Part shown: piece after piece, positions 1-64,000 of the stretch | Layout of the letters: the number at the start of each line of letters is the position of its first letter | Position numbering within the stretch: the first letter of the stretch is position 1 | Virus record (IMG/VR): IMGVR_UViG_3300045988_133735 | Strand: one strand, 5' to 3' | Length of the DNA stretch: 64,000 nucleotides | From: a virus | Notes under the pieces: generated by a model | Told to the model about the DNA's origin: nothing | Seen by the model: the letters and a program-made list of their open reading frames with translations, nothing else | Database searches by the model: none | Translations under genes and position numbers: made by a program

Positions 1-1217
1 ATACGGAATTTATAAGAACTTGATACGCTCTTGAGTTTACGATTTACCCAACGCTCCAGCTGACGAATCACCGCGAATACAATCATTTGGTCATTTACAG
101 TACACAGATTCAGCGTTGAAGCAGCCGGATCGTCACCGCCGCCAAACAAGATTTTGTTTACACCAGCCTGCGCAAATAGTGTTGCTTCGGCCTTTGCAAC
201 CTCGTTCGTATCACTATTTACACCGCTTTTGTCAAAATTCCAGTCAGTTAATTTCATGGGCGTCAAAATCGCACCAATATTCGGCGGCAACACATTACTC
301 ATCATGTCGTAGAACTCTTTGGCAGTTTCATAGTCAATCAGGAACGAACCATCTTCGTCACTGATAGGGATTTCCATCGCAATGGCTTTGTAGTTGTTGG
401 CTTCGCTTGCGTTCTTGCTAATGGCGCGGTAATCCTCAATATCCGCCAGAGCACTAAATAGACTCACAAACGGCGGAATGGGGATATAGTCATGTTCATT
501 TACCTTAATACAGATTGACTTAGAACTATCCAATTCTTGCCATTTATATAACTGAGTATTGGTTTTATAGGTGTTATACATGGTTTGGAACTCAGGCGGA
601 TAATTCAGTAGCTTGTCTTGGTTTGAATCAAAATATGAAAAGTTAAATGCAAAGTTGTATACACCATCTTCAATGCTGCTGATTTTACAATAGTCTGCAT
701 CTAGGTTCTGGAAAGCAAAACTATCATTTGTCTCCCATGCGTATCCATAATAAACGTCGTCGCGAAATGCAATCGTCAAAATCTTGGTTGCTTCGTGTGG
801 AATATTCATCAGTTCAACAGCTGTGGAGCTTGCGTAGTATGCTTTCTTAAACTTATTCTGATTGATGCTTTTAGATCGATCAAGACCGTAGGGAACAAGC
901 TCATAAGAGAATGTAGACATATTCGCAAAATATTGAATCAGCCGACGATAGTAGTTTGAAATATTGAACAGATATTTGCTCATATTCCGCAGTTGCTTTT
1001 CGTAACTAGCTGGATTAGCAAGATACTTCACGATTTGATCCTTCGTATACTTGGTATATGTCGGATTGGTCTCTGATGTGGATTCAAGATTACGAATACC
1101 GATTTTTGATAAGTTAGCATAGACACCACTTACCAAATCAGAATATGTAACATAAGAGGTTTTTCCACTTTTGGAATTCGTGACCATGACCTTTTTATTC
1201 ATTATATTTTCAGCCAT
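1..1217 (-). CDS. portal protein candidate (N-terminal part; gene runs off the window start)
   Basis: The reverse frame is open from the ATG at 1217 (MAENIMNKKVMVTNSKSGKTSYVTYS...) to position 1. The start overlaps the terminase stop (TAATG). It lies immediately downstream of terL. No competing ORF of 60 aa or more on this strand. Confidence 0.55.
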   Translation of the reverse strand, partial: MAENIMNKKVMVTNSKSGKTSYVTYSDLVSGVYANLSKIGIRNLESTSETNPTYTKYTKDQIVKYLANPASYEKQLRNMSKYLFNISNYYRRLIQYFANMSTFSYELVPYGLDRSKSINQNKFKKAYYASSTAVELMNIPHEATKILTIAFRDDVYYGYAWETNDSFAFQNLDADYCKISSIEDGVYNFAFNFSYFDSNQDKLLNYPPEFQTMYNTYKTNTQLYKWQELDSSKSICIKVNEHDYIPIPPFVSLFSALADIEDYRAISKNASEANNYKAIAMEIPISDEDGSFLIDYETAKEFYDMMSNVLPPNIGAILTPMKLTDWNFDKSGVNSDTNEVAKAEATLFAQAGVNKILFGGGDDPAASTLNLCTVNDQMIVFAVIRQLERWVNRKLKSVSSSYKFR

Positions 1218-2974
1218 TACAGCCCTCCCTTCTTCAATATTGGCGCACGGAAGTTAAAATCAAGCAGCTTCGGTTTGTTATGCCGTTTCTCCATGCTGCG
1301 CTCAACTTGCTGCGCAATATAATAATTGTAGGACAGGGAAGAGTAACGGTCTTTGCGACATCCAGATTTCTCCTTGACCTTGATTACGTTATTTACTGTT
1401 TCGTAGCCCAAATTAACAAGTTCGTTCACTGCAAGACCGGTGTTGATATATGGCATTTGTAGAGCAGCTCGTTCGCTGGGTGACATTTTATCATACCCTT
1501 TATACAACTTGCGTAGCTGATCTTCGCAGCTATACTCGCTTTGTAAAAGGTGGATTCGCCCCTGCTGGAAACCACTACGTAGACCAATAGCAACATCACT
1601 ATTAAATTGTGCGCTACCCATAATAGCCCAAATGACCTTCTTAGCGGCCTTATCAGAACAACGATCAGCAATTTCTGAATTGTTGCAGCAGCTGATTGCC
1701 GGATAAGTTTCGCCAGTTTCAGGATCGTAGATATCACGCATAAGTAGGTCGATCAGCGGAATACCAACTGAGCGAGCGTCGATGCCGAGATAATCACAGT
1801 TAAAATATTCAAAGTAGCGGCGCAGTTTCAGTGCTTGATCTTGTACGCTCATACCTTCAACGTTCTCTGAGTAAACGAAATTACTTGTATAACGTCCAGA
1901 TTTGTTTGGTATCATACAATTAAGGAAGATACTTGTTGCGTCATTGTCATTTTTCTTGGAACTCATCAATGCGATATCGGCAGTTAAAATGCGAATCTCT
2001 CCGTTTTTCTTTTTGGGGATATCTGTTGCAGTAGGGGAGAGCACGATATTTGGCGCGTAGTATGCTTTTTCGATAACGCGAGTTTTGTTGATGTCGTCGA
2101 ACTGGAATAGCCCACCTTCAATTGAGCCAATCCATTCAGTCAGCATTTCCATTGAGAACTTCAGGTCGGAAAAACTTGATTCGGACATTTCATCTTCGAC
2201 GGCCTCTTTCAACAACAAACCTTCTTTGATACTCATTCTGTAATCAAAAGCACAACAATAATATTTTTTACTACGATCAATCATATTTACAAAATAGTCC
2301 TTACATTTTTCGTAGCTCCAGTGATTCTGGAACCATGCAGAACTAAGATAAAACTCTTGATTTCGTTCAGCCATGTGTTTATATTCTGGTTTGTCTAAAT
2401 ATCCGGGATGGCGAACAATATTTAGGAATTTTTTCAAAACCATATTGATGATATCTTCATCCATCATGCGGTATTCGTCGACCAAAATTAAATTTGCTCG
2501 TGCACCACGCGCAGAGTCGGTAGCCGTCACAACTTTAACGTAACTGCCATTTTTGAATATAATTTCTGCTTTCTGATTGTTGATGTCGACTTTTTTGATT
2601 TCGGATTGTAATAAAGGACTGTTTGGTACAAGTTCCTTCATTATTTTTTCGTCCAAAATATTGATAGATTGTGTTCGCACTTTACATGCAATAATACACT
2701 TCGTGCCCGGCCACAATAGGCATTTAATCACAATAAAGACAGCGGTTAAAAAAGATTTGCCTAGACCGCGAGCAGCAATGAAACAAAAGCCTGTACTTCG
2801 AACCATTAAATACAACAAAATCTGCTGAAATAATTTCAAATTCAGATTCAAATATTCTTTGGCGAAGCGTTGCGGATTTTTTCTATAATATCCACAATAC
2901 CAAGCAACTGCATTCATTATTTTTTCTGATTTACTATTTGCTACTTCTTTGTCTGTTAATTTTTCTTTTGTCAA
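1217..2974 (-). CDS. terL: terminase large subunit
   Basis: 585 aa. Walker A-like AARGLGKSF and Walker B LILVDEY, with a C-terminal nuclease-sized domain. Gene order is small-terminase candidate, terL, portal. Confidence 0.85.
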   Translation of the reverse strand: MTKEKLTDKEVANSKSEKIMNAVAWYCGYYRKNPQRFAKEYLNLNLKLFQQILLYLMVRSTGFCFIAARGLGKSFLTAVFIVIKCLLWPGTKCIIACKVRTQSINILDEKIMKELVPNSPLLQSEIKKVDINNQKAEIIFKNGSYVKVVTATDSARGARANLILVDEYRMMDEDIINMVLKKFLNIVRHPGYLDKPEYKHMAERNQEFYLSSAWFQNHWSYEKCKDYFVNMIDRSKKYYCCAFDYRMSIKEGLLLKEAVEDEMSESSFSDLKFSMEMLTEWIGSIEGGLFQFDDINKTRVIEKAYYAPNIVLSPTATDIPKKKNGEIRILTADIALMSSKKNDNDATSIFLNCMIPNKSGRYTSNFVYSENVEGMSVQDQALKLRRYFEYFNCDYLGIDARSVGIPLIDLLMRDIYDPETGETYPAISCCNNSEIADRCSDKAAKKVIWAIMGSAQFNSDVAIGLRSGFQQGRIHLLQSEYSCEDQLRKLYKGYDKMSPSERAALQMPYINTGLAVNELVNLGYETVNNVIKVKEKSGCRKDRYSSLSYNYYIAQQVERSMEKRHNKPKLLDFNFRAPILKKGGL

Positions 2975-3969
2975 GGAGAACCACCGCCCTCACTGATACC
3001 AAAGATGGTTTCACGTAAGCTGGTGTCTGCGGTGTCGTCTTCTATAGCTTCTGGTTTATGCGCGGTATACTTTTCCATTTCCTCATCAAATTCGGTTTGA
3101 TATGGATTGTTTAAATGAAACATTTTTAAAAGTGAACCAAGTACCCACACTCTAAAATACTTTCCAATCCCATCGACATCCTGCCATTCAGGCGCGGGTT
3201 CTGGAATTGGTCTCTCTTCCTCCCATTTTTGAATCAATGTTCCGAAAGTGTTAGTTTCAGCCAGCGCGTTATCGTTCGTCTGATTCGGTTTAATCTGAGC
3301 TGAACCCATTAGATTCTGAAGGTTGTCGTTTGCCTCTTTTATTTTCTTTGTGTCGCCTGTAGCGTCTGCCTTTTCACAATTGAGTTCACCCTTTGCAATG
3401 CGCTTGAAGAGAATTTCCTGTGCAGCAGTTTTACACTCGTGGCGAGTAATTAGATTCTGATAGTGATCCTCGAGAAATAAATAATCTTGTTCATCCAGAC
3501 CAGCGCCCCAGAAATTTCTCATTTTTTGTGTCACTTTTGTATTTGCAACACGACCAGCAGCCAAGGCTTCTTTTTTCTTCCGATCGATCACATCGTCATA
3601 AGATTTTCCTGCATGCTGCTTCATATTGAGTCGTCCCATATAGGTATTGATTTTTGGAGTATATGTTTGAGCATGATCAGAAGCTTCAAGTATTTTATCA
3701 TCTACATAAGTATCAAACATCATAGCTAAACGATCGATCGCTTCATCTTCGTTGTTGTATTTCTTTGCATAGAAATCAAACATTTGCTCACGGCACTCGT
3801 TACACCATGGCAGATATCCATCGTTACCCATAAACCACTGACTCTGCGTTTTTGAGAAATTTCCCTTGCGCACATCATAGATCTTTCCGCAGCACATACA
3901 TTTACCACCACTCCATGAGGCAGGGACCTTAATGCGTGGCGGTTTCTTTTCAACGGCGGTTCTGGCCAT
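2971..3969 (-). CDS. Zn-ribbon DNA-binding protein, possible small terminase subunit
   Basis: 332 aa, directly upstream of and overlapping terL. N-terminal CxxC...CxxC (CMCCGK...WCNEC). The function is positional inference only. Confidence 0.3.
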   Translation of the reverse strand: MARTAVEKKPPRIKVPASWSGGKCMCCGKIYDVRKGNFSKTQSQWFMGNDGYLPWCNECREQMFDFYAKKYNNEDEAIDRLAMMFDTYVDDKILEASDHAQTYTPKINTYMGRLNMKQHAGKSYDDVIDRKKKEALAAGRVANTKVTQKMRNFWGAGLDEQDYLFLEDHYQNLITRHECKTAAQEILFKRIAKGELNCEKADATGDTKKIKEANDNLQNLMGSAQIKPNQTNDNALAETNTFGTLIQKWEEERPIPEPAPEWQDVDGIGKYFRVWVLGSLLKMFHLNNPYQTEFDEEMEKYTAHKPEAIEDDTADTSLRETIFGISEGGGSP

Positions 3970-4210
3970 AGTCCTTCACCACCGTTCCGTCATCTGACAT
4001 ATTGTCGAAGCGATACTTGATATCATCCCACAGTTTTAAAATTTCATTGAGCTTCTTTGTCTTGTGGAACTTTGTATATACAGAGCCCGTAGTTGGATGC
4101 TCTCCGATCTCCTCATAAAAAATTCCCATTGCACGAATAAAGAACGCGCAGCGGCGGGAATAACAGTAGAAGTAATCGCCTCCTAAATCTTTATGAAATT
4201 TTTCTTCCAT
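3950..4210 (-). CDS. hypothetical protein
   Basis: 86-aa ORF co-oriented with and overlapping the next gene by 20 nt. Confidence 0.5.
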   Translation of the reverse strand: MEEKFHKDLGGDYFYCYSRRCAFFIRAMGIFYEEIGEHPTTGSVYTKFHKTKKLNEILKLWDDIKYRFDNMSDDGTVVKDYGQNRR

Positions 4211-4247
4211 CTCCGAATTTTGGAACCCCCTTTACAATTTAATTTCA

Positions 4248-4337
4248 TGGGTACAGGTATGCGAGTCGAACGCATCTAAGATTTCTCTTTTGTCTCAGCT
4301 TATGAGGCTGGCCAGCACACCGGCGCTGTCACCTGCG
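4248..4337 (-). tRNA. unusual tRNA (anticodon CAU) with tRNASec/allo-tRNA-like architecture
   Basis: Reverse-complement read: CGCAGGTG A CAGCGC-CGGT-GTGCTG G CCAGC-CTCATAA-GCTGA, long variable arm (AAGA-GAAA-TCTT), ATGCG-TTCGACT-CGCAT, ACCTGTA C CCA. It has a 6-bp D stem with a 4-nt CGGU loop, a canonical T loop, an encoded CCA and a C1-A72 mismatch. Confidence 0.6.
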
Positions 4338-4341
4338 ACAT

Positions 4342-4376
4342 ATAAAAACGCCCTGAGCAGTTAAGCCCAGAGCGTC
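4342..4376 (-). terminator. Rho-independent terminator candidate
   Basis: On the reverse strand, ACGCTCTGGGC-TTAACT-GCTCAGGGCGT is followed by TTTTTAT. It sits directly after the stop of the 4385-5584 gene and before the tRNA. Confidence 0.6.
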
Positions 4377-4384
4377 TAAATCTG

Positions 4385-5584
4385 TTAAATTACTATCTTT
4401 GCTGGCTTTTCAAGCTTCACATCATACAGACAAGTCAAACCATCATCAGCAATAACGGCTACGGCTTGCTGTGGGATATCATTCTTACGAATACCGACAG
4501 CGTAACCATCAGTACCGCATACGCAGCCGCTTTCAATAACCTTTGTCCCGTGCACAGTTGTCATTCCGTTTGTGTGGCGATGCCCGAGGAAGACTAAATC
4601 AATCGGCTGTTTCACCATCATGGTCAAGTGTTCGACGACGTTGGCAGGGGAGTCTTTATCTCCATGTGCATACATCACCAGACTATTACGAGCCTTAAAT
4701 CCACCAAACGTAGGATCAAGCTTCTCTGTTTTTACTTCAATGCCAGCCAGATTCTGTAGCCGTGCCTTCATATAGAACGGAATCAGCGCTTCGAGTTCGT
4801 CTCCGGCAACTTGTTCTTCCTTGTTGGGAAAAACCCGTGAATGATTGCCGCTGACCGAATACACATCAATGTGTTGGCATACTTCGTACAGTTCTGCTAC
4901 AAAGTTGCTCACCAACTCTGCGGCTGTCATAACCTGTTCGATACTATTTTCATTGTTCTGAACTCGAGTGTTGATATGAATATGGCCATTGATAAGATCA
5001 CCAAGCAACAGCACATGAATCTTTTCAGCGGCATGTCTCTCAACAATGTTAAATACCTGAGTGACATAGCTTTCCAGCCTTGCCTTTAAAATTTCCTTAT
5101 CAAACTTGTTCCATGCGGAGTCAATGCCAACGCCTGTATGTAAGTCAGATAGGCACACAATTAAGTCATGTCCGCTGCCTTCGTACTGTACGATATTCAG
5201 AAAATCATTCTTGTCGTAGGGCACAACAGCACTTGCGATCATTTCCTTGATGGATTCAGCACGCGCAATATCACGATAAACCTTGTTTGTTGCCGCCCGC
5301 TCGTCTCGCATCTTGACCTGTTCTATCTTCAACCGCTGCAACTCGTCTGCCACAGTGCTACCGCACATATGTTCAAGCGCGTAGTCGTAGCCGGCTTTCC
5401 ACGATTTGTACTTTTTTCGATAAGCACATTCCCCAAAATTGGAATTTGTAGCTTCGTTCAAAACTACGGCTGCTTGATCCCATGTTAATTTTCGCTCAGA
5501 GCACGCATTGCCAATACGCATCATGTACTCGTCAAAGGATTCGTCATCCGTCTTTCTGAATTCATTCTTTTTAATTTCGTCCAT
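4385..5584 (-). CDS. calcineurin-like metallophosphoesterase
   Basis: 399 aa with the ordered motifs LSDLHTG, GDLINGH, SGNHS and GHRH. Confidence 0.7.
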   Translation of the reverse strand: MDEIKKNEFRKTDDESFDEYMMRIGNACSERKLTWDQAAVVLNEATNSNFGECAYRKKYKSWKAGYDYALEHMCGSTVADELQRLKIEQVKMRDERAATNKVYRDIARAESIKEMIASAVVPYDKNDFLNIVQYEGSGHDLIVCLSDLHTGVGIDSAWNKFDKEILKARLESYVTQVFNIVERHAAEKIHVLLLGDLINGHIHINTRVQNNENSIEQVMTAAELVSNFVAELYEVCQHIDVYSVSGNHSRVFPNKEEQVAGDELEALIPFYMKARLQNLAGIEVKTEKLDPTFGGFKARNSLVMYAHGDKDSPANVVEHLTMMVKQPIDLVFLGHRHTNGMTTVHGTKVIESGCVCGTDGYAVGIRKNDIPQQAVAVIADDGLTCLYDVKLEKPAKIVI

Positions 5585-5592
5585 TCTGCACC

Positions 5593-5790
5593 TCAGATCT
5601 CAAAATTAGAGTTGGTGCGATGAGTGCGATTTAGCTCGCGCAATGCCTTCTCGGCTTCAACATTGCCGGGCAGCTGGGTTAGAACAGACTTGATTTCTTC
5701 CGCGTACCATTTATGAGTAGTGCGAGTAATATGCACATTAGGGATGATCTTCCGCAGGTAAGTTGCTTCGTTCTTAGTAATTTCAATCAT
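5593..5790 (-). CDS. hypothetical protein
   Basis: 65-aa ORF, co-oriented and tightly packed. Confidence 0.45.
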   Translation of the reverse strand: MIEITKNEATYLRKIIPNVHITRTTHKWYAEEIKSVLTQLPGNVEAEKALRELNRTHRTNSNFEI

Positions 5791-5878
5791 ATGTATTAAA
5801 TCTCCTTTTAAATTTAAAGTTGAAAGAGATATACCCTTTCATATATTAAGAAAATAAAGTTAATTTCGTGTATCTTCG

Positions 5879-6673
5879 TCAATTCCGTTTGATTTTTGCT
5901 AACCGTGCCTTCTCTTTGTCTGTAGCACACTCTTTGCAATATAGACTGGCATTCGGTCTCTTTGCGATATACTTTTCACCACAAACAGTACAATAACATT
6001 CTTTGGGATCAAACAATTCCCGTGCCACTTTACTGAGGTTCAGTCGGTTGTTCTCAAGTGTTACATTGAAGGTGTATGCAATTACGTCATCTTTATCAAG
6101 TGCAAAATTCGGATATGTATATAAGCAGCCAATATCGTCTGTTCCAGTTCGATAGAGTAGATGATGCACATCAGACAGTTCGTACATGCCGCGTACTGTG
6201 TTATATCCATCGTCCCAGTTGGACCCACCGCGATACATGATTTCGGTCTGTTCATCAAAACATTTCCCAAACCGCTTCATTTTAAAATCAGTGTCTAATG
6301 CCACCGTGTCACTGCCATACAATCGGCAGAAGAAGATAATTCCAAGCAAGACTCTAAGTTGTGCCCAGTTGATGTGATAGCGGCGACGAGCGTCGGTGAT
6401 ATAATCTAAATCTTTCTGATATAAAACAACTTGATGTACGTCAAGTATTGGTGCGTTATTTTTGCGCCCTCGGCTGAATGTTTGAATCAGATGGCTGCGA
6501 TCATAACTGACAGACTCGGGGTTTCGCATTCGTTCATAATAAATCGTGGCACATTCAATAGGGGAGAGGCTTGTCCGCTTTAATAAATTACGCAGCATCA
6601 GGTTTGACTCGTGATAGTATTTCCAATTGTCAAGAAGCATATTTTCGTTGCAATAAAATGTCGTATAAGCCAT
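5879..6673 (-). CDS. hypothetical protein with C-terminal Zn ribbon
   Basis: 264 aa, with C-terminal CTVCGEKY...YCKEC. Confidence 0.5.
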   Translation of the reverse strand: MAYTTFYCNENMLLDNWKYYHESNLMLRNLLKRTSLSPIECATIYYERMRNPESVSYDRSHLIQTFSRGRKNNAPILDVHQVVLYQKDLDYITDARRRYHINWAQLRVLLGIIFFCRLYGSDTVALDTDFKMKRFGKCFDEQTEIMYRGGSNWDDGYNTVRGMYELSDVHHLLYRTGTDDIGCLYTYPNFALDKDDVIAYTFNVTLENNRLNLSKVARELFDPKECYCTVCGEKYIAKRPNASLYCKECATDKEKARLAKIKRN

Positions 6674-6682
6674 TTAACCTCC

Positions 6683-6958
6683 TTACTCGATTGGTACAAT
6701 ATTGCCATCAATATAACGACAAAGCTGTCCATGTTCGTTATAGTATGGAGCCATATAGCTCGCTCCTGCACCACCACTAATGTAATAATACATAACTTTT
6801 GTATCCTTGGCGTACACGATAGAAGTATTCAAAATATGATAAAAATTGTCACTATAATTGTCGGCCCAATTACCATATTGGTCTTCTTTTGTACCGCAGC
6901 CAGTCAGCAAACATCCTATCAAACAGATGGAAATCAATATAACAAAAACCCTCTTCAT
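6683..6958 (-). CDS. lipoprotein
   Basis: 91 aa with a signal peptide plus lipobox (MKRVFVILISICLIGCLLTGC). Confidence 0.6.
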   Translation of the reverse strand: MKRVFVILISICLIGCLLTGCGTKEDQYGNWADNYSDNFYHILNTSIVYAKDTKVMYYYISGGAGASYMAPYYNEHGQLCRYIDGNIVPIE

Positions 6959-7215
6959 TCTGTTTTGTCCTCCCAGCCCACAGATTCATGAGCGAATTTT
7001 TGGATACGTTGAGCTTCGTCCCAGCTAAACATCATCTCGCCGCAATTCGCACATTTCATGGCGGTAACATTTGAGGCTTCGAGTTCCTGTCCACGGCAGT
7101 GGAATTTATATGTCAGCCCATTTGTCAGTGTCATAGTTCCGCCGCACTTGGGGCATTCCATCTGCTGCGGGGTTTCTGCGTGCTGTGGTTTCTTTTTTTT
7201 GAACAGATTAAACAT
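6955..7215 (-). CDS. Zn-ribbon protein
   Basis: 86 aa with CPKCGG...CANCGE. ATGA-type overlap with its neighbours. Confidence 0.5.
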   Translation of the reverse strand: MFNLFKKKKPQHAETPQQMECPKCGGTMTLTNGLTYKFHCRGQELEASNVTAMKCANCGEMMFSWDEAQRIQKFAHESVGWEDKTE

Positions 7216-7498
7216 CGATATTCACCTCTGCTGATTCTGGATAAAATTCTGAATCACCTGAAACATTTTTGCATTGTTGGATTATCTCATTAACCTTTGT
7301 TGTATACGCAGTTTTACAATCGGCGCAATAGAATATATTAACGTTCTGAATTTTGATTTCTTGATGAGGTGTATTTTTGTTTTTGACTTTTATATCCTTT
7401 ATAACAGCAGGATATACTCTTGTTGAATAACAAAATGGACAATAAAACATATTCTTTTCAAGTTCAGCTATATTTATAAAATATTTAAAATCATTCAT
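7208..7498 (-). CDS. Zn-finger protein
   Basis: 96 aa with CPFC...CADC. Confidence 0.45.
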   Translation of the reverse strand: MNDFKYFINIAELEKNMFYCPFCYSTRVYPAVIKDIKVKNKNTPHQEIKIQNVNIFYCADCKTAYTTKVNEIIQQCKNVSGDSEFYPESAEVNIDV

Positions 7499-7499
7499 A

Positions 7500-10058
7500 T
7501 CATTTCACCCTCGCCTCATAAATTTTTGGTTCAGCTAAACTATATCGTTGACCAAGGTATTCATACTTGCCATTCGGGTCGTGAACTGGTAACTGCACTG
7601 GAACGGGTTTGATATTTTCAACTACGCCAGCACCAGCCATGTGCCACAAGAACTTTTTAAACTTGTTAGGATATTTTTCATAGCACAGCACCACTAGAAT
7701 GTTAGCCAACTCACGAACATCGGGGCAGACCAGCTTGCACTTGTTACGATACACGTTATAGATTGCTTGCCAGTTGGTTTCATAGGTCTTTGCTTCTTCT
7801 TTCGTCATGATGCCTTCAAGCTCTTTACGATAGAGTTTCCAGTTTTTAGCTTTCTTTTCGAGCTCTAACTGGTTCTTGCGGTATTTATTAAAGTCCAGAA
7901 AGATGGCTTCGATCTCATTAAATACATCCTGATCATAGCCGATTTCAGAATCGTACATTATGTGCCAATTAAAACTGCCAGCGGGCTCTTTATGCCAACG
8001 GACACCACGCTCCCAACGCTCGAGACTCATACAGAGCAGATTCATATTGCTATGTGCTTTACTGAGATTATGTAAACGTGCGTAGTAAGGGCCATTGTAT
8101 TTGAAAAAATAAGGCATTCCGCTTGCTTTTGCCCATTTGCTGATTTGACGAGGAATAGGGTAGAGTACGCCAGTTTTTGCGAAATCCACAGCTTTTCCGT
8201 TTGCAACAGAGAGAAGATCAATATAATCTTCATACAGTTGCTTGGTCTCTTCTGTACGAGCAACACGATTGTGATATACGGAAGCCATATTGCTAATCTC
8301 ACCAATCATGCTTTTCAACCCACGAAGAGTACAGGCAAGTTTATTTTCAAGGTTATCTACCTGAGCGAGACTGGTGACTTTATCTTCGATATCGATCGTA
8401 ACATATCCATCGTCTGGAATAGTATTGATAATAATTGATTCATTTGATAACAAGGTAAGGTCCCCGTCGTAGTCGGCCCCTGAAAGTCTCGCAGGAACGA
8501 TAGATTTTACATTGATCATACAGCAATTAACGAGATGATTGCAATATTTTTGAGTCAAATCGTTATCAACACCCTTTAATTTGACATGTTCTTGGTGGCA
8601 GATGTGGGGGTTGCGTCCCAATGCGCGTTCACCCAAAATGACACCACGTCGATCAAAACTATAAAATTCATCAGAATCAAGGCACCCATTTATGGGAAGG
8701 CCAGCAATTGCTTCCATTAATGCAATTTGGTCAGGAAGTAGAAATTTAAATGTTGCATCAAAAAACAATTTTCCACACTTGAATCCATTACGATATTTAT
8801 CAAGAAGGCTATGAAAATAATCTTTAACGCTAGGTTCGTGAGCCATATCAGGATTACGAATAATAGCAGCGACGTAATGATTAAGAGGTTCAGTATTATC
8901 AGCCAGCGCACCAAGAAAACAGTATGTAAAAATAGGGTCCCCACTTACGATTTTTTCATACCAATCTACAGACTTATCCGCCAAGTGTTTGAATTCTTCA
9001 AATGGAACTGAGGAAAGATCTTGTATGAGCTGATAATTACCAAGGCTAACTAAATTTTCCTTATCTGCTTGATAGTTCCATTTTGCAATGCCTAACGCAT
9101 GATCGTATTTTAAGGAGAGCTCTTTATAGTGATTCCAGTCACTTACAGTACCGGTATGCTTAAAATACTTATAACCTTTATACATACTTTCACAAGCAAT
9201 AAACATTGGCTCAGCATCACGGGTTACAGAATGCTTTACACCCCAAATATCAGTAATTTCGGTAACACCACGTTCTTCATAAAAAGCAACATAGTCCATT
9301 TCATTAAAAACGCCTTTAAAATATGGCATACGGAAAACCATGCTATTAATTCGTTCGGTTGTTCCAATCCGCTGTTCAACTTCACGCATCAAGGAAGGAT
9401 GTGCGATGCCACATCCGTCAAACATGTTGATTTCAATATCTGTTTCTTTTTTAGCAATAGCCTTTTGCTTCCATGTGCGTTTAGTGCCAGTTTTTCGATC
9501 TGTAAATTCAACCTCTTCATCATGGACATATTTGATTTTTTGATTCGGAATAGTCGTGAACGTATCTGGAACAATAACAATTTTTGGGAACCATTCTCTG
9601 AGTGCAATACAATGGCAACTCGAAAGTACAAGACCACGATAAGCATAGTATTTGCTTAAAACGGTTGGATTGTCACTAAAATCCAAATCCATACTAATTC
9701 GTTTATTTACTTCTGGCCAAACATGAGATTCAACCATTGAAAAAATAAATTGGCGAATCATAGAGGCACTTCTGTCTCCAAAAGAGAAATGATATTTACC
9801 GATTTTTGCGCCATGCTCAATTAAGTGACGAACTACTTTTGGTTTGTTTTGCGCTCCAGTTGCGTCGATAAATACAATAAATGGATTATAATCATCATAG
9901 TTATTAGATACGATTCTAATTTGACGAAGTAACATTGTATCAGATTGAAGCACCTGATATTGAATATCGTTCGCAACTTCAGTAGGAATCTTATAATTAT
10001 ATTTTATAAACAAGCTTAGAGGATACTTGCGTACTGTATAACTTTTAGGACTGATCAA
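7500..10058 (-). CDS. YonO-like single-subunit (two-barrel, RdRP-related) RNA polymerase candidate
   Basis: 852 aa containing SGADYDGDLTLL, a DxDGD metal-binding loop like that of cellular RdRPs and SPbeta YonO. The size is close to YonO and it lies in the late block. Confidence 0.5.
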   Translation of the reverse strand: MISPKSYTVRKYPLSLFIKYNYKIPTEVANDIQYQVLQSDTMLLRQIRIVSNNYDDYNPFIVFIDATGAQNKPKVVRHLIEHGAKIGKYHFSFGDRSASMIRQFIFSMVESHVWPEVNKRISMDLDFSDNPTVLSKYYAYRGLVLSSCHCIALREWFPKIVIVPDTFTTIPNQKIKYVHDEEVEFTDRKTGTKRTWKQKAIAKKETDIEINMFDGCGIAHPSLMREVEQRIGTTERINSMVFRMPYFKGVFNEMDYVAFYEERGVTEITDIWGVKHSVTRDAEPMFIACESMYKGYKYFKHTGTVSDWNHYKELSLKYDHALGIAKWNYQADKENLVSLGNYQLIQDLSSVPFEEFKHLADKSVDWYEKIVSGDPIFTYCFLGALADNTEPLNHYVAAIIRNPDMAHEPSVKDYFHSLLDKYRNGFKCGKLFFDATFKFLLPDQIALMEAIAGLPINGCLDSDEFYSFDRRGVILGERALGRNPHICHQEHVKLKGVDNDLTQKYCNHLVNCCMINVKSIVPARLSGADYDGDLTLLSNESIIINTIPDDGYVTIDIEDKVTSLAQVDNLENKLACTLRGLKSMIGEISNMASVYHNRVARTEETKQLYEDYIDLLSVANGKAVDFAKTGVLYPIPRQISKWAKASGMPYFFKYNGPYYARLHNLSKAHSNMNLLCMSLERWERGVRWHKEPAGSFNWHIMYDSEIGYDQDVFNEIEAIFLDFNKYRKNQLELEKKAKNWKLYRKELEGIMTKEEAKTYETNWQAIYNVYRNKCKLVCPDVRELANILVVLCYEKYPNKFKKFLWHMAGAGVVENIKPVPVQLPVHDPNGKYEYLGQRYSLAEPKIYEARVK

Positions 10059-10061
10059 GTT

Positions 10062-10964
10062 TTATCCCACGCTCCTTTTTGTTTTCTTTCCTCCTGGTGG
10101 AGTTGTAATTGCAGCAACGTCATCCCACCCATTAAATATTCGATTATAAATTACACCTCTCGTTAAACCTAGATTAAGAATATCCGCCCATTCAGAATAT
10201 GTATGAGTCTCTCCATTATAAGTAACGTGATGAGTGTCTGTTTTATTATTATTTTGTGTTTTTATATCAGTCCATCTACAATTCTCTGGACAATAATTGC
10301 CATTGACATCAATTCTATCAATTGACAAGCCAGAGTTTTCTTTATAACCATTTGCAAAAGACCACTCACAAAATGCCAATGCACTATTTTTCCATTCATC
10401 ACAAACCGTTATACCTCGTGCACCATAATGGGGATAACTTTCACACTTTTGATTATAACAACGGTCCATCATACCAGAGTATGTTTGATACATTGGTAAT
10501 TTCCAAGCTCCGCCTTGTGTTGCATTAATACATCCACAACTTTGCGTATATCCATGCCTTAAAAGATCAGTTCTTGCAACGGTTTCATTCCCACAATCGC
10601 ATTTACATCTCCATTGTGTGGTTGTTTTCCCTTTGGGCGAAATATAATCTGCCGCTCGTTCAATAACTGTTAATTTCCCAAATCGTTTTCCGGTTAAATC
10701 AATTAGACGAGAGCCCTTATATTCGCAATTCTTATCTCCACAAGTTTTTGCCATCCCTCGTCTTAAAATATCATCTCTTGCAATTCTCGTTCGTCCACAA
10801 TCGCACTGACAAACCCACTGCCTAAATTTTTGACGACCATTATATTTGATTACTTTTTCATCAAGAGCTTTAATAACTGTAAGATGTTCGAATTTCTTTC
10901 CAATCATTTTTTCTCTTGCTTTTATATCTGCTGGCGTGACTTCAATAATTGTTTCATCAGCCAT
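10062..10964 (-). CDS. HNH-like endonuclease / DNA-binding protein with duplicated Zn-ribbon modules
   Basis: 300 aa. The module GKKFEHLTVI..WVCQCDCG..TCG is duplicated. C-terminal YGARGITVCDEW ... SIDRIDVNGNYCPENCRW..QNNN. Confidence 0.45.
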   Translation of the reverse strand: MADETIIEVTPADIKAREKMIGKKFEHLTVIKALDEKVIKYNGRQKFRQWVCQCDCGRTRIARDDILRRGMAKTCGDKNCEYKGSRLIDLTGKRFGKLTVIERAADYISPKGKTTTQWRCKCDCGNETVARTDLLRHGYTQSCGCINATQGGAWKLPMYQTYSGMMDRCYNQKCESYPHYGARGITVCDEWKNSALAFCEWSFANGYKENSGLSIDRIDVNGNYCPENCRWTDIKTQNNNKTDTHHVTYNGETHTYSEWADILNLGLTRGVIYNRIFNGWDDVAAITTPPGGKKTKRSVG

Positions 10965-10978
10965 TTTTCTAAACTCCT

Positions 10979-11317
10979 TTACTTTAATTTGTTATGGAAG
11001 TGATCGTCATCGCCAGAGTCATCATCGCTGTCATCCAACTCGCTATTGCACACAACGTAATAACAATCAATTGCACTGCTAATATAAAATACAAGAAGGG
11101 GAGTAATAACCAGCGCCACGAATAACACTTTTCCAATAATCTGATAGGCCAAGTAGAAGATTACCAGTGTCTCAGCAGCGTGCAGTATCCAATTAAACCA
11201 GTCTTTGCTATTGATAAAAGCAGATACCGCAATAGTCAAAGGAATATTTGTACTCATCATGCCCTGCTGGCCGTCTTCGTCTTGCAGATCGTCAGACTTC
11301 TTAGGATCTTTATCCAC
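10979..11317 (-). CDS. membrane protein (about 3 TM segments, acidic C-terminus)
   Basis: 112 aa with hydrophobic segments and a DDSDDDSGDDD tail. A holin-like role is speculation. Confidence 0.45.
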   Translation of the reverse strand: MDKDPKKSDDLQDEDGQQGMMSTNIPLTIAVSAFINSKDWFNWILHAAETLVIFYLAYQIIGKVLFVALVITPLLVFYISSAIDCYYVVCNSELDDSDDDSGDDDHFHNKLK

Positions 11318-11331
11318 TGTTGCATTCCTCC

Positions 11332-11508
11332 TTACTCTTCATCATCCCACTCGCGGCGTTGCTTGTGGGATTTTTTACTATATTTAGACGCCGGAGCTTC
11401 CTGCGCTTTTTCGATCTCCTGCATAAACTGGTTTTCAATCATGCGCTGTTTGCGGGCTGCTCTCATATATGTACTCTTAGAATTCTTATCTCGTTTGCGG
11501 TCACTCAT
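11332..11508 (-). CDS. small basic protein
   Basis: The start is taken at MSDRKRDKN, where its ATG overlaps the upstream stop (ATGA). Lys/Arg-rich. Confidence 0.4.
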   Translation of the reverse strand: MSDRKRDKNSKSTYMRAARKQRMIENQFMQEIEKAQEAPASKYSKKSHKQRREWDDEE

Positions 11509-11809
11509 CGCCGTAATCCTCCTCACTGTCGTTATCGTATTCTTCCAACCCATATAGCTTATGATATAAATATCGGGTCAAAGAAGGGGACATAGGCGTA
11601 TAGTCTTCCATCCAGAGCGTATCATACAGTGAAGCATCACCAATAACTTCCTGCCAGTCCGCGTATACTTGAATCGCGTCAATGATATTTTCTACTGTGA
11701 CACTATAATTACGCACCGCATCAACTACGGCGAATCCAATATTAAAAATATCCTGTTTTGAAAATTCTTCTTCTTTCATAATAGTCCTCCTTATAGAAGC
11801 GATTTGCAC
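11501..11809 (-). CDS. hypothetical acidic protein
   Basis: 102-aa ORF, co-oriented. Confidence 0.5.
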   Translation of the reverse strand: MQIASIRRTIMKEEEFSKQDIFNIGFAVVDAVRNYSVTVENIIDAIQVYADWQEVIGDASLYDTLWMEDYTPMSPSLTRYLYHKLYGLEEYDNDSEEDYGDE

Positions 11810-12012
11810 CGAAGTGGCTTCTTTAGTTTATCTAATTGGTTGTAAATATCTGCGATTTGCTCTTCTATAGTTTTTATTCTATCCCATGCGGATTCTTCTA
11901 CAGGTTGTTCTTTGGGTATGACAATAGCTGAATTTTTTGCTAAATCGCTCGATATCCAATAACCATAAGGGTTCTCCGGATTTCCAATAAAATCTAAGTC
12001 AATAACATCCAT
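11791..12012 (-). CDS. small protein with C-terminal C-[KRH]-S-L-L tail (CKSLL)
   Basis: 73 aa ending KKPLRCKSLL-stop. Confidence 0.6.
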   Translation of the reverse strand: MDVIDLDFIGNPENPYGYWISSDLAKNSAIVIPKEQPVEESAWDRIKTIEEQIADIYNQLDKLKKPLRCKSLL

Positions 12013-12024
12013 TTGGCGTCTCCT

Positions 12025-12252
12025 TTACAGTAAACTGTGACATACAAATGATTTCTTTTTCTTTATTTCAATACTTACTTCAGGACACCGCTCACGAAAA
12101 AAATCATATATTGCTTTATCTGAAATGCAATCAAGTCCAACTAACTGTCCATCCGAAATTAACAATTCATCATCATAAGACCTGATACTGTCTCCGCGAG
12201 CGACCGCATCTATCAGAAGTCTTGCTCCTTCTTCTGTCCATTCAATAATCAT
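12025..12252 (-). CDS. small protein with C-terminal tail (CHSLL)
   Basis: The start is taken at MIIEW (ATGA overlap with the upstream stop). Ends KKSFVCHSLL-stop. Confidence 0.6.
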   Translation of the reverse strand: MIIEWTEEGARLLIDAVARGDSIRSYDDELLISDGQLVGLDCISDKAIYDFFRERCPEVSIEIKKKKSFVCHSLL

Positions 12253-12461
12253 AAAAGGCTCCTGCAAATAAACGATTTCGAATTTCTAATCATATACACA
12301 ATTTGATCGTATATTTCTTTATCGGTTCTTCCCCAAAATCCATAGTATTCAAAATCTGGTTTAATTTTGCTTTCATCTATATCAGGTGCAAATGGATAAA
12401 GCTTTTTATATTCTCTGACGAAACCTTTAATCATATTGAGTTCATCAATCTCATCTCTCAT
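12249..12461 (-). CDS. small protein with C-terminal tail (CRSLL)
   Basis: 70 aa ending SKSFICRSLL-stop. The tail codons TGC AGG AGC CTT TTA TGA contain the SD and ATG of the next gene. Confidence 0.6.
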   Translation of the reverse strand: MRDEIDELNMIKGFVREYKKLYPFAPDIDESKIKPDFEYYGFWGRTDKEIYDQIVYMIRNSKSFICRSLL

Positions 12462-12865
12462 AATAGGCTCCTACATCTGAGTGGCCGTCTACTGGTTCGA
12501 ATAATATCTTCCAAGCATTCTGGCACGACAGAAAACCCTTTAAACAAATCAAACGTATTGCGGTATATTAAATCATCTATATTTATCTGTCGCATTTTAT
12601 TTTCACAGATGTATCGAACATCAGCTTCTCCATACAGCTTAGTGAATAATTTGCAATATTCAAACGACTTGGCCAATCCAAGATCTTCATCAAAGTAGAA
12701 CATAGTACACTGTGCATTCATTTTACTATAGTCAAACTTTTCACGAAATTCATCCGGCGATTTGCATATTACGATTACTTTGCGGTGTTTTTGTACAGTG
12801 TCTAAATTATCATACCAGTTACATACTGCTTGGTAGTTCTCTGGCTTTACGAATAATACTCTCAT
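12458..12865 (-). CDS. protein with C-terminal tail (CRSLL)
   Basis: 135 aa ending RRPLRCRSLL-stop. Confidence 0.6.
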   Translation of the reverse strand: MRVLFVKPENYQAVCNWYDNLDTVQKHRKVIVICKSPDEFREKFDYSKMNAQCTMFYFDEDLGLAKSFEYCKLFTKLYGEADVRYICENKMRQINIDDLIYRNTFDLFKGFSVVPECLEDIIRTSRRPLRCRSLL

Positions 12866-12895
12866 TGCGGTTTCCTCTGTGGCGCTGCGGCGCTC

Positions 12896-13315
12896 TTATA
12901 ACAAGCTGTGGCATACTAGATTCTTTTTATTTCGTTCATGCCATGATGCTTTGATTTTTACGACATGATCTGGGGTCCACATATAGTCAAGCTCGATAGG
13001 ATGTGCTAAATCCAGATTGCTATCCTTATTAACAAGTCGGTAATAATTCATATCATTAAGCTGATCGAATTCTTTTGCAAGCCGTGTCGCTACATCACTC
13101 ATGGAATTATATGTATACCCGGGTCCAAACCATATCTGATGAAATATTTTTGAACCATCGTTTGCTCTTAAATACCACGCTCTAAGATCGCGATACGATT
13201 TGAATGGCATGACCCACACCATGTTGTTGTCACTTAATGGGACATAGATTCCGTTTTTGGCGTCATAATTTGCAGAAGTCAGCATTGCGACTCTGGCGGT
13301 TACAGTGTAATTCAT
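12896..13315 (-). CDS. protein with C-terminal tail (CHSLL)
   Basis: 139 aa ending KKNLVCHSLL-stop. Confidence 0.6.
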   Translation of the reverse strand: MNYTVTARVAMLTSANYDAKNGIYVPLSDNNMVWVMPFKSYRDLRAWYLRANDGSKIFHQIWFGPGYTYNSMSDVATRLAKEFDQLNDMNYYRLVNKDSNLDLAHPIELDYMWTPDHVVKIKASWHERNKKNLVCHSLL

Positions 13316-13575
13316 AGTAAACTCCTACACGTGAGAGGTTTTAAATACCATGGCGTTGGTTTTGGCTCCCACTGGTTAAACAAACGTTCAAAGTAGAACC
13401 TTTCGTTTTTCTCGTCCAAGCACAATCTCACGTCGTGATAATTCACATATTTAGCGTCGGTATCGGCGAAACATTTTAAAATAGCGGACATCTCATTGTA
13501 AGTTTCTTTGAAGTAACTGGAACGTCCCGTCTGTACGTAATCAATCGCTTCTTTTATAATTTCTTCTCGTGTCAT
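13312..13575 (-). CDS. small protein with C-terminal tail (CRSLL)
   Basis: 87 aa ending LKPLTCRSLL-stop. Confidence 0.6.
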   Translation of the reverse strand: MTREEIIKEAIDYVQTGRSSYFKETYNEMSAILKCFADTDAKYVNYHDVRLCLDEKNERFYFERLFNQWEPKPTPWYLKPLTCRSLL

Positions 13576-13602
13576 ACTATTGGGTTCCTCTAACTGTTGA
13601 AT

Positions 13603-13950
13603 TTATAATAGGCTATGGCAAACAAATGATTTTTTAGATTGCATTGTATACTTGCCGACTAATTGAAGATATTTTTTGTAGATTGCCTCTGCGGCGTCTC
13701 CATCAATTGTTTCTATATGTTGTTCAGACATTATATCGACTTTGAAACGTTCTATTGATGAATCAAGTATGGAAGCTAATTCTGAATCATAATGTATGTA
13801 TCTGCGGTCTACATCGACATGAATTACAATAGAATCTATTTTTTTATTAAGTTCTTCGCTAAGCTGTTCACAGATATCCTTACTTGCGAGTTCTAGTATT
13901 TCTTTCTCATTCTTCTTGTAATTAGTCATTCCAAAAACATCTGTTATCAT
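13603..13950 (-). CDS. protein with C-terminal tail (CHSLL)
   Basis: 115 aa ending KKSFVCHSLL-stop. Confidence 0.6.
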   Translation of the reverse strand: MITDVFGMTNYKKNEKEILELASKDICEQLSEELNKKIDSIVIHVDVDRRYIHYDSELASILDSSIERFKVDIMSEQHIETIDGDAAEAIYKKYLQLVGKYTMQSKKSFVCHSLL

Positions 13951-14432
13951 AGCAAACTCCTACAGGTCAGTTGCACTGTTGGTCTTCCTATGGTTGGATC
14001 GTCCGCGTCCTCGATTTCTGGGTGAAACGCAACTTCGGATGGATCATATGTAGCTATAGAGCAGGCGGCAATATTACGACCTCCTATGATATGTTGCATA
14101 CATAAATCAACATCGTCGATTACAACTTGTTTTGCGTTATATCCAAAGCTGGCGAGTTGGAAATCTAAGGCGTTAAAAACTCGAATAGTCAGTCGTTTTC
14201 CCTCAGTATCAACATAGACTTCTCGCGAATCAACTCTGTATCCTCTATATGTCCATTTCCCGCAAGATGATTCGCATAAAAATATTATTGTTTTTGTCAC
14301 TAGCTCCACATTAAGAGATGTTGGTACAATAATATCACAGTCATTTTCAATTGCGTATTTACATATTTGATAGGTGCGACCACCGCCGCGTGGGGCGAAT
14401 ATTTTATACATACTTTGTAAAGCCTCTATCAA
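13947..14432 (-). CDS. P-loop-like protein with C-terminal tail (CRSLL)
   Basis: 161 aa with FAPRGGGRT and VVIDDVD (Walker A/B-like). Ends TVQLTCRSLL-stop. Confidence 0.55.
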   Translation of the reverse strand: MIEALQSMYKIFAPRGGGRTYQICKYAIENDCDIIVPTSLNVELVTKTIIFLCESSCGKWTYRGYRVDSREVYVDTEGKRLTIRVFNALDFQLASFGYNAKQVVIDDVDLCMQHIIGGRNIAACSIATYDPSEVAFHPEIEDADDPTIGRPTVQLTCRSLL

Positions 14433-15025
14433 TCTTCTGTGAAATCAGAAAATGGAATAAATTCAATATTGTCTGGAAGCTCAATAGTGAGACTTCTTGC
14501 GACTGCAATACCATGTTCTGTGTGATAAAATGTCATATACCGAGCGAGTTGCTTCAATGCTTTTGTGTCAAAATCATGTAATTTACATTCGACTGGGATA
14601 AGTTCTCCATTACGGTCAATCCATGCGTCGGGTTTGTGCTTCGGATTGTCTCTGTGATCCACAATTTTCCCACATCCAAGCTCTTCTGCTTTCTTTTTAA
14701 ATAAATCTTGATAATAAAATTCATTATGCATAAGTTCTTTTAATTTTGCACAAAAAACATATTGTCGCATCATTTCAAAACTGTCGGACCATTCGTTCTG
14801 TAAATAATCAATTGCTCTATTAAGGTCAAATAAAGACTTTTTATTGTCACACATAGCCATCATTTCAAGAAACCAATATTTATCTAAAATAAGTCCGTCA
14901 TGATTTTTTATTATCATATTATCTCCATGTAAATTTTTGAACACTGTATACTTTTCATCATTGAAATTTATTTCTTCATATGGAAATTCTAATTTGATAG
15001 TTTTTTGGTTGTCAGTCATATTCAT
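14429..15025 (-). CDS. PD-(D/E)xK nuclease-fold candidate
   Basis: 198 aa with KPDAWIDRNGELIPVECK (D ... E-x-K). Confidence 0.4.
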   Translation of the reverse strand: MNMTDNQKTIKLEFPYEEINFNDEKYTVFKNLHGDNMIIKNHDGLILDKYWFLEMMAMCDNKKSLFDLNRAIDYLQNEWSDSFEMMRQYVFCAKLKELMHNEFYYQDLFKKKAEELGCGKIVDHRDNPKHKPDAWIDRNGELIPVECKLHDFDTKALKQLARYMTFYHTEHGIAVARSLTIELPDNIEFIPFSDFTED

Positions 15026-15468
15026 TCTCCTACTGCATGCGCAGCACTATGTAATTTGCCAAATGGTGTAATCAAATATCGATGTAGGGCTGTGTCTTCC
15101 ATCTCTTTTTGTAACTGATGGAACTTAGCCATATTATCAAGATAAGAGGGAAGCACTTTTTCTACGATCTCATAGGTCAAGGCGTATATCTGCAACCATT
15201 CTTTCATCGTCATTCCACGATGCACCATAGGACGAATCATCTGCTCAATCTGGTCGCGGATATAATCAATAGAGAAAAAATCAATTTCGTGTAGTATACT
15301 CATTCTTTCTATGTAGTTCTTAAATAACTCCACTGTCTGTTCGGCTTCGGCTTCTCGGTAGCGGTCGTACAATTCTTTTGCAAGACTATCAATGGCGTCA
15401 TAGTTCCATCCGTCAGTAGAAGACCAGTAGTCCGCTACTTTCAGGCCGCTTATTTTTACTTCTATCAT
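15022..15468 (-). CDS. hypothetical protein
   Basis: The start is taken at MIEVKISGL, which has an AAGGAG site upstream. The longer ORF would overlap the phoH 3' end. Confidence 0.5.
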   Translation of the reverse strand: MIEVKISGLKVADYWSSTDGWNYDAIDSLAKELYDRYREAEAEQTVELFKNYIERMSILHEIDFFSIDYIRDQIEQMIRPMVHRGMTMKEWLQIYALTYEIVEKVLPSYLDNMAKFHQLQKEMEDTALHRYLITPFGKLHSAAHAVGE

Positions 15469-15481
15469 CTTGCGCGACTCC

Positions 15482-16807
15482 TTAATCGAGCAGATCAGCC
15501 AGACGGGCAGTCTCAGAACGTTCCGTAATAGGCAAGTAAACCGTTCCAAAGCGTTCATTTCCTGTCAGTTTATCAATCAACTTCTGAATGCCGTTATTTC
15601 GTTCGAAAGCTACATCGTCAATCTGTCTCAAGTCACCGTTAATCCACAGTGTGCTGCCCTCGCCAACTCGACCAATCAATAACTGAATATGCTGCTTAGT
15701 GAGGTTTTCCGCTTCACTGCAGTAAATTATAGATCGATTGAAGCTGCGTCCACGAATAAAGCCGAGCGGCTGAATCTCTACCCATCCATCAGTGATAGCT
15801 CGCTCCAATGCAACCTCGCCGCCAAGACAGTCGGCTAGAATTGCTGCGAATGGATATACCTTTTCAAGCATAGAGCCGGGAAGGAAGCCAATTTCTTTTG
15901 TGTCTTTGACCTCGATATTGTTGCGAACCCAAACGATCTTGTCGTATTTGCCCTTTTCGATCAGATCAACAGCGTGATTAACCATCAGGAAGTCCTTACC
16001 GCTGCCATATACACCAAGAAGCAGTTTGATTGTAATGTCGTCATTCTGAAGTAGGTCAAAGGCGAGCTTTTGCTGATTGTTGAGTGGTTTGATCTTGCCA
16101 GAGTAGGCGGTGTTCAGGTTCTTGTATTTAATAGGTACATAGCGCGAGCCATCCCAGCGAAGCCCAGCCGTGTTGCCATCTGCGTCTGCATTTGGAATCA
16201 ATACATAACCGTTTGTTGGTGTATCAAACAAGTTCTTTTGCTCGATATCTTTGGAGTAAGCCATCGCCAGCGCTTCCTCGCCACCGTCTTCTAGAGCAAC
16301 CTCTGTCCAGCCAGCGTAGTCATTGTGAGCACCGCCGTGATCAAGAGATAGTTCACAGGGCAGTTTCATAACCCGTTGCGCAAGATTGAAGCAGCTTAGG
16401 TCACTGGTAACAAAACGGAAGGAATCAATCAGCGTGGTAAGTTCGGCGGCTTCATTGGCACTGTCGGCGTCTAACTCTTTTGGAAGGTTGTCCAGTTTGT
16501 TCTGCAGTTCATTCAGATACCATCGAGCAGCAGCCATAATCGTTCCGTCGTTGTTGTCTTTGACTGGGACATCATTCAGGATCGAGAATAGCTGATGGTA
16601 ATCAATAGATACTACTGTGTACGCTGCTGGATGTTCGGCGAGCAGACGAGTAACGGTGTGAGCCTTAGCTTTGGTGGCTTCATCCTTCTTGCCACTGGTC
16701 TTGATGTCTTCCAGCTCATAGAGAGTGATGTCAGCAATTAGAAACTGCTGCGCAAGCAACGTGTCAGGTGGGATATCTAGTAAGGCAGAGGTGTCATAGA
16801 ATTTCAT
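15482..16807 (-). CDS. phoH: PIN domain-PhoH family ATPase (YlaK-like)
   Basis: 441 aa. N-terminal PIN-like MKFYDTSALLD, P-loop GVYGSGKD, and the PhoH C-terminal signature INGDLRQID...ERSETARLADLL. Confidence 0.7.
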   Translation of the reverse strand: MKFYDTSALLDIPPDTLLAQQFLIADITLYELEDIKTSGKKDEATKAKAHTVTRLLAEHPAAYTVVSIDYHQLFSILNDVPVKDNNDGTIMAAARWYLNELQNKLDNLPKELDADSANEAAELTTLIDSFRFVTSDLSCFNLAQRVMKLPCELSLDHGGAHNDYAGWTEVALEDGGEEALAMAYSKDIEQKNLFDTPTNGYVLIPNADADGNTAGLRWDGSRYVPIKYKNLNTAYSGKIKPLNNQQKLAFDLLQNDDITIKLLLGVYGSGKDFLMVNHAVDLIEKGKYDKIVWVRNNIEVKDTKEIGFLPGSMLEKVYPFAAILADCLGGEVALERAITDGWVEIQPLGFIRGRSFNRSIIYCSEAENLTKQHIQLLIGRVGEGSTLWINGDLRQIDDVAFERNNGIQKLIDKLTGNERFGTVYLPITERSETARLADLLD

Positions 16808-16935
16808 AGTGGATCATTGTCCTCCTTGATAAGGATATAGTGGGTGTCGCTTTATGGTTAATATGTTTAAGTACTGTTTGTAATGGCGAAATTTTGAGCT
16901 GCCAGAACATAGCGGACGAGAAATGCTCTCAGCAG

Positions 16936-16957
16936 CACAAACATAACTTAAATATAT
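16936..16957 (+). repeat. 22-bp exact repeat, copy 1 (CACAAACATAACTTAAATATAT)
   Basis: Identical 22-mer at 39157-39178. Both copies are intergenic, on the same strand and upstream of forward genes. Confidence 0.8.
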
Positions 16958-17289
16958 CATATCTATATTATACACCAGATTTTTGTTATTTGCAAGCGAA
17001 ATTGCATATATTTTCCGGGGCGATACGTTGTTTTTTGGCGATGCTGCGCAGGACGGCTGCTTAATGGAGCGTTTAACGGCGTTTATGCGCGAAATGTGCG
17101 TTTTTAGTGGCATTTTTAACGACTTTAGGACAAAATTTAACGTTTTTGATCAAAAAATGAGCGAAATTTGATCGATCTGGGAAGGTGATTTTGGTCTTTG
17201 TGGGGCACTAGCGTGATGAAATAACAATGATAGGGGCAATTTGTAACAATATAATACCATGCAATTTTAAACGATAATACGTTGTTTAC

Positions 17290-18500
17290 CGGGTGAGGCT
17301 TCGGGACGTTTTTGAGCTTTGCAGCAGTGCACGGTGATACTTGAAAATACTACAGTGTACGATGTGCTGTGTGATTTTGATGGGTGGAAATAGGGGCTGC
17401 AGAGCGGTGGTTGACATGTCTGTGGGGATCAAAATTGGGAAGTGAGGTGCTGCACTGATGGATGTAGAAATGTTGTGAACTGCGTGGCGAGCTCGGGAGG
17501 TTTGGGACGTGATGGGGAGATAGAACAACTAAGCCCTTCGGGCTTCGCGCGGGCTGACCCCGGATTTTCAACCTGCCCCCCTCTTGCCCTGTCTATCATC
17601 CATTTTTTCTAGGATTCATGCGGCTTTTCGGCTAATATGACCTTTTGTTAAAAGGTGGGATTAGGTAGTCCCTGAATACGGAATTTATACCTATTTATAT
17701 ATAGGCGACTTCCATTCTGTTTTTGTGGGCGGTGGATTTTGCCGTTTGTGCGCTTGTTGCAAAAATAAATAGATGGTCTATACTGTAGACACTCCAAGGG
17801 GAGCGGGAAACACCGGGAACGGCACCCACACCCCGGGGAGTAGTCGCACCTTGAAAATTGCAAAGTTTGGATTTTCCCATGTGGGCGGTTTATACCGCGC
17901 CGGGTATCCGGTCAAGGTTTATGCCTTGCCATTTTCAAAACATGGGTTTCCTATCTGAGCGATTAGTGCGCCCAAACCCCGATGGCCAAACATTACAGGC
18001 ATAATTCCCAAGAACGTGGGAGAAGTGCGGGGGGCGGAGTACCTTGAAAACTGAACAAAAGGCAGAACCTAAGATAACACCACGGGGACTGTTATGCGTA
18101 AGCATAGTTTTGTAGAAAACGCCAAGGCCAGAGCTGGCGATAATAGATACAATACCAAAGATAGCAACGGTTGTTTGATGGCGTAGAACCGCCTAGAGGA
18201 GAAAAAAGCTCTTGTACCACCCCTACTATAAGCTAGAATAGCGGGCAAGGGTGCAAGCAAAAGAACACCATTAGTTCCAGATGGTTAAAGTGCGCCAAGA
18301 CTAACTAACGCACGATGGACAGCACACGGGCTGTATAAGTCCGTGCCATAATGGAACACGGGCAACAGTGCAATGGCCTAGAGAAAAGCACATACCCAAA
18401 AGCATATAAGCTACAAGTGTGGCTTTACATAAAAGAGACGGTCATCGGTATGCACTCTCCAAAAGCGTACCGTACCAGAGCGCTAAACAATCCGGTTTGG
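17290..18500. other. long gene-free, GC-richer region; candidate large structured RNA, origin or genome-end region
   Basis: No credible ORF in six frames. UUCG- and GNRA-capped helices are present (AAGCCC-TTCG-GGGCTT at about 17534). A roughly 30-nt repeat GGGG..AGT..ACCTTGAAAAYTG occurs at 17836-17860 and 18030-18053. Confidence 0.3.
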
Positions 18501-18532
18501 TGCAAGTTTTTATAAGATGAGAGGTAACTATT

Positions 18533-19384
18533 ATGCTGAAAGTTTATGCTGACTACGATGCCATTGCTAAGGCGGGCAAGCTGAACGAACTGACCATCCC
18601 TGAACTGGTAAAGTTCTTGAACGACCAGAAAACCGTTCTGACCGCTGAGCAGTCTCAGAACGTCACCGCTACGCTCAACAAGGCAGTCGAAAATTCCAAC
18701 AAGGCCGCCTGTGATGCAAAGTGTGCTGAGTTCTGTGCTATGGAACGCGCTGAAATGTGGCGCTCCTACGCTCCTAACCCCTACTACGCCGGCGTGAAGA
18801 TCACCATTGACCCCAAGAGCAATGCTCTGTCCACCCAGGATGCAAAGATGCTTATCAAGTTCAAGACCCTCGAAAAGTATTACCAGACCATGAACGCTGT
18901 TGAAACCAACGACAAGGGAGAGCCTATGCCCAACAAGGCGGTTTCTCTCTGCTCCGATGGCCGTTACGAAAAGCTGATTATGCTGTTCAACGGTATGCTC
19001 TCTGAGGAGACTGCAACCGAACTCAACGCGGCCAAGATGGTTCGTAGCACTAAGGTCGAGGAGACTCTCAAAGATATGGGTTTGGACTGCTTTATCGGCA
19101 CTGTCAATAAGGGCAAGCGCCTTGCGCAGCTCCAGGCTATTTGGAACACTATGCTCCCCGAGGAACTGTCTGCAACTTGCACCGCGCTGTCTTGTGACGT
19201 CAAATATCTCAAGATTGCAGCAAACCGCGCAAAACAGGGCTCTGTCAAGGGCATCGGCGACAAGGCCATGATTGACGAGATTGTTGTCACCATCTCTAAG
19301 GGTCTGTCTTTTGATGGCAAGGCGCGTTCCTCTAAGTACTACTTTGCAAGCAAGAGCAAGTTCTTTGCCAAGGCTGAGCAGTAA
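18533..19384 (+). CDS. hypothetical protein (strong codon bias, first gene of the forward block)
   Basis: 283 aa with a GAGAGG RBS. High GC3 creates long antisense shadow ORFs. Confidence 0.65.
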   Translation: MLKVYADYDAIAKAGKLNELTIPELVKFLNDQKTVLTAEQSQNVTATLNKAVENSNKAACDAKCAEFCAMERAEMWRSYAPNPYYAGVKITIDPKSNALSTQDAKMLIKFKTLEKYYQTMNAVETNDKGEPMPNKAVSLCSDGRYEKLIMLFNGMLSEETATELNAAKMVRSTKVEETLKDMGLDCFIGTVNKGKRLAQLQAIWNTMLPEELSATCTALSCDVKYLKIAANRAKQGSVKGIGDKAMIDEIVVTISKGLSFDGKARSSKYYFASKSKFFAKAEQ

Positions 19385-19502
19385 CACGCACAATCGGATA
19401 CCCTTTCGAGGTCGCACCGTTCAAAGCGGCCTCTTTCCAACGCAGTATGCGTAGCGTCTTAGAGTGTGGCGCATTTTGCACACTCAGAAAAGAGGTTTTA
19501 CT

Positions 19503-19943
19503 ATGGAAAGTTATAACGTCAGACTGATGTGCGGTGCGCAGTTTACAGACGTACCCGACAGTGTCATGTTTCAGATGCTGGAACAGCTCAACGTGCGAGA
19601 CGTTGCAAGCTATGAGACAGGCGAAGTCCTGTACCAGAGCAAGGCCGCCAAGGCCGAGGATGGCAAGGTCAGTGGTATCACTCGTGCAAGCGTCGCCGTT
19701 CGTGGCGTTAAAGAGTACGACGAACCTATCGTTTTGCCCATGGCGAAAGAGTGGCTTATCATCACTCATGCCGACATTCCTACTTGCTCTTACAGAACTG
19801 ACGATGAACAGTATGCAACGAAGCGTTTCGAAAGAAGTGTTTCTAGCATGTGGTACGATGGCCCGTTCTATGACGAAGTTCGTTTGTATCACAACGGACG
19901 TGTCATTCGTGCGGCTGTTCTGGGACACGAAATCGTTCTGTGA
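19503..19943 (+). CDS. hypothetical protein
   Basis: The start is taken at MESYNV, after AAAGAGG. Confidence 0.55.
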   Translation: MESYNVRLMCGAQFTDVPDSVMFQMLEQLNVRDVASYETGEVLYQSKAAKAEDGKVSGITRASVAVRGVKEYDEPIVLPMAKEWLIITHADIPTCSYRTDDEQYATKRFERSVSSMWYDGPFYDEVRLYHNGRVIRAAVLGHEIVL

Positions 19944-20350
19944 AAAGGGACGTTGAACAGATGTACATGATTCAAGAAAAATTCAATTGCTGAAAGGAGC
20001 CCCGCCGGGTATGAAACTCCAAATAATACATAGTGTCCTGAGCATGACGTAAAACTGCTTGTGTCCGCACAATGCTATGAAATAATGGACAATACCATTA
20101 TATGCGGGAATACGTAGGGACAAACCATAGCATTCCACCTAAGTCCTGCACTACCAAAGGGCTGAAAAGGCAAGTGCAAAATATATAAATGGCCCTGATT
20201 ATATGCAAGTTTATGAGCGTAGCCTTGCATGTATGAGAGATAGGTATGGCAACCGAAAATGCCCGCTCACTCCCGCAAATTCAGAACGCCTTGACGTGGC
20301 GCGGGGGCTTTAAACTAAGATTCTGAAAAGAAAGAGAGGTAATGCGCTAA

Positions 20351-20938
20351 ATGTTTAAAGACAGAAATGGCATAGTTATCCAGTGCGTCAATCGTAAAGG
20401 AATGACGTACAATGGGTGCAAAGTCCCGTATATGGGACTGTACGGCACGCTCAACGGCAATGAATTTGTTGCGGAGCCTCGTCTGAACGTGAAAACCGGA
20501 GAGATGCGACTCAAGCATCGTGATTTAAAAACCAAGGCTCGCTGGGACGACATTCCCGACAAAAAAATTGTAACTCTCATTGTCTTAGCTGCAAAAGCCG
20601 GATGTGTTCAGCTTTATAAGTGGGATACAAAAATGGTTTCTCCTGACCAAAACAAAGCTAAAAAAGAAGCTGCATTTTGGTGTAAAGAAGCCGCAAATCC
20701 TGATACCATTCGCAGGTTTAAGGTAAAAGTTAAGTACCAAAATTCGCCCATGACAACTCACGAATATGGAACAAGAAGCCATATCCTTTATGGCGAATCC
20801 ATCGACATGAATGGCAAGATCAAAAAAATCGAACAAGTACAAAATTATATGGACGGAACTGGCATGAGTTCTTCTTTTGATAACAGAGATAGAAGGCCAT
20901 TAAATCCGGTTTTTCCAGTCAAAAGTGGAAAGCGTTAA
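20351..20938 (+). CDS. hypothetical protein
   Basis: 195 aa with an AGAGAGG RBS. Confidence 0.55.
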   Translation: MFKDRNGIVIQCVNRKGMTYNGCKVPYMGLYGTLNGNEFVAEPRLNVKTGEMRLKHRDLKTKARWDDIPDKKIVTLIVLAAKAGCVQLYKWDTKMVSPDQNKAKKEAAFWCKEAANPDTIRRFKVKVKYQNSPMTTHEYGTRSHILYGESIDMNGKIKKIEQVQNYMDGTGMSSSFDNRDRRPLNPVFPVKSGKR

Positions 20939-20942
20939 TGAG

Positions 20943-21200
20943 TTATTTATTGTTACCGTGATTCCATTGACCGTCTGAACCTAATTTTGGACTTGAATCA
21001 TTCCCCAAATTTGAGTTTAAACAAGTGATTTTATCGGATTGAAGCTGTTTGAGTTCTTTCGGCGTAAATCGAACTTTGATAAATGTTCCATTCTTTTTCG
21101 CAATTCCTTGTCGTTTGTTACATAAATGCTTATAACATAATCCATCTTGAAAAACTGGGTTGTTACATTTAGGTCTATAACAAGTTAATTTCGGTTTCAT
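20943..21200 (-). CDS. small Cys/His-rich protein (the only reverse gene inside the forward block)
   Basis: 85 aa with CYRPKCNNPVFQDGLCYKH and a GAGGTG RBS. Confidence 0.45.
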   Translation of the reverse strand: MKPKLTCYRPKCNNPVFQDGLCYKHLCNKRQGIAKKNGTFIKVRFTPKELKQLQSDKITCLNSNLGNDSSPKLGSDGQWNHGNNK

Positions 21201-21331
21201 AGTATCACCTCTTAGCTAGATTATAGTTTAAATTTTTAATAAAATCAATTGGTCAACCCCAACGTCATTCGATTAAATTCGGTTGACGTTTTCTTTTTAC
21301 CTCTTTTCTCTGCTCCAAAAGGAGCGATACT

Positions 21332-21366
21332 GGGCGATTCACGGTACCAGGGCAGACGAAACCGTG
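21332..21366 (+). promoter_or_regulatory. conserved 5'UTR element copy A (GGGCGATT + hairpin CACGG-TACCAGGGCAGACGAAA-CCGTG)
   Basis: One of three copies. The loop sequence is conserved and the stem covaries. It lies 44 nt upstream of the ATG at 21410. Confidence 0.55.
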
Positions 21367-21409
21367 GCCAATGCGAAAGCATCATACACACACACGAAAG
21401 GACAAAAAA

Positions 21410-21736
21410 ATGAAAATTATTAACTGCACACCCCACGCTATTTCTTTCGTCGCCGACAACGGTGATGTCATTCGCACAATTCCTGCAAGCGGAATCCTGC
21501 CTCGTGTGGCTACCTCTTACACGGTAGCGGTCACTGTTGACGGTATCCCTGATGAAATCACTGTGTATGGTGATGTCGAAGGACTTCCAGCAGAAGAGCC
21601 CGAAACAATTCTGGTCGTGTCTGCCCTCGTGGCAAATGCGTGCAAGAACCGCAAGGATCTTCGCATTCCCGGGCGACAAGTTCGTGATGAAGCTGGCCAT
21701 GTTATTGGATGCAAGAGCCTGAGCCGTCCTTGCTAA
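21410..21736 (+). CDS. hypothetical protein (C-terminus ..IGCKSLSRPC)
   Basis: The start is taken at MKIINCTPH, after GAAAGGA. 108 aa. Confidence 0.55.
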   Translation: MKIINCTPHAISFVADNGDVIRTIPASGILPRVATSYTVAVTVDGIPDEITVYGDVEGLPAEEPETILVVSALVANACKNRKDLRIPGRQVRDEAGHVIGCKSLSRPC

Positions 21737-21986
21737 AAAGAGGTGTAAGCCATGGCAATCATTGCAATCGAATCCGCCCTCGATGTCGCAATTATGTTTG
21801 GCGACAAAGAACTAGCGGAAATCTACACCGAAGCCTTAGAAGAGGCGGGCGTCCACTACGAAAGCCATGCCAAGTGTTGGGCATGACGAAAGAAGCGAAA
21901 ATATTATTATAGCCTTAACTATGATTGTAGTGTGGGCTGTGGTATAATAAGGGAAGAAAACCCTTAAAGAAAGGAGAAGAAACATC

Positions 21987-22349
21987 ATGGATGCAAGAAT
22001 GATTAGTTTTTGGGGTTGCGAAACTAACCCATGCGCAAACCCTGATACGGCAAATAACGGAGGGGGATACTCTCAACCGTCCGGTGGAATCCTTGTTGCT
22101 CTCGAAAACGGTGAATATCTTATCGTCACCGTGGATGATATGTCTTGCGGCGATTTTGGCAGCAGAATCGGTTGGACTATCGACAGTTCAGACAGTCGCA
22201 GATGGGGCGGCTGTTATGGCACCATGAACGATGCTATGGTGGATAACGAATGGACGGAAGAGTCTCTGGATTCCGTGTCTGGTGTGTACGGGATTGATGC
22301 CCGTGCAATGTTGTCGGATGCAATTTTGGCTGTGCATATTGCCGCATAA
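21987..22349 (+). CDS. hypothetical protein
   Basis: 120 aa with an AAAGGAG RBS. Confidence 0.55.
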   Translation: MDARMISFWGCETNPCANPDTANNGGGYSQPSGGILVALENGEYLIVTVDDMSCGDFGSRIGWTIDSSDSRRWGGCYGTMNDAMVDNEWTEESLDSVSGVYGIDARAMLSDAILAVHIAA

Positions 22350-22375
22350 CGATAACGGAATGTTTCCGTCAAGAA

Positions 22376-22411
22376 GAGTCTTGTAAGTTAATTCTTGCAA
22401 GGCTCTTTTTT
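22376..22411 (+). terminator. Rho-independent terminator
   Basis: GAGTCTTGTAAG-TTAATT-CTTGCAAGGCTC (12 bp including 2 G-U pairs) followed by TTTTTTATTT. Confidence 0.75.
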
Positions 22412-22587
22412 ATTTGAAAGGAGCATTATTATGGATTACTTTAGCAGTCAGACCATTTTCTTTTGTGGTATCGTTGTTGGTATTGGATTTGCCGTATCGA
22501 TTCAGCTCGCAATCAAAGAGCTGTTCCACCAGCGGCGTCCCCACTAACAGCGTCTCACCAGTGCACACAGAAAGGAAGCGTATCATC

Positions 22588-23142
22588 ATGAAAGCAATTC
22601 GGAAATCCCTCCAAGGCGTAGCAGTCGTTATCGCAAGTATTTTTGCAGCGGCTACCGTATTTGCAATCCCTGTTAATGCAGCAGAACCCTCAACCTACAT
22701 CCAGTCTGGCACGATCTGGAGTGAAAGCGCCGGCGAGTACCAAGTACTCGATGATGCTGGCGAGTTGTGGGGCTTTACCGCTGGCGTTTATGACTATGTC
22801 GTTGGACAATACGTCGAGATGACTATGTCAGACGCGGGGACCCCAGATAACATCTACGACGACACTCTCATTGCCGTGTCTTCTGTATGGCGCGACTATG
22901 AAAGCGACATCGTTGGCCCCTTTGGCTACTACGTCGTTGATGGATGGATTGCAACCGATAACACAAGCTGCCTCAGCTGCTGGGTGAGGGATTCTTACGG
23001 ATCTTTATGGTTCTGGAATGCCTATTGCCCCAAGCAGAAGGGCGAGCACGTTGTTCTCATTATGAACAGCAATGGCACACCCGATCAATTCTCAGATGAT
23101 TCTATCGAGGACATCTTGTGGAGCGAAGACGAGGTAGACTGA
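22588..23142 (+). CDS. secreted protein
   Basis: The start is taken at MKAIRKSLQGVAVVIASIFAAATVFAIPVNA (signal peptide), after AAAGGAAG. Confidence 0.55.
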   Translation: MKAIRKSLQGVAVVIASIFAAATVFAIPVNAAEPSTYIQSGTIWSESAGEYQVLDDAGELWGFTAGVYDYVVGQYVEMTMSDAGTPDNIYDDTLIAVSSVWRDYESDIVGPFGYYVVDGWIATDNTSCLSCWVRDSYGSLWFWNAYCPKQKGEHVVLIMNSNGTPDQFSDDSIEDILWSEDEVD

Positions 23143-23278
23143 AATGGATTCTATGAAATTTGATATGCTATCTATTGCGGCCGCTCTGTATGAAGGCGGC
23201 TGGCGTTCCACTATTGATGACTACGAACGACTTGTAAGAGACTATCGCATGTCCCAGAAAGAAGAGAGGTAATCTATT

Positions 23279-23773
23279 ATGAATCAATTGAAAGTACTTC
23301 AGTATGCACAGGCAGCCGCTATGGACAAGTGGTGGCTTTATGATGGGCTTGCCGACAAGTTCACTGGCGAAAAGGCTGGCGAGATGGCACGTGAAATGGC
23401 GAACAAAGTCATGAATGACGTCAAAGAAATCGGCGTCATGATTGATGCAGAAGAAAAGCGTCTCCGTGCCGAGGCTGAAAAACAGCGCAAGCAGGAGCAG
23501 GCCACAAGAGCGCCGCAGGCACAGCAGGAGAAAGCGCCGCAGCAGCAGGAGCGTCCCACTGCCGGACGTATTGTGGATGATGGCACGAAATGGACTGTTG
23601 CTATCCGATATAAGGATGGGAGCGAAACCGTTTCCCGATTCTCTCATGAGGACATCGCCCGCAAGGCATACGAAACAATCCGGATGTTGGATAGGGGGAT
23701 TGCCAAATCGAATCTTTCCCGTATGACCTTGACCCACAAGAACAGCGTCGTGAAAGCATACGAAAGAGATTGA
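23279..23773 (+). CDS. hypothetical protein (central Q/E/K-rich coil)
   Basis: 164 aa with an AGAGAGG RBS. Confidence 0.55.
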   Translation: MNQLKVLQYAQAAAMDKWWLYDGLADKFTGEKAGEMAREMANKVMNDVKEIGVMIDAEEKRLRAEAEKQRKQEQATRAPQAQQEKAPQQQERPTAGRIVDDGTKWTVAIRYKDGSETVSRFSHEDIARKAYETIRMLDRGIAKSNLSRMTLTHKNSVVKAYERD

Positions 23774-23797
23774 CATGATGGAAAGGAGCACAACCGT

Positions 23798-24199
23798 ATG
23801 ATCGTCAGTGAAATCTACGAAACCATGGCGGGCGACCTTTATGGCGTGGTTCTGAATGAGGATATCAAAATCATTCGGGTTGTCAAAATCAATGACCGCG
23901 AACTTACCCCTGACTTTTTCCGGCGAGCAAGAATGGGATTCCTTACTGAGCATTCGTATGATCGGTTGCCCAAGGAAAAGATGTGGCGGTGTATTGAATC
24001 AAACTGCCGTCTGGTAGCAACCATTACAAACTGCCACGGATTTATCGTTCATGCAGACCACGATATGACCCGCAGCAGCCGTAAGATGTTCGGTAAGAGA
24101 GCTCGAATGAATTACGATCGCAGATACAACGGAGGCGATTATGGTGGAACAATTCACAGTCAAGCCAACTACTGCCGCAAAGCAAACCAGTTCGCCTAA
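23798..24199 (+). CDS. hypothetical protein
   Basis: 133 aa with an AAAGGAG RBS. Confidence 0.5.
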   Translation: MIVSEIYETMAGDLYGVVLNEDIKIIRVVKINDRELTPDFFRRARMGFLTEHSYDRLPKEKMWRCIESNCRLVATITNCHGFIVHADHDMTRSSRKMFGKRARMNYDRRYNGGDYGGTIHSQANYCRKANQFA

Positions 24200-24401
24200 A
24201 GCAATCGCAGTGTGTCCTATCTCGAATTTCGGCGGTTATGAAATCTATGAATGTGACGATGAGCGCGTTCATGTAGGTATCAACAACGGCGATACAATCG
24301 AGGACTATGGGACACGCCAAGTCAAATATACGTCAAGCGGGCGTACGTACTTCAATCTGGGCGGGCAGCGTCACTATCTTGATGATTTCATCAGAGTTTA
24401 A
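24141..24401 (+). CDS. hypothetical protein
   Basis: 86 aa with a GGAGG RBS. Overlaps the previous ORF by 59 nt. Confidence 0.45.
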   Translation: MVEQFTVKPTTAAKQTSSPKAIAVCPISNFGGYEIYECDDERVHVGINNGDTIEDYGTRQVKYTSSGRTYFNLGGQRHYLDDFIRV

Positions 24402-24413
24402 GGAGAATAGAAA

Positions 24414-24692
24414 ATGCTTGAATGGCAAGAGCTTTGTAGCCACGCCATCTGGGTCACAGTTGGAATCTTTGTTGTTCCATATGCTGGGCTTCAGATTTGT
24501 CGGGGGTTTTATTACCTAGATGAGTTCCCGCGATTCAATCGAGTCTGTCGGGGGTTGTATCGTGCAGTGAAAAATCTAGTGGATGGCATCGTAGCCGTCT
24601 ATCAGGATTGTCCGTGTGAATTCGTTCTGTATACCACAGCGGCGATTGTAATCATTGCTGTTGCGATAAATAAAGCGGCGGCACTCATTTAA
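24414..24692 (+). CDS. small membrane protein
   Basis: 92 aa with two hydrophobic segments. Confidence 0.5.
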   Translation: MLEWQELCSHAIWVTVGIFVVPYAGLQICRGFYYLDEFPRFNRVCRGLYRAVKNLVDGIVAVYQDCPCEFVLYTTAAIVIIAVAINKAAALI

Positions 24693-24736
24693 GAGTACGC
24701 CACTACTACACACATCAAAAGAGAGAGGTAAGAAAA

Positions 24737-25156
24737 ATGTTGTTTTATCGTACTAAGCGTGAGGCCAACAACAAACCCATGTATCGCGGCAAGGGCAAGC
24801 GCAAGGATGAGGAAATTTGGAGTATCTACATCGCAGACGAACTGTTCACCGAGGCCGAAGTCAAGCGGTTGAATCTGAATCTGGCTTACCTCGAACAGGT
24901 TGAAATCTCCCGGCGGCAGACACACCATCAGGGCTGTTATCGTGTGGCGAATTTTGACGCCAACATTACGGCTGTGAAACCGGTAAAGCAGGCTCCGGTC
25001 AAGATTCTTCCTAAGCAGGCCGAGATTGAAGTTGTCAAGCGTCTGAATGACCGGCGCGTATATAAGAAGCATAAGTGCCTTTGCCCCGACAATCGGCCGA
25101 CGACCAAATTCGTTCGATACCGTGTTGCAAATGATGCGGCGGTGGCAAACAAGTAA
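24737..25156 (+). CDS. hypothetical basic protein
   Basis: 139 aa with an AGAGAGG RBS. Confidence 0.5.
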   Translation: MLFYRTKREANNKPMYRGKGKRKDEEIWSIYIADELFTEAEVKRLNLNLAYLEQVEISRRQTHHQGCYRVANFDANITAVKPVKQAPVKILPKQAEIEVVKRLNDRRVYKKHKCLCPDNRPTTKFVRYRVANDAAVANK

Positions 25157-25801
25157 GAATTTCCAGCAATTTCCTACATACATAATGCGAGTCCAGATGA
25201 TATTATAAACGAAGTTTTCGCAGAGGGAACTCCGGTAGTGTGAAAACGCACCGCCGGGGTTTAATGCGGCTACTGGTTCTGCAGAACTGGTACTGGTCCC
25301 AAGCCCAGAAATGCAATCGCAAGTGGGGCACATAGCGTCACGATCGAAGCGGTAGCACAAACAGAAGGGCGCTCCACTGATCCTAATGAAATTGACACTG
25401 ATTTGATGTGATGGCCACACAAATATAATCAGAAGACTAAAGTAGATTAGGCAGTTCCACATTAAGTGAGCGAAACTAAACGAAAGGAGGGTTTATAGCT
25501 TGAATTGTAAAATCAGTTACCGCTCGCTAGGAGTGGTCTTTGGTGCAAGGGTCGCGTCTTACTCCAATGAGAAAATTTTCATGGGATGGCGATACAAACT
25601 GTTTTGACGTTTAACTGAAATTTCCAAATTAAATAGAATTGACGTTGCAAGTGCTCGTTGCATCCGAGCATAAGTTCGCATCATACATACGAGTTTAGCG
25701 GTAGTCGCAAATAGGCGTAATCGACCTATAAGGTTCGCTATAATGCGGGGCTGGGTGATTCCCGAACGGACAAGTTAAACGTATGTTAAGGATAAGAAAC
25801 C

Positions 25802-25836
25802 GGGCGACTGGTGGTACCGGGGCAGACGTAACCACA
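25802..25836 (+). promoter_or_regulatory. conserved 5'UTR element copy B (GGGCGACT + hairpin GTGG-TACCGGGGCAGACGTAA-CCAC)
   Basis: Second copy of the element. It lies about 50 nt upstream of the ATG at 25885. Confidence 0.55.
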
Positions 25837-25884
25837 TCCACTACTTGCGTAGCAAACACACAAAAAATGAAAGGATACACAATT

Positions 25885-26112
25885 ATGGACATCACAAAAC
25901 TGATTGAATCTCTTCCGTTAGAAATCAAAGACTACGTCATCGACTGGCAGGATATCCAGATGGGTGAGCAGCATGGAATGTGCGTGATGCTTGACTGTAT
26001 CTTGTCGCCGGGTCAGAAAGCGCTCCTACAAGGCAACAGGCATATCATGGGATTGGAATGTGTTGCTCAGTACGCCCCTGAAATCAAGCATTCTTACTTC
26101 TACATGGTATGA
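25885..26112 (+). CDS. hypothetical protein
   Basis: The start is taken at MDITK, after GAAAGGA. An alternative ATG exists at 25867. Confidence 0.5.
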   Translation: MDITKLIESLPLEIKDYVIDWQDIQMGEQHGMCVMLDCILSPGQKALLQGNRHIMGLECVAQYAPEIKHSYFYMV

Positions 26113-26170
26113 GCGCTGCTATGTATAATCCGCAAAGAACGCAGCGGGTAAAAAGGAGGAAGTTGTAACA

Positions 26171-26431
26171 ATGATGGTGTATATTTTTGATAATTCTTAT
26201 TCCAGGCGAGCCGAAGGTCAGCCGTGGGTGATGTTTAATCATTACAATGGGGATGTTTATGGCAGTCGTGAGCGTGCTATGAAAAAGTTGGCCGAAATGG
26301 CAAAATCGGTGAGTGCAGACCCAGAGTGTTATGACGTTGAATTTGATGGCAATCTTCGTTATCGTTGGAAAAACTGGAGCGGTGATGAGTTCGAACGCTA
26401 TATTCAGATCGAATCAAGAGAAGTGAAGTGA
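26171..26431 (+). CDS. hypothetical protein
   Basis: 86 aa with an AAAGGAGG RBS. Confidence 0.55.
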   Translation: MMVYIFDNSYSRRAEGQPWVMFNHYNGDVYGSRERAMKKLAEMAKSVSADPECYDVEFDGNLRYRWKNWSGDEFERYIQIESREVK

Positions 26432-26637
26432 GGGCCTGCAGCATGGATGATTATGCAGACGCTAGCTATCAGCTCCAGCATTACAAGATTACATTTCATG
26501 GGGAACTTGAAGGTAATTGGCTGAACTTTAAAACATATCACCGTGCATTCGCCAGCTACGATTGTGCACGAAAGTGGGCGGCTAATGTGTTATATCGAAA
26601 TCGCAAATATCGCGGCGTTAAGATTGAAATGGAATGA
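26428..26637 (+). CDS. hypothetical protein
   Basis: 69 aa. GTG start overlapping the upstream stop. An alternative ATG exists at 26443. Confidence 0.45.
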   Translation: MRACSMDDYADASYQLQHYKITFHGELEGNWLNFKTYHRAFASYDCARKWAANVLYRNRKYRGVKIEME

Positions 26638-26653
26638 AAGTGGCGTAACAACT

Positions 26654-26935
26654 ATGAATACCTCTGTATATATCGTTGAGAGTTCTTATTACAAGCATGA
26701 CGATAAATTCTCTTGTAATGAATACACTCACAGCATTATGTCCGTACACAAGAATTTTGAGGACGCGCTTGATGTTCTTCGCGCTATTCATAAGAAAGCA
26801 ACTCAGACTCCCGACGCTTTTGATATTAGGCTTGATGAAAAAGTATATAGACCATATGTGATTTATCGTTGGTTGAACGAAGAAAACAAACAATACGATC
26901 GTCTTGTACAAATCATCACTCGTGACCTGACTTGA
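26654..26935 (+). CDS. hypothetical protein
   Basis: The start is taken at MNTSVYIV. Confidence 0.5.
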   Translation: MNTSVYIVESSYYKHDDKFSCNEYTHSIMSVHKNFEDALDVLRAIHKKATQTPDAFDIRLDEKVYRPYVIYRWLNEENKQYDRLVQIITRDLT

Positions 26936-26950
26936 AAGGAGGCGCACGCC

Positions 26951-27265
26951 GTGATTATCAATATGACGGAACTTCCCATTATGAGCTGGTCGCCGGAACA
27001 GCTCGAAGCAGCTCGTAAGCTCTGTACGGATGGTATCATTCGTGGCTATGAGATGCCCACAATTCTTCCGAGTGATTCGTCTCTTCGGGTTCGTTTTATC
27101 GCATGGAATACCGCCGATGAAGTCAAAGCGTTAGATCCCGAAGCAATTATCATTCAGGGCGAACCTGTTTTCGTAGCCGCATTCATTGAGCGGTACGGTA
27201 GAAGAACAAAATGTTACTCGCCCTGCTATAAGGACGATAAGTTCGTGCAGTTCAGGAGGTTTTAA
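26951..27265 (+). CDS. hypothetical protein
   Basis: 104 aa with a GTG start after AAGGAGG. Confidence 0.5.
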   Translation: MIINMTELPIMSWSPEQLEAARKLCTDGIIRGYEMPTILPSDSSLRVRFIAWNTADEVKALDPEAIIIQGEPVFVAAFIERYGRRTKCYSPCYKDDKFVQFRRF

Positions 27266-27290
27266 CGCTGTAGCGTGTAAGGAGTCCCTA

Positions 27291-27503
27291 ATGAAACCAT
27301 TAAGAGATAATCCTATCGAAGAAGGAATAGATGCTTTCTTTGAAGAAAAACAAAGACTCGAAGAAGAAAAGCAAGAACTTGAAAATGAAATTCGAGAATA
27401 CGAAGAGAAATATTTGGACCAATATTATGATCGGTTAGAGGAGGAAGAACGGGAATTCAACTTGGAGTTTGATCGGGAATTATGGGAGGATGAAGTATTA
27501 TGA
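27291..27503 (+). CDS. small acidic coiled-coil protein
   Basis: The start is taken at MKPLRDNP, after AAGGAG. Glu-rich. Confidence 0.5.
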   Translation: MKPLRDNPIEEGIDAFFEEKQRLEEEKQELENEIREYEEKYLDQYYDRLEEEEREFNLEFDRELWEDEVL

Positions 27504-27784
27504 GCACAGTAGATACATCGTCGCGTTGGAAGCTCGGTAAGGATATGATTTCCAGCGATACGATTCTTGATTCTGTTACGTTCGATGACTTGATTCTGGC
27601 TCTGAAATGCAACTGTGAGCACATCACGCCGGACGCAGTCATTGTTCAGGCAACAGAAATCATCAATCAGCGGCTGGAAGATGTCAAATATCTGATCGAA
27701 AACAACATTGACGAGATCATTGCGCTGGCATCGGATGAACCGCTTGAAGATGCTGGCCACGATGATATCACACTCGAAGAGTAG
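27500..27784 (+). CDS. hypothetical protein
   Basis: 94 aa with ATGA coupling. Confidence 0.5.
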   Translation: MSTVDTSSRWKLGKDMISSDTILDSVTFDDLILALKCNCEHITPDAVIVQATEIINQRLEDVKYLIENNIDEIIALASDEPLEDAGHDDITLEE

Positions 27785-27793
27785 GAGTAAGAT

Positions 27794-28066
27794 ATGTTTG
27801 TCTTGACTGAAATTGTGGCCAATAATGTTTCTGCATACGTTGGCAATATCCATGTATCAAACAATGTGGAAGAGCTTCAGAAAATTATGAATGCCGATTT
27901 TGACCACGATTTGAAAGAAGCAAATGATCTTTGGATGGATTGCGGATCTAATCTCAATGATAAGCCGCTGTCTATTTGTCACACATATTCTGCAAGAATC
28001 AAAACGTTAAAAGAATTCAAAAGCTGGTCGATTATGAAAGTGCCAGGGGAGGCGGCGCAGCCGTGA
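27794..28066 (+). CDS. hypothetical protein
   Basis: 90 aa with a TAGGAG RBS. Confidence 0.5.
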   Translation: MFVLTEIVANNVSAYVGNIHVSNNVEELQKIMNADFDHDLKEANDLWMDCGSNLNDKPLSICHTYSARIKTLKEFKSWSIMKVPGEAAQP

Positions 28067-28350
28067 GAAACTTATCTAAACAGAACCGCAAAAAGATCTT
28101 TGATCTGATCAAACGTGATTGTACATTTGTTGGTTCTTACGATTTGGAACATTCTGAAGAAACTGTTTTGACCTATCTCCCGAAACCCGGCACACAGATT
28201 CACAAAGATGTTGAGGAAGTTCGTGTCGTAAAAAATCGTAAGACCGGGAACTGGGTTGAATCCGTTGTTGACATTCGGTGGAAGCACGGCATGACTTTGG
28301 TGGAAGCCGAAATGATCGAGCGAAAATATCAATGCAAGTCTAACAAGTAA
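28063..28350 (+). CDS. hypothetical protein
   Basis: GTG start overlapping the upstream stop (GTGA), after GGGAGG. Confidence 0.45.
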   Translation: MRNLSKQNRKKIFDLIKRDCTFVGSYDLEHSEETVLTYLPKPGTQIHKDVEEVRVVKNRKTGNWVESVVDIRWKHGMTLVEAEMIERKYQCKSNK

Positions 28351-28364
28351 GGAGGGACGCAGTT

Positions 28365-28733
28365 GTGACACTCGAACAGGCATGCGGCATCGTTTGCAAT
28401 ACTGTTGATAAGCGAACGGGCAGAGAACTCGATCATCGTGAAATTTATGCTCGTTATATCGACTATCTGGGTGGTCTGGATAAGGTCAAACAGTACATTC
28501 CTATTTCACTGAAAGAGCTGCGGCGAGCCTACAAGAAGGACAAGCTGTTCAATAATACTGGTCTGGGTTTGTGGCAGAATGCAGCTGGTTATACTGCTGG
28601 CGACCCGGTATGTTTCTTTGGCGGGATTTGGATGCTGTATAAACAAAACGATATCGATGTGGCGAGTTGTGCACAGGGCGTCTGCATCCTGAAAGAAGCG
28701 GCGAGAATGTTGATTGAAAGGGGTGAAGTATAA
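28365..28733 (+). CDS. hypothetical protein
   Basis: 122 aa with a GTG start after AAGGAGGG. Confidence 0.5.
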   Translation: MTLEQACGIVCNTVDKRTGRELDHREIYARYIDYLGGLDKVKQYIPISLKELRRAYKKDKLFNNTGLGLWQNAAGYTAGDPVCFFGGIWMLYKQNDIDVASCAQGVCILKEAARMLIERGEV

Positions 28734-29011
28734 TGAAATCAATCGAAGTTACATATGACGTCGCTAAGTGGAATAGCGAAACAGGTCGCTGGGAAGACGG
28801 CGAGGCGGGTGCTCGACTGGACTTCCTCGATGACTATATCGTTGGTGAACTTCAAGCAACCCTGAGTGCAAAAGCAAAACAGAGGTACAAGCCAACTAGC
28901 TGGCATACGCTTCTCGATTTCCTGTCAAAGTTGGAAGAGCTTCGTGGGCGGAGTTTTTCGCCGGGCTCAATCAAAACGATCGAAGTGATTCCTGAAGGAG
29001 GTGACAACTGA
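28733..29011 (+). CDS. hypothetical protein
   Basis: 92 aa with TAATG coupling. Confidence 0.5.
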   Translation: MKSIEVTYDVAKWNSETGRWEDGEAGARLDFLDDYIVGELQATLSAKAKQRYKPTSWHTLLDFLSKLEELRGRSFSPGSIKTIEVIPEGGDN

Positions 29012-29427
29012 TGAAAGTATCAATTGAAGAGAAGCGCGCCGAAGCCATCAAGCGGATGAAAGCGTTTGGATTCTTTCATGAAGCAATCGAACTGTTCGAG
29101 GCAGACGGTACGCCGCTTTCCAGTGAGCCGCCTTGGGGTGCATTTTACGCTCTGGACGATAAACAGAAAGCAGCTGTCCACGAATTTGAAGAAGAGTACG
29201 GCGGACTTGTTTACAGTGTGATCCGGTCATTCCATCAAGAGCTTGGCATCATTGATAACTTGCTTTATGTCAGTGATGAAAAAGATGAATGGCCGATGGA
29301 TTTGGACGACATTGAAAATATGTGTCCTTGTGTCTATGCTGTCAATTACAATACGCCAGAATTTTCCGAGTTTGGTTCAATCGGCGTGAAAATGGGTGCT
29401 GGAGCAGGGCTGATTCGCATTAGTTAA
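29011..29427 (+). CDS. hypothetical protein
   Basis: 138 aa with a GGAGGTG RBS and ATGA-type coupling. Confidence 0.55.
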   Translation: MKVSIEEKRAEAIKRMKAFGFFHEAIELFEADGTPLSSEPPWGAFYALDDKQKAAVHEFEEEYGGLVYSVIRSFHQELGIIDNLLYVSDEKDEWPMDLDDIENMCPCVYAVNYNTPEFSEFGSIGVKMGAGAGLIRIS

Positions 29428-29495
29428 ACTTCTTTAAGTGTTACTTAATTCACCCCATACAGTTGTAAAATCTTCAAAAACCTGCGCTAACTCAC

Positions 29496-29524
29496 TTGAC
29501 TATAACATCATACCGTTGTATAAT
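29496..29524 (+). promoter_or_regulatory. sigma-A/sigma-70 type promoter (TTGACT-17 nt-TATAAT with TG extension)
   Basis: TTGACT at 29496-29501, a 17-nt spacer ending in ..TTG, and TATAAT at 29519-29524. Confidence 0.65.
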
Positions 29525-29723
29525 AGAAGCTGAAGAGCTATATATTTTGATCAGTTTGGGCGAATTGGTCAATATGCAACGAAATGTATATTTATTCAAA
29601 TGTTCAATCATTCAATTCACAATTCAAAAAAATCAGAAACGAAATAGCGAATGGGTTTGGGCGAAGTCCAATCGCGAAGCGCCTCTGATTTGAAGCCGTG
29701 GCGAGCGATGAGCGAGTGGCGGC

Positions 29724-29910
29724 GAAAAAAATTTAGAAAAAGAATAGGATGTTTGATGTAGTGATGATGATGTGATAGTGATGGTTGTGTAGTAAGAGGA
29801 TTATAGGAGTTAAAAGGATTGTTAAGGGAAAAAGAACCATCAGGGAGAACGGAGAGAAGGAAGCGAAAGCGAAGAAGCAGCGGAGAAGAAAGCAGGGAAG
29901 GAGAAAACCT
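29724..29910 (+). other. C-free, polypurine, GGA-rich leader segment
   Basis: There is no C from 29724 to 29836 (113 nt) and no T from 29841 to 29909. Eleven GGA motifs occur in about 170 nt. It lies between the strong promoter and the ATG at 29913. Confidence 0.7.
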
Positions 29911-29912
29911 TT

Positions 29913-30260
29913 ATGACTAGTTTTGAGTGCGGCCAGTACAAATTCACCCTCGATAAGTTCGTTGAGCTGGTTCAGCAGTACGATCAGTTCTCGATTCGGA
30001 GCGGTGATGATTCGTCGTTCGCCATGATTCGAGTTCCGACCAAGTGGGTTAAGATCGAGAAGGGCGCGGCTGGTGAGGACTTTATCACTTGTCGTAACAA
30101 GCGTAAGCGAGATGGTCATCTGTTCGAGATCAACGGCGACAAGGTGACTTACGAGATCAAAAGTACTGTTGGAGGTTTGGAGGGGTATCTTAAGTCGGAC
30201 CTCGGCGAAGCCGCGTTCTACGTTTCGATGTGGTCGGATAGCGGCGACACAGACAAATAA
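29913..30260 (+). CDS. hypothetical protein
   Basis: 115 aa with an AAGGAGA RBS. Confidence 0.55.
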   Translation: MTSFECGQYKFTLDKFVELVQQYDQFSIRSGDDSSFAMIRVPTKWVKIEKGAAGEDFITCRNKRKRDGHLFEINGDKVTYEIKSTVGGLEGYLKSDLGEAAFYVSMWSDSGDTDK

Positions 30261-30284
30261 TAACGAAAGAAGGAACGATAAATC

Positions 30285-30629
30285 GTGGAAGAAATCATAA
30301 TGAAAGCCATTCCTGAGCACGGCGGCGTGTCGATGACTCGAGCCGAACAGGAAACCATTATCACGATCGGGGCGCTGGACAAGATTGCCGAGGTATGTTC
30401 TAACGATCCAATCTATTGGCGCAAGCTCGATGCTATGTGTGAAAAGTCTCCCGATGACTATAAGCTGACGAAGATTCATCGCACCAAGGACGGTTTGATT
30501 CTGTGCAAGTGGTACACAGTGCCGCGCAAACTGCTTGGGTTCAGATCTTCACGTGTCTATACGGAAGAGCAGCGGGCACAGATTGCAGAACGATTCAAAC
30601 AGTATCGAGAAGCGAAGGTCGAGCTTTGA
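30285..30629 (+). CDS. hypothetical protein
   Basis: 114 aa with a GTG start. An alternative ATG exists at 30300. Confidence 0.5.
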   Translation: MEEIIMKAIPEHGGVSMTRAEQETIITIGALDKIAEVCSNDPIYWRKLDAMCEKSPDDYKLTKIHRTKDGLILCKWYTVPRKLLGFRSSRVYTEEQRAQIAERFKQYREAKVEL

Positions 30630-30862
30630 TCGCTTCCAGAATCAATTCTTAGCCTGAAACGTCCTTATACGATAAGGGTTTCTCAGACATATAGTGATTC
30701 TGTAATGAAACTGCTATATCAGCACCAAATATGTGTCTACACCCCTTATTGCATAAGGGGGAAATGGCATAATATGAAACGAGGTGATATCGTGAAGGCA
30801 TTCGATAACACATCTTAGGCGAATACACTCGTGGCAATCACCGCAAGACAGTTATCGTAAAA

Positions 30863-31186
30863 CATCGAGATGAATACGTATTTCAGTTACGGCTGCCGGT
30901 TGACCGACAGTTACGCAAAGGTAGGATGAGGTATCCCGGGGCGGAGGGGCCTGCTTTCAGCCTCTGAACGAGTCGACGGAGTCAGACCCAGAACCACTGA
31001 ACGCCGAGCAAGGCGATTTGGTTGCAAAACGCCCGAAACTCAACAAAGTAGCTCATCAAAGTTCGACAGAAGCTCATCAATTGAACTCAATCAACGCGAG
31101 TTGAACGGGTACTGATCAACTTCGGGACCTTTTTAAGATCAATCTTGAGAGCTTAAAAGAGCAACAACATCATTTAGATCTCGATG
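30863..31186 (+). ncRNA. retron-like structured element X1 (orphan paralogue of the element upstream of the RT)
   Basis: Closed by the 9-nt inverted repeat CATCGAGAT (30863-30871) / ATCTCGATG (31178-31186). Contains GAATAC, the 18-nt hairpin CTGCCGGTTGACCGACAG (30893-30910), and CATTTAGA before the right repeat. Confidence 0.4.
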
Positions 31187-31334
31187 AATAATAATGCATA
31201 AATATGCAGAAAGGACGAATAATATACAATGATTTATGCATAGCTAATTGAGGCGCTGCCTAACGCCTATTATAAATAAGGTAGTCGACAAAAATGACAC
31301 AAAAAATATATTTAAGTTCTGTTTATAATGACAA

Positions 31335-31363
31335 TTGACGACACAGAGAAAATGTGTTATCAT
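31335..31363 (+). promoter_or_regulatory. sigma-A type promoter (TTGACG-17 nt-TATCAT with TGT extension)
   Basis: TTGACG at 31335-31340 and TGTTATCAT ending at 31363. It lies 45 nt upstream of the GTG start at 31409. Confidence 0.55.
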
Positions 31364-31408
31364 CATTTCACAAACAGGACTTAAATATACATAAGGGAGG
31401 AAAAACAA

Positions 31409-32908
31409 GTGAATGAGAACGAAAACGTAGCGATGCAGCTGGCGACCACAAGGAAGTTCGGCGAGCTTGAGATTCAGGTCTACGAGAATCCGGCGGTCGG
31501 TCACAGCAGGGTACAGGATGATTTCTGGATGACACGGGAGCAGATTGGCACTGCATTGGAATACGATAAGCCGAATGAACGTATCGGCAAGATTCATCAA
31601 CGTAACGCAGATCGTCTTGACCCACTTTCAACTTTGGTCAAAATGACCAAGGTTGAAGGCAATAGAACGGTAAAACGTGAAATTATTTGTTACAATCTGC
31701 GTGGTGTTATGGAGATCTGCCGCTACAGCACCCAGCCTAAAGCGAACGCCTTCATTGATTTCTGCTGGGATGTGATGGTCGCTCTGATGCAGGGCGAAAC
31801 CGTATCTCTGGACAGAGGGAAGATGAGTGATGTAGAGTTGCGGCGACAGGCACGCTTTGATGTTATGACTCAAGGCATTGAAGAACTTCGCCAGTCTCAG
31901 ATTCAGCTTTGTTCTCAGATGGCCGAGATGGAAGAAAAGCGCCGGCAGGACAGGGAAGCTCTTGAGAATTTGATCCATTTCACAAAAGCAGACCTTGAGA
32001 AGGCAGAACGCATTGTGAGCAAGAACGACATCATTATCTCCACAATTGAACAGATCAAGAAGCAGCTGGCAACGACTATCCAGCAGCCAACTTATCAGAA
32101 TGGTTCTTATACTCCGCGTAAGACTTACATTCAGCCAGCAGAAACTTCGTGGAAACATGACGTTAAGGAGATGGTGAGAAAAATCTCCCACATTGAGGGT
32201 GTGCCCCAAAAAGACATCTTTAACGGCATGTACAAAACCTTCGAGAAAGAGTTCGGATGGTCGGTATACGAAGAACGAAAGCTCTACGCGAAGAAAAAGG
32301 ATATTTCGGATATTTATTCGATCCCGCTCATTGATATTGTGGAGATGGCCAACGATAACATTCGGTCAAGTTTCTATTGCCGACTCAAGGATCGCTATGA
32401 GAACGATCTTTTTGATCCCGAGGAAGCAAAGAGGCAGCCGCATGTGAGCAAGCGAAATCCGCCGATGATCCCTGCCAGCATGATTCCTACACGGCATAAG
32501 TTTGAAGATTTTCCGAGTGTGTTGTCTCCTGAAAATCCGGGCGGCAATGATATCAAGGTTGTAGCAGAGGTTCAGGCAGTTGAAGTTGAAGCTCCAACGG
32601 TTGAAACGCCGGTGGCTGAAGCTCTGGTGGTCAAAGAACCGAAAAAGAAATATTACTACAAGCCGAGCATTACACTTCCGATCGTTGAACCCATTGCAAA
32701 AAAGCTGGGTGATAAGACGATTGGGTATTGGGTTACCTATGCAAAGATCTATGACACGATCGGCGTTGTCAAGATGGATCGTATGCGCAAGGCGTATGTA
32801 CGTTCTCATAATAAGCCGCCCAAGGCTACTCCTGATATTTTCCAACATTCTGATAAGAATATGAAAGTGTTTAAGGAAGCCGCAAAGATTGTGGCGGCAG
32901 CTATCTAA
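31409..32908 (+). CDS. Bro-N domain protein / antirepressor-like
   Basis: 499 aa. The N-terminus FGELEIQVYENP...DDFWMTREQIGTALEY...NLRGVMEICRYSTQPKANAF resembles Bro-N. Confidence 0.55.
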   Translation: MNENENVAMQLATTRKFGELEIQVYENPAVGHSRVQDDFWMTREQIGTALEYDKPNERIGKIHQRNADRLDPLSTLVKMTKVEGNRTVKREIICYNLRGVMEICRYSTQPKANAFIDFCWDVMVALMQGETVSLDRGKMSDVELRRQARFDVMTQGIEELRQSQIQLCSQMAEMEEKRRQDREALENLIHFTKADLEKAERIVSKNDIIISTIEQIKKQLATTIQQPTYQNGSYTPRKTYIQPAETSWKHDVKEMVRKISHIEGVPQKDIFNGMYKTFEKEFGWSVYEERKLYAKKKDISDIYSIPLIDIVEMANDNIRSSFYCRLKDRYENDLFDPEEAKRQPHVSKRNPPMIPASMIPTRHKFEDFPSVLSPENPGGNDIKVVAEVQAVEVEAPTVETPVAEALVVKEPKKKYYYKPSITLPIVEPIAKKLGDKTIGYWVTYAKIYDTIGVVKMDRMRKAYVRSHNKPPKATPDIFQHSDKNMKVFKEAAKIVAAAI

Positions 32909-32966
32909 GCTATCTACTTTCCTCCATTGTCCTTGGGACTGACAGCCGGGAAAGACCGGCATATAT

Positions 32967-33044
32967 CCGGGTGTAGCGAAGCTGGTATCGCGCCAAATTT
33001 GGGATTTGGAGATTTCGCCCGTTCAAGTCGGGTCACTCGGACCA
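32967..33044 (+). tRNA. tRNA-Pro (TGG)
   Basis: CCGGGTG TA GCGA-AGCTGGTA-TCGC G CCAAA-TTTGGGA-TTTGG (7-nt variable) GCCCG-TTCAAGT-CGGGT CACTCGG A CCA. G37 is present. Confidence 0.7.
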
Positions 33045-33157
33045 TGGTGCAGGGTCTTTCCTTTCTACCTGTGCCTATTGTGTGTATAAAACGGTTTCCA
33101 TTAGACGAAACCGCGTGGCTGAAAATGCCGAGCAGGTACGATAATCCTGCCTTATAT

Positions 33158-33544
33158 GGGCCCGAAAGGTTTTCGACAGGGCTATGAAAATTCACAATTC
33201 GCAGGTCGGCCATCACCTTACGAGGCAAAAAACAATAAACGCTAACTACAATAGTTATCGCTGCGCGGCTTGATGCCGTGCCCAAAACAGCATCCTGATA
33301 GGCAGGTAAATGTTTGATGGTTCAAAGAATAAATCCCGGAACCCGATGTAAACGGTAATAAACACCGGCGTTCTCGGACGCTAAAACCGAGTGGTGGAGT
33401 GATGTAACAAACCGTTACGTCCCTGGGTTTGCTGTGTTGGCGGCATGAATTCCTTTCAAAAATTCTAAATGCTAACTATTGCGTAAGAAGATTGTGTACG
33501 AGTAATAGTTCTGGACGTGGGTTCGAATCCCACCGGGTCCACCA
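33158..33544 (+). ncRNA. ssrA: tmRNA
   Basis: The 5' end is GGGCCCGAAAGGTTTTCGACAGGG. The 3' end is GGACGTGGGTTCGAATCCCACCGGGTCCACCA. The acceptor has a G3-U70 pair. The internal tag frame is ..AAA ACA ATA AAC GCT AAC TAC AAT AGT TAT CGC TGC GCG GCT TGA (33229-33273). Confidence 0.85.
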
Positions 33545-33907
33545 GTGGCGCAAGCCGCAAAGCTAGGTTCGATGCGACAGCGTAGTGTAGTGCGAGGTCG
33601 CTGGGGTGGCGCAATTCCACCGTGGATGCAATGCATTCATAACGCTTTGACCGAAATTGTGCGAACAGACTGCGACGGGGTAGCTCCTCGTGGAGTGAGG
33701 GTCTGGTGACAACATGAGTAGGCGATAGGATGACCTGCGAAAGTGGTCTAGTCAGTTTGGTGCCCGGACTGGCGGAGAGTGGATTTAAAAGGGCAGCCTT
33801 TGAGGATGGACTCTGGGGAAGACAAAATGTACCTAGTTGTATCTGCTGACGCGGTTAAGTCGCATTGCACATCGCCGATGCTGTTACATGGTTAAATCCT
33901 CCTCTCT

Positions 33908-33983
33908 GTGGCGTTAGTTCAGTTGGCAGAACACTTGGCTCATAACCGAGTAGTCGTGGGTTCAAAGCCCTCACGCCGCACCA
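33908..33983 (+). tRNA. tRNA-Met or tRNA-Ile2 (CAT), elongator type
   Basis: GTGGCGT TA GTTC-AGTTGGCA-GAAC A CTTGG-CTCATAA-CCGAG TAGTC GTGGG-TTCAAAG-CCCTC ACGCCGC A CCA. Confidence 0.8.
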
Positions 33984-34026
33984 TTTCGTGTACGAATATC
34001 AACAAATCAAAAAGAGGTAAATCAAA

Positions 34027-34290
34027 ATGGCTGAGAATGCAGCTAAAAATACCGAAAGATATCAATCCTATAAACTTCAATGGATGTTGGATCATGGACA
34101 CACATTAGAGGAAATTTTTAGAGAACTCTACATGATTCAAAAGGAATACTTGGAAGACGGAGAGTCATGCCCAAGCATTTGGACGTTGTTGGATCGATGG
34201 GAAAAGGATATTGGGTTTGGTGGAGAATGTTGGGCTTGCTTTGATGAATGGCTGGAGAATGAAGGTAGAGAGGTAAATCAAAATGGCTGA
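34027..34290 (+). CDS. hypothetical protein
   Basis: 87 aa. Its RBS and start are identical over 22 nt to those of the next gene. Confidence 0.5.
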   Translation: MAENAAKNTERYQSYKLQWMLDHGHTLEEIFRELYMIQKEYLEDGESCPSIWTLLDRWEKDIGFGGECWACFDEWLENEGREVNQNG

Positions 34291-34954
34291 CAAGTATCTC
34301 AGTATCATTACAAACTTCGGCTGCCACTATAGCTGCCCTGAGTGTATTGTCCGCAATAACAAGCTCAAGATGACACCGACAGACGAGTATTCTTCTTATA
34401 TGCAGTTAGAGCATGTTCTGAAGAACGAATGTAATGACTGTAATTGGGTATCTGTGTCTGGCGGCGGTGATCCACTTTATCACTGGTGGGAACATCAGGC
34501 GTGGTGGACAGGATTCTTTTCGGTGTGTAAAGAACTTGGTCGCAAGATTGAGTTGCATACGAGCTATTATGATTTTGATCATGATGATGGAATTTTAATG
34601 TTTCCATTCGAACAGTTTGATAGAGTTGTGTATCATTTGCATTGTGCAGAGGAGCTTTATAAGATTTGTCGCCGGGGTAAAGAAATCGTTCGAGTGGTAT
34701 TCGTTGTGGACGATTCTATGGACGAATACGAAGTTAGCAGGATTTCAGCTATTGTTCAAGAAAGCGACGATATCGACGAGCTTACATTCCGGCAACGCGT
34801 GGATGCAAACTATAAGCCGACCTATCATTTGCGCGGTCTCCTGCTGGCGGGGCATAAAAAGGCTTGGTGGTATGTGACACAGTGCGATTACAATACTTAC
34901 TTCCACAACGGTAAACTGTACACGAAGTACACGGATATCTTTGAGAAGGAGTAA
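34283..34954 (+). CDS. radical SAM enzyme (minimal, 223 aa)
   Basis: CxxxCxxC cluster motif FGCHYSCPEC near the N-terminus, and a SAM-binding GGE-like motif VSGGGDPL. Confidence 0.65.
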   Translation: MADKYLSIITNFGCHYSCPECIVRNNKLKMTPTDEYSSYMQLEHVLKNECNDCNWVSVSGGGDPLYHWWEHQAWWTGFFSVCKELGRKIELHTSYYDFDHDDGILMFPFEQFDRVVYHLHCAEELYKICRRGKEIVRVVFVVDDSMDEYEVSRISAIVQESDDIDELTFRQRVDANYKPTYHLRGLLLAGHKKAWWYVTQCDYNTYFHNGKLYTKYTDIFEKE

Positions 34955-34959
34955 TTCAG

Positions 34960-35268
34960 ATGTACATTGTCGTAAGCGATTATACCAACGAAAAAGTTGA
35001 CATCTACAAATCAGTAAGTTTCGATAAAGCATTTCAGGCGAGAAGCGATGCGATTGATTTTGCTGCCCGTAGCTATCAGAGCTTCTTTGACAATATGCCC
35101 AGCGATGAAGCTGCACGGTATGAAAACGCAACGCGAATTAACACTGACTCTTATGCGGATTTCTGTGGGTGTGCTTTGTGTCCGTATCCCGAGTATGCTA
35201 TCGGAGCTGCGGTTGATAATGGTGAAGATAATCACATGTACTACATGGTATTTAAGGTGGAGGAGTGA
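34960..35268 (+). CDS. hypothetical protein
   Basis: 102 aa with an AAGGAG RBS. Confidence 0.5.
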   Translation: MYIVVSDYTNEKVDIYKSVSFDKAFQARSDAIDFAARSYQSFFDNMPSDEAARYENATRINTDSYADFCGCALCPYPEYAIGAAVDNGEDNHMYYMVFKVEE

Positions 35269-35360
35269 TTTCATGAAGCGATACCTTGTAAGCGTTTGGA
35301 TACGACAGTCTTATTCCATTTGTGGCAAAAAGCTGAGACCGGATTCTGAGGTAGTAAGTT

Positions 35361-35585
35361 ATGAAAAAACATAAAGATTTATTGCTGGCAGCCTGCGCAT
35401 CGGCTGTTTCGTTTTTGAGTCTCGATGATGTTTTTGAGAAACTTCTACGGCACATCTCGCTTGTTCAAATGGCAACAGGAAACATAAGTTCTCTTTACGG
35501 ACGTGTCAGCGAGTTGGCTCTTTCGGTATCTGTGGCTCTGTCGCTTGCGATTGGAGCTGTGGTATATATTTTATTCAAAAATTAA
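35361..35585 (+). CDS. small membrane protein
   Basis: 74 aa with N- and C-terminal hydrophobic segments. Lies upstream of the SPFH gene (an NfeD-like role is speculation). Confidence 0.45.
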   Translation: MKKHKDLLLAACASAVSFLSLDDVFEKLLRHISLVQMATGNISSLYGRVSELALSVSVALSLAIGAVVYILFKN

Positions 35586-35597
35586 AAGGAGGAACGA

Positions 35598-36509
35598 ATG
35601 AAGAAGTTCAAAAAGATTTTCGTGGTTTCGTGTGCAATCGTGATGGCGTTGACCTTTACGGGGTGTACCAAGAAAGAGGTGTATACAATCGAACCTCATG
35701 AAACTGCATTTCTGATTTCACTCTCTGAGGGCGGTGGGAAACAGGCGTCCTTTGAGAGTGAGGCAATGCTCGCTGAAGCAAAGGTGGCAGCCAAACAGGT
35801 GTACATTACTTACTCGAAGCGACATCTGTCGCCGACTGACATCATTGGTACTTGGGTACCGGATAACATGTTGGTTGTCGTCAATAGAACTCCTGTTACT
35901 CGTGAATGGTCCGAGGGCAAGGACAGTGGCACCAGCACTGTCAACCAGTCCATCTCTGCCGAAAGCAAGGAGTCTATTGGCTTCTCTGTCGGTATGAACT
36001 GCTCTGCTCAGATCTACACTGAAAACGATGCAGTCAAGTTCCTGTATTCCTACAACAACAAACAGCTCTCCGAGATTATGGATACTGAAATCCGTGCTCG
36101 TGTTGAAGCTGACTTTGTTGAAATGTGCGCCAAGTACACCATGAATGAGATCCTTGAGAAGAAGGCCGAGATCATGGAGTATGTCCGCAAGGATGTGACT
36201 GAGTATTTTGCAGAACGCGGTATCACGATTACTGTCCTTGGTATGAAGGATGGCATTGAGTACGACGATGCGTCTGTTCAGGCTGCTATTAACAAGTCCT
36301 TTGTGGCTGAGCGCAATGATGAGGCGCAGGAGATTGAGAATCAGACTAAGATTTCCAAGGCGAACGCAGAAGCCGAGGCGAATAAAATCATCTCTGAGTC
36401 TCTGACTGACCGGCTGATTCAGCAGCAGATGTATGAAAAGTGGGATGGTAAGCTTCCTACTTATGTCGGCGGCGATGCCAGCATTCCTGTACTGAACGAT
36501 ATGAAGTAA
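35598..36509 (+). CDS. SPFH/band-7 (prohibitin-like) lipoprotein
   Basis: 303 aa with a lipobox (ALTFTGC). SPFH-like core followed by an Ala/Glu-rich coil (AEANKIISE). Confidence 0.55.
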   Translation: MKKFKKIFVVSCAIVMALTFTGCTKKEVYTIEPHETAFLISLSEGGGKQASFESEAMLAEAKVAAKQVYITYSKRHLSPTDIIGTWVPDNMLVVVNRTPVTREWSEGKDSGTSTVNQSISAESKESIGFSVGMNCSAQIYTENDAVKFLYSYNNKQLSEIMDTEIRARVEADFVEMCAKYTMNEILEKKAEIMEYVRKDVTEYFAERGITITVLGMKDGIEYDDASVQAAINKSFVAERNDEAQEIENQTKISKANAEAEANKIISESLTDRLIQQQMYEKWDGKLPTYVGGDASIPVLNDMK

Positions 36510-36598
36510 CCTCGTAGGAACGGAGACATTAAACCCGTGTCCTGAGATCAACACAAGATCTAAAAACTGTGTGGCAGCTCGGAAAGACGAGCAAGTAT

Positions 36599-36681
36599 GT
36601 TTCGGTGCTGGAATCGGCAGACAGGGGAGTCTCAAAAACTTCTGCGAAAGCATGTGGGTTCAAGTCCCATCCGAAACACCA
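36599..36681 (+). tRNA. tRNA-Leu (CAA), class II
   Basis: GTTTCGG TG CTG-GAATCGGCAGA-CAG, GGAGT-CTCAAAA-ACTTC, variable arm TGC-GAAA-GCA, GTGGG-TTCAAGT-CCCAT, CCGAAAC A CCA. Confidence 0.8.
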
Positions 36682-36804
36682 TGGGTGAGTTGCGTCGCCC
36701 AAAAATCTCCTTTTCCTCACAAATGCTTAGTGGCTCATGAGTTCCAGACATGAATCACCGTGACTGAACAAGTCGTAGCAGGTACGCAATCCTGTTTTTG
36801 ATAA

Positions 36805-36890
36805 GTCGGTATGGTGGAATAGGCGAGACACGTCTGCTTTAGGGACAGATGCTTAAGTGCATGTGAGTTCAAATCTCACTACCGACACCA
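36805..36890 (+). tRNA. tRNA-Leu (TAG), class II
   Basis: GTCGGTA TG GTG-GAATAGGCGAGA-CAC, TCTGC-TTTAGGG-ACAGA (one C-A mismatch), variable arm ATGC-TTAAGT-GCAT, GTGAG-TTCAAAT-CTCAC, TACCGAC A CCA. Confidence 0.7.
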
Positions 36891-36948
36891 ATCTCGCATG
36901 GGTAGGATCTTTAGCGGTCAGATCCGGCCGCGCCTGTGCGAGATACCA
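36891..36948 (+). ncRNA. tRNA-minihelix-like element ending in ACCA
   Basis: ATCTCGCA ... TGCGAGAT forms an 8-bp closing stem around the GGATC-TTTAGCGGTCA-GATCC hairpin, followed by ACCA. It abuts the CCA end of tRNA-Leu(TAG). Confidence 0.3.
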
Positions 36949-37040
36949 CCCCCCTGTGGGGAATGTTAAATTTTTCCATGTACGTTATTCTCGGCTCGCT
37001 CGAAAGAGTGCAGCGTGCCTTTGTAAGCCGAGTATTTTAT

Positions 37041-37109
37041 GTGGCTGTAGCTCAGATGGTAGAGCAGCAAGCTAACTGCGCGCCGTTGGTTCAAGTCCAA
37101 CCAGTCACT
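37041..37109 (+). tRNA. aberrant tRNA-like gene (3-bp anticodon stem; loop AGCTAAC, possibly CUA)
   Basis: Canonical acceptor (GTGGCTG/CAGTCAC), D arm (GCTC-AGATGGTA-GAGC) and T arm (GTTGG-TTCAAGT-CCAAC). Only 19 nt separate the D and T arms, where 22-23 are expected. Confidence 0.45.
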
Positions 37110-37228
37110 CCGATGCCCGCTTATAGGGTCTCATTCCTCCTATTCGGGCTTTACCTCTTTTCTTCCTTGTTATTCCCGGCTCCATGGCGAATGCTGTGGC
37201 AATAAGGCGTAGTAAGCTGGGTTTATAT

Positions 37229-37303
37229 GCAGCGGTCGTACATCGGCTAGTATATCAGCCTTCCAAGCTGAGGAGGTGGGTTCGACTCCCATTCGCTGCT
37301 CCA
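37229..37303 (+). tRNA. tRNA-Gly (TCC)
   Basis: GCAGCGG TC GTAC-ATCGGCTA-GTAT A TCAGC-CTTCCAA-GCTGA GGAG GTGGG-TTCGACT-CCCAT TCGCTGC T CCA. Confidence 0.8.
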
Positions 37304-37611
37304 TCGTGTGCGACGGTTTGAGACTCCTACATGCAAATCCAGCCGGGTAAGTCCGTCCACAACCGGTGTAGGTAGACATCTTTACTCATTAGGTCTCTAA
37401 CTAAATGAGGAATAGAAAATCAGTTGTTCCAGCTAGATCGGGGATTGGCCGTTCATTGGCAAACGACAGGCATCACACCGGTAAATGATGCTGAGCCAAA
37501 TAGGAAGGGGAATAAGGTGCAAGTCGAGTAGCTGTCGGACGAATACTCTTCAGGTAGCCAGTAAACTGGAACGTAAAACGAATGTTGGCTGTTTCTGATT
37601 TTCTTTTATAT

Positions 37612-37698
37612 GCTACCATGATGTAACTGGCAGGCATGAGGGACTTAAAATCCCTTGCTGGAAACAGCGTGCGGGTTCAAGTCCCGCTGGTAGCACCA
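37612..37698 (+). tRNA. tRNA-Leu (TAA), class II
   Basis: GCTACCA TG ATG-TAACTGGCAGG-CAT G AGGGA-CTTAAAA-TCCCT, variable arm GCTG-GAAA-CAGC, GCGGG-TTCAAGT-CCCGC TGGTAGC A CCA. Confidence 0.8.
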
Positions 37699-37739
37699 TT
37701 GTTCGAATATCAACACATAAAAAATAGGAGCAAAACAAC

Positions 37740-37988
37740 ATGAATATCGTTATTGAAACTAAGGACGACAAATATGTAGCCGGTGTTTATGCTGACGAGG
37801 GAGAGAATACCGAAAACGATACGATCATTGATTGTGCTGTAAACGGGCTTCTTGCTATTATTCGTTTTTATATTCTTAAAGACGAAACCCTTACGATGGA
37901 AAACAAGAAGAATGTTGTGTCTGACCTATGCGATGAAATTAAGAAAAAGCTTTTGGAAGCAATTGAAGAGGAGAGCGCAGTCGTATGA
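37740..37988 (+). CDS. hypothetical protein
   Basis: 82 aa with a TAGGAG RBS. Confidence 0.5.
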   Translation: MNIVIETKDDKYVAGVYADEGENTENDTIIDCAVNGLLAIIRFYILKDETLTMENKKNVVSDLCDEIKKKLLEAIEEESAVV

Positions 37989-38374
37989 ATTCTATTATCA
38001 GTCCGTGGGTGTTTTATCTGATTGGCATGGCTGACACCATTCAGATTTTGGCGCTTTTCGCTTCTATTTGTTTTGTTGCCATCTCTGGTTATTTGTGGTT
38101 TGATTGGATGAATGATTTCGCTCGTTATGGAGAAAAGGATGAAGATGTTTTAAGAGAGCGCAAGATTGTTGTAAAGGTGTCAATTGCGGCAATTGTGAGC
38201 CTAGCGATTCTTGTCTTTACCCCTTCTTCCAAGACCTGTTATAAAATGCTCGCCGCCAATATGTTTACAGAAAAGAATGTAACTGCTGCAACTGAATATG
38301 TCACTGACGTAATCGACTATGCAGTCGACAAAGTAAAAGAACTTGACCCTGCAACTGAAAATGAAAGGAGCTAA
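37985..38374 (+). CDS. membrane protein
   Basis: 129 aa with 2-3 hydrophobic segments and ATGA coupling. Confidence 0.5.
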   Translation: MNSIISPWVFYLIGMADTIQILALFASICFVAISGYLWFDWMNDFARYGEKDEDVLRERKIVVKVSIAAIVSLAILVFTPSSKTCYKMLAANMFTEKNVTAATEYVTDVIDYAVDKVKELDPATENERS

Positions 38375-38379
38375 ACATT

Positions 38380-38646
38380 ATGATCACCATGTCACATGAG
38401 GAAGTTCTTGAGACGATTCCGTTTATGTTTGTTTGCGAAACTCGGGAAGGTGCTCGTTGGAACAGTGGTACTCGCCGTAGGCTCTGGAACGAACAGTTTA
38501 CCAAACAGGAACAAGCAGCGTGTGCAAGTTTGTTTAAGATGGCGCATGAGTGGGCGCTCATTCGCGGTGTCCCTGATGTTGTTCGGATGGATCAGTCTAC
38601 ATATTGGCTGTGGATCAAGCTTGGCGAGTTTTGTGAAATGCTTTGA
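38380..38646 (+). CDS. hypothetical protein
   Basis: 88 aa with an AAAGGAG RBS. Confidence 0.5.
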   Translation: MITMSHEEVLETIPFMFVCETREGARWNSGTRRRLWNEQFTKQEQAACASLFKMAHEWALIRGVPDVVRMDQSTYWLWIKLGEFCEML

Positions 38647-38661
38647 TCGCGAGGTGATGAC

Positions 38662-38919
38662 GTGAAGGTTTATGTTCTTTATGACTGTGTCGAAAATCCA
38701 GACGAGTGGGCGTTTGCTGGTGTTGAACACATTTATGCGAATCATGCAGACGCGGTAGATCGGATGCAGGATTTGTTCTTAGAGTGTTTGAACGAACACG
38801 ACATAAATAATGCAGAAAGTATGCGAGATAGCTATATTGACGATTGGGGAGCGCGTGTCGCGGACGTTCCGGCTGGTTATCGTCACACATGGACAATTAC
38901 AGAGGAGACAGTTGTATGA
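38662..38919 (+). CDS. hypothetical protein
   Basis: 85 aa with a GTG start after GAGGTG. Confidence 0.5.
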   Translation: MKVYVLYDCVENPDEWAFAGVEHIYANHADAVDRMQDLFLECLNEHDINNAESMRDSYIDDWGARVADVPAGYRHTWTITEETVV

Positions 38920-39140
38920 AATACGATTTACATGTTGGGCAATTAGTTAGAATCGGCAATGAAGTGTCTGAAAACGATGTGAATCGCAACAAAAGAGGGC
39001 GCATCGTAAGATTTGATAAAGATTACCCAGTTGTAGAGATGTTAGACCCATTTACAAGTGGAGAAACAACGATTACTTGGTGCCCGCAGAGACTTTGGGA
39101 GCCGTGTCCAACAAAACTTACTTGCAAATCACTTCTGTGA
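38916..39140 (+). CDS. small beta-rich paralogue with C-terminal tail (CKSLL)
   Basis: The start is taken at MKYDLHVGQLVRIG (ATGA overlap). Ends PTKLTCKSLL-stop. Confidence 0.6.
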   Translation: MKYDLHVGQLVRIGNEVSENDVNRNKRGRIVRFDKDYPVVEMLDPFTSGETTITWCPQRLWEPCPTKLTCKSLL

Positions 39141-39156
39141 TTTTATTTTTTGGTCA

Positions 39157-39178
39157 CACAAACATAACTTAAATATAT
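39157..39178 (+). repeat. 22-bp exact repeat, copy 2 (CACAAACATAACTTAAATATAT)
   Basis: Identical to 16936-16957. It lies immediately upstream of the RBS of the 39193 ORF and the PRTRC-like cluster. Confidence 0.8.
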
Positions 39179-39192
39179 AAAGGAGCGAAGAA

Positions 39193-39318
39193 ATGGTTAT
39201 CAAGTATGTTGACGGCCACTATGAAATCGTATCGGCGGATAGTGGTCAGTTTATTCAGTCGGCCGATACATGGGACGAAGCTCTGGATAATATGAAGGAG
39301 CTACTACAAACCGCATAA
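39193..39318 (+). CDS. small hypothetical protein (41 aa)
   Basis: AAAGGAGCGAAGAA then ATG. Encodes MVIKYVDGHYEIVSADSGQFIQSADTWDEALDNMKELLQTA. Below the ORF-track cutoff and read by eye. Confidence 0.35.
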   Translation: MVIKYVDGHYEIVSADSGQFIQSADTWDEALDNMKELLQTA

Positions 39319-39377
39319 GGTACAACGGGTGATTGCCCGTTTACATATCAATCTTTAATTACAAAGGAGAAAACATT

Positions 39378-39800
39378 ATGAAAGCAATCGTTAAGTTCAA
39401 CAATCTGTTCGTCACTTCCGCATACGATGTCGCTACCCTGAAGAAGGTCGAGAAGTTCCGTCCCGAGGCTTTGAAGCTGTATGAGGGCGAGGGCAAGGAG
39501 AAGAAGCTTGTGAGCGCCATTGCTGTTGCTTCTAAGGATGATATTAGCAAGTTCGGCGTGGCTTTTGCTCAGGATGCAGTCACTGGCGATAAGGTTGCCG
39601 TTTTGAGCCGTCCTGTTCCTGCTGGTATGAAGTCTGAGGCAGAGATCAAGGAGTGGGTTCGCGACATGATTGGTCTGACCATTGTTCGCGGCACCAAGAT
39701 CGAGGAGCAGATCGCAGCCGCTATGGAGTCCATCAATGCTGATGAGGCTGCCATGAATGCTGCAATCACTATCGATGGTGAGGACGCAGACGCCGAGTAA
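39378..39800 (+). CDS. hypothetical abundant-type protein (PRTRC protein E-like by position)
   Basis: The start is taken at MKAIVKF, after AAAGGAGA. Strong codon bias and an acidic C-terminus. Confidence 0.5.
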   Translation: MKAIVKFNNLFVTSAYDVATLKKVEKFRPEALKLYEGEGKEKKLVSAIAVASKDDISKFGVAFAQDAVTGDKVAVLSRPVPAGMKSEAEIKEWVRDMIGLTIVRGTKIEEQIAAAMESINADEAAMNAAITIDGEDADAE

Positions 39801-39897
39801 GAGCGCTGCTGAGGTTCCACGCCGGATGTTCCTGCGCAATACGTCCGGCATTTTAACGAGTAAACGATATTTTTCAAATTAAAAAGGAGTACATACT

Positions 39898-40137
39898 ATG
39901 ATTAAGATTTGGGTTACCACTAATGACGACAAGATCGAGGACGTTGTTGCTACCAGCATGACCCCGAAGGACGTGTTCGCAAAGCATGGCGTGAACTACG
40001 CCAATGGCCAGAGCACTCTGGATGGCTGCATTCTGACGGTGGCACAGCTGAACACTCCGCTGTCTGAGCTGGGCGTCGGCGATGAGGTGTATCTGGCCTC
40101 CATCTCCAAGCACGACAATGCGACTGGTATGAACTGA
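39898..40137 (+). CDS. small ubiquitin-like (beta-grasp) candidate
   Basis: 79 aa. Its size and its position upstream of the JAB and E1 genes support the call, along with the pattern LDGCILTVAQLNTPLSELGVGDEVYL. There is no terminal GG (ends NATGMN). Confidence 0.3.
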   Translation: MIKIWVTTNDDKIEDVVATSMTPKDVFAKHGVNYANGQSTLDGCILTVAQLNTPLSELGVGDEVYLASISKHDNATGMN

Positions 40138-40280
40138 TCGCGCTGATCCGAAAATAAACAACTGAATTCGTTATTGGTTACAACGATATTCTAAACACTG
40201 CAGCCGCTGGCAGGCCGGTTAAAGTCTGCCTTATATGTGTCCAGTATCTGGGCTTTTAAATTAAACAGGAGGAAATACAT

Positions 40281-41798
40281 ATGGCTTTCACAGCTTATTC
40301 CAGCAAGATCGGTTCGAGAGATTGCGACGAAGCATATCCGTTGATTCTGAATTGCGACAATAGCAATCTCAACGATAATGTGATGTTGTCTGTACTGCGC
40401 GTACTGATCAATGATGACCGTATCAAGCATTCTATTTCGGGAGGGCATCGCATTCAGTCAATTATTGATTGCCAACAGTTCTATATGGGCGACGACGAAA
40501 AGTTCACTAAGGACATGTTCGTTCATGAAGATAACGCTTTCAATCAGATGAAATTTGGCATCATGTTTCAGACGATCGACGATAAGAAAGCAGACGCCAT
40601 TATTTCTGAGTTCAAGAAGTACAATGCGGATTACGAAGCTGCCGGTTGGAAGATCATGGATGTCGCAGCTAAGTACATCGATAAGAATGGCAACGTCTAT
40701 GTATATCAGAATGAAAAGAAGCAGGGTGTTGTCGTTGTTTGTGCTAAGAAGAATCTGATTCAGGCCATGCACATGGCGGCGAGTTGTTTGCCAAACCTGA
40801 TGCCGTGGTTTTTCGCTGATCAGCCGCTGACTGATGATGAGAAGGCGATGCTGCGTACTCTTTATGATCAGGACAACGAAGCTTTCGGCAAATACATGGA
40901 GAAGGCATACGAGACCGGCGATTTCTATGGTAAGAAGTTGCGTGGCGCTCTGAAGGGATTTTGCAAGAAGGATTATGCAAACGAAATTACCCGGCAGGAG
41001 CGATATATTCGTGAAATCCAAGATGAAATCGAAAGAAAATATAACGATATCCGTGAGAGAAATAAAAATCTTGAAGAAGCTCAATTTAAACTCACTATGA
41101 TCATGGACCGTGCTTGCTGCACTGAGGATGACGAAGCTGCAATTGTTAATTTCCTGAAGCGCTGCAAGACGCTGGTTTATCTTGACTCCAATAGTGATCG
41201 AATCTCTATTGGTTATGTTGGCACGCTAAACGATTGTGATGAGGGCGAGTTCCGCACTTGTGTTGAGAAAAAGGCAAATAGTCGAAGCTACATTTTTCAG
41301 CGTTCGCCGTATGACACGGAACTTACGAAAGATTTCTTTGTGTCAATTTGGAAGACCCATCGGTTCGCTATTCGCACCTACTGTGAATGGCGACTGTATT
41401 CCAGCTGCAAGGTTGAAGCAATTCGTGGTTCTGATATGCAAGGTCGCTCTGATTTGATGAAGGATCGTATTCGTCAGCCCCATATCGATCGGCATGCGTG
41501 CTATAGCGGTTATCGAGAGATGCTCAATGCGCTTAGTGTAAAACACGATTACATTGGCGTCCTGACTACGATTATTGGTTCAAGCGCATCTATCAACTGG
41601 AAGGATGGCACCGTTGTAAGCGACCTCATGTACGATTTGTTTGACGAATCCTATATCAAAACTCGTAAGTGTATCGAGGATAACGCGGGTAATCTGTACA
41701 CGGTGGCAGAAGTATTTGATATTCTCAAGAACGAAAAGGACGCAGCAGCAACAGCAGAAGCAGTAAAGAAGGAGGTCGCTAAAGATGAAGCCCATTAA
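40281..41798 (+). CDS. large cassette protein, possible E2-like C-terminal region
   Basis: 505 aa between the Ubl candidate and JAB. The C-terminal QPHIDRHACYSGY resembles an HPN..C E2 active-site context (weak). Confidence 0.3.
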   Translation: MAFTAYSSKIGSRDCDEAYPLILNCDNSNLNDNVMLSVLRVLINDDRIKHSISGGHRIQSIIDCQQFYMGDDEKFTKDMFVHEDNAFNQMKFGIMFQTIDDKKADAIISEFKKYNADYEAAGWKIMDVAAKYIDKNGNVYVYQNEKKQGVVVVCAKKNLIQAMHMAASCLPNLMPWFFADQPLTDDEKAMLRTLYDQDNEAFGKYMEKAYETGDFYGKKLRGALKGFCKKDYANEITRQERYIREIQDEIERKYNDIRERNKNLEEAQFKLTMIMDRACCTEDDEAAIVNFLKRCKTLVYLDSNSDRISIGYVGTLNDCDEGEFRTCVEKKANSRSYIFQRSPYDTELTKDFFVSIWKTHRFAIRTYCEWRLYSSCKVEAIRGSDMQGRSDLMKDRIRQPHIDRHACYSGYREMLNALSVKHDYIGVLTTIIGSSASINWKDGTVVSDLMYDLFDESYIKTRKCIEDNAGNLYTVAEVFDILKNEKDAAATAEAVKKEVAKDEAH

Positions 41799-42681
41799 TA
41801 TCACGGAGCAGGTTGTAGCAGATATGGCACGTGAATTTGTTCAGGAGCTGTATAAGACCGGTAGGGTTAAGACGGATTCTTTCTCATACAAGAAGAATTT
41901 TGCGTCTGTTAAAAAGGATGCTGTCGAGGTGAATTTCACCTATGAAGCGTATTCTCAGATGTTTGCGTTGATTGATCACTTCGATTGTGAGGTTGCATGG
42001 CGCGGCATTGTGAATCGTATCGATAAGACGCATTTTCAGATTACCAAGATTCTGCTGTATCCTCAGACTGTGACTGGTACCACAGTGGACACCGATCAGG
42101 AAGAATTTTCAAAGTGGTTTCAGGCGCTGCCTGTTGAAACGATTCGCAACCTGAGATTTCAGGGACACAGCCATGTCGATTTCGGTGTAACGCCGAGCAG
42201 TCGCGATATGGAGGATCAGTGGCGATTCATTGACGGACTCAAGCCGACGAGTTATCAGATTTTTATGATTTGGAACAAGAAGCGTCAGTATAACGTTCGC
42301 GTCATTGATCTGGCCGACAATGTCATCTATGAGGGAGCCGATGTCAAGGTTACTGTTGGAGATTTTGACTCGACTCGATTTCTCGAGGATGCAGACAAAA
42401 CGGTTCGAAAGCGCCCTGTATATGTCGCAAGCACAGTCGCAAATTACGGAGCTTATGGAGCAGGCACCTATTATGGTAAAGCAGTTACGCCGCAAAAAAC
42501 GTACCCGCAAACAGTTACCACGCAAACGCCAGTGCCGCAAATCAAGACGGTAACTGGCGCAGCGGCTCCGAAAGTCAAGGAAGTGTCTGAGACTCGATAT
42601 CCATTGGTCAATCATTACAAGGAGAATCCAGAAGATCTTGATACGTGCTGGAATTCCAGCTGTTTTCCGTATGACAATTAA
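41785..42681 (+). CDS. JAB/JAMM (MPN+) metalloprotease
   Basis: 298 aa with the exact JAMM pattern H-S-H-x7-S-x2-D (GHSHVDFGVTPSSRD) and an upstream Glu (CEVAWRG). Confidence 0.7.
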   Translation: MKPINITEQVVADMAREFVQELYKTGRVKTDSFSYKKNFASVKKDAVEVNFTYEAYSQMFALIDHFDCEVAWRGIVNRIDKTHFQITKILLYPQTVTGTTVDTDQEEFSKWFQALPVETIRNLRFQGHSHVDFGVTPSSRDMEDQWRFIDGLKPTSYQIFMIWNKKRQYNVRVIDLADNVIYEGADVKVTVGDFDSTRFLEDADKTVRKRPVYVASTVANYGAYGAGTYYGKAVTPQKTYPQTVTTQTPVPQIKTVTGAAAPKVKEVSETRYPLVNHYKENPEDLDTCWNSSCFPYDN

Positions 42682-42696
42682 AGAAAGGACTACAAA

Positions 42697-43371
42697 ATGA
42701 ATCTGAGTAAGCTTGAAATGGTATTCAACCCCGATGATATCAGCGGCCAGATCCACATTGTTGGTTGTGGTTCGGTTGGCTCCACTGTGGCGGAACTTCT
42801 CGCACGGTATGGTCTGAAGAATTTCACGCTGTGGGATATGGACGAGGTCGAAAGTAAGAATATCGTTAACCAGATGTTCTTCGCCAACAATATTGAAGCT
42901 CCAAAAGTCGAGGCGGTTCGCGATATTATCTGCGCCATCAATCCTGATGCCAAAGATGAAATCGTTCTGAAGCCGAATGGTTGGCAGGGCGAGATGATTC
43001 GCGGTTATGTATTCCTCGCGGTCGACAATATCGAAATTCGCAAGCAGTTCATGGAAGCGAACAAGTACAACCCGAACATCAAGGGTGTGTTTGATATCCG
43101 CACTGGGTTCCATGATGCACAATGCTGGGCAGCAGATTGGAGTAAGGACAAAGACCGAGAGAATTTATGGAATTCTATGAATTTCTCTCATGAAGATGCA
43201 CAGGCTGGCACTCCGGTTTCCGCATGTGGTATCGTTCAGGGTCTCGCCCCGACTGTTCGTTTCGTGTGTTGTTTGGCGGTTACGAACTTTATCAATTTCG
43301 CGACTAATATCGCACCTTTGAAGAAAATGATCGTTGCAAATCCGTACACTTTTAACGTTACGGCTGCATAA
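42697..43371 (+). CDS. ThiF/MoeB/E1-like adenylyltransferase (short form)
   Basis: 224 aa with a Rossmann motif IVGCGSVGS and DMDEVESKNIVNQ (DxDxVxxSNxxRQ-like). Confidence 0.7.
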   Translation: MNLSKLEMVFNPDDISGQIHIVGCGSVGSTVAELLARYGLKNFTLWDMDEVESKNIVNQMFFANNIEAPKVEAVRDIICAINPDAKDEIVLKPNGWQGEMIRGYVFLAVDNIEIRKQFMEANKYNPNIKGVFDIRTGFHDAQCWAADWSKDKDRENLWNSMNFSHEDAQAGTPVSACGIVQGLAPTVRFVCCLAVTNFINFATNIAPLKKMIVANPYTFNVTAA

Positions 43372-43385
43372 AGAATAAATAAAAA

Positions 43386-43650
43386 AAATCGTGATGAATT
43401 ACTGTTGAAACATACAGTCCTGCCGGATGACCGACAGGTTCGTAAAGGTAAGATCATATACATCCCACCGGGAAACCGAGGCGTGTGATCGCATGCGACG
43501 TACGTCGACTCCGCAGGTATGCTGATTCGCTGATCGAAATAATCAACGTAGGTACGTACCGGCAATGAGCTCAAAACGCAAACTCGCAGGAAGGACGTCC
43601 CGTCGAAGGCACCTCCCTGAGCATACAAACCACCATTTAGATCACGATTT
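43386..43650 (+). ncRNA. candidate retron msr-msd type ncRNA (element X2)
   Basis: The 265-nt gene-free segment directly 5' of the RT is closed by a perfect 10-nt inverted repeat, AAATCGTGAT (43386-43395) / ATCACGATTT (43641-43650). It contains the hairpin CTGCCGGATGACCGACAG (43419-43436). Confidence 0.5.
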
Positions 43651-43665
43651 AGAAGAGGTAAACAT

Positions 43666-44901
43666 ATGTACGTTACTTATTGGAATCCGCCGAGAACAAG
43701 GCAGATTACGTTTGATGAAATCCTTAGTGGAGTCGTTGACGTGAACCAGTTGAAATATGCTGGCGATGAAACTTCTACTCGAACTGTACAGCGTAATGGG
43801 TTGAATGATCGTCTCGTAGCAATTACAAACGTTACCAATATGATTGCACGGCTCGCGGAATTCAATCAGAAATACGCTCGTCTTGAAGCAGTACGTGACC
43901 TGTCGACGTATTACTATCACTTTGAAATCCCTAAGAAGACCGGCGGCTTTCGTCCAATTGATGCACCGACTAATGAATTGAGCGATGCGTTGGTTGAGTT
44001 GCGGACGCTGTTAAAAAGTTTCATGATTGCTGATTATCACACGGCAGCACACGCATATATCAACGGGCGCGGCACTCTAAGTGCAATTAAAAAGCATCAG
44101 GCAGGGCACAGATATACAGTAAAAGATCGTGAGACTGGGAAAGAAAAGATCGTCACCTATGAAAATAACTGGGCTGTCAAGTTTGACTTTCATGGATTCT
44201 TCCCGAGCTCCACTCCTGAGTTTATCTACGGTATGTTCAGAAAGATTTATCCGTTTTCTCTCATTATGAAGGATCGAAATGGATACAACCAGCTGACTAA
44301 AGCGATGCGTCTGTGCTTCTTGAACGGCGGTCTTCCGCAGGGAACACCAATCAGTCCGTGGATCACGAACGTTATGATGATCCCGTTTGATTATATGTTA
44401 AACAAGAAGCTTTCTTACAAATATACCATGAAAGACGGCATTTCTCGCACTTTTACATACACCAGATATGCAGACGATATCACCATCAGCTGCTATTTGA
44501 GTTTTGACCCGATGGAAATGCAGGATATTATCAAAGAGACGTTGGATGCAATCAATGCTCCGTTTACTTTGAATGAAGAAAAAACGCATTATGGTAATCG
44601 GCATTCGAGCGAAAACTGGATGCTCGGTCTGATGTGGAACGCCAATAACGATATCACAGTCGGATGGCGCAATTTTAAGGACTTCAAGAAGATGGCATCT
44701 AATTACATCGTCTGCAAGAAAGAAGGAAAAACGTGGGATCTTGAAGACCTGCAGCAGTTTAATGGCAGGTTGAATTACTACCGTATGGTAGAAAAAGAAG
44801 CGGTCGACACAGTGATCTCTCGGTACAACGAAAAATATCGTGTTGATATGATGGCAATGCTCAAAGCTGACTTAAAACCAAAAGAAGGAGTTGTTTTCTA
44901 A
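43666..44901 (+). CDS. reverse transcriptase, retron/retron-like type
   Basis: 411 aa with the RT motifs IPKKTGGFRPIDAP, KFDFHGFFPSS, GGLPQGTPISPWITN and YTRYADDITISC, plus the thumb-like WMLGLMWN. Confidence 0.8.
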   Translation: MYVTYWNPPRTRQITFDEILSGVVDVNQLKYAGDETSTRTVQRNGLNDRLVAITNVTNMIARLAEFNQKYARLEAVRDLSTYYYHFEIPKKTGGFRPIDAPTNELSDALVELRTLLKSFMIADYHTAAHAYINGRGTLSAIKKHQAGHRYTVKDRETGKEKIVTYENNWAVKFDFHGFFPSSTPEFIYGMFRKIYPFSLIMKDRNGYNQLTKAMRLCFLNGGLPQGTPISPWITNVMMIPFDYMLNKKLSYKYTMKDGISRTFTYTRYADDITISCYLSFDPMEMQDIIKETLDAINAPFTLNEEKTHYGNRHSSENWMLGLMWNANNDITVGWRNFKDFKKMASNYIVCKKEGKTWDLEDLQQFNGRLNYYRMVEKEAVDTVISRYNEKYRVDMMAMLKADLKPKEGVVF

Positions 44902-45239
44902 TGATTGAAATGATGTGTAGAGATGGCGGCACTCCAGTTGAATTGCTCGATCAAGCGGCAAGTGTCGTAGAGGAATCCATCGGGTGTCCAGTTGACCTGT
45001 TGGATATCGACGACCACAGAGCAATGGTCTATTGGGGGCCGTCTGATGTTGCAAGCGCAATCAAGGAGCTTGGCATCAAAGAAATCGATGCAGAGGATAT
45101 GAGCTTATGTGCAGATCTCTTGTGCGATTTTGAAGTGAATATTCATCAGGCAATGCTTGAGGCCGGACACGACGCTCTACAGAGCTGTTTGGAATGTCTT
45201 GTTGATGAACTGCGAAAACAGGACAAAGAATCCAAGTAA
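44901..45239 (+). CDS. small acidic protein translationally coupled to the RT
   Basis: 112 aa with a TAATG overlap with the RT stop. Confidence 0.5.
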   Translation: MIEMMCRDGGTPVELLDQAASVVEESIGCPVDLLDIDDHRAMVYWGPSDVASAIKELGIKEIDAEDMSLCADLLCDFEVNIHQAMLEAGHDALQSCLECLVDELRKQDKESK

Positions 45240-45250
45240 TTATATATTGT

Positions 45251-45580
45251 AATCTCTTTTGAATATCGGGCGTTTTACGTCGCGAGCTGCCGGATGACCG
45301 ACAGTTATGAAGAATACCATAGCACGCTCATACGGGCTCCATGGGCTGCCTGAGTTGGCAGCCTCGCCCTCCTGAGCTATGGATCAAATTAGTTCGCAAG
45401 GGCGGAGTCTCCGTTCTGCAGCCTAATCCCAGCAGAGCTGGAGATCGCGGCTGCAATCGCTGCGACTCATTGGCCATCAGAACATTTACTCGACAATGCT
45501 TCCGGGATCAAAGATCCCTCCAAATTATCTCGCAAATGTTCTTCTAGCCAAACTGTTACTCACAATTTAGAAAAGAGATT
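45251..45580 (+). ncRNA. retron-like structured element X3 (paralogue)
   Basis: Closed by the 10-nt inverted repeat AATCTCTTTT (45251-45260) / AAAAGAGATT (45571-45580). Contains GAATATC, the hairpin CTGCCGGATGACCGACAG (45287-45304), and AATTTAGA before the right repeat. Confidence 0.4.
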
Positions 45581-45584
45581 GATT

Positions 45585-45845
45585 ATGGATTACAAATATA
45601 AAATTGGACAAAAAGTACGAATTCGGAAAGACTTGACAGCCGGCGCAGAATATCCAATGCAAAGCGGAAGTCGTTGCGGTTGGGGCCCGGGAGTAGCTGA
45701 GGATATGGAAAAATACCGAGGGCAGATTATGACAATTGATTATATTAAAGGCTATTATACCCTCTGCGAAGATAATAGATCGTGGTCGTGGAGCGACACA
45801 ATGTTCGAAACACAAAAGCGGCTTACATGTAAAAGTCTTTTGTAA
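45585..45845 (+). CDS. small beta-rich paralogue with C-terminal tail (CKSLL)
   Basis: MDYKYKIGQKVRIRKDL...WSWSDTMFE...QKRLTCKSLL-stop. Confidence 0.6.
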   Translation: MDYKYKIGQKVRIRKDLTAGAEYPMQSGSRCGWGPGVAEDMEKYRGQIMTIDYIKGYYTLCEDNRSWSWSDTMFETQKRLTCKSLL

Positions 45846-45859
45846 AGGAGTGAATTTTA

Positions 45860-46675
45860 ATGGCAGAAACCGCAAAGAAAGTGGCACAAAAAACCATTCT
45901 TTTCCCAGTTGAAGATCGGCCTGCAAAACTCGTCGTTACAGAGGACGATATTGAACGAATTATTCAGCAGGCCGTTAAAAGTGCCACTGCAACGAAAAAA
46001 GCACGGAAACCTCGTCGGACGGATAGTCTTTATCTCAAGGATGGGCGCAGAAAGCCAACCCCGGCAGATCCCATCAAGTCAAAGGAAGATTTCAAGAAGA
46101 TTGTTGATTACCTTGGGTCTAACGGACCTGAAGAAATCGCGCTTAGAAATAAAACGATGTTCATTCTCGGTTGTTCAATTGGTGTTCGATGCGGCGATTT
46201 GTTGAAGCTTAAAACGGCTGATGTTTATTATGAGAACGCTCATGTAAAAGATCATGTTGAACTGATCGAGCAGAAGACCGGCAAGCGAAACGTGTGTAAG
46301 ATTTCTCATATGGCAAAAGAAGCTTTAAGAGAATATTATCAGGCAATTGGTTTTCGAATTGACCGTGACACGCTTCTTTTTCAGAGCAAGAAAGGTGGAC
46401 AGCTTAACGTTAGATCGGTGAGCAACCTTTTGAAGAAAGCTGGTAAGGCGTGTGGTTTAAATATTGAGTTATCTACTCATAGTATGCGTAAAACTTATGC
46501 CATGGCAGCATTACAAAGCGCTGAGGGTACAGTTGATGGAGCGAACATCTTGAATATTCTCCAAACAAAATTTAATCACAGCGACCAGCGTATTACGATG
46601 AGATATATCAAAATGGATCAAGAAAAACTTGATGAAGTCTCTGAAAATGTTTCTGACTGGTTTGAAGGAGAATGA
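45860..46675 (+). CDS. tyrosine recombinase / phage integrase family
   Basis: 271 aa with Arg in GVRCGDL, HxxR in THSMRKT, and the catalytic Tyr context ITMRYIK. Confidence 0.7.
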   Translation: MAETAKKVAQKTILFPVEDRPAKLVVTEDDIERIIQQAVKSATATKKARKPRRTDSLYLKDGRRKPTPADPIKSKEDFKKIVDYLGSNGPEEIALRNKTMFILGCSIGVRCGDLLKLKTADVYYENAHVKDHVELIEQKTGKRNVCKISHMAKEALREYYQAIGFRIDRDTLLFQSKKGGQLNVRSVSNLLKKAGKACGLNIELSTHSMRKTYAMAALQSAEGTVDGANILNILQTKFNHSDQRITMRYIKMDQEKLDEVSENVSDWFEGE

Positions 46676-46678
46676 ACT

Positions 46679-46951
46679 ATGAACTATAAGTTTAAACCCG
46701 GAGATAAAGTAACAGTTAGAAAAGATTTATCAGATCGTAAAATATACAAGATGTTGTCAGGAGAAACTCCATATGATGACATTATTGCTATTCATTCTAT
46801 GGAAAATCTTCGAGGGAAACAAGTAACAATCGAGAGTTATGATTGTTGTGGGAATGTAATGTGTTACAGGGTAAAAGAAAGCTCCAGATATTGGACAGAT
46901 GAAATGTTCGAAGAATCTAAAAAACCGTTTACATGTAAAAGTTTATTATGA
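46679..46951 (+). CDS. small beta-rich paralogue with C-terminal tail (CKSLL)
   Basis: MNYKFKPGDKVTVRKDL...YWTDEMFE...KKPFTCKSLL-stop. Confidence 0.6.
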   Translation: MNYKFKPGDKVTVRKDLSDRKIYKMLSGETPYDDIIAIHSMENLRGKQVTIESYDCCGNVMCYRVKESSRYWTDEMFEESKKPFTCKSLL

Positions 46952-46967
46952 AAAGAGGTAAGAGAAC

Positions 46968-47252
46968 GTGTCGAAAAGCAAGTACAAATATAAGAATGAA
47001 GAAGCAGTTCGCGTCAGGGAAGATCTTCAATCTGGAACAGTTTATTACATGAGATCCGGTCCAGAACCGGATACCAATGGTGTGGAGACATCATGGAGTG
47101 GACGTGGGCAAGTAGGTTATCGTGGACAAATTGTACATATTTCTCACAAGGCAAACGGTCGATACAAAATTCTTGAAGACGGAAAAACATATTATTACAC
47201 AGATGAAATGTTTGATCGTCCAAAGAACTTAATTTGCAAAAGTTTGTTGTGA
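46968..47252 (+). CDS. small beta-rich paralogue with C-terminal tail (CKSLL)
   Basis: GTG start. ..AVRVREDL...YYTDEMFD..PKNLICKSLL-stop. Confidence 0.6.
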   Translation: MSKSKYKYKNEEAVRVREDLQSGTVYYMRSGPEPDTNGVETSWSGRGQVGYRGQIVHISHKANGRYKILEDGKTYYYTDEMFDRPKNLICKSLL

Positions 47253-47261
47253 GGGTTTGAA

Positions 47262-47519
47262 ATGGAATACAAGTATAAACCCGGCGACAAAGTTAGAGTC
47301 CGCCCAGATCTTCATGAGTCCGGAAGTTACAAAATGGTAAGTGGAACAAGACGAGGATTTAGCCCCGGAGTTAATAGTGCTATGTGTAGTTACGCTGGTA
47401 AGATTGCAACGGTTTCACATTGCTACATTACATATGTTTTAGAAGGATTCGGTAATTGGTCGTGGAGTGATGAAATGCTTGAGCCGGCTAAACCGCTTTG
47501 TTGCAAATCATTGTTGTGA
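47262..47519 (+). CDS. small beta-rich paralogue with C-terminal tail (CKSLL)
   Basis: MEYKYKPGDKVRVRPDL...WSWSDEMLE..AKPLCCKSLL-stop. Confidence 0.6.
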   Translation: MEYKYKPGDKVRVRPDLHESGSYKMVSGTRRGFSPGVNSAMCSYAGKIATVSHCYITYVLEGFGNWSWSDEMLEPAKPLCCKSLL

Positions 47520-47528
47520 GGTGATTGT

Positions 47529-47807
47529 ATGAATGAAATCTGGTGCGTGATTGAATGCAGTTCAGATGGCGAAATCTTTCAGCCTGATTTTTTTACTTCA
47601 AAGGAAGAAGCGGCTGCATTTATTGAGGAAGAGACAAAAGAATGTCTTTTCAATATGGCAGATTTACCCGGGGCTGATAGAATGACCGATATCGTTGACG
47701 GGGAACCGACTGGCGAGGTATGGACGGATAAATACAGTTGGGTTTGGCATAGTTTTGAAGTTACAAATAAAATTGAAAAATTAAAGGAGAATAATAACAA
47801 TGTCTGA
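47529..47807 (+). CDS. hypothetical acidic protein
   Basis: 92 aa. Confidence 0.5.
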   Translation: MNEIWCVIECSSDGEIFQPDFFTSKEEAAAFIEEETKECLFNMADLPGADRMTDIVDGEPTGEVWTDKYSWVWHSFEVTNKIEKLKENNNNV

Positions 47808-49872
47808 TTTCAAGAAATTTCGTGCGCTGCTGCAGGACCACTTCAATGAGATGGTGAAGAGTGAGAATCCACTGTTTGTCACTGACGCTGATGAGGATGA
47901 ACTGTACAATCTGTATCTTGACAGCTTCCCGGCTGGCACGAATGAGCTGTTCCGTAAGCGTCGTGAGTATGACTGTTCCTGCTGCCGCCGTTTTGTAAAG
48001 AATATCGGCAAGCTGGTGGCGTTTGACAAGAATTATAATTTGATTTCCATCTGGGATTTCGATGCAAAGTCTGCCAAATATCAGCCTGTTGTTGATGCAC
48101 TGGCCGCCTATGTAAAGAGCCGCGCCATTGTGAATCCGTACTTTGTCAGTCGCAATATGATCGGTTCTGGGGACATGTTCGGCACCGAGATGAACTACGA
48201 GTACGATGAAAACCACAAGGATGTGCATACTTGGGATCATTTCGCAGTCAAGATTCCGCAGCGTTTTATTACCAGTGGAGATGACGTGGCTACCAAGATG
48301 GCACAGTGGCGTGACTCCGCAAACGTGTTCAAGCGTTCTCTGGAAGAGCTAACCATGGAGGCTGTTGATACTGTGCTGGAGCTGATTGCGCAGAATAGCC
48401 TGTATCGCGGCAAGGAGTTTGAGCGGTCTGTAAAGGAGTTTAAGCACGATAAGATTGATTATGACAAACTGTCTGTTAATGAAAAGGTTGCCTTTGTATG
48501 GCTTGCTCCTACATATGCTACGGCAGCGCAGCTTCGCATTCGTAACACCGCTATCGGCACCCTTCTTATCAATTTGAGCGAAGGTATGGATGTGGATTCT
48601 GCCGTTACTGCCTTTGAGAAGGTAGTTGCTCCTGCAAACTATAAGCGTCCAAAGGCGATTTTCACCAAGAAGATGCTGGAAGATGCACAGAAGACTGTCA
48701 CCGAGCTGGGTTATATGAGCAGTCTGGGCCGTCGGTTTGCTACTCTGGACGATATCACCGCCAATAATATCTTGTTCTGCAACCGTGATGCTGCTCCTCG
48801 TGTGCTTGGCGCTATGAATCCGTTTGAAGCAATGGCTAAGACTGTTGCGATTGACCCCAAGAAGTTCGGCCGCGCAGAGGAAATCAGCATTGATAAATTC
48901 ATTAAAAATGTGCTGCCGACTGCGACTGGGCTGGAACTGTTCATGGAGAATCGTTTCGAGAAGAATATGATGTCTCTGATTGCTCCGCAGGATAAAAATG
49001 CGCCGTCTATGTTCAAGTGGGCAAATGGCTTCAGTTGGGCGTATGCCGGCAATATGGCAGACAGCGATATTCGCGAAAATGTTAAGGCTGCTGGCGGCAA
49101 GGTCGATGGTGTGCTGCGTTTTTCTATTCAGTGGAACGATAAGCCGGGCGAGTGGGATGAAAACGATGAGGATGCTCATTGCATTGAACCCGATAAGAAT
49201 CATATCTATTTCAGCAACAAGTGGCACCCTCGTACTGATGGCCGCCTGGATGTTGATATCATTCATCCTAATCATGGTAAAGCTGCGGTCGAGAATATTA
49301 CATGGCCTGACATCGAAAGGATGAAGGAAGGTGAGTACAGCTTCTATGTGAACTGTTTTACTAGTCGTGGAGGTAAAACTGGTTTCCGTGCTGAGATCGA
49401 ATTCGATGGCAACATCTACTCGTTTAACTATGATAAGCCGCTGCATCAGGGTCAGAATGTCTCCGTGGCAAAAGTCACGCTGAAGGATGGCAAGTTCTCT
49501 ATCAAGGAGCTGCTGCCCAGTTCTACCAGTACCCGCGAGATCTGGGGTGTGAACTCCAATCAGTTTGTGCCTGTTTCTGTGGCAATGTATTCTCCGAACT
49601 ACTGGGATGAGCAGACTGGTAATGGCAACCGCCACTACTTCTTTATGCTCAAGGATTGCGTCAACCCTGAAAAACCCAATGGCTTCTACAATGAATTTCT
49701 GAAGGCGGAACTGTTACAGCATAAGCGAGTATTTGAGGCTCTCGGTTCTCAGATGGCAGTCCAGTCAGTAGATGACCAGTTGTCTGGCGTTGGATTCTCT
49801 GAGACGAAGCATGATTCCTTCATTGTTAAGGTGCAGGGAGCTACTGAGCGAGTTCTGAAAGTGGTGATTTAA
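47800..49872 (+). CDS. large hypothetical protein
   Basis: 690-aa uninterrupted ORF. No motif I can assign. It is followed by a tail paralogue, a coiled-coil protein and an AAA+ ATPase. Confidence 0.6.
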   Translation: MSDFKKFRALLQDHFNEMVKSENPLFVTDADEDELYNLYLDSFPAGTNELFRKRREYDCSCCRRFVKNIGKLVAFDKNYNLISIWDFDAKSAKYQPVVDALAAYVKSRAIVNPYFVSRNMIGSGDMFGTEMNYEYDENHKDVHTWDHFAVKIPQRFITSGDDVATKMAQWRDSANVFKRSLEELTMEAVDTVLELIAQNSLYRGKEFERSVKEFKHDKIDYDKLSVNEKVAFVWLAPTYATAAQLRIRNTAIGTLLINLSEGMDVDSAVTAFEKVVAPANYKRPKAIFTKKMLEDAQKTVTELGYMSSLGRRFATLDDITANNILFCNRDAAPRVLGAMNPFEAMAKTVAIDPKKFGRAEEISIDKFIKNVLPTATGLELFMENRFEKNMMSLIAPQDKNAPSMFKWANGFSWAYAGNMADSDIRENVKAAGGKVDGVLRFSIQWNDKPGEWDENDEDAHCIEPDKNHIYFSNKWHPRTDGRLDVDIIHPNHGKAAVENITWPDIERMKEGEYSFYVNCFTSRGGKTGFRAEIEFDGNIYSFNYDKPLHQGQNVSVAKVTLKDGKFSIKELLPSSTSTREIWGVNSNQFVPVSVAMYSPNYWDEQTGNGNRHYFFMLKDCVNPEKPNGFYNEFLKAELLQHKRVFEALGSQMAVQSVDDQLSGVGFSETKHDSFIVKVQGATERVLKVVI

Positions 49873-50144
49873 TGGCTCGTTACAAAGTTGGGGACAAAGT
49901 GCGCTTAATCGATAATTTTGTGCAATATAAAGAGTATTTTATGCGAGATCGGAATAACAATCCCGGATATACTATAACAGTCAAGTGGTCATTAGAAGAA
50001 AGAATGGAACTTGCTGGAAAAATTGTGACGATTTCTGAAGTCGGAGAATACTACCGAATCGAAGAAGACGACTATCGTAAACATTGGACTGATGATATGT
50101 TTGTTGGCACGGCAAAATGTTTTGTTTGTCGGTCATTACTGTAA
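49872..50144 (+). CDS. small beta-rich paralogue with C-terminal tail (CRSLL)
   Basis: MARYKVGDKVRLIDNF...HWTDDMFV..AKCFVCRSLL-stop. Confidence 0.6.
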   Translation: MARYKVGDKVRLIDNFVQYKEYFMRDRNNNPGYTITVKWSLEERMELAGKIVTISEVGEYYRIEEDDYRKHWTDDMFVGTAKCFVCRSLL

Positions 50145-50163
50145 TTTGTAAAGGAGAAATATT

Positions 50164-50547
50164 ATGGAAAAGAATCTGTTCGAAATCGCAACTCGTAATC
50201 GCTACCGCTTCACCTACAAGGGTGTCATGACTGTTGAGGATCTGTGGGACCTGAATGTTGAGGCTCTGGATGCAATCTTTAAGACTCTGAATCGCCAGAA
50301 GAAGACTGCCGACGAGGATTCTTTGCTGGCTGTCAAGAGCGCCGAAGATACCGAACTGGCAAATAAGATCGAGCTGGTGAAGTATATCGTATCTGTTAAG
50401 CTGGCTGAGTCCGAGGCACGTGTGAATGCTGCCGAGAAGAAGGCGCAGCGTGATAAGATTATGAAGATCGTGGCAAAGAAGAAGGACAAGGAGCTGGAAG
50501 ACATGGATGTTGAGCAGCTGATGAAGAAGCTGGAAGAGCTGAACTGA
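50164..50547 (+). CDS. coiled-coil protein
   Basis: 127 aa, Lys/Glu-rich with heptad-like character. Confidence 0.5.
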   Translation: MEKNLFEIATRNRYRFTYKGVMTVEDLWDLNVEALDAIFKTLNRQKKTADEDSLLAVKSAEDTELANKIELVKYIVSVKLAESEARVNAAEKKAQRDKIMKIVAKKKDKELEDMDVEQLMKKLEELN

Positions 50548-50564
50548 GAAGGGAAGTATCAAAA

Positions 50565-51668
50565 ATGAAAGTTGTTGAAAGCGCAAGCAATCTGTTCCTG
50601 TATGGCGACGATATGAAGGCGTATGACAAGATCCCGGCGGGTACCTATGATATCCACTGTTCTGAGATGACCGGTTTCTATCTGTCCCGCCGCCCTGATA
50701 TGGTCATCAACGAAAAGGTGTATGGTGTCCAGAGTGGCAAGGTTGCTAAAGTGCTGAATTCGTTCAAAGCGTTCAACCGCAACTTGGGTGTCATCCTCAG
50801 CGGCAATAAAGGCATCGGTAAATCTCTGACCGCTAAGATGATTGCAATCGAGGCCATCAAACAGGGCTATCCTGTCATTCTGGCTAACCGCTATATCGGC
50901 GGTATCGCCAATTTCATTGAATCCATCAATCAGGAAGTTATGATCCTGTTTGACGAGTTTGATAAGACCTTCAAGTCCCGGGACAATGAAAATCCGCAGG
51001 ATACGATGCTGAGTCTGTTTGATGGCACCAGCGCGGGCAAAAAGCTCTTCGTTGTCACCTGTAACCAGCTCAATGGCCTGAACGATTATCTGGTCAACCG
51101 TCCCGGTCGCTTCCACTATCACTTCCGCTTCGATTACCCGGGCGCCGACGAGGTCGAAACCTATCTCAAAGATAAGCTCGAAGAGAAGTATTACGATCAG
51201 ATCCCAGCTGTGGTCGATTTTTCTGGCAAGATCGATCTGAACTACGACTGCTTGCGGTCTATTGCCTTTGAATTGAATCTGGGCACTCCATTCGCAGAGG
51301 CCATCAAGGATCTGAATATCATCAATATGAACGAGACCAGTTACAAGATCACTGTTCTATTCAAGGATGGTTACCGTACATCCTGCACCAAGCGTTTTGA
51401 TATGTTCAATGGTGCACAGCGTATCTATTTTGAGATCAAGCTGAAGGATGGCTTCTGGCCTGATTGCTACATCAACACCGAGGATATCCAGTATAACCCC
51501 GCCAACGGCGAGCAGTTCATTGATGGCAAGAAGGTTGATGTGGTCAATCCGTATTCCAAGAACGTAGAGGATGAAAAAGATCGCTATGAAGCCTTTGAAA
51601 AGGATAATGGCGTGGCAAAGGTCATCATTTCTCGTGCTCGTGAAAGAGACATTCACTACATGGTCTAA
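50565..51668 (+). CDS. AAA+ ATPase (MoxR/CobS-like)
   Basis: 367 aa with Walker A SGNKGIGKS and Walker B VMILFDEFDK. Confidence 0.65.
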   Translation: MKVVESASNLFLYGDDMKAYDKIPAGTYDIHCSEMTGFYLSRRPDMVINEKVYGVQSGKVAKVLNSFKAFNRNLGVILSGNKGIGKSLTAKMIAIEAIKQGYPVILANRYIGGIANFIESINQEVMILFDEFDKTFKSRDNENPQDTMLSLFDGTSAGKKLFVVTCNQLNGLNDYLVNRPGRFHYHFRFDYPGADEVETYLKDKLEEKYYDQIPAVVDFSGKIDLNYDCLRSIAFELNLGTPFAEAIKDLNIINMNETSYKITVLFKDGYRTSCTKRFDMFNGAQRIYFEIKLKDGFWPDCYINTEDIQYNPANGEQFIDGKKVDVVNPYSKNVEDEKDRYEAFEKDNGVAKVIISRARERDIHYMV

Positions 51669-51679
51669 GGAGGCTCAAT

Positions 51680-52507
51680 ATGGTCAAAGCAAATTATTAT
51701 GAAATCAGTTCTTTCCCTGATGGCACTCCGCTGATTAAGAAGGATAAAGCTATCAATTATCTCAATGCGATCAATATCGTCTGGACGTTTGAATCCATGG
51801 CAGAGCTCCCCACAGTCATTATGATCGCAAAGGACGCAAAGGATAACGGGGCAGAAGTCGAGCTGTTTATGCCGTATATTCCGAACGCTCGTATGGATCG
51901 CGCTTATCACGATGAGGATGTGTTTACTCTCAAGTGGTTTGCCGATGAGATCAATCGGTGCGGATTTAACCGCGTTGTTGTATTTGATCCTCACAGCGAT
52001 GTGGCTCCGGCTCTGATCGATCGTTGTGAAGTACACACTCCGATTCGTGAGATTTGTCAGGCAATCGAAAAAAGTAAGCCTGATGTGGTCTATTTCCCAG
52101 ATGCCGGCGCAATGAAACGGTATGAGGAAACTGTTCACTGGGCACTCGATCGTGTCGGTTGTAAGGCTTATATCATTCACGGAGACAAGAAGCGTGACTG
52201 GAAGACCGGAAAGATTCTCGGCTTGGATGTCACCGGTTATCCTCCCAAGGGCGGCAAGGTTCTGATGATTGACGATATTTGTTCTTACGGTGGTACCATG
52301 TACTACTCAGCCAAAAAGCTGAAGGAACTAGGTGCTGGTGATATCGATATGTACGTCAGTCATTGCGAGAACAGCATTCTGGATAAGGAACGCGGTCATT
52401 TGTTTGACGACCCGGAGCTGATCCATACGATTTTCACGACTAACAGTATTTTTACTGGTCATCACGAAAAGATTCATGTGTTGGAACCCCGTTGGGACGA
52501 GGACTGA
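51680..52507 (+). CDS. ribose-phosphate pyrophosphokinase (Prs)-family enzyme; candidate ADPR-pyrophosphate synthetase (NARP1 Adps-like)
   Basis: 275 aa with SFPDGT (compare FSDGE), PYIPNARMDR (compare PYxxYARQDR) and the PRT loop VLMIDDICSYGGT. A NAMPT-family gene lies 0.7 kb downstream. Confidence 0.65.
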   Translation: MVKANYYEISSFPDGTPLIKKDKAINYLNAINIVWTFESMAELPTVIMIAKDAKDNGAEVELFMPYIPNARMDRAYHDEDVFTLKWFADEINRCGFNRVVVFDPHSDVAPALIDRCEVHTPIREICQAIEKSKPDVVYFPDAGAMKRYEETVHWALDRVGCKAYIIHGDKKRDWKTGKILGLDVTGYPPKGGKVLMIDDICSYGGTMYYSAKKLKELGAGDIDMYVSHCENSILDKERGHLFDDPELIHTIFTTNSIFTGHHEKIHVLEPRWDED

Positions 52508-52508
52508 T

Positions 52509-52955
52509 ATGGATATTTGGGAACTAGATATCTCGTTTTATACCGATGGAGATTTTGGTTGGAATTTTGCCCAAATCGATATGAAGTGTGATCATTATCG
52601 AGAATCATATTCGCTGCATATTTATCGTGAAATCAATGAAAATCAAACTGAAGCATGTGTAAAAGATGAATTCTATTCAATCTTAGATTTCCTAATCGAT
52701 AATGTCCATGGAAAGGACTATGCAGTTAAGTATGTAAAGGATTCTATCTATGATGCTTTCTGTGATGTTGGTGAGCGCAATTATCATAAAGAATTATCCG
52801 GGAATTATGATGGATCACATATTGATTTTAAAATTCATTCACCAAAGGATAAGCGCACTTTTAAAATCGAATGTACGGCTGATGAACTTGAAAAGATTCA
52901 AGACAGGTATCTTGGAGATTGTCATGAGATGGTAAAGAAACTTCTGGAGGACTGA
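52509..52955 (+). CDS. hypothetical protein
   Basis: The start is taken at MDIWELD, 1 nt after the upstream TGA stop (GACTGATATGG). Confidence 0.5.
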   Translation: MDIWELDISFYTDGDFGWNFAQIDMKCDHYRESYSLHIYREINENQTEACVKDEFYSILDFLIDNVHGKDYAVKYVKDSIYDAFCDVGERNYHKELSGNYDGSHIDFKIHSPKDKRTFKIECTADELEKIQDRYLGDCHEMVKKLLED

Positions 52956-52956
52956 T

Positions 52957-53157
52957 ATGCGGACATTTAAGGAAGTTGAAGTAGGAAGCCGATTCTTTGA
53001 TTCATCGGACTACTATGCGACTTTGTATATCAAAATACCTCCTATTAAGGACAATTTTGGATTTGAATTCAATGCGCTATATGACGTGTATGTTGATGAA
53101 GCCCATCCGAATGTAAAACGTCCGGCATTTTTCAGACCAGACGATCCAGTAAAGTAA
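52957..53157 (+). CDS. hypothetical protein
   Basis: 66 aa with a GGAGG RBS. Confidence 0.45.
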   Translation: MRTFKEVEVGSRFFDSSDYYATLYIKIPPIKDNFGFEFNALYDVYVDEAHPNVKRPAFFRPDDPVK

Positions 53158-53172
53158 AGGAGAGAATTTAAA

Positions 53173-54651
53173 ATGATCAATATTAACCCTATGCTGCTGT
53201 GCGATTTCTACAAGACGACTCATAGTAAGCAGTTCCCGGCTGGCACTACTAAGCTTGTTAGTTATTTCACTCCGCGCATGAGCCGTCTGGATGGCGTGGA
53301 TGAAGTCGTTGTGTTTGGTGTTCAGGCGTTCTGCAAGAATTATCTGCAGAATTATTTTAAACGTTGGTTTTTTGATTTCCCAAAGGAGTGGGTTGTCTCA
53401 AATTATCAGCGTGTCCTGGACGCAACCATTGGCAAGGACGCTTATGATATCGATAAGATTGCTGCCCTGCATGACCTGGGCTATCTTCCTGTCGAGATCA
53501 AGGCGCTGCCAGAAGGCACTCGTTGCCCCATCCATGTGCCGTTCCTTGAGATGAGCAATACACATCCTGATTTCGCATGGGTTCCGCAGTTCCTCGAATC
53601 TTTTATGAGTTCTGAGCTGTGGCATCCGATGATTTCTGCAACGGTCGGAACTCTGTATCGCGATATCGTGGACAAGTATTACGATGAAACCGTGGATGAT
53701 GGCGTACCGCATGCTCGTGCTCTAGGCGATTTCAGTTTCCGTGGTCAGGAGTGTATGCAGTCGGCAGTTAAGTCAAGCGCCGGTTGGTGTCTGAGTTTTC
53801 TGAATACGGCTACTGTCCCTGCGATTCCGTATCTGGAAGAAATGTATCGCTGCAATTGTGAAGAAGAGCCTGTTGCGTTTGGCGCTGTTAGCACCGAGCA
53901 TAGTGTGATGTGTTCTAACTTCGCTGTCGATGGTGACGAGATTACTTTCATCCGCCGGGCACTGACTGAGCTGTATCCCAATATGAGCTTCAGCATGGTA
54001 TCTGATTCCTACGACTATTGGAATCTAGTCGATAATATCCTGCCGCAGCTCAAGGATGAAATTATGGCGCACAACGGTACGATGCTGATTCGTGGCGACT
54101 CTGGTGATCCGGTCGAAATCGTCACGCAGACCGTCTATCATCTGTGGAATATCTTCGGTGGCACGGTCAACAGCAAGGGTTATAAGGTGCTCGACCCTCA
54201 TGTAAAGGCTCTGTATGGCGATTCCATCACTGTGCAGCGCTGTGAAAAGATTTATGCCGAACTCAAAGCACATGGTTTCGCCTGCAACAATGTCAGTCTT
54301 GGCGTTGGTTCGTTCTCCATGCAGTGCATCGAGCAGAATGGTCAGTTGAAGCCGTTTACTCGCGATACTTTTGGCATGGCAGTTAAGGCAACTTATGGCG
54401 TTGTCAATGGCAAGGAGATTCAGATCTTCAAAGATCCCAAGACTGATACCGACCACTTCAAGAAGAGTCTGAAGGGCATGTGTTATGTCACTAAGGATGA
54501 TTCTGGAAAGCTGGTTTGTACTGATGGTCTGATGGATCATGCTGCTCATTCGGATGGCAATCTGTTGCAGCCCGTATTCCGTAATGGCGTGATGGTCAAG
54601 GAATACAGTTTGAAGGAAGTTCGCGACCGGCTGTGGGAAGGAAAGTTCTAA
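53173..54651 (+). CDS. nadV: nicotinamide phosphoribosyltransferase family (NAMPT/NadV; or NARP1 Namat-like)
   Basis: 492 aa. The N-terminus NPMLLCDFYKTTHSKQFPAGTTKLVSYFTPR matches the NAMPT signature (compare LATDSYKVTHYKQYP..YSYFECR). Confidence 0.75.
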   Translation: MININPMLLCDFYKTTHSKQFPAGTTKLVSYFTPRMSRLDGVDEVVVFGVQAFCKNYLQNYFKRWFFDFPKEWVVSNYQRVLDATIGKDAYDIDKIAALHDLGYLPVEIKALPEGTRCPIHVPFLEMSNTHPDFAWVPQFLESFMSSELWHPMISATVGTLYRDIVDKYYDETVDDGVPHARALGDFSFRGQECMQSAVKSSAGWCLSFLNTATVPAIPYLEEMYRCNCEEEPVAFGAVSTEHSVMCSNFAVDGDEITFIRRALTELYPNMSFSMVSDSYDYWNLVDNILPQLKDEIMAHNGTMLIRGDSGDPVEIVTQTVYHLWNIFGGTVNSKGYKVLDPHVKALYGDSITVQRCEKIYAELKAHGFACNNVSLGVGSFSMQCIEQNGQLKPFTRDTFGMAVKATYGVVNGKEIQIFKDPKTDTDHFKKSLKGMCYVTKDDSGKLVCTDGLMDHAAHSDGNLLQPVFRNGVMVKEYSLKEVRDRLWEGKF

Positions 54652-54884
54652 TGAGTGGTTCAAGAACGTGGATGGGCGAACCAGAGCTATTATACTTCAT
54701 TGTTGATGGCAAAGCAGTTGCGTGTGAGTATCGAAATGAAGCTAGAAAGCTTATTCAAAATGGATTTTTCAGGAAATATGGGTATGGCAATGTTATAGTT
54801 GTGAATCCTACTTTTGAAAAATTCAATCTAAATAGTCCGAGAGCAGCACAGTATTTTGCAATTAAAAATTTAGATAAGAGGTGA
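54651..54884 (+). CDS. hypothetical protein
   Basis: The start is taken at MSGSRTW (TAATG overlap). Confidence 0.45.
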   Translation: MSGSRTWMGEPELLYFIVDGKAVACEYRNEARKLIQNGFFRKYGYGNVIVVNPTFEKFNLNSPRAAQYFAIKNLDKR

Positions 54885-54888
54885 GTTC

Positions 54889-55362
54889 ATGGCCATAATT
54901 ATCAAAGAGGGCAACGTATTTGATTCCGATGCCGACATTATTTGCCATCAGGTGAATTGTCAGGGTGTAATGGGGTCAGGTGTTGCTAAAGAAGTTCGCG
55001 AGCGTTATCCAGATGTATATGCTCAGTATAAGTATCTATGTGATATAAATAAGGATTATTCTGCAGGATTACTTGGAAAGGCACAAATCATTTCGGCTGA
55101 CAACGCATTTTCTCGATACATCGCTAATTGTTTCGGTCAGGATAAATACGGTTATGATGGTGCTCAGTATACTTCAGTTGGTGCATTGATGGAAGCTTTT
55201 GTCTATGTAGCGGAGATTGCACGAAAGAATCACTTAAAGGTCGCTATGCCGTATAAAATCGGTTGCGTTCGTGGTGGTGCTGACTGGGAGACCGTCAAGA
55301 AGATCATTGATGTTACATTTCAAGACGTAGATGTAGAACTGTGGAAACTGGAGGGTAAATAA
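54889..55362 (+). CDS. macro domain protein (ADP-ribose binding/hydrolase)
   Basis: 157 aa with GNVFDSDADIICHQVNCQGVMGSGVAKEV, a typical macro-domain N-terminal pattern. Confidence 0.6.
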   Translation: MAIIIKEGNVFDSDADIICHQVNCQGVMGSGVAKEVRERYPDVYAQYKYLCDINKDYSAGLLGKAQIISADNAFSRYIANCFGQDKYGYDGAQYTSVGALMEAFVYVAEIARKNHLKVAMPYKIGCVRGGADWETVKKIIDVTFQDVDVELWKLEGK

Positions 55363-55363
55363 T

Positions 55364-56128
55364 ATGCGTAAGTATGAATTTGATGCAGCAAAGACAAAGG
55401 ATGAAATCATTACGTGGATTCGGAATTATTTCCGAAAGAATGGCCCTGATTGCAATGCTGTGATTGGTATTTCTGGCGGCAAGGATTCAAGTATCGTCGC
55501 TGCTCTGTGCTGCGAGGCGCTTGGCAATGGCCGCGTGATCGGAGTTCTGATGCCGCAGGGTGTACAGGAAGATATCGATGTGGCGCGGGAACTGGTTGCT
55601 CATCTAGGGATCAAGTCCTTCGAGATCAATATCGCCGAGACTGTGAATACGCTGTTAGCCAATGGACGGGCAGCGGGGCTGTGTGATTCAAAGCAGGCTC
55701 GTGTAAATCTGCCGGCACGAATCCGTATGGCAACCCTGTTCATGGTGTCTCAGAGTACGAATGGGCGAGTGGCTAACACTTGCAACGCTTCAGAAAATTT
55801 CGTCGGGTGGCAAACTGTGGGAGGGGATGGATTTGGCCAGTTCAGTCCTCTTAGTAAGCTGACTGTTACTGAGGTAAAATCCGTTGGTCGTGAGTTGGGT
55901 CTTCCTGAAAAGTTCATCGAGAAAGCACCTGCAGATGGGCTGACTGGCAAAACCGATGAAGATAATTTCGGGTTTACTTATGAATTCCTTGACAAATATA
56001 TCCGCACTGGTGAGTTTGGTGGCGATACCGCAACTGCAGCTAAGATCGATCGGATGCATGAGGCGAATTTGTTTAAGGATTTGCCGATGCCTACGTATGA
56101 CCCATCCTTGTTTAATTGGTGGGGCTAA
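55364..56128 (+). CDS. nadE: NH3-dependent NAD+ synthetase
   Basis: 254 aa with the PP-loop GISGGKDSS. Size and context fit NadE. Confidence 0.7.
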   Translation: MRKYEFDAAKTKDEIITWIRNYFRKNGPDCNAVIGISGGKDSSIVAALCCEALGNGRVIGVLMPQGVQEDIDVARELVAHLGIKSFEINIAETVNTLLANGRAAGLCDSKQARVNLPARIRMATLFMVSQSTNGRVANTCNASENFVGWQTVGGDGFGQFSPLSKLTVTEVKSVGRELGLPEKFIEKAPADGLTGKTDEDNFGFTYEFLDKYIRTGEFGGDTATAAKIDRMHEANLFKDLPMPTYDPSLFNWWG

Positions 56129-56535
56129 TGATTTGGATCGTACTGTTTTTAAGTATGATATGGCTTCATATTTATGACGATTATCATACACAAGGGATTC
56201 TGGCGCAATTCAAACAGAAGAAATGGTGGAAAGAAAATTATCCACAGGATCTGTACAAACACGATTGGAGGATTGCTCTATACGAACATGCTTTTCAATG
56301 GTCGTTCACCACGATGCTCCCGCTGCTTGTGTATTCTATGTGGGCATGGAAAGAAACAGGTTTATATCATGGTTTGATATGGTGGACTGGATTGCTTGTC
56401 ATAAATACAAAGGTTCATGCTGAAATAGACAATGAAAAAGCAAATAATCTGACGATCAGTTTGTTTATAGATCAGATTCTTCACATTCTTCAGATCGGAT
56501 TTACGATTATACTTTTTATGATTGGAGTGAATTAA
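56128..56535 (+). CDS. membrane protein (DUF3307-like?)
   Basis: The start is taken at MIWIVLFL (TAATG overlap). Four hydrophobic segments. Contains HIYDDYHTQG. Confidence 0.45.
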   Translation: MIWIVLFLSMIWLHIYDDYHTQGILAQFKQKKWWKENYPQDLYKHDWRIALYEHAFQWSFTTMLPLLVYSMWAWKETGLYHGLIWWTGLLVINTKVHAEIDNEKANNLTISLFIDQILHILQIGFTIILFMIGVN

Positions 56536-57108
56536 ATGGAAAAGACAAAGGTTGATGTCTTGATTGTTGTCGATATGCAGAACGATTTTGTTACTGGCGC
56601 TCTTGGCACTCCTGAAGCTCAGGCCATTGTGCCAAAGGTCGTGGAGAAGATCAAGAACTGGAATGGTCCGGTATTCTACACGATGGACACTCATGATGAA
56701 GACTATCTTAATACTCAGGAGGGCAAACATCTTCCCATTATTCATTGCGTTGAAGGAACAGACGGATGGAAGTTGATAAACGAAATCGGAGATGGTTTTG
56801 TCACAGACTACGATCAAATCTATCATAAGAAAACGTTTGGTAGTTATGAGTTGTTCATTGATGCAACGTTAGACGATAATCAAAAAATCTATCAGACGTT
56901 GTTTCCTGGGAATGTTAATTCCATCACTTTGATTGGGCTTTGCACAGATATTTGCGTGATTACAAATGCGTTGCTTTTGAAAACGGCAAAGCCTGAAGTT
57001 CCTATCATTGTGGATGCAAGCTGCTGTGCCGGTGTTACTCCTGAGTCTCATAAGAACGCACTAGCTGCCATGAAGATGTGCCAGATTGAGATTGTCAACG
57101 AGGGATAA
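56536..57108 (+). CDS. pncA: nicotinamidase / isochorismatase-family hydrolase
   Basis: 190 aa with VLIVVDMQNDFV and the catalytic Cys context GLCTDICV. Confidence 0.75.
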   Translation: MEKTKVDVLIVVDMQNDFVTGALGTPEAQAIVPKVVEKIKNWNGPVFYTMDTHDEDYLNTQEGKHLPIIHCVEGTDGWKLINEIGDGFVTDYDQIYHKKTFGSYELFIDATLDDNQKIYQTLFPGNVNSITLIGLCTDICVITNALLLKTAKPEVPIIVDASCCAGVTPESHKNALAAMKMCQIEIVNEG

Positions 57109-57109
57109 A

Positions 57110-57298
57110 ATGCACTACGTTAATGGAGATATTATTTTGAGTGCTGATGGAGCGGAACGGCTCCAGTATCTTTTAAGTCATCCAAACCCAGAGGAAGTAC
57201 AAAAGAAATTAAAGGCATGTATAGAAGATCTCGCTAAAATGAACTATCGAGAGAATGAGGATGGCACTGCTTCTTTTGATATTGATATTGAGGTGTAA
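57110..57298 (+). CDS. hypothetical protein
   Basis: The start is taken at MHYVNGD. Confidence 0.45.
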   Translation: MHYVNGDIILSADGAERLQYLLSHPNPEEVQKKLKACIEDLAKMNYRENEDGTASFDIDIEV

Positions 57299-57334
57299 TC
57301 AATGGAAGAAATTATGATTTTCGGTTAATTCACA

Positions 57335-57377
57335 GCGGATGCCAGGTGAGTAGCGGTACTGGGGCAGACATAACCGC
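57335..57377 (+). promoter_or_regulatory. conserved 5'UTR element copy C (hairpin GCGG-TACTGGGGCAGACATAA-CCGC)
   Basis: Third copy of the element. It lies 34 nt upstream of the GTG start at 57411. Confidence 0.5.
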
Positions 57378-57410
57378 CGCCAGAATAAAATTGTAAAGGA
57401 GAATTGAATT

Positions 57411-57824
57411 GTGTGGACTCTTATTCAAACTGAATCCCACGGTGGATATAACAGAATTGGATATATTGACGGACATAATCCAGAATATGGGACTGTCATG
57501 GCAATGTATCGCGTCAACAATTATGGTGAACTCGACTTCTATTACCAGTACGAAATGAATGATGATGTTGTGGCGAGTTTTGAATACTGGGCAAAAAGAG
57601 TTATTGGTGAACTCCGAACTAAAAAAGATACAGTCACGAAATGTGCGGATTGTTGTTATCTTGGAGATAAATACAGTTTTCCACTTCCTAATGACAAGAT
57701 TGATGTCGATGATAAAAATCCGTTTCTAAAGCATTATTATTGCTGTTGCGGAGATTCTGAAAGATACGAGAAAGATGTTACGAGTGAGATTGTATCTGAC
57801 TGTGACTGTTTTGAGGGGATTTGA
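57411..57824 (+). CDS. Cys-rich hypothetical protein
   Basis: 137 aa with a GTG start after AAAGGAG. Contains CADCCY..YYCCCGD..DCDC. Confidence 0.5.
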   Translation: MWTLIQTESHGGYNRIGYIDGHNPEYGTVMAMYRVNNYGELDFYYQYEMNDDVVASFEYWAKRVIGELRTKKDTVTKCADCCYLGDKYSFPLPNDKIDVDDKNPFLKHYYCCCGDSERYEKDVTSEIVSDCDCFEGI

Positions 57825-57826
57825 TT

Positions 57827-58090
57827 ATGTTTGTAATTGATGAAACGACTCCAAAGATTGCAATTCCTGACGGATATTTTGTGTGTCTACCAACTGGAGC
57901 CACGGACGATTATCCGGGTCTTGGCATCTTTTTCTCTAAAGACGGAAAAACAGTTGATTGGAATGACTTGATTTCAATCACTGAATACAATTCTGTATTT
58001 AAAAATATCCAAACGGTTGGCTTTCAGCAGGGGCAGGAAAACTATGTCGCTGCTATTCGTTTTGAAGACGGAAACATTATTGAAGAATGA
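57827..58090 (+). CDS. hypothetical protein
   Basis: The start is taken at MFVIDE. Confidence 0.5.
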   Translation: MFVIDETTPKIAIPDGYFVCLPTGATDDYPGLGIFFSKDGKTVDWNDLISITEYNSVFKNIQTVGFQQGQENYVAAIRFEDGNIIEE

Positions 58091-58101
58091 GGTAGAGCAA
58101 A

Positions 58102-58650
58102 ATGAACGCGGAAAACATTAAGAATGAAGCATATCAGCTGATTGATAAATATTTCATGCCAGCTAAAGCAATTATCGTAAAGGATTTTCTTAATACATAC
58201 GGATTCTGGGACGCTCCAGCTTCTACCAAATATCACGGCAATTACCCGGGCGGCTTAGCTGAACACAGTCTAGCCGTTGCAAAAAATCTTCTGATGTTAA
58301 CGGAGAAGCTTGGTTTGAAGTGGGATAATCCCGGGTCTCCATTTGTTGTTGGTCTCCTTCATGATGTTTGTAAGATGGATCAATACAAGCTGATTAGCAC
58401 AGAAAATGGTTATCAGTACGTTTATACAAATGATTCAATCTACAGTCATCACGGTGAAAAATCTATTTGTATGTTGGCGAATTGTGTTACCTTGACCCAA
58501 GAGGAGATCGCTTGTATTCGCTGGCATATGGGCGCATATGAGACCGATACAAACGAGTGGAAATATTATGGCAACGCCATTGCAAAATATCCAAACGTGC
58601 TCTGGACGCACACGGCGGACATGATGGCAAGTCATATCGAAGGAGTGTAA
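58102..58650 (+). CDS. HD-domain phosphohydrolase
   Basis: 182 aa with GGLAEHSLAVA and LLHDVCK (H...HD). Confidence 0.6.
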   Translation: MNAENIKNEAYQLIDKYFMPAKAIIVKDFLNTYGFWDAPASTKYHGNYPGGLAEHSLAVAKNLLMLTEKLGLKWDNPGSPFVVGLLHDVCKMDQYKLISTENGYQYVYTNDSIYSHHGEKSICMLANCVTLTQEEIACIRWHMGAYETDTNEWKYYGNAIAKYPNVLWTHTADMMASHIEGV

Positions 58651-58652
58651 AT

Positions 58653-58901
58653 ATGCTTGCATATGGAGAACTTAGCTGTCAAAGATGTGGAACTACGTGG
58701 TATGGGCCCAAATGTGGAATAAAATATTGCAAAGAGTGTCGACGAATTGTCAATAGAGAAAAGGTCGCTCGTTGTAATCAGAAAAAGCGGGCAGAAAAAG
58801 AATCCAAAGACAAAACTCGTGAAGCATTTCTGGATATTGTAAGAAAGGCCGACGCAGAAGGATTGTCTTATGGTCACTATTGTTTAAAGCATGGAATTTG
58901 A
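58653..58901 (+). CDS. Zn-ribbon protein
   Basis: The start is taken at MLAYGELSCQRCG...YCKEC. Confidence 0.45.
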   Translation: MLAYGELSCQRCGTTWYGPKCGIKYCKECRRIVNREKVARCNQKKRAEKESKDKTREAFLDIVRKADAEGLSYGHYCLKHGI

Positions 58902-58909
58902 GGTGTAGT

Positions 58910-59080
58910 ATGAAATATACGGTATATGCTTCTGCAATTAGATACTATGAGACTGTCATTGAGGCAGACTCAAAAGAAGAAGCGGAAAGAATCGCAAAAA
59001 TCATGTATAACGAGAATGAAATGAATGATTATGAAGACGAATTGGTGTCGATCGAAGTTGAGGGAGAAAATGATGAATGA
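58910..59080 (+). CDS. small hypothetical protein
   Basis: The start is taken at MKYTVYAS, after GAGGTG. Confidence 0.4.
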   Translation: MKYTVYASAIRYYETVIEADSKEEAERIAKIMYNENEMNDYEDELVSIEVEGENDE

Positions 59081-59225
59081 CATTAATGATTTATATGATG
59101 TGATTCAGTCTGGACTAGCTCTTGCTGGACTGTCGATTATAGATTTCGATAAAGATGGAATGATTGTTCGCGATAAAATCAAGGACAATGATTATCGAAT
59201 CAAAATTACAGAGGAGGTTAACTGA
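59070..59225 (+). CDS. small hypothetical protein
   Basis: The start is taken at MMNDINDLYD, after GAGGGAG. Confidence 0.4.
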   Translation: MMNDINDLYDVIQSGLALAGLSIIDFDKDGMIVRDKIKDNDYRIKITEEVN

Positions 59226-59557
59226 TGAAGGTAAAAAGTACGACGGCAGATATTACATACGAAATGACCGAAGATCAAATCGAGGCAGCATATCGGTATC
59301 AGGAATTCAAATATCGAGTTGAGGACGCAAAGGGCCACATTTACGACATGTTCAATTCATGCGATTGCGACGAAAAGGCGTTCAAAGAAGAGTATGGCGT
59401 TACTTACAGTGAAATTCTGGATTGCGCAGAAAATGTTGCGGAGCAGTTTTTAGACGATTATGATTGCAACATTCCAGAAAACGATGAGTTTGATTTTATC
59501 ATCTGGGACAACATGCGACAGCTTCGTGAGGCAAAAAAGGCTGTTGATGTCAAGTAA
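59225..59557 (+). CDS. hypothetical acidic protein
   Basis: 110 aa with ATGA coupling. Confidence 0.5.
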   Translation: MKVKSTTADITYEMTEDQIEAAYRYQEFKYRVEDAKGHIYDMFNSCDCDEKAFKEEYGVTYSEILDCAENVAEQFLDDYDCNIPENDEFDFIIWDNMRQLREAKKAVDVK

Positions 59558-59861
59558 ATGGAGAAATGTGCGACTTTCAGAGATTCAAGATCGACGAGTA
59601 AAACTTACAAGTGAAAAGAAAAAGGAAATTCTGCGCAAATATCAAACTGGTGGATGTTCGCTTAGAAGTTTGGCTAGAGAATACAATGTGAGTCATAAAA
59701 CAATCGCACTGATTGTGAATCCAGAAACAAAAGCAAAAAACGATCAATACATAAAGGACCACTGGATGTTTTACGCTCTTGATTCAGAATCTCAACGGGT
59801 GGCACATCGACGTACAGAAGAATATAAAAAACGATTATATCAAAAAGGAGAATTAAAGTAA
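59547..59861 (+). CDS. helix-turn-helix DNA-binding protein
   Basis: The start is taken at MSSKWRN. Contains GCSLRSLAREYNVSHKTIALIV (HTH-like). Confidence 0.45.
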   Translation: MSSKWRNVRLSEIQDRRVKLTSEKKKEILRKYQTGGCSLRSLAREYNVSHKTIALIVNPETKAKNDQYIKDHWMFYALDSESQRVAHRRTEEYKKRLYQKGELK

Positions 59862-60445
59862 TGGGACAGAGATTAGTTATCACGATTCATGCTTTTGATG
59901 AAGATATCGCTAAGATCTATTATCATTGGTCTGCATATACCACAAGTGCCCTTCAGGAGACAAAAGACATCATCGATAACGTGGATTGGTTTAATTCTAC
60001 TAGCAAGGACGAACTTATTCTTCGTATTACAAGACAGCTTGAGAAATGCGGTGGTGGAGTGAGTATTCGCGACAGAGAAGTGTTCAAGAAAAAATATCCA
60101 AATGAAACATTTAAGGATAATATCAACAGAAATTATGGTTTGATTGCAATCACGGACGACGGTATGGAAGAATTGGAGCACTGGTCGCAAGGTGATCTAA
60201 CAATCGATTTCGATACGGAAAAAGTTTACAATGATGTAATGTTTACATATGAATCTGATGAAGAATTTAAGCAAGATAGATTGGATGCTGGATTTAAAGA
60301 TGACGATATTGATGTGAAAAACATCAAGCAGCTTTTATTTGATCCGACTGAAGTGTATTTCTTTGCGCTCGATTCAGCAATTGAGACGTTGGATGGTTTA
60401 CAGTTCTGTCGCTATTTTGATCAGATTTATGAGTTGATTATTTGA
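59861..60445 (+). CDS. hypothetical protein
   Basis: 194 aa with TAATG coupling. Confidence 0.55.
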   Translation: MGQRLVITIHAFDEDIAKIYYHWSAYTTSALQETKDIIDNVDWFNSTSKDELILRITRQLEKCGGGVSIRDREVFKKKYPNETFKDNINRNYGLIAITDDGMEELEHWSQGDLTIDFDTEKVYNDVMFTYESDEEFKQDRLDAGFKDDDIDVKNIKQLLFDPTEVYFFALDSAIETLDGLQFCRYFDQIYELII

Positions 60446-60453
60446 GGTGAATT

Positions 60454-61293
60454 ATGACACACGAATGGGTGGAACAGAAGAATAAAGAATATCATGAACA
60501 GTTTAAAGATTATCCACAGGCATTGGTAGATGAATGGAATCGAATTCCTGAATGGGCTAAGAACACCATTGATCGTCGTGTTGTTGATGTCGAGATAAAA
60601 CTGTTTGAGGCGCTTGCAAAGCTTAACGAGGAACCAGACAGTTTCGATGTACATAGATTGGTCGCAGAAACGGATAGTGGTTCTTTTTTTGTGAAATGGT
60701 ATATTAATCATGATATCGAAAGTGGCGCAGATCCAGATGAAGCGCTGAAGAAAATCTCGAAGGAATTTGAAAAACTGCGAGATATGGCAGAAAAATATGA
60801 AGAATTCTTAGAGTATAAAGATCGTTATCTTGAAGCAGAAGATCGTATTATGGAGTTTGATGGGGATATTATCATTACAGATCCATGTTATCTGTCTCAT
60901 AATATGTCAAATGACGAGCGGAGAAAATTTGAATGTTGCGATATCAGCAGTCATGGCATCATTGGGATAGAGTCCAATACTTACTACGGTGATTGGGGTT
61001 GTACTACATTCGTGCCAGAAACGAAGGTTAAACTGGGCGAATTCTGCGCAGATGCCGGTATGGTATGTGCAGCTGATTTGGTCTCCGTCTTAAAGTTTAA
61101 TCCAAAATACAATGATCATCTTGAAAAGCCTTGGTGTGCAACTTGGATCAAAAATTTCAAAGGTGTTGTTCGTATCGCCATTGATGAAAACAAAGAGCGC
61201 TGGCCAGCTTATATCGTTCATGTGGTAGGGCATGGTGTCAATAAAGAAACAGGAGAGACGATCGAATTTGATACGGTGCAAACAGGGTTATGA
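60454..61293 (+). CDS. hypothetical protein
   Basis: 279 aa with a GAGGTG RBS. Confidence 0.55.
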   Translation: MTHEWVEQKNKEYHEQFKDYPQALVDEWNRIPEWAKNTIDRRVVDVEIKLFEALAKLNEEPDSFDVHRLVAETDSGSFFVKWYINHDIESGADPDEALKKISKEFEKLRDMAEKYEEFLEYKDRYLEAEDRIMEFDGDIIITDPCYLSHNMSNDERRKFECCDISSHGIIGIESNTYYGDWGCTTFVPETKVKLGEFCADAGMVCAADLVSVLKFNPKYNDHLEKPWCATWIKNFKGVVRIAIDENKERWPAYIVHVVGHGVNKETGETIEFDTVQTGL

Positions 61294-61419
61294 TGAACTA
61301 TATTTTGTTATTTCAATTTATTGATTTTTGCCTTGATTGGGCATGGTTAATTGTTCCGATATGGGCATTTTGTTTTATTGCTGTGATGTTAATAATCTAA
61401 AGCGTAAAGAGGTGGTAAA

Positions 61420-62223
61420 ATGACACGAGAAGAATTACAACGCATCATTGATAGCGAACCCTATGATTTTCTACGTACTGATCCTCACCTTGGCAAGCAT
61501 TTGATGTTTCTGACCATTGGCGGCAGCCATGCTTATGGAACGAATGTAGCAGGATCAGATGTTGATATTCGCGGTGTCGCTTTGAACTCCAAAGAGGATC
61601 TACTCGGGTTGGGTGAGTTTGAACATCGTGTAGATACGATGACGGATACAACGGTATTTAGCTTCAACAAGGCTGCGAAGTTATTGTGTAGCGGGAATCC
61701 AAACATGCTGGAACAGTTTGGTAATCCAGACGAGCTTGTTATCACTTACAGCCCGACCGCAAAGCTGTTGTTCGATAATAAGAATTTGTTTCTATCAAAG
61801 CGTGTGATTTATTCATTTGGTGGATTTGCAGGGAAGTTAATTAAAGAAGCAGATGCTAAATGGCGTGCGTACCTGTATGAAGTTGAAGTATCTGGCGTGA
61901 ATCCAAATGTTAAACCGTATATTCCATGTGGAGAAAAACGTTTCAATAAGATCGTAATGAATGTGATTCGCTTATATCATATGTTGTTTGACATCTTAGA
62001 AAAAGGTGAGATCAACACTTATCGTGGGGCTGAGCACGATATTTTGATGCAGATTCGAAACGGGGACTACGACTACGAAGAGTTGCGCAAGCATACGATT
62101 CCTATTTATGAGGCAAGACTGCAGGCAGACAAGAAAGAAACAGAGCTGCCTGACCGAGTTGATATGAAACAGGTCAATGAGTTAGCCGTGACTATCAATG
62201 AGCAGGCGCTAAAGGTGGTGTAA
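61420..62223 (+). CDS. nucleotidyltransferase (pol-beta superfamily)
   Basis: 267 aa with the GS-x9-SD-x-D pattern GGSHAYGTNVAGSDVDIRG. Confidence 0.6.
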   Translation: MTREELQRIIDSEPYDFLRTDPHLGKHLMFLTIGGSHAYGTNVAGSDVDIRGVALNSKEDLLGLGEFEHRVDTMTDTTVFSFNKAAKLLCSGNPNMLEQFGNPDELVITYSPTAKLLFDNKNLFLSKRVIYSFGGFAGKLIKEADAKWRAYLYEVEVSGVNPNVKPYIPCGEKRFNKIVMNVIRLYHMLFDILEKGEINTYRGAEHDILMQIRNGDYDYEELRKHTIPIYEARLQADKKETELPDRVDMKQVNELAVTINEQALKVV

Positions 62224-62224
62224 A

Positions 62225-62371
62225 ATGAAAATTGAAGACTATTCGCCAGATGAATTGGCTGAAATTTTTAAGGAAGAATTAGATCGTCTTGGCATCCCAT
62301 ATCATTATGATCTGGACGTGGAATCGAAATTTGAACCCTTAATGCCTGATGAGCCGGTTTTGAAAGTGTAA
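62225..62371 (+). CDS. small acidic hypothetical protein (48 aa)
   Basis: The ATG lies 1 nt after the upstream stop. Read by eye, below the ORF-track cutoff. Confidence 0.3.
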   Translation: MKIEDYSPDELAEIFKEELDRLGIPYHYDLDVESKFEPLMPDEPVLKV

Positions 62372-62446
62372 TTTATTGTACTATTAGGATGATATAATTA
62401 TAAGGAAGGAGTGCGCCCTCTTAAAGTGAGGGTGTAAAAATTGAAT

Positions 62447-63049
62447 ATGTTGAAGCTGTCAGTGTCGAACGCAAACAGCAAGATGGGTAATGTTAAATCC
62501 ATCTCTATGCCACGAGTGGTTACTTGTGCGCCTGACGTGCCTTGTGCGAAGACGTGCTATGTTAGTCATTTCGATTGGCGACGAACGGTACAAAACGCAT
62601 ATGAAAACAACCTGAATCTTTGGTTGACAGACCCTGACAGCTTCGAACAGCAAGCAATTGCTGCAGCTTACGGGTCTTTTTATTTTAGGTGGCATGTCAG
62701 TGGAGACATTATCAGTCAGGATTATCTTGCGATGATGTGCCGCGTCGCTCGTAAGTTGCCGCATACTCACTTCCTGGCGTTCACAAAACAGTATAAAATC
62801 GTTAACCAGTATTTGGCAGCGAAAAAGAAAATTCCCAAAAATTTACATATTTTATTTTCAGAATGGCCGGGTTATAATATGGATAACACCTATAATTTAC
62901 CAGTTGCTTATGTATCGTTCAAAAATGGAGTTTGCGATGCACCGGCAGACGCAAACGAATGTGGCGGTCATTGTGAAGATTGCGCATATGCCGGCAAGAA
63001 CTGTTGGGTGTTGAAAAAGGGGCAGTCTGTAGTACTGCGGGAGCATTAA
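62447..63049 (+). CDS. Cys-rich phage protein (GP88-like?)
   Basis: The start is taken at MLKLSVSN. Contains VVTCAPDVPCAKTCY and C-terminal CGGHCEDC. The family assignment is from memory only. Confidence 0.4.
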   Translation: MLKLSVSNANSKMGNVKSISMPRVVTCAPDVPCAKTCYVSHFDWRRTVQNAYENNLNLWLTDPDSFEQQAIAAAYGSFYFRWHVSGDIISQDYLAMMCRVARKLPHTHFLAFTKQYKIVNQYLAAKKKIPKNLHILFSEWPGYNMDNTYNLPVAYVSFKNGVCDAPADANECGGHCEDCAYAGKNCWVLKKGQSVVLREH

Positions 63050-63081
63050 TCTGCAGACCCCTATTATAATAAGGTAGGAGG

Positions 63082-63318
63082 ATGCGCATGAACTGTGTTA
63101 TTACAAACGGTGCGTGCTACATTAAAAGAAACAGCGAGAACTTATTGGTCGCAACGGATAGCCTTGGAGACGCATTTCTGTTTCCGGCTGAAAAAGCACA
63201 AGCGACAATCACATGTCTACCAAAGGCATTACAGGACAAAGGATTCAAAGTAAAAAAGTGTCTCAGAGATTCTTGGACGTATAGAATCGACCGTGATGGC
63301 CGAGGTTGGAAGAGCTGA
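63082..63318 (+). CDS. hypothetical protein
   Basis: 78 aa with a GGAGG RBS. An alternative ATG exists at 63088. Confidence 0.45.
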   Translation: MRMNCVITNGACYIKRNSENLLVATDSLGDAFLFPAEKAQATITCLPKALQDKGFKVKKCLRDSWTYRIDRDGRGWKS

Positions 63319-63712
63319 ACAGGAGCAGTATGATGCCGGCGTTCCCATCAAAGAAGGGGAGACATTACATAATCTGAAGCAGGCACTGTTGATTGTAGAC
63401 GAGACTCTTGGATCGATTCAGTCATTATATGTTGATGCTTGTAAAGAGCTAAATGATGTAAGCCTCGAAATTATTGATCTTCAGCATGCCATTGAATTCG
63501 CAAAGGCGAATGCGGTTAGAAAGTGCTATCTTGAAACAGAATTGCAAAAAGCGTTGCTTAAACGACGAGAATGCAAAGATGTAAAAGTACTTATCGAGTG
63601 TGTTATGGAGTTTGACAGAGGAGATTGGGGCACAGGAAAACTGCAAAAAGTTTTTGATCGGTCTGAAAAACGGTCTTATATGCCGCGTATCCGTAATGAT
63701 TTGTTTGAATAA
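63293..63712 (+). CDS. hypothetical protein
   Basis: 139 aa. Overlaps the previous ORF by 26 nt. Confidence 0.45.
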   Translation: MMAEVGRAEQEQYDAGVPIKEGETLHNLKQALLIVDETLGSIQSLYVDACKELNDVSLEIIDLQHAIEFAKANAVRKCYLETELQKALLKRRECKDVKVLIECVMEFDRGDWGTGKLQKVFDRSEKRSYMPRIRNDLFE

Positions 63713-63734
63713 AAAAATATAAAGGAGTCTTATC

Positions 63735-64000
63735 ATGAGTGGAGCTATTTCGTTTTTCCTTGGGTTGTTCGGTCTTGGTGCGGCTGGTGCAGTCAGCGCG
63801 GGACAGAACGCAAAAATCAAGAAGGCAGATTATCAGTATGGCGAAGAGCATGGCCTTCATGGCACCTCTGAGGTTCTGCAAATGCGGGAGCGAGTGCGTA
63901 AAGAATGGTGGAGCATCTGCGGCAAAACCTACAACGCATGTGAGCGGCCTGCATCGAGTTACGGCGACCTCAGCAGAACCCCGTGGTGCTATCTGAAAAA
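63735..64000 (+). CDS. hypothetical protein with N-terminal TM segment (partial; runs off the window end)
   Basis: AAAGGAG then ATG at 63735 (MSGAISFFLGLFGLGAAGAVSAG...). The frame is open to position 64000. Confidence 0.45.
   Translation, partial: MSGAISFFLGLFGLGAAGAVSAGQNAKIKKADYQYGEEHGLHGTSEVLQMRERVRKEWWSICGKTYNACERPASSYGDLSRTPWCYLK

Follow-up and report, generated by a model that had tools for sequence, protein, structure and literature searches.

The window, by which we mean the whole 64-kb stretch of virus DNA analysed here, carries a predicted reverse transcriptase (RT) of the retron lineage accompanied by several paralogous structured RNA units, and this module of an enzyme and an RNA array is found again in many related phages and seems to be undescribed. 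The 265-nt flank upstream of the RT gene, which forms unit c1 (Table 1), is a real structured RNA whose closing stem (P1) and inner bulged hairpin (P3) covary among relatives sharing 35-99% RT identity. On the analogy with retrons, we consider it somewhat probable that the retron-derived RT would self-prime on several such RNA units and so yield several small cDNAs during infection.

ORF 43666-44901 is predicted to encode an intact RT. All the motifs quoted in the initial annotation as a full RT set could be read in it (IPKKTGGFRPIDAP, FDFHGFFPS, LPQGTPISP, YTRYADDITISC and WMLGLMWN), and the catalytic residues show no variation in 18 homologues. In Pfam the protein was matched by RVT_1 only (E = 1.6e-13), whereas the best PADLOC models were retron RTs in 25 cases out of 25 (RT_II-A at 2e-37). 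The order obtained with NCBIfam was retron_St85 (2e-43), followed by Ec67, retron-TIR, group II (4e-16), Drt2 (3e-10) and Drt3a; none of these matches reached its curated cutoff, retron_St85_RT scoring 148 bits against a cutoff of 235 bits. When a profile of 18 homologues was searched against the PDB, Ec83 (6e-28) and Ec78 (3e-25) came first, with group II GsI-IIC (2.5e-11) and DRT2 (2.7e-5) among the lower matches. An AlphaFold (AF2) model of the enzyme (pLDDT 84) was then compared by Foldseek: the 12 top matches were all retron RTs, with target TM-scores of ~0.36-0.73 (0.63-0.73 against stand-alone retron RTs), and group II, DRT9, DRT2 and DGR enzymes ranked below them. Both the sequence profile and the predicted fold thus assign the RT to the retron lineage, although it appears to fall outside every curated retron family. 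The earlier view of a retron-like RT, distinct from the DGR and group II types, is in agreement with these searches, in which group II, DRT and DGR enzymes were all worse by orders of magnitude. Region X reads AIKKH and is aligned to NAKIH of Ec83 (NAxxH), and region Y reads MLG where Ec83 has VTG. The residues H144 and G321 are invariant across the family, H and G being the most conserved residues of the retron NAxxH and VTG motifs (PMC7736814). Solved retron RTs have nothing equivalent to the ~65 residues at the N-terminus or to an insert located around aa 146-166.

The module resides in a family of ~70-150-kb gut phages of Clostridia. Homologues of the RT number in the thousands and are unnamed. 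Those from IMG/VR are borne on contigs of up to ~150 kb and form three tiers of RT identity (~98%, 65% and 45%), while those from GTDB (35-45% RT identity) come from contigs that were for the most part binned with Clostridia MAGs. No close relative is carried by any cultured phage, our literature searches returned no description of the clade or of its RNA, and no Rfam 15 family matched any unit, either at the gathering score or at E values up to 10. Two human-faecal phage contigs (25-27% RT identity) considered as UG27 references were rejected, as they encode canonical retron RTs with NAxxH and VTG.

The initial annotation had drawn attention to a perfect 10-nt inverted repeat bounding the RT flank and ending 15 nt before the RT, and this observation is exact: the arms AAATCGTGAT and ATCACGATTT are exact complements, and 15 nt separate the end of the right arm from the RT ATG. 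Taken by itself the repeat nevertheless lies within chance and is weak evidence, because the 2.5-kb stretch around the RT contains four perfect inverted pairs of 10-11 nt and because the single-sequence fold of c1 is no better than that of shuffled sequences (z = -0.77); it becomes significant only by comparison with relatives. ORFs can be called mechanically over the c1 flank (59 aa on the plus strand and 130 aa on the minus strand), yet the relatives display 1-2-nt indels and compensatory changes there, and the description of the flank as gene-free was correct in substance.

Table 1. Coordinates of the RT, the RNA units and the neighbouring genes in the window.
Feature	Position	Strand	Description
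Conserved 79-aa protein	39898..40137	+	First gene of the syntenic operon
Conserved 505-aa protein	40281..41798	+	Carries PNPHIDRYSCLGNY motif; syntenic in all tiers
JAMM/MPN+ metalloprotease-like protein	41785..42681	+	298 aa; RPN11 E = 0.004; PADLOC JAB 0.003
ThiF/E1-like adenylating enzyme	42697..43371	+	Pfam ThiF E = 6e-21; PADLOC E1-E2 models; last gene of the upstream operon
ncRNA unit c1	43386..43650	+	Covariance model 4.3e-5
c1 P1 5' arm	43386-43395	+	AAATCGTGAT
c1 conserved G	43396		
c1 P2 hairpin	43401-43418		
c1 P3 bulged hairpin	43420-43437		Followed by variable interior and A/C-rich tail
c1 opposing G	43640		
c1 P1 3' arm	43641-43650	+	ATCACGATTT
RT	43666..44901	+	411 aa; predicted retron lineage; YADD; N-terminal extension ~65 aa; insert ~aa 146-166
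Small acidic ORF	44901..45239	+	112 aa; overlaps RT stop codon by one base (TAATG); translationally coupled
ncRNA unit c2	45251..45580	+	Covariance model 0.027; fold z = -5.4
c2 P1 5' arm	45251-45260		
c2 conserved G	45261		
c2 P2	~45266-45285		
c2 P3	45287-45304		
c2 opposing G	45570		
c2 P1 3' arm	45571-45580		
ncRNA unit c3	30863..31186	+	Covariance model 9.3e-5; fold z = -2.8
c3 P1 5' arm	30863-30871		
c3 conserved G	30872		
c3 P2	~30877-30891		
c3 P3	30893-30910		
c3 opposing G	31177		
c3 P1 3' arm	31178-31186		

The 18-mer CTGCCGGATGACCGACAG, located in P3 of c1, recurs exactly at 45287 in c2 and with one mismatch at 30893 in c3, which lies 12.5 kb upstream of the RT, for a chance expectation of 0.02. 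A covariance model of the 5' module recovered exactly three units from the 64-kb window, namely c1, c2 and c3, the next match having E = 0.29. These units of ~265-330 nt share a common layout consisting, from 5' to 3', of a P1 arm, an unpaired G-N-A-U, P2, the bulged P3, a variable interior, an A/C-rich tail ending in UUUAG and the other P1 arm. Their P1 sequences differ (AAAUCGUGAU, AAUCUCUUUU and CAUCGAGAU) and each possesses its own exact complement: relative to c1, the P1 of c2 is fully different in sequence with complementarity kept, and that of c3 shows a compensatory swap from U-A to A-U. A fourth candidate, at 37393-37883 on the minus strand, was rejected as chance, being devoid of P2 and P3 and overlapping both a tRNA and an ORF.

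Across the relatives, 91.7% of the P1 cells pair, compared to 31-52% in slid controls, in statistics that include some c2 units of alignment A4 found with a stem filter. Both sides have changed in 9 of the 10 P1 pairs; the sequences are entirely different between paralogues and between lineages, and the stem survives complete sequence replacement. For P3, 87% of the cells pair versus 32-50% in slid controls, and double changes were observed in 7 of 8 pairs. P2 and P3 together were recovered in single-sequence folds of 45 units, and RNAalifold applied to full-length units retrieved P1-P3 with no stable interior consensus. Three sets are free of the stem-filter bias: the c1 units, located by position, c3, located by the 18-mer, and 61 further downstream units (206-377 nt) located by the 5'-module model alone, in which the 3' arm is not included. 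Of these 61 units, 44 have a closing stem no shorter than 7 bp at the expected place, for a chance level estimated at ~5%, and 42 of the 44 stemmed units carry a G directly before the P1 3' arm. In a search conducted without base constraint, a G was found on each side of the P1 inner end in 35 of the 51 best long-range stems, and alignment A4 shows the G as invariant. GATC is enriched 3-fold, partly from the AG/AUC junction, which distant units do not have. Two opposing Gs at the a1/a2 end are a hallmark of retron ncRNAs (PMC7736814, Fig. 2B legend), and one to three short hairpins are a stated hallmark of the retron msr (PMC7736814). The a1/a2-type geometry proposed for the flank is upheld here in the form of a true closing stem, two opposing Gs and two short msr-like hairpins; conservation and covariation of the inverted repeat in homologous loci, on which the initial annotation had made its proposal depend, were both observed for P1.

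We took a census of the arrays from model matches with E < 0.1 in 95 loci. All 159 covariance-model matches, out of 159, fall on the RT strand and cluster immediately upstream and downstream of the RT, and the units are found alongside the enzyme over 35-99% RT identity. The usual array comprises one unit upstream of the RT and one to three directly downstream, the latter often arranged in tandem 20-45 nt apart, with some copies kilobases away. In every tier the upstream gap of the RT holds a unit with the same architecture and a different sequence, and across the relatives the end of this upstream unit lies 15-50 nt from the RT start codon, as in retrons. The 98%, 65% and 45% tiers all have orthologues of c2 on the downstream side of the RT; units of the c1 and c2 types are long-separated paralogues, and the orthologues of each keep their position throughout these three tiers. 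The close relatives of the window phage contain three unit copies per genome, and c3 is fixed there. P3 tends to be similar among the units of a given genome, as would fit its recognition by a single RT. The flank had initially been read as one msr-msd-like element; the a1/a2-closed structured RNA is real, but it has two paralogues in the window and belongs, in relatives, to arrays flanking the RT.

The interiors of the units differ strongly even between phages whose RTs are 97-99% identical. Since this variation includes compensatory changes and 1-2-nt indels, the interiors are structured RNA and not coding sequence. They form variable multi-helix folds of 170-250 nt, among which we found no common single long hairpin, and G content drops from 0.30 to 0.18 as the 3' part is approached. 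The msr-msd reading of the flank is in this respect not borne out, the interior being a hypervariable multi-helix RNA instead of a canonical long msd hairpin. None of the unit interiors has a second copy in the 64-kb window, which therefore contains no DGR-like target. A DGR was rejected as a candidate, as the 64-kb window holds no template/variable repeat pair and the DGR RT is a weak fold match.

The small acidic ORF that follows the RT had been put forward as a translationally coupled effector or partner. The coupling stands, owing to the TAATG overlap, but the proposed function fares less well. The ORF is common to the 98% and 65% tiers (44% identity to the 65%-tier ORF); the 45% tier examined lacks it, as do most distant loci. 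Given this distribution, the absence of a family in Pfam, PADLOC, NCBIfam and PHROGs and the small number of homologues (five were found), sequence comparison classes it as a lineage-specific accessory and not as a core partner. No known retron effector was detected next to the RT by PADLOC or Pfam.

On the upstream side, the gene order small protein, ~500-aa protein, JAMM and E1 is kept in synteny with the RT throughout the lineages examined, and this ubiquitin-like cassette is more than an incidental neighbour. The E...HSHx7SxxD motif of the JAMM protein is invariant in 7 homologues. The 505-aa protein, with homologues of 480-505 aa, has no PDB or Pfam match. The homologues of the 79-aa protein measure 76-79 aa and have a C-terminus made of K-x-D-N-A followed by 0-4 residues; a PDB profile search with this protein was empty, and it may be regarded as a candidate ubiquitin-like partner. 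Small proteins with a CKSLL tail were rejected as partners, being lineage-specific and showing no link to the RT. Co-transcription of E1 and c1 is likely, since only 14 nt lie between the E1 stop codon and c1 and since we found neither a terminator nor a promoter between them.

Starting from the RT lineage, the architecture and covariation of the RNA, the unit copy number, the placement on the RT strand and the E1/JAMM synteny, the reverse transcription of the units, branched-G priming, the extent of the cDNA and a biological role may be pictured by analogy with retrons. One RT would serve several paralogous RNA units, each of ~250-340 nt and each shut by the a1/a2-type stem P1. P2 and the bulged P3, which follow the 5' arm, would constitute the recognition handle of the RT in the manner of msr hairpins. 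P1 would set the conserved G after the 5' arm against the conserved G before the 3' arm, so that the 2'-OH of the 5' G could act as primer for the RT, as it does in retrons; copying would begin at the opposing G and would proceed back into the unit's A/C-rich 3' region. Each unit would then give rise to its own small RNA-linked cDNA, so that the infected cell would contain several different ones. As to their role, our guess is counter-defence or phage-phage competition, possibly coupled to the upstream E1/JAMM operon. A broader proposal, which we put forward as tentative and rather doubtful, is that large gut phages have adopted a retron lineage as a natural 'multiplexed retron', in which one RT and a diversifying unit array would provide a repertoire of small RNA-linked DNA for offensive use, whether counter-defence or action on rival phages, jointly with the conjugation-like operon of the small protein, JAMM and E1. 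In weighing the self-priming of the RT on its units, we counted against it the degenerate NAxxH and VTG motifs, the sub-cutoff RT scores, the lack of a long msd hairpin and of an adjacent effector, and the presence of several units per RT.

The alternative that comes nearest to the data in concept, and which we nonetheless hold to be unlikely, is that the units act as scaffold and template in the style of UG27 or DRT systems, with protein-based, 3'-OH-based or de novo priming and with free short ssDNA hairpins or repeats as products, such as have been reported from the arrays of UG27 phages. The UG27 RT, found in gut phages, belongs to class 2 of the UG/Abi RTs; it requires two accessory proteins (sORF and bORF) and comes with arrays of ~150-nt units that were shown to template 50-100-nt cDNA hairpins (PMC9226505; 10.64898/2026.09.22.753630); these units measure ~135-167 nt and possess AUCN7UANAG and UUYA motifs as well as a pseudoknot (PMC9226505, Mestre 2022; 10.64898/2026.09.22.753630, Minerva preprint). 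The concept is the same in both cases, that of a phage RT accompanied by arrayed ncRNA units which keep their structure while differing in sequence (10.64898/2026.09.22.753630; PMC9226505), and a multi-helix interior and several units per RT are closer to UG27 than to retrons. The RT itself argues otherwise, as it is nearer to retrons (1e-28 to 1e-43) than to DRT2, DRT3 and DRT9 (Drt2, Drt3a and DRT9 at 1e-5 to 1e-10), which served as class 2 UG proxies, so that UG27 itself is set apart indirectly. The active site is YADD here and YSDD in five tested UG27 systems, and units of 250-340 nt with a1/a2 stems and opposing Gs contrast with units of 135-167 nt carrying AUCN7UANAG and UUYA, motifs that we did not find at the unit junctions. 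Nor do accessory ORFs seem to be conserved here: where UG27 has its accessory proteins, the small ORF is present in two tiers only, and it is the upstream operon that is conserved.

It also seems improbable to us that the units are structured RNAs that undergo no reverse transcription, such as cis-regulatory leaders, processing sites or operon scaffolds, the RT being engaged in something else. The 3' ends of c1 and c2 are located just ahead of the ribosome-binding sites of the next genes, no convincing dedicated promoter or terminator was found for the units, and the interiors fold in complex ways, all of which would suit such RNAs; however, the tandem units of relatives have no ORF behind them, c3 and the gene after it are 220 nt apart and have a promoter-like site between them, the units accompany the RT over 35-99% identity, and the two-G junction geometry has no regulatory rationale. 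A DRT2-like rolling-circle copying, in which a repeat protein would be encoded by concatemeric cDNA, would take advantage of a closing stem that joins the template ends, and the c1 interior (183 nt) is indeed stop-free in one frame when concatenated. We judge it very improbable, because such a frame occurs in 9 of 45 units as compared to 10% of shuffles, and in neither c2 nor c3, because 1-2-nt indels separate the interiors and because the RT is far from Drt2; a Neo-like concatemer ORF was rejected as not being a property of the family. We give equally little credence to a mobile retroelement, in which the RT would have mobilised the units as SINE- or LTR-like repeats, or the units would be what is left of a group II intron. 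In its favour, the RT has direct repeats on both sides and one of the copies lies dispersed. Against it, c1 and c2, both with syntenically placed orthologues in every tier, are paralogues of ancient origin, close relatives have c3 as a fixed copy, we saw no target duplications, and the units gave no match to group II domain V/VI or to any other Rfam family. A group II intron had likewise been rejected as a candidate, with no Rfam domain V/VI match even at E = 10 and a group II RT model weaker than the retron models.

Retrons are known as host defence systems with one RNA per RT and a branched RNA-DNA msDNA as product, in which the msd forms one or two long hairpins and the effector completes a tripartite toxin-antitoxin. 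The module described here resembles them (Ec83/Ec78 of type I-A/I-B, and Ec86) in that theirs is the nearest RT by profile and fold, without RNase H domain, and in that an ncRNA lies upstream on the same strand, with an a1/a2 stem, two opposing inner Gs and one to three msr-like hairpins. It differs from them in being phage-borne and part of a fixed operon, in the N-terminal extension of an RT that stays below the curated cutoffs, in having no known effector, in the number of units (3 in the window genome, 2-4 near the RT in relatives), in long multi-helix interiors in place of a long msd hairpin, and in the degenerate NAxxH and VTG (AIKKH and MLG). Since the a1/a2 stem, the opposing Gs, the msr hairpins and the RT lineage agree with retrons, whereas the long msd and the effector are lacking and the motifs are degenerate, we call the element retron-like without counting it among the retrons. 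With DRT2 (UG2) it has in common a large structured ncRNA beside a stand-alone RT and a stem joining the template ends; the RT lineage, the lack of a conserved concatemer frame and the presence of several units instead of one set it apart.

The closest analogue in concept is provided by the UG27 phage RT-ncRNA arrays. Both occur in gut phages, of Bacillota and Bacteroidota, both combine one RT with a variable same-strand array of structurally conserved, sequence-diverse units, short cDNA templating is proposed or shown, and neither is found in a defence-island context; the present module is distinguished by its predicted retron-lineage RT with YADD, its 250-340-nt units with a1/a2 stem and opposing Gs, and the apparent lack of an obligatory accessory ORF. 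If the RT does self-prime on its units as we suggest, retron chemistry would be used on the viral side by a widespread phage-borne relative with fast-evolving template-like RNA arrays. After UG27, phages would then be seen for a second and independent time to produce sets of small cDNAs, which would point to a general, unexplained viral strategy, and the tie between the RT module and a ubiquitin-like E1/JAMM operon would become testable. A last parallel is offered by the engineered retron arrays, or multitrons, which are synthetic and in which one RT is combined with tandem msr-msd-like units (PMC10370050); the module reported here, with one RT and several tandem msr-msd-like units, would be their natural counterpart and could supply natural multi-template RT scaffolds for DNA-writing tools.

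The operon at 39898-43371 adjoins the module of the retron-lineage reverse transcriptase (RT) on its upstream side in every case, down to 35% RT identity. Its four products are listed in the table, among them a 505-aa protein whose PNPHIDRYSCLGNY motif resembles the HPN...C motif of E2.

The three paralogous ncRNA units of the window (c1, 43386-43650; c2, 45251-45580; c3, 30863-31186) together carry 11.9 GATC sites per kb as compared to 4.1 per kb in the window, an approximately 3-fold enrichment. Part of this enrichment is accounted for by the AG|AUC junction, which is absent from the units of distant relatives. When the interior of c1 (43458-43640, 183 nt) is joined head-to-tail, one frame is free of stop codons, as is also the case for the concatenated c1 interior of the compared locus L057; such a frame was not found in c2, c3 or most other units. 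In the tier of relatives at about 45% RT identity (L066, L075 and L083), a conserved T/C-rich non-coding stretch of ~190 nt, located at ~5560-5750 in L066, was observed between the downstream unit c2 and the next gene. Elsewhere in the window, we detected a twister ribozyme match and a tmRNA, the latter in the same region (32967-37695, plus strand) as seven tRNA genes.

Nine small ORFs of 67-90 aa, distributed over both strands of the window, share a C-terminal end consisting of C(K/R)SLL followed by the stop codon. A tyrosine recombinase gene (45860-46675) is located amid these ORFs. The family is restricted to the lineage of the window phage, and the conserved 3' ends of its members could be a DNA-level site, for instance a shufflon-like one.

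Features of the window and of two compared phage contigs
Feature	Location	Strand	Remark
C(K/R)SLL-tail ORF	11791-12012	-	
C(K/R)SLL-tail ORF	12249-12461	-	
C(K/R)SLL-tail ORF	13312-13575	-	
C(K/R)SLL-tail ORF	38889-39140	+	
C(K/R)SLL-tail ORF	45585-45845	+	
C(K/R)SLL-tail ORF	46679-46951	+	
C(K/R)SLL-tail ORF	47049-47252	+	
C(K/R)SLL-tail ORF	47262-47519	+	
C(K/R)SLL-tail ORF	49872-50144	+	
Type-P5 twister ribozyme match	25219-25308	+	Rfam, 47.1 bits, above gathering score
tmRNA, phage-borne	33158-33544	+	96 bits
79-aa protein	within 39898-43371		C-terminus K-x-D-N-A
505-aa protein	within 39898-43371		PNPHIDRYSCLGNY motif
JAMM protease	within 39898-43371		
ThiF/E1 enzyme	within 39898-43371		
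Canonical retron RT	L189 2728-3858		human-faecal phage contig
Canonical retron RT	L190 2769-4496		human-faecal phage contig

Canonical retron RTs are carried by the two human-faecal phage contigs MT836269 and MT836041 (L189 and L190). Exact NAxxH and (I/V)TG motifs are present in both enzymes, and one of the two displays a long C-terminal extension, as in Ec67.

Follow-up and report, generated by a model that had tools for sequence, protein, structure and literature searches.

A gut phage gene cassette predicted to restore NAD+ from ADP-ribose and nicotinamide through deamidated intermediates

The window analysed here, a 64 kb stretch of DNA from an IMG/VR virus record, comes from a large gut phage with a conserved five-gene cassette. 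We propose, with a probability of roughly 0.55, that this cassette is a 'deamidated' form of NAD+ reconstitution pathway 1 (NARP1) plus a macro enzyme, which would convert ADP-ribose (ADPR) and nicotinamide to NAD+ via nicotinate and NaAD. An Adps-like kinase would pyrophosphorylate ADPR to ADPR-PP, while a PncA-type nicotinamidase would convert nicotinamide to nicotinate and ammonia. A Namat-like transferase, here called Namat*, in which Ala replaces the amide-binding Asp and Ser replaces Ala242, would join nicotinate and ADPR-PP directly into NaAD. NaAD would then be amidated to NAD+ by an NH3-dependent NadE. The macro enzyme may feed the pathway with free ADPR released from ADPR-1''-phosphate or from ADP-ribosylated targets. 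The donor side of the predicted pathway is NARP1-like and its acceptor side is altered. In the phage, the most likely role of the cassette is to counteract defences that deplete NAD+, or to maintain NAD+ in some other way during infection. We infer these substrates and products, and the counter-defence role, from the gene identities, linkage, active-site substitutions and co-variation observed below.

No report of the reaction nicotinate + ADPR-PP -> NaAD was found in the literature searched. We put it at about even odds that Namat* is an undescribed nicotinate:ADPR-PP transferase in a pathway that is native to gut Clostridia, where hundreds of species would use the operon to recycle ADPR and nicotinamide, and that large gut phages have repeatedly taken up and armed with a macro gene for counter-defence.

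Five linked genes in large gut phages

A large terminase, an exonuclease, PhoH and several PHROG families mark the window as phage DNA, and its relatives are IMG/VR contigs of 100–150 kb. A sequence-only reading of this DNA had described an island with a NARP1-type pair. All named ORFs lie on the + strand exactly where that reading had placed them, and its family labels were borne out by an ORF check and profile searches. Its interpretation held in part: the NARP1-type pair and the macro layout stood, while incomplete pathway logic and the interest placed in the unassigned ORFs were not supported.

The Adps, Namat, macro, NadE and PncA genes were found together in 68/68 related IMG/VR phage loci of sufficient reach; a 69th related locus, outside the 68, ends ~870 bases past the Namat gene. 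In four divergent phages among these loci (43–64% identity) the five genes are contiguous or nearly so. This clustering is not a matter of chance. The dN/dS ratio against close relatives was 0.04–0.09 for each gene (0.067 for the Adps-like gene, 0.038 for Namat*), a sign of strong purifying selection throughout.

The sequence-only reading had also noted the absence of NadD and NMNAT, and the 64 kb window indeed gave no match using phmmer with E. coli NadD or jackhmmer with a phage NMNAT-like protein. A nucleotidyltransferase at 61420–62223 belongs to the RlaP family.

The Adps-like protein groups with ADP-ribose pyrophosphokinases

NARP1 consists of Adps and Namat (Osterman et al. 2024, bioRxiv 10.1101/2024.02.11.579819; structures PMC12774641, PMC13586617). 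The Adps-like gene (51680–52507, + strand) encodes a 275 aa protein with a Prs fold, a predicted ADP-ribose pyrophosphokinase (phrog_619, E 4e-61). The main rival to our proposal begins with this protein. The Prs-like enzyme would make PRPP, Namat* would convert nicotinate and PRPP to NaMN, and host NadD and phage NadE would complete a phage-boosted Preiss-Handler route for which PncA supplies the nicotinate. We consider this rival unlikely.

Using blastp, the window protein scored 105 bits with the validated Adps of ICP1 vs 47 bits with E. coli Prs. The Prs model TIGR01251 gave 86 bits, under its cutoff of 113. Alignment to ICP1 Adps showed that F18, R87, H121, D161, K185, D212, D213, I214 and C215 are kept, and that D216 is replaced by Ser, as it is in phage Kida. 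A hairpin, K-x-R-D-x-x-T-G-x-I, is common to the window protein and the Adps proteins of ICP1, Kida and heid, but not to E. coli Prs. Both the N-terminal extension and the C-terminal helices of Prs are missing. The traits of Adps, namely the catalytic Lys185 hairpin, the DD motif, the remodelled PP loop and C-terminal helix loss, are all present, which supports the earlier assignment of the Prs-like gene as one half of a NARP1-type pair. A protein that groups with Adps and lacks the canonical Prs termini and motifs argues against a PRPP route, which would moreover waste ADPR.

Namat* has lost the amide-recognising Asp

Namat* (53173–54651, + strand; 492 aa; PF04095, PF18127) is the predicted nicotinate:ADPR-PP transferase. 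It scored 460 bits with NF006629. Its top PDB match is the Namat of SPbetaL1 (9w5x; E 3e-130, 438 bits, 45% identity), to which the Namat* model aligns with a TM of 0.90, while true Nampts reached only ~1e-52 and ~180 bits. These values agree with the earlier assignment of the NAMPT-like gene as the other NARP1 half. The catalytic core and most ADPR/AMP contacts are kept, including D13, Y15, F189, R192, R306, D308, the catalytic His, R40, F392 and the TRD motif (SPbetaL1 numbering). Of seven published AMP-contact residues five are retained, R40 and F392 included; an R40A/F392G double mutation abolished ADPR-PP use (PMC12774641).

The nicotinamide pocket is where Namat* departs from NARP1. SPbetaL1 D215 corresponds to Ala213 in the window protein, and A242 to Ser240. 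In SPbetaL1, Asp215 hydrogen-bonds the nicotinamide amide, and the D215A substitution lowers NAD+ synthesis 8-fold. The equivalent residue of human NAMPT, Asp219, sets nicotinamide specificity, and a D219S change alters which substrate is used (PMC7096376, PMC4919578); D219A is listed as a loss of activity. The D215 column holds Ala in 120/120 closest homologues, and Ala, Ser or Val in 54/150 (36%) of the nearest 50%-identity clusters. Every homologue or cluster with Ala, Ser or Val there has Ser or Gly in the A242 column. Out of 481 columns those that define the class are T33, L168, D215, S239 and A242, and two of these are nicotinamide contacts. Judged by sequence, the Namat-like enzyme forms a distinct subfamily. 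In a neighbour-joining tree the Ala/Ser clade falls within the span of three validated Namats, with moderate bootstrap support (68/100). If our proposal is correct, Asp215/Ala242 vs Ala-or-Ser215/Ser242 would separate nicotinamide from nicotinate users in the Namat family.

The substitution argues for nicotinate and is silent on the donor, which leaves room for the PRPP route. Canonical Namat retains PRPP activity in vitro, and the NCBI label for these proteins is nicotinate phosphoribosyltransferase, although that name is generic for the model concerned. The adenine clamp may also favour PRPP. In Namat the clamp consists of a stacking loop Arg/Lys/Tyr and a helix, G-S-X-phi-X-phi-X-phi-T-R-D, with aromatics at positions 3 and 7. 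The helix of the window protein, GSFSMQC-IEQNGQLKP-FTRD, is interrupted by a 9-aa insertion, modelled as a hairpin (pLDDT ~70), and has Cys at position 7, the Tyr396 column. The insertion and the loss of Tyr396 could weaken adenine recognition and so favour PRPP. Against this, both R40 in the loop and F392 at position 3 are retained. TRD is nearly always preceded by an aromatic. Other members of the Ala-type clade have a fully canonical clamp, GIGSYTYQY[NV]TRD, with the same partner genes: among those looked up, P0134, P0143 and phAss-1 have Adps, PncA and NadE nearby. P0266, which also has the canonical clamp, has no partner gene within 7 kb.

PncA and NadE co-vary with the altered pocket

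The NadE gene (55364–56128, + strand) encodes a 254 aa NH3-dependent NAD+ synthetase (TIGR00552, 166 bits with a cutoff of 63.65; PF02540, E 1e-48). The SGGxDS loop is present as GISGGKDSS, and there is no CN_hydrolase/glutaminase domain. The top PDB match is 2e18 (E 9e-31), followed by 3fiu, which we take to be the Francisella NadE with a reported preference for NaMN, a point against our proposal. NadE is rare among phages (40/50,697 records). The PncA gene (56536–57108, + strand) encodes a 190 aa protein of the isochorismatase family (PF00857, E 1e-23). Because NF008623 fell below its equivalog cutoff (E 1.5e-11, 44.5 bits), assignment to PncA rests on residues and best matches. The P. horikoshii nicotinamidase 1im5 is the top PDB match, and the catalytic Asp/Lys/Cys and metal-binding Asp-His-His align in 6/6 positions between the two proteins.

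Of ~160 Ala/Ser-type loci whose flanks are long enough to judge, nearly all adjoin nicotinamidase and NadE genes. In the first sample, NadE and PncA flanked 73/73 Ala/Ser-type loci of sufficient reach (68 phage, 5 bacterial) vs 0/84 Asp/Glu-type loci; as this co-variation comes from a single clade, it represents one evolutionary event. At one Ala-type locus, L245, partner genes are missing within 7 kb. NadD was not found within 7–8 kb in any of ~245 loci, another point against the PRPP route. In that route's favour, 5/~160 Ala/Ser-type cassettes (L067, L069, L202, L203, L234) contain, or lie near, an NMNAT-family gene, a hint that mononucleotide intermediates have a part in some genomes.

The sequence-only reading had called the pathway logic incomplete for want of NadD or NMNAT. 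Loss of the amide-recognising Asp, co-varying tightly with PncA and NadE, instead points to a complete route through NaAD that would need neither enzyme. It also bears on a second rival, in which two modules lie side by side: an ordinary NARP1-AP, whose Namat uses nicotinamide, and a NadE/PncA pair that boosts deamidated salvage by the host. NARP1-AP is an established system, with macro genes in ~15% of NARP1 operons (12/80 in our sample), and auxiliary NAD genes of phages, including nadE, have been catalogued in the NAD gene clusters of gut jumbo phages (PMC11662467). Even so, two modules seem highly improbable. The D215A and D219A results speak against nicotinamide as the substrate, PncA would destroy the substrate of such a Namat, NadE and PncA accompany almost every Ala/Ser-type and none of the Asp/Glu-type Namats, and in bacteria the genes form a single tight four-gene operon.

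The four-gene core is a Clostridial operon

The island is not confined to phages: its four-gene core is common as an operon on the chromosomes of gut Clostridia, in at least several hundred species. In a sample of 80 species loci, at least 66 were exactly PncA-Adps-Namat*-NadE, and most of the others end at contig edges. No description of this operon was found in the literature searched. The window NadE is 51–62% identical to the short NadE of these operons, and PncA is 46–58% identical to their PncA. The operons are flanked by ordinary metabolic genes, and some adjoin NrtR (a family reported to be ADPR-responsive) or a PARG-type macro gene. With a macro gene in 69/69 phage loci, the neighbours of the cassette are ADPR-centred in phages and bacteria alike.

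An operon this common on the chromosomes of bacteria, which also need to salvage niacin from outside, is compatible with the PRPP route. The bacterial operon might serve as the main niacin salvage; net synthesis that way would need PRPP and NadD.

The macro gene and the role of the cassette in phages

The macro gene (54889–55362, + strand) encodes a 157 aa protein of the DarG/Poa1p-like class (PF01661, E 7e-9; phrog_335 'phosphatase', E 2e-41). In PDB it matched the DarG macro domain 5m3i (1e-10) and Poa1p 6lfq (2e-5, N-terminal 66 residues only). The DarG macro model of PADLOC gave 74–75 bits with the window macro vs 26–53 bits with the macros of canonical NARP1-AP operons, to which it is 24–32% identical over the full length. 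NARP1-AP is an Adps-Adpp macro phosphatase-Namat arrangement (bioRxiv 10.64898/2026.01.28.702374), defined by PF01661, PF14519 or PF20016 within two genes; here the macro gene is the second downstream of Namat*. The macro assignment made earlier holds, with a layout that matches the published one. Its predicted role is to supply free ADPR. A predicted ADPR producer that is universal in the phage versions weighs against the PRPP route.

The same chemistry could have a housekeeping purpose, recycling ADPR and nicotinamide from normal NAD+ consumers so that NAD+ stays high while the phage replicates. As an alternative to counter-defence we regard this as doubtful, though the two roles are compatible with each other. 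It fits a core that is a chromosomal operon amid ordinary metabolic genes, sometimes beside NrtR, and in a divergent phage an NAD-dependent DNA ligase adjoins the cassette. Among the scanned island proteins, only the macro protein matched a defence model (DarG). Against it, canonical NARP1 and NARP1-AP are proven counter-defences, and a macro gene in 69/69 phage vs 4/80 bacterial loci fits an arms-race add-on.

Relation to known NAD+ pathways

As in NARP1, Adps-like and Namat-like genes are close together on one strand, with 665 bp between them in the window, and are adjacent or nearly so in all related loci; Namat is the closest solved structure and ADPR is the likely ribosyl source. Unlike in NARP1, PncA and NadE nearly always accompany the pair, the predicted product is NaAD rather than NAD+, the nicotinamide pocket is altered, and in the window the clamp helix carries an insertion and two small ORFs separate Adps and Namat. 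The sequence-only reading saw NadE, PncA and the macro gene as going beyond a two-gene NARP1. For NadE and PncA the linkage was upheld; the macro part is sound but already known as NARP1-AP. The macro is of the NARP1-AP class and within two genes of the pair, yet it is universal in related phage loci vs ~15% of canonical operons and scores higher with DarG-type models than with Poa1p; ADPR-1''-phosphatase is a candidate activity.

The cassette shares PncA, deamidated intermediates and a final NadE with the Preiss-Handler pathway (PncA, PncB, NadD, NadE). It differs in that the window has no PncB-family NaPRT and no NadD, and has instead a NAMPT/Namat-family transferase paired with an Adps-like kinase. 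NAD+ restoration is also phage-encoded in NARP2 (Nampt + NMNAT, phage KVP40) and NARP3 (PnuC + NadR; PMC13464706). In contrast to NARP2, no NMNAT was found in the window, although a few distant relatives (L067, L069) add an NMNAT-like gene, and Namat* shares only 29% identity with the KVP40-type NadV of phage nt-1. In contrast to NARP3, neither PnuC nor NadR was matched among the island ORFs in Pfam, NCBIfam and PHROG scans. A chromosomal Prs-like/NadV-like pair that sometimes adjoins NrtR is likewise found in the prs-nadV operons of bacteria under NrtR (PMC2330246) and in bacterial homologues of NARP1, as in Paenibacillus foliorum (PMC12774641). Those pairs have no linked PncA or NadE, whereas the Clostridial operon has both, with an Ala/Ser-type Namat*.

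If our proposal is correct, nicotinate + ADPR-PP -> NaAD would be a reaction new to NAD+ metabolism and would give phages a further NAD+ reconstitution route. It would account for the presence of NadE and a nicotinamidase beside a NARP1-like pair in the absence of NadD. In at least several hundred species of gut Clostridia it would concern genes now annotated as Prs and 'nicotinate phosphoribosyltransferase', and would alter reconstructions of NAD+ and niacin recycling in the microbiome. It would also suggest that phages fit counter-defence chemistry to the salvage logic of the host.

Variable neighbours of the cassette

The small ORFs of the island, all on the + strand, had been singled out as interesting. 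They are mosaic, and missing from divergent phages and bacterial operons, and are unlikely on this pattern to be the source of a missing pathway step. Two of them (52476/52509–52955 and 52957–53157) had no match in Pfam, NCBIfam, PHROG or PADLOC; in relatives with 93–99% identical Namat they are present, absent or swapped for a ~42%-identity allele. The ORF at 54633–54884 (54651–54884; 77–83 aa) has no family match and occurs as two alleles, or is missing, in close relatives. Three more (57086/57110–57298, 57411–57824 and 57821–58090) are patchy in close relatives; none matched PHROG, and the latter two had no Pfam match. A small membrane protein (56116–56535, + strand; phrog_2470, E 1e-8; DUF3307 under cutoff) is accessory, found in only ~15/66 close relatives.

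The HD-domain protein (58102–58650, + strand; 182 aa; PF01966 just under cutoff; phrog_5889) had been counted as a member of the island. It is kept only in the close clade, missing from the cassettes of divergent phages and bacteria, and is probably a neighbour outside the NAD module. Its AlphaFold model (pLDDT 92.6) had a single significant PDB fold match, the HD domain of the YhaM exoribonuclease (9h3f; TMq 0.65, E 7e-4).

Genes of the cassette and their phage setting

All of the ORFs named in the sequence-only reading were found on the + strand at the positions it gave, and profile searches confirmed their families. The region encodes a Prs-fold protein (51680-52507; phrog_619, E 4e-61; TIGR01251, 86 bits versus a cutoff of 113), a NAMPT-family protein (53173-54651; PF04095, PF18127; NF006629, 460 bits), a macro domain protein (54889-55362), NadE (55364-56128; TIGR00552, 166 bits versus a cutoff of 64), a small membrane protein (56116-56535), the isochorismatase-family protein PncA (56536-57108) and an HD protein (58102-58650). 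The macro, PncA and HD assignments come from the same profile searches.

The window is phage DNA. It encodes PhoH, an exonuclease and a large terminase, and the neighboring genes belong to PHROG families. Its close relatives are IMG/VR contigs of 100-150 kb from gut samples, plus one faecal 'Bacteriophage sp.' record. Megablast against phage records returned a single partial relative, MT835544.1, which is unannotated. dN/dS was 0.04-0.09 for all cassette genes. Both the sign of the GC skew and the coding strand switch near 16.8 kb (window ~16000-17000), with - strand genes before this point and + strand genes after it. Between 47 and 62 kb, predicted promoters and terminators did not rise above the level in shuffled sequence, and operon boundaries could not be drawn.

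The Adps-like and Namat-like proteins are of the NARP1 type

The Prs-like and NAMPT-like pair had been assigned to NARP1, in which Adps and Namat rebuild NAD+ from ADPR. Alignment, blastp, PDB matches and model superposition all upheld this assignment, with the Prs-like protein nearer ICP1 Adps than E. coli Prs and the NAMPT-like protein nearest Namat. The Prs-like protein was aligned with ICP1 Adps (structure paper PMC13586617), the proteins of phage Kida and the Bas63-like phage heid, and E. coli Prs. The Adps residues F18, R87, H121, D161, K185, D212, D213, I214 and C215 are conserved in the window protein, as is a hairpin, K-x-R-D-x-x-T-G-x-I, that the Adps proteins have and E. coli Prs does not. 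Neither the N-terminal extension of Prs nor its C-terminal helices are present. By blastp it scored 105 bits with ICP1 Adps versus 47 bits with E. coli Prs.

Against the PDB, the NAMPT-like protein matched the SPbetaL1 Namat crystal structures (9w5x, 9w5w) with E 3e-130, and the human and Xanthomonas Nampts with ~1e-52. Its AlphaFold model (pLDDT 81) superposed best on Namat (TM 0.90, 45% identity), then on H. ducreyi NadV, then on human NAMPT.

A substrate-pocket switch in Namat

Seven residues of SPbetaL1 Namat contact nicotinamide: F189, R192, D215, A242, R306, D13' and Y15' (PMC12774641). Asp215 hydrogen-bonds the amide, and NAD+ formation is 8-fold lower in D215A. In human NAMPT the matching residue, Asp219, sets the specificity for nicotinamide, and D219S is recorded as switching the substrate (PMC7096376, PMC4919578). 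In the window protein D215 is replaced by Ala213 and A242 by Ser240. No change is seen in the remaining five residues that contact nicotinamide, in those that contact the ribose-phosphate or in the catalytic His.

This Ala/Ser signature occurs in all 120 of the closest database homologues (≥63% identity). Among the nearest 150 clusters at 50% identity, position 215 is Ala, Ser or Val in 54, and 54/54 of these have Ser or Gly at position 242. When 23 Ala/Ser-type sequences were compared with 113 Asp/Glu-type sequences, T33, L168, D215, S239 and A242 were the class-defining columns among 481.

In a separate clade of phage Namat homologues, of which many come from the same gut data set, Glu replaces Asp at the Asp215 position (loci L093, L097, L099, L103, L105, L109, L124-L127, L130, L132, L151, L154 and L156). 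The clamp helix is non-canonical in all of these except L103; Adps adjoins, and NadE and PncA are absent. Many Namat-family proteins (P0122-P0270; locus L077, 3968-5749) are 570-1100 aa long and have an insertion near residue 318-320 of the window protein, where the phage heid protein carries ~100 extra residues. These insertions may be inteins or inserted domains.

The pocket variant travels with NadE and PncA

Adps, Ala/Ser-type Namat, Macro, NadE and PncA were all present in 68/68 related phage loci with sufficient flanking sequence; L053, which ends just after the Namat gene, was left out. In four divergent phages (43-64% identity) the order PncA-Adps-Namat-Macro-NadE is contiguous or nearly so. 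In L069, a distant phage relative, an 843-aa ORF directly upstream of the cassette (3720-6248) has matches to the shoulder domain of the Major Vault Protein (E 7e-24) and to the Vault_3 domain (E 4e-8). The published genome of phAss-1 (OQ749652.1, 91037-103777), from the code-15 clade, carries PncA-Adps-Namat-hyp140-NadE flanked by tRNA genes. Its Namat is Ala-type with a canonical clamp, the 140-aa ORF did not match the macro profile, and the genome paper does not discuss the cassette.

Bacterial chromosomes carry PncA-Adps-Namat-NadE among ordinary flanking genes, often with a PARG-type macro gene or NrtR alongside. Scanning one genome per species yielded at least 582 confirmed matches, and gene order was taken from the best 80, which belong mostly to Lachnospiraceae, Ruminococcus and Oscillospiraceae. 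The exact order was found in 66 of these best 80, and in most of the remaining loci a contig end truncates the operon. Isolates with the operon include Pseudoruminococcus massiliensis Marseille-P3876 and Clostridium sp. HCP1S3_C6. Identity between the four phage proteins and their counterparts in the bacterial operons is 40-67%, and the cassette is therefore homologous as a block. Neither NadE nor PncA was found within 7 kb of an Asp/Glu-type Namat (0/84 loci). The co-variation reflects one clade, and thus one evolutionary event, which weakens the case for the route proposed below. NadE is rare elsewhere in phages (40/50,697 phage records). The marine phage 'NadE' genes of HTVC008M and P-TIM68 were rejected as cassette relatives, as they sit in sugar-modification clusters.

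Full-text searches found NARP1, NARP1-AP, NARP2 and NARP3, as well as papers cataloguing the NAD genes of phages (e.g. PMC11662467). In these searches ADPR-PP was nowhere linked to NaAD, and NARP1 nowhere to NadE plus PncA; no description of the cassette came up. Judged from sequence, the new element would be the substrate-pocket switch of Namat that tracks its neighbor genes.

A proposed route to NAD+ through NaAD

The most economical chemistry, in which each conserved gene has a step and no further enzyme is required, would run as follows. PncA would convert nicotinamide to nicotinate and NH3, and Adps would make ADPR-PP from ADPR and ATP. The Ala/Ser-type Namat would then join nicotinate and ADPR-PP to form NaAD, which NadE would convert to NAD+ with ATP and NH3. 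All substrates and products here are predicted from sequence, and we give the route a probability of about 55%. It would explain why the amide-binding Asp is lost and why NadE and PncA are almost always there, as well as the absence of NadD and the ADPR-centered neighbors (macro, NrtR, PARG). The sequence-only reading saw no NMNAT/NadD-like gene, and indeed no NadD was found within 7-8 kb in ~245 loci or in the window. Its conclusion that the pathway logic is incomplete does not necessarily hold, as a route via NaAD would work without NadD. That two unrelated modules simply lie side by side seems quite improbable, because PncA would destroy the substrate of Namat and the strict gene linkage would be left unexplained.

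The main alternative, a PRPP-based Preiss-Handler route that relies on host NadD, turns on the donor and is in our judgment unlikely. The donor is arguably still ADPR-PP, because the adenine clamp keeps its loop Arg (R40) and helix aromatic (F392), because the same partner genes accompany Ala-type members whose clamp is fully canonical (P0134, P0143, phAss-1), and because a neighbor-joining tree places the Ala/Ser clade inside the span of validated Namats (68/100 bootstraps). The R40A/F392G double mutant of SPbetaL1 Namat abolishes ADPR-PP use (PMC12774641).

Several findings weaken the proposed route. The clamp helix of the window protein is interrupted by a 9-aa insertion, modeled by AlphaFold as a hairpin with moderate confidence, and has a Cys aligned with Tyr396. 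An NMNAT-family gene lies inside the cassette of L067, a divergent phage with a Ser-type Namat, between Adps and Namat (7365-7952), with an NAD-dependent DNA ligase just downstream (11852-13933). Others lie near four further loci, including an NMNAT-like gene 4 kb upstream of the L069 cassette (1977-2543). One Ala-type locus lacks partner genes within 7 kb. Finally, the second-best structural relative of NadE in the PDB is 3fiu, the Francisella enzyme, which is reported to prefer NaMN; this also counts against the model.

The macro gene and the role of the cassette

The macro gene is present, as had been noted, and does go beyond minimal NARP1. The addition itself was already known in principle from NARP1-AP, for which a January 2026 preprint reports a macro-domain ADPR-1''-phosphate phosphatase (Adpp) that is present in ~15% of NARP1 operons and defeats the aRES defence (10.64898/2026.01.28.702374). 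Such a gene was found in 12/80 (15%) of the canonical loci sampled. The window macro is 24-32% identical over its full length to those of the canonical loci, and both match a DarG-type macro model (75 bits for the window macro, 26-53 bits for the others). Its PDB matches include the DarG macro (1e-10) and Poa1p (2e-5). The predicted activity may be that of a phosphatase, a de-ADP-ribosylase or both, and free ADPR would be produced in every case.

The macro gene occurs in 69/69 related phage loci versus only 4/80 bacterial operon loci, which favors a counter-defence role in phage. The purpose of the phage cassette could also be general NAD+ maintenance, which seems less likely than not.

Genes outside the module

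The island is a recombination mosaic. Between L001-L066 and the window, Namat stays at 93-99% identity, and at least two alleles each of Macro (66-96%), PncA (64-99%), HD (65-98%) and the upstream ATPase (60-100%) are variously combined. Among near-identical relatives the membrane protein and the small ORFs are variably present, and they lack a family assignment. The small ORFs had no match in Pfam, NCBIfam, PHROGs or PADLOC, where not every ORF was run against every library. The idea that these unassigned ORFs supply a missing step was rejected, as they are mosaic and lack matches in the libraries scanned.

The HD hydrolase, listed as an island member at first reading, was not counted in the module; it is conserved in the close clade only and has a YhaM-like fold. 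It had no match among PDB sequences. Its model is confident (pLDDT 92.6), and an NAD or ADPR hydrolase was rejected because the sole significant fold match is the HD domain of the YhaM exoribonuclease. The match to 3ccg ('HD hydrolase involved in NAD metabolism') was insignificant (E 0.6, TMq 0.36). The nucleotidyltransferase at 61420-62223 was rejected as a missing NMNAT, as it belongs to the RlaP family of an RNA repair pathway. The RlaP-family gene, the YhaM-like HD fold and the tRNA set may point to RNA repair or processing as a theme of the region that follows the NAD cassette downstream. The six tRNA genes (32967-37698) are Pro, Met, three Leu and Gly, and a tmRNA-like gene (33158-33544) encodes the tag peptide ANYNSYRCAA. 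About 1 kb separates a reverse-transcriptase ORF (43666-44901; PF00078, E 2e-13; phrog_2825) from a downstream ORF of the phage-integrase family (45860-46675), and this region may be a retron-like or diversity-generating element.
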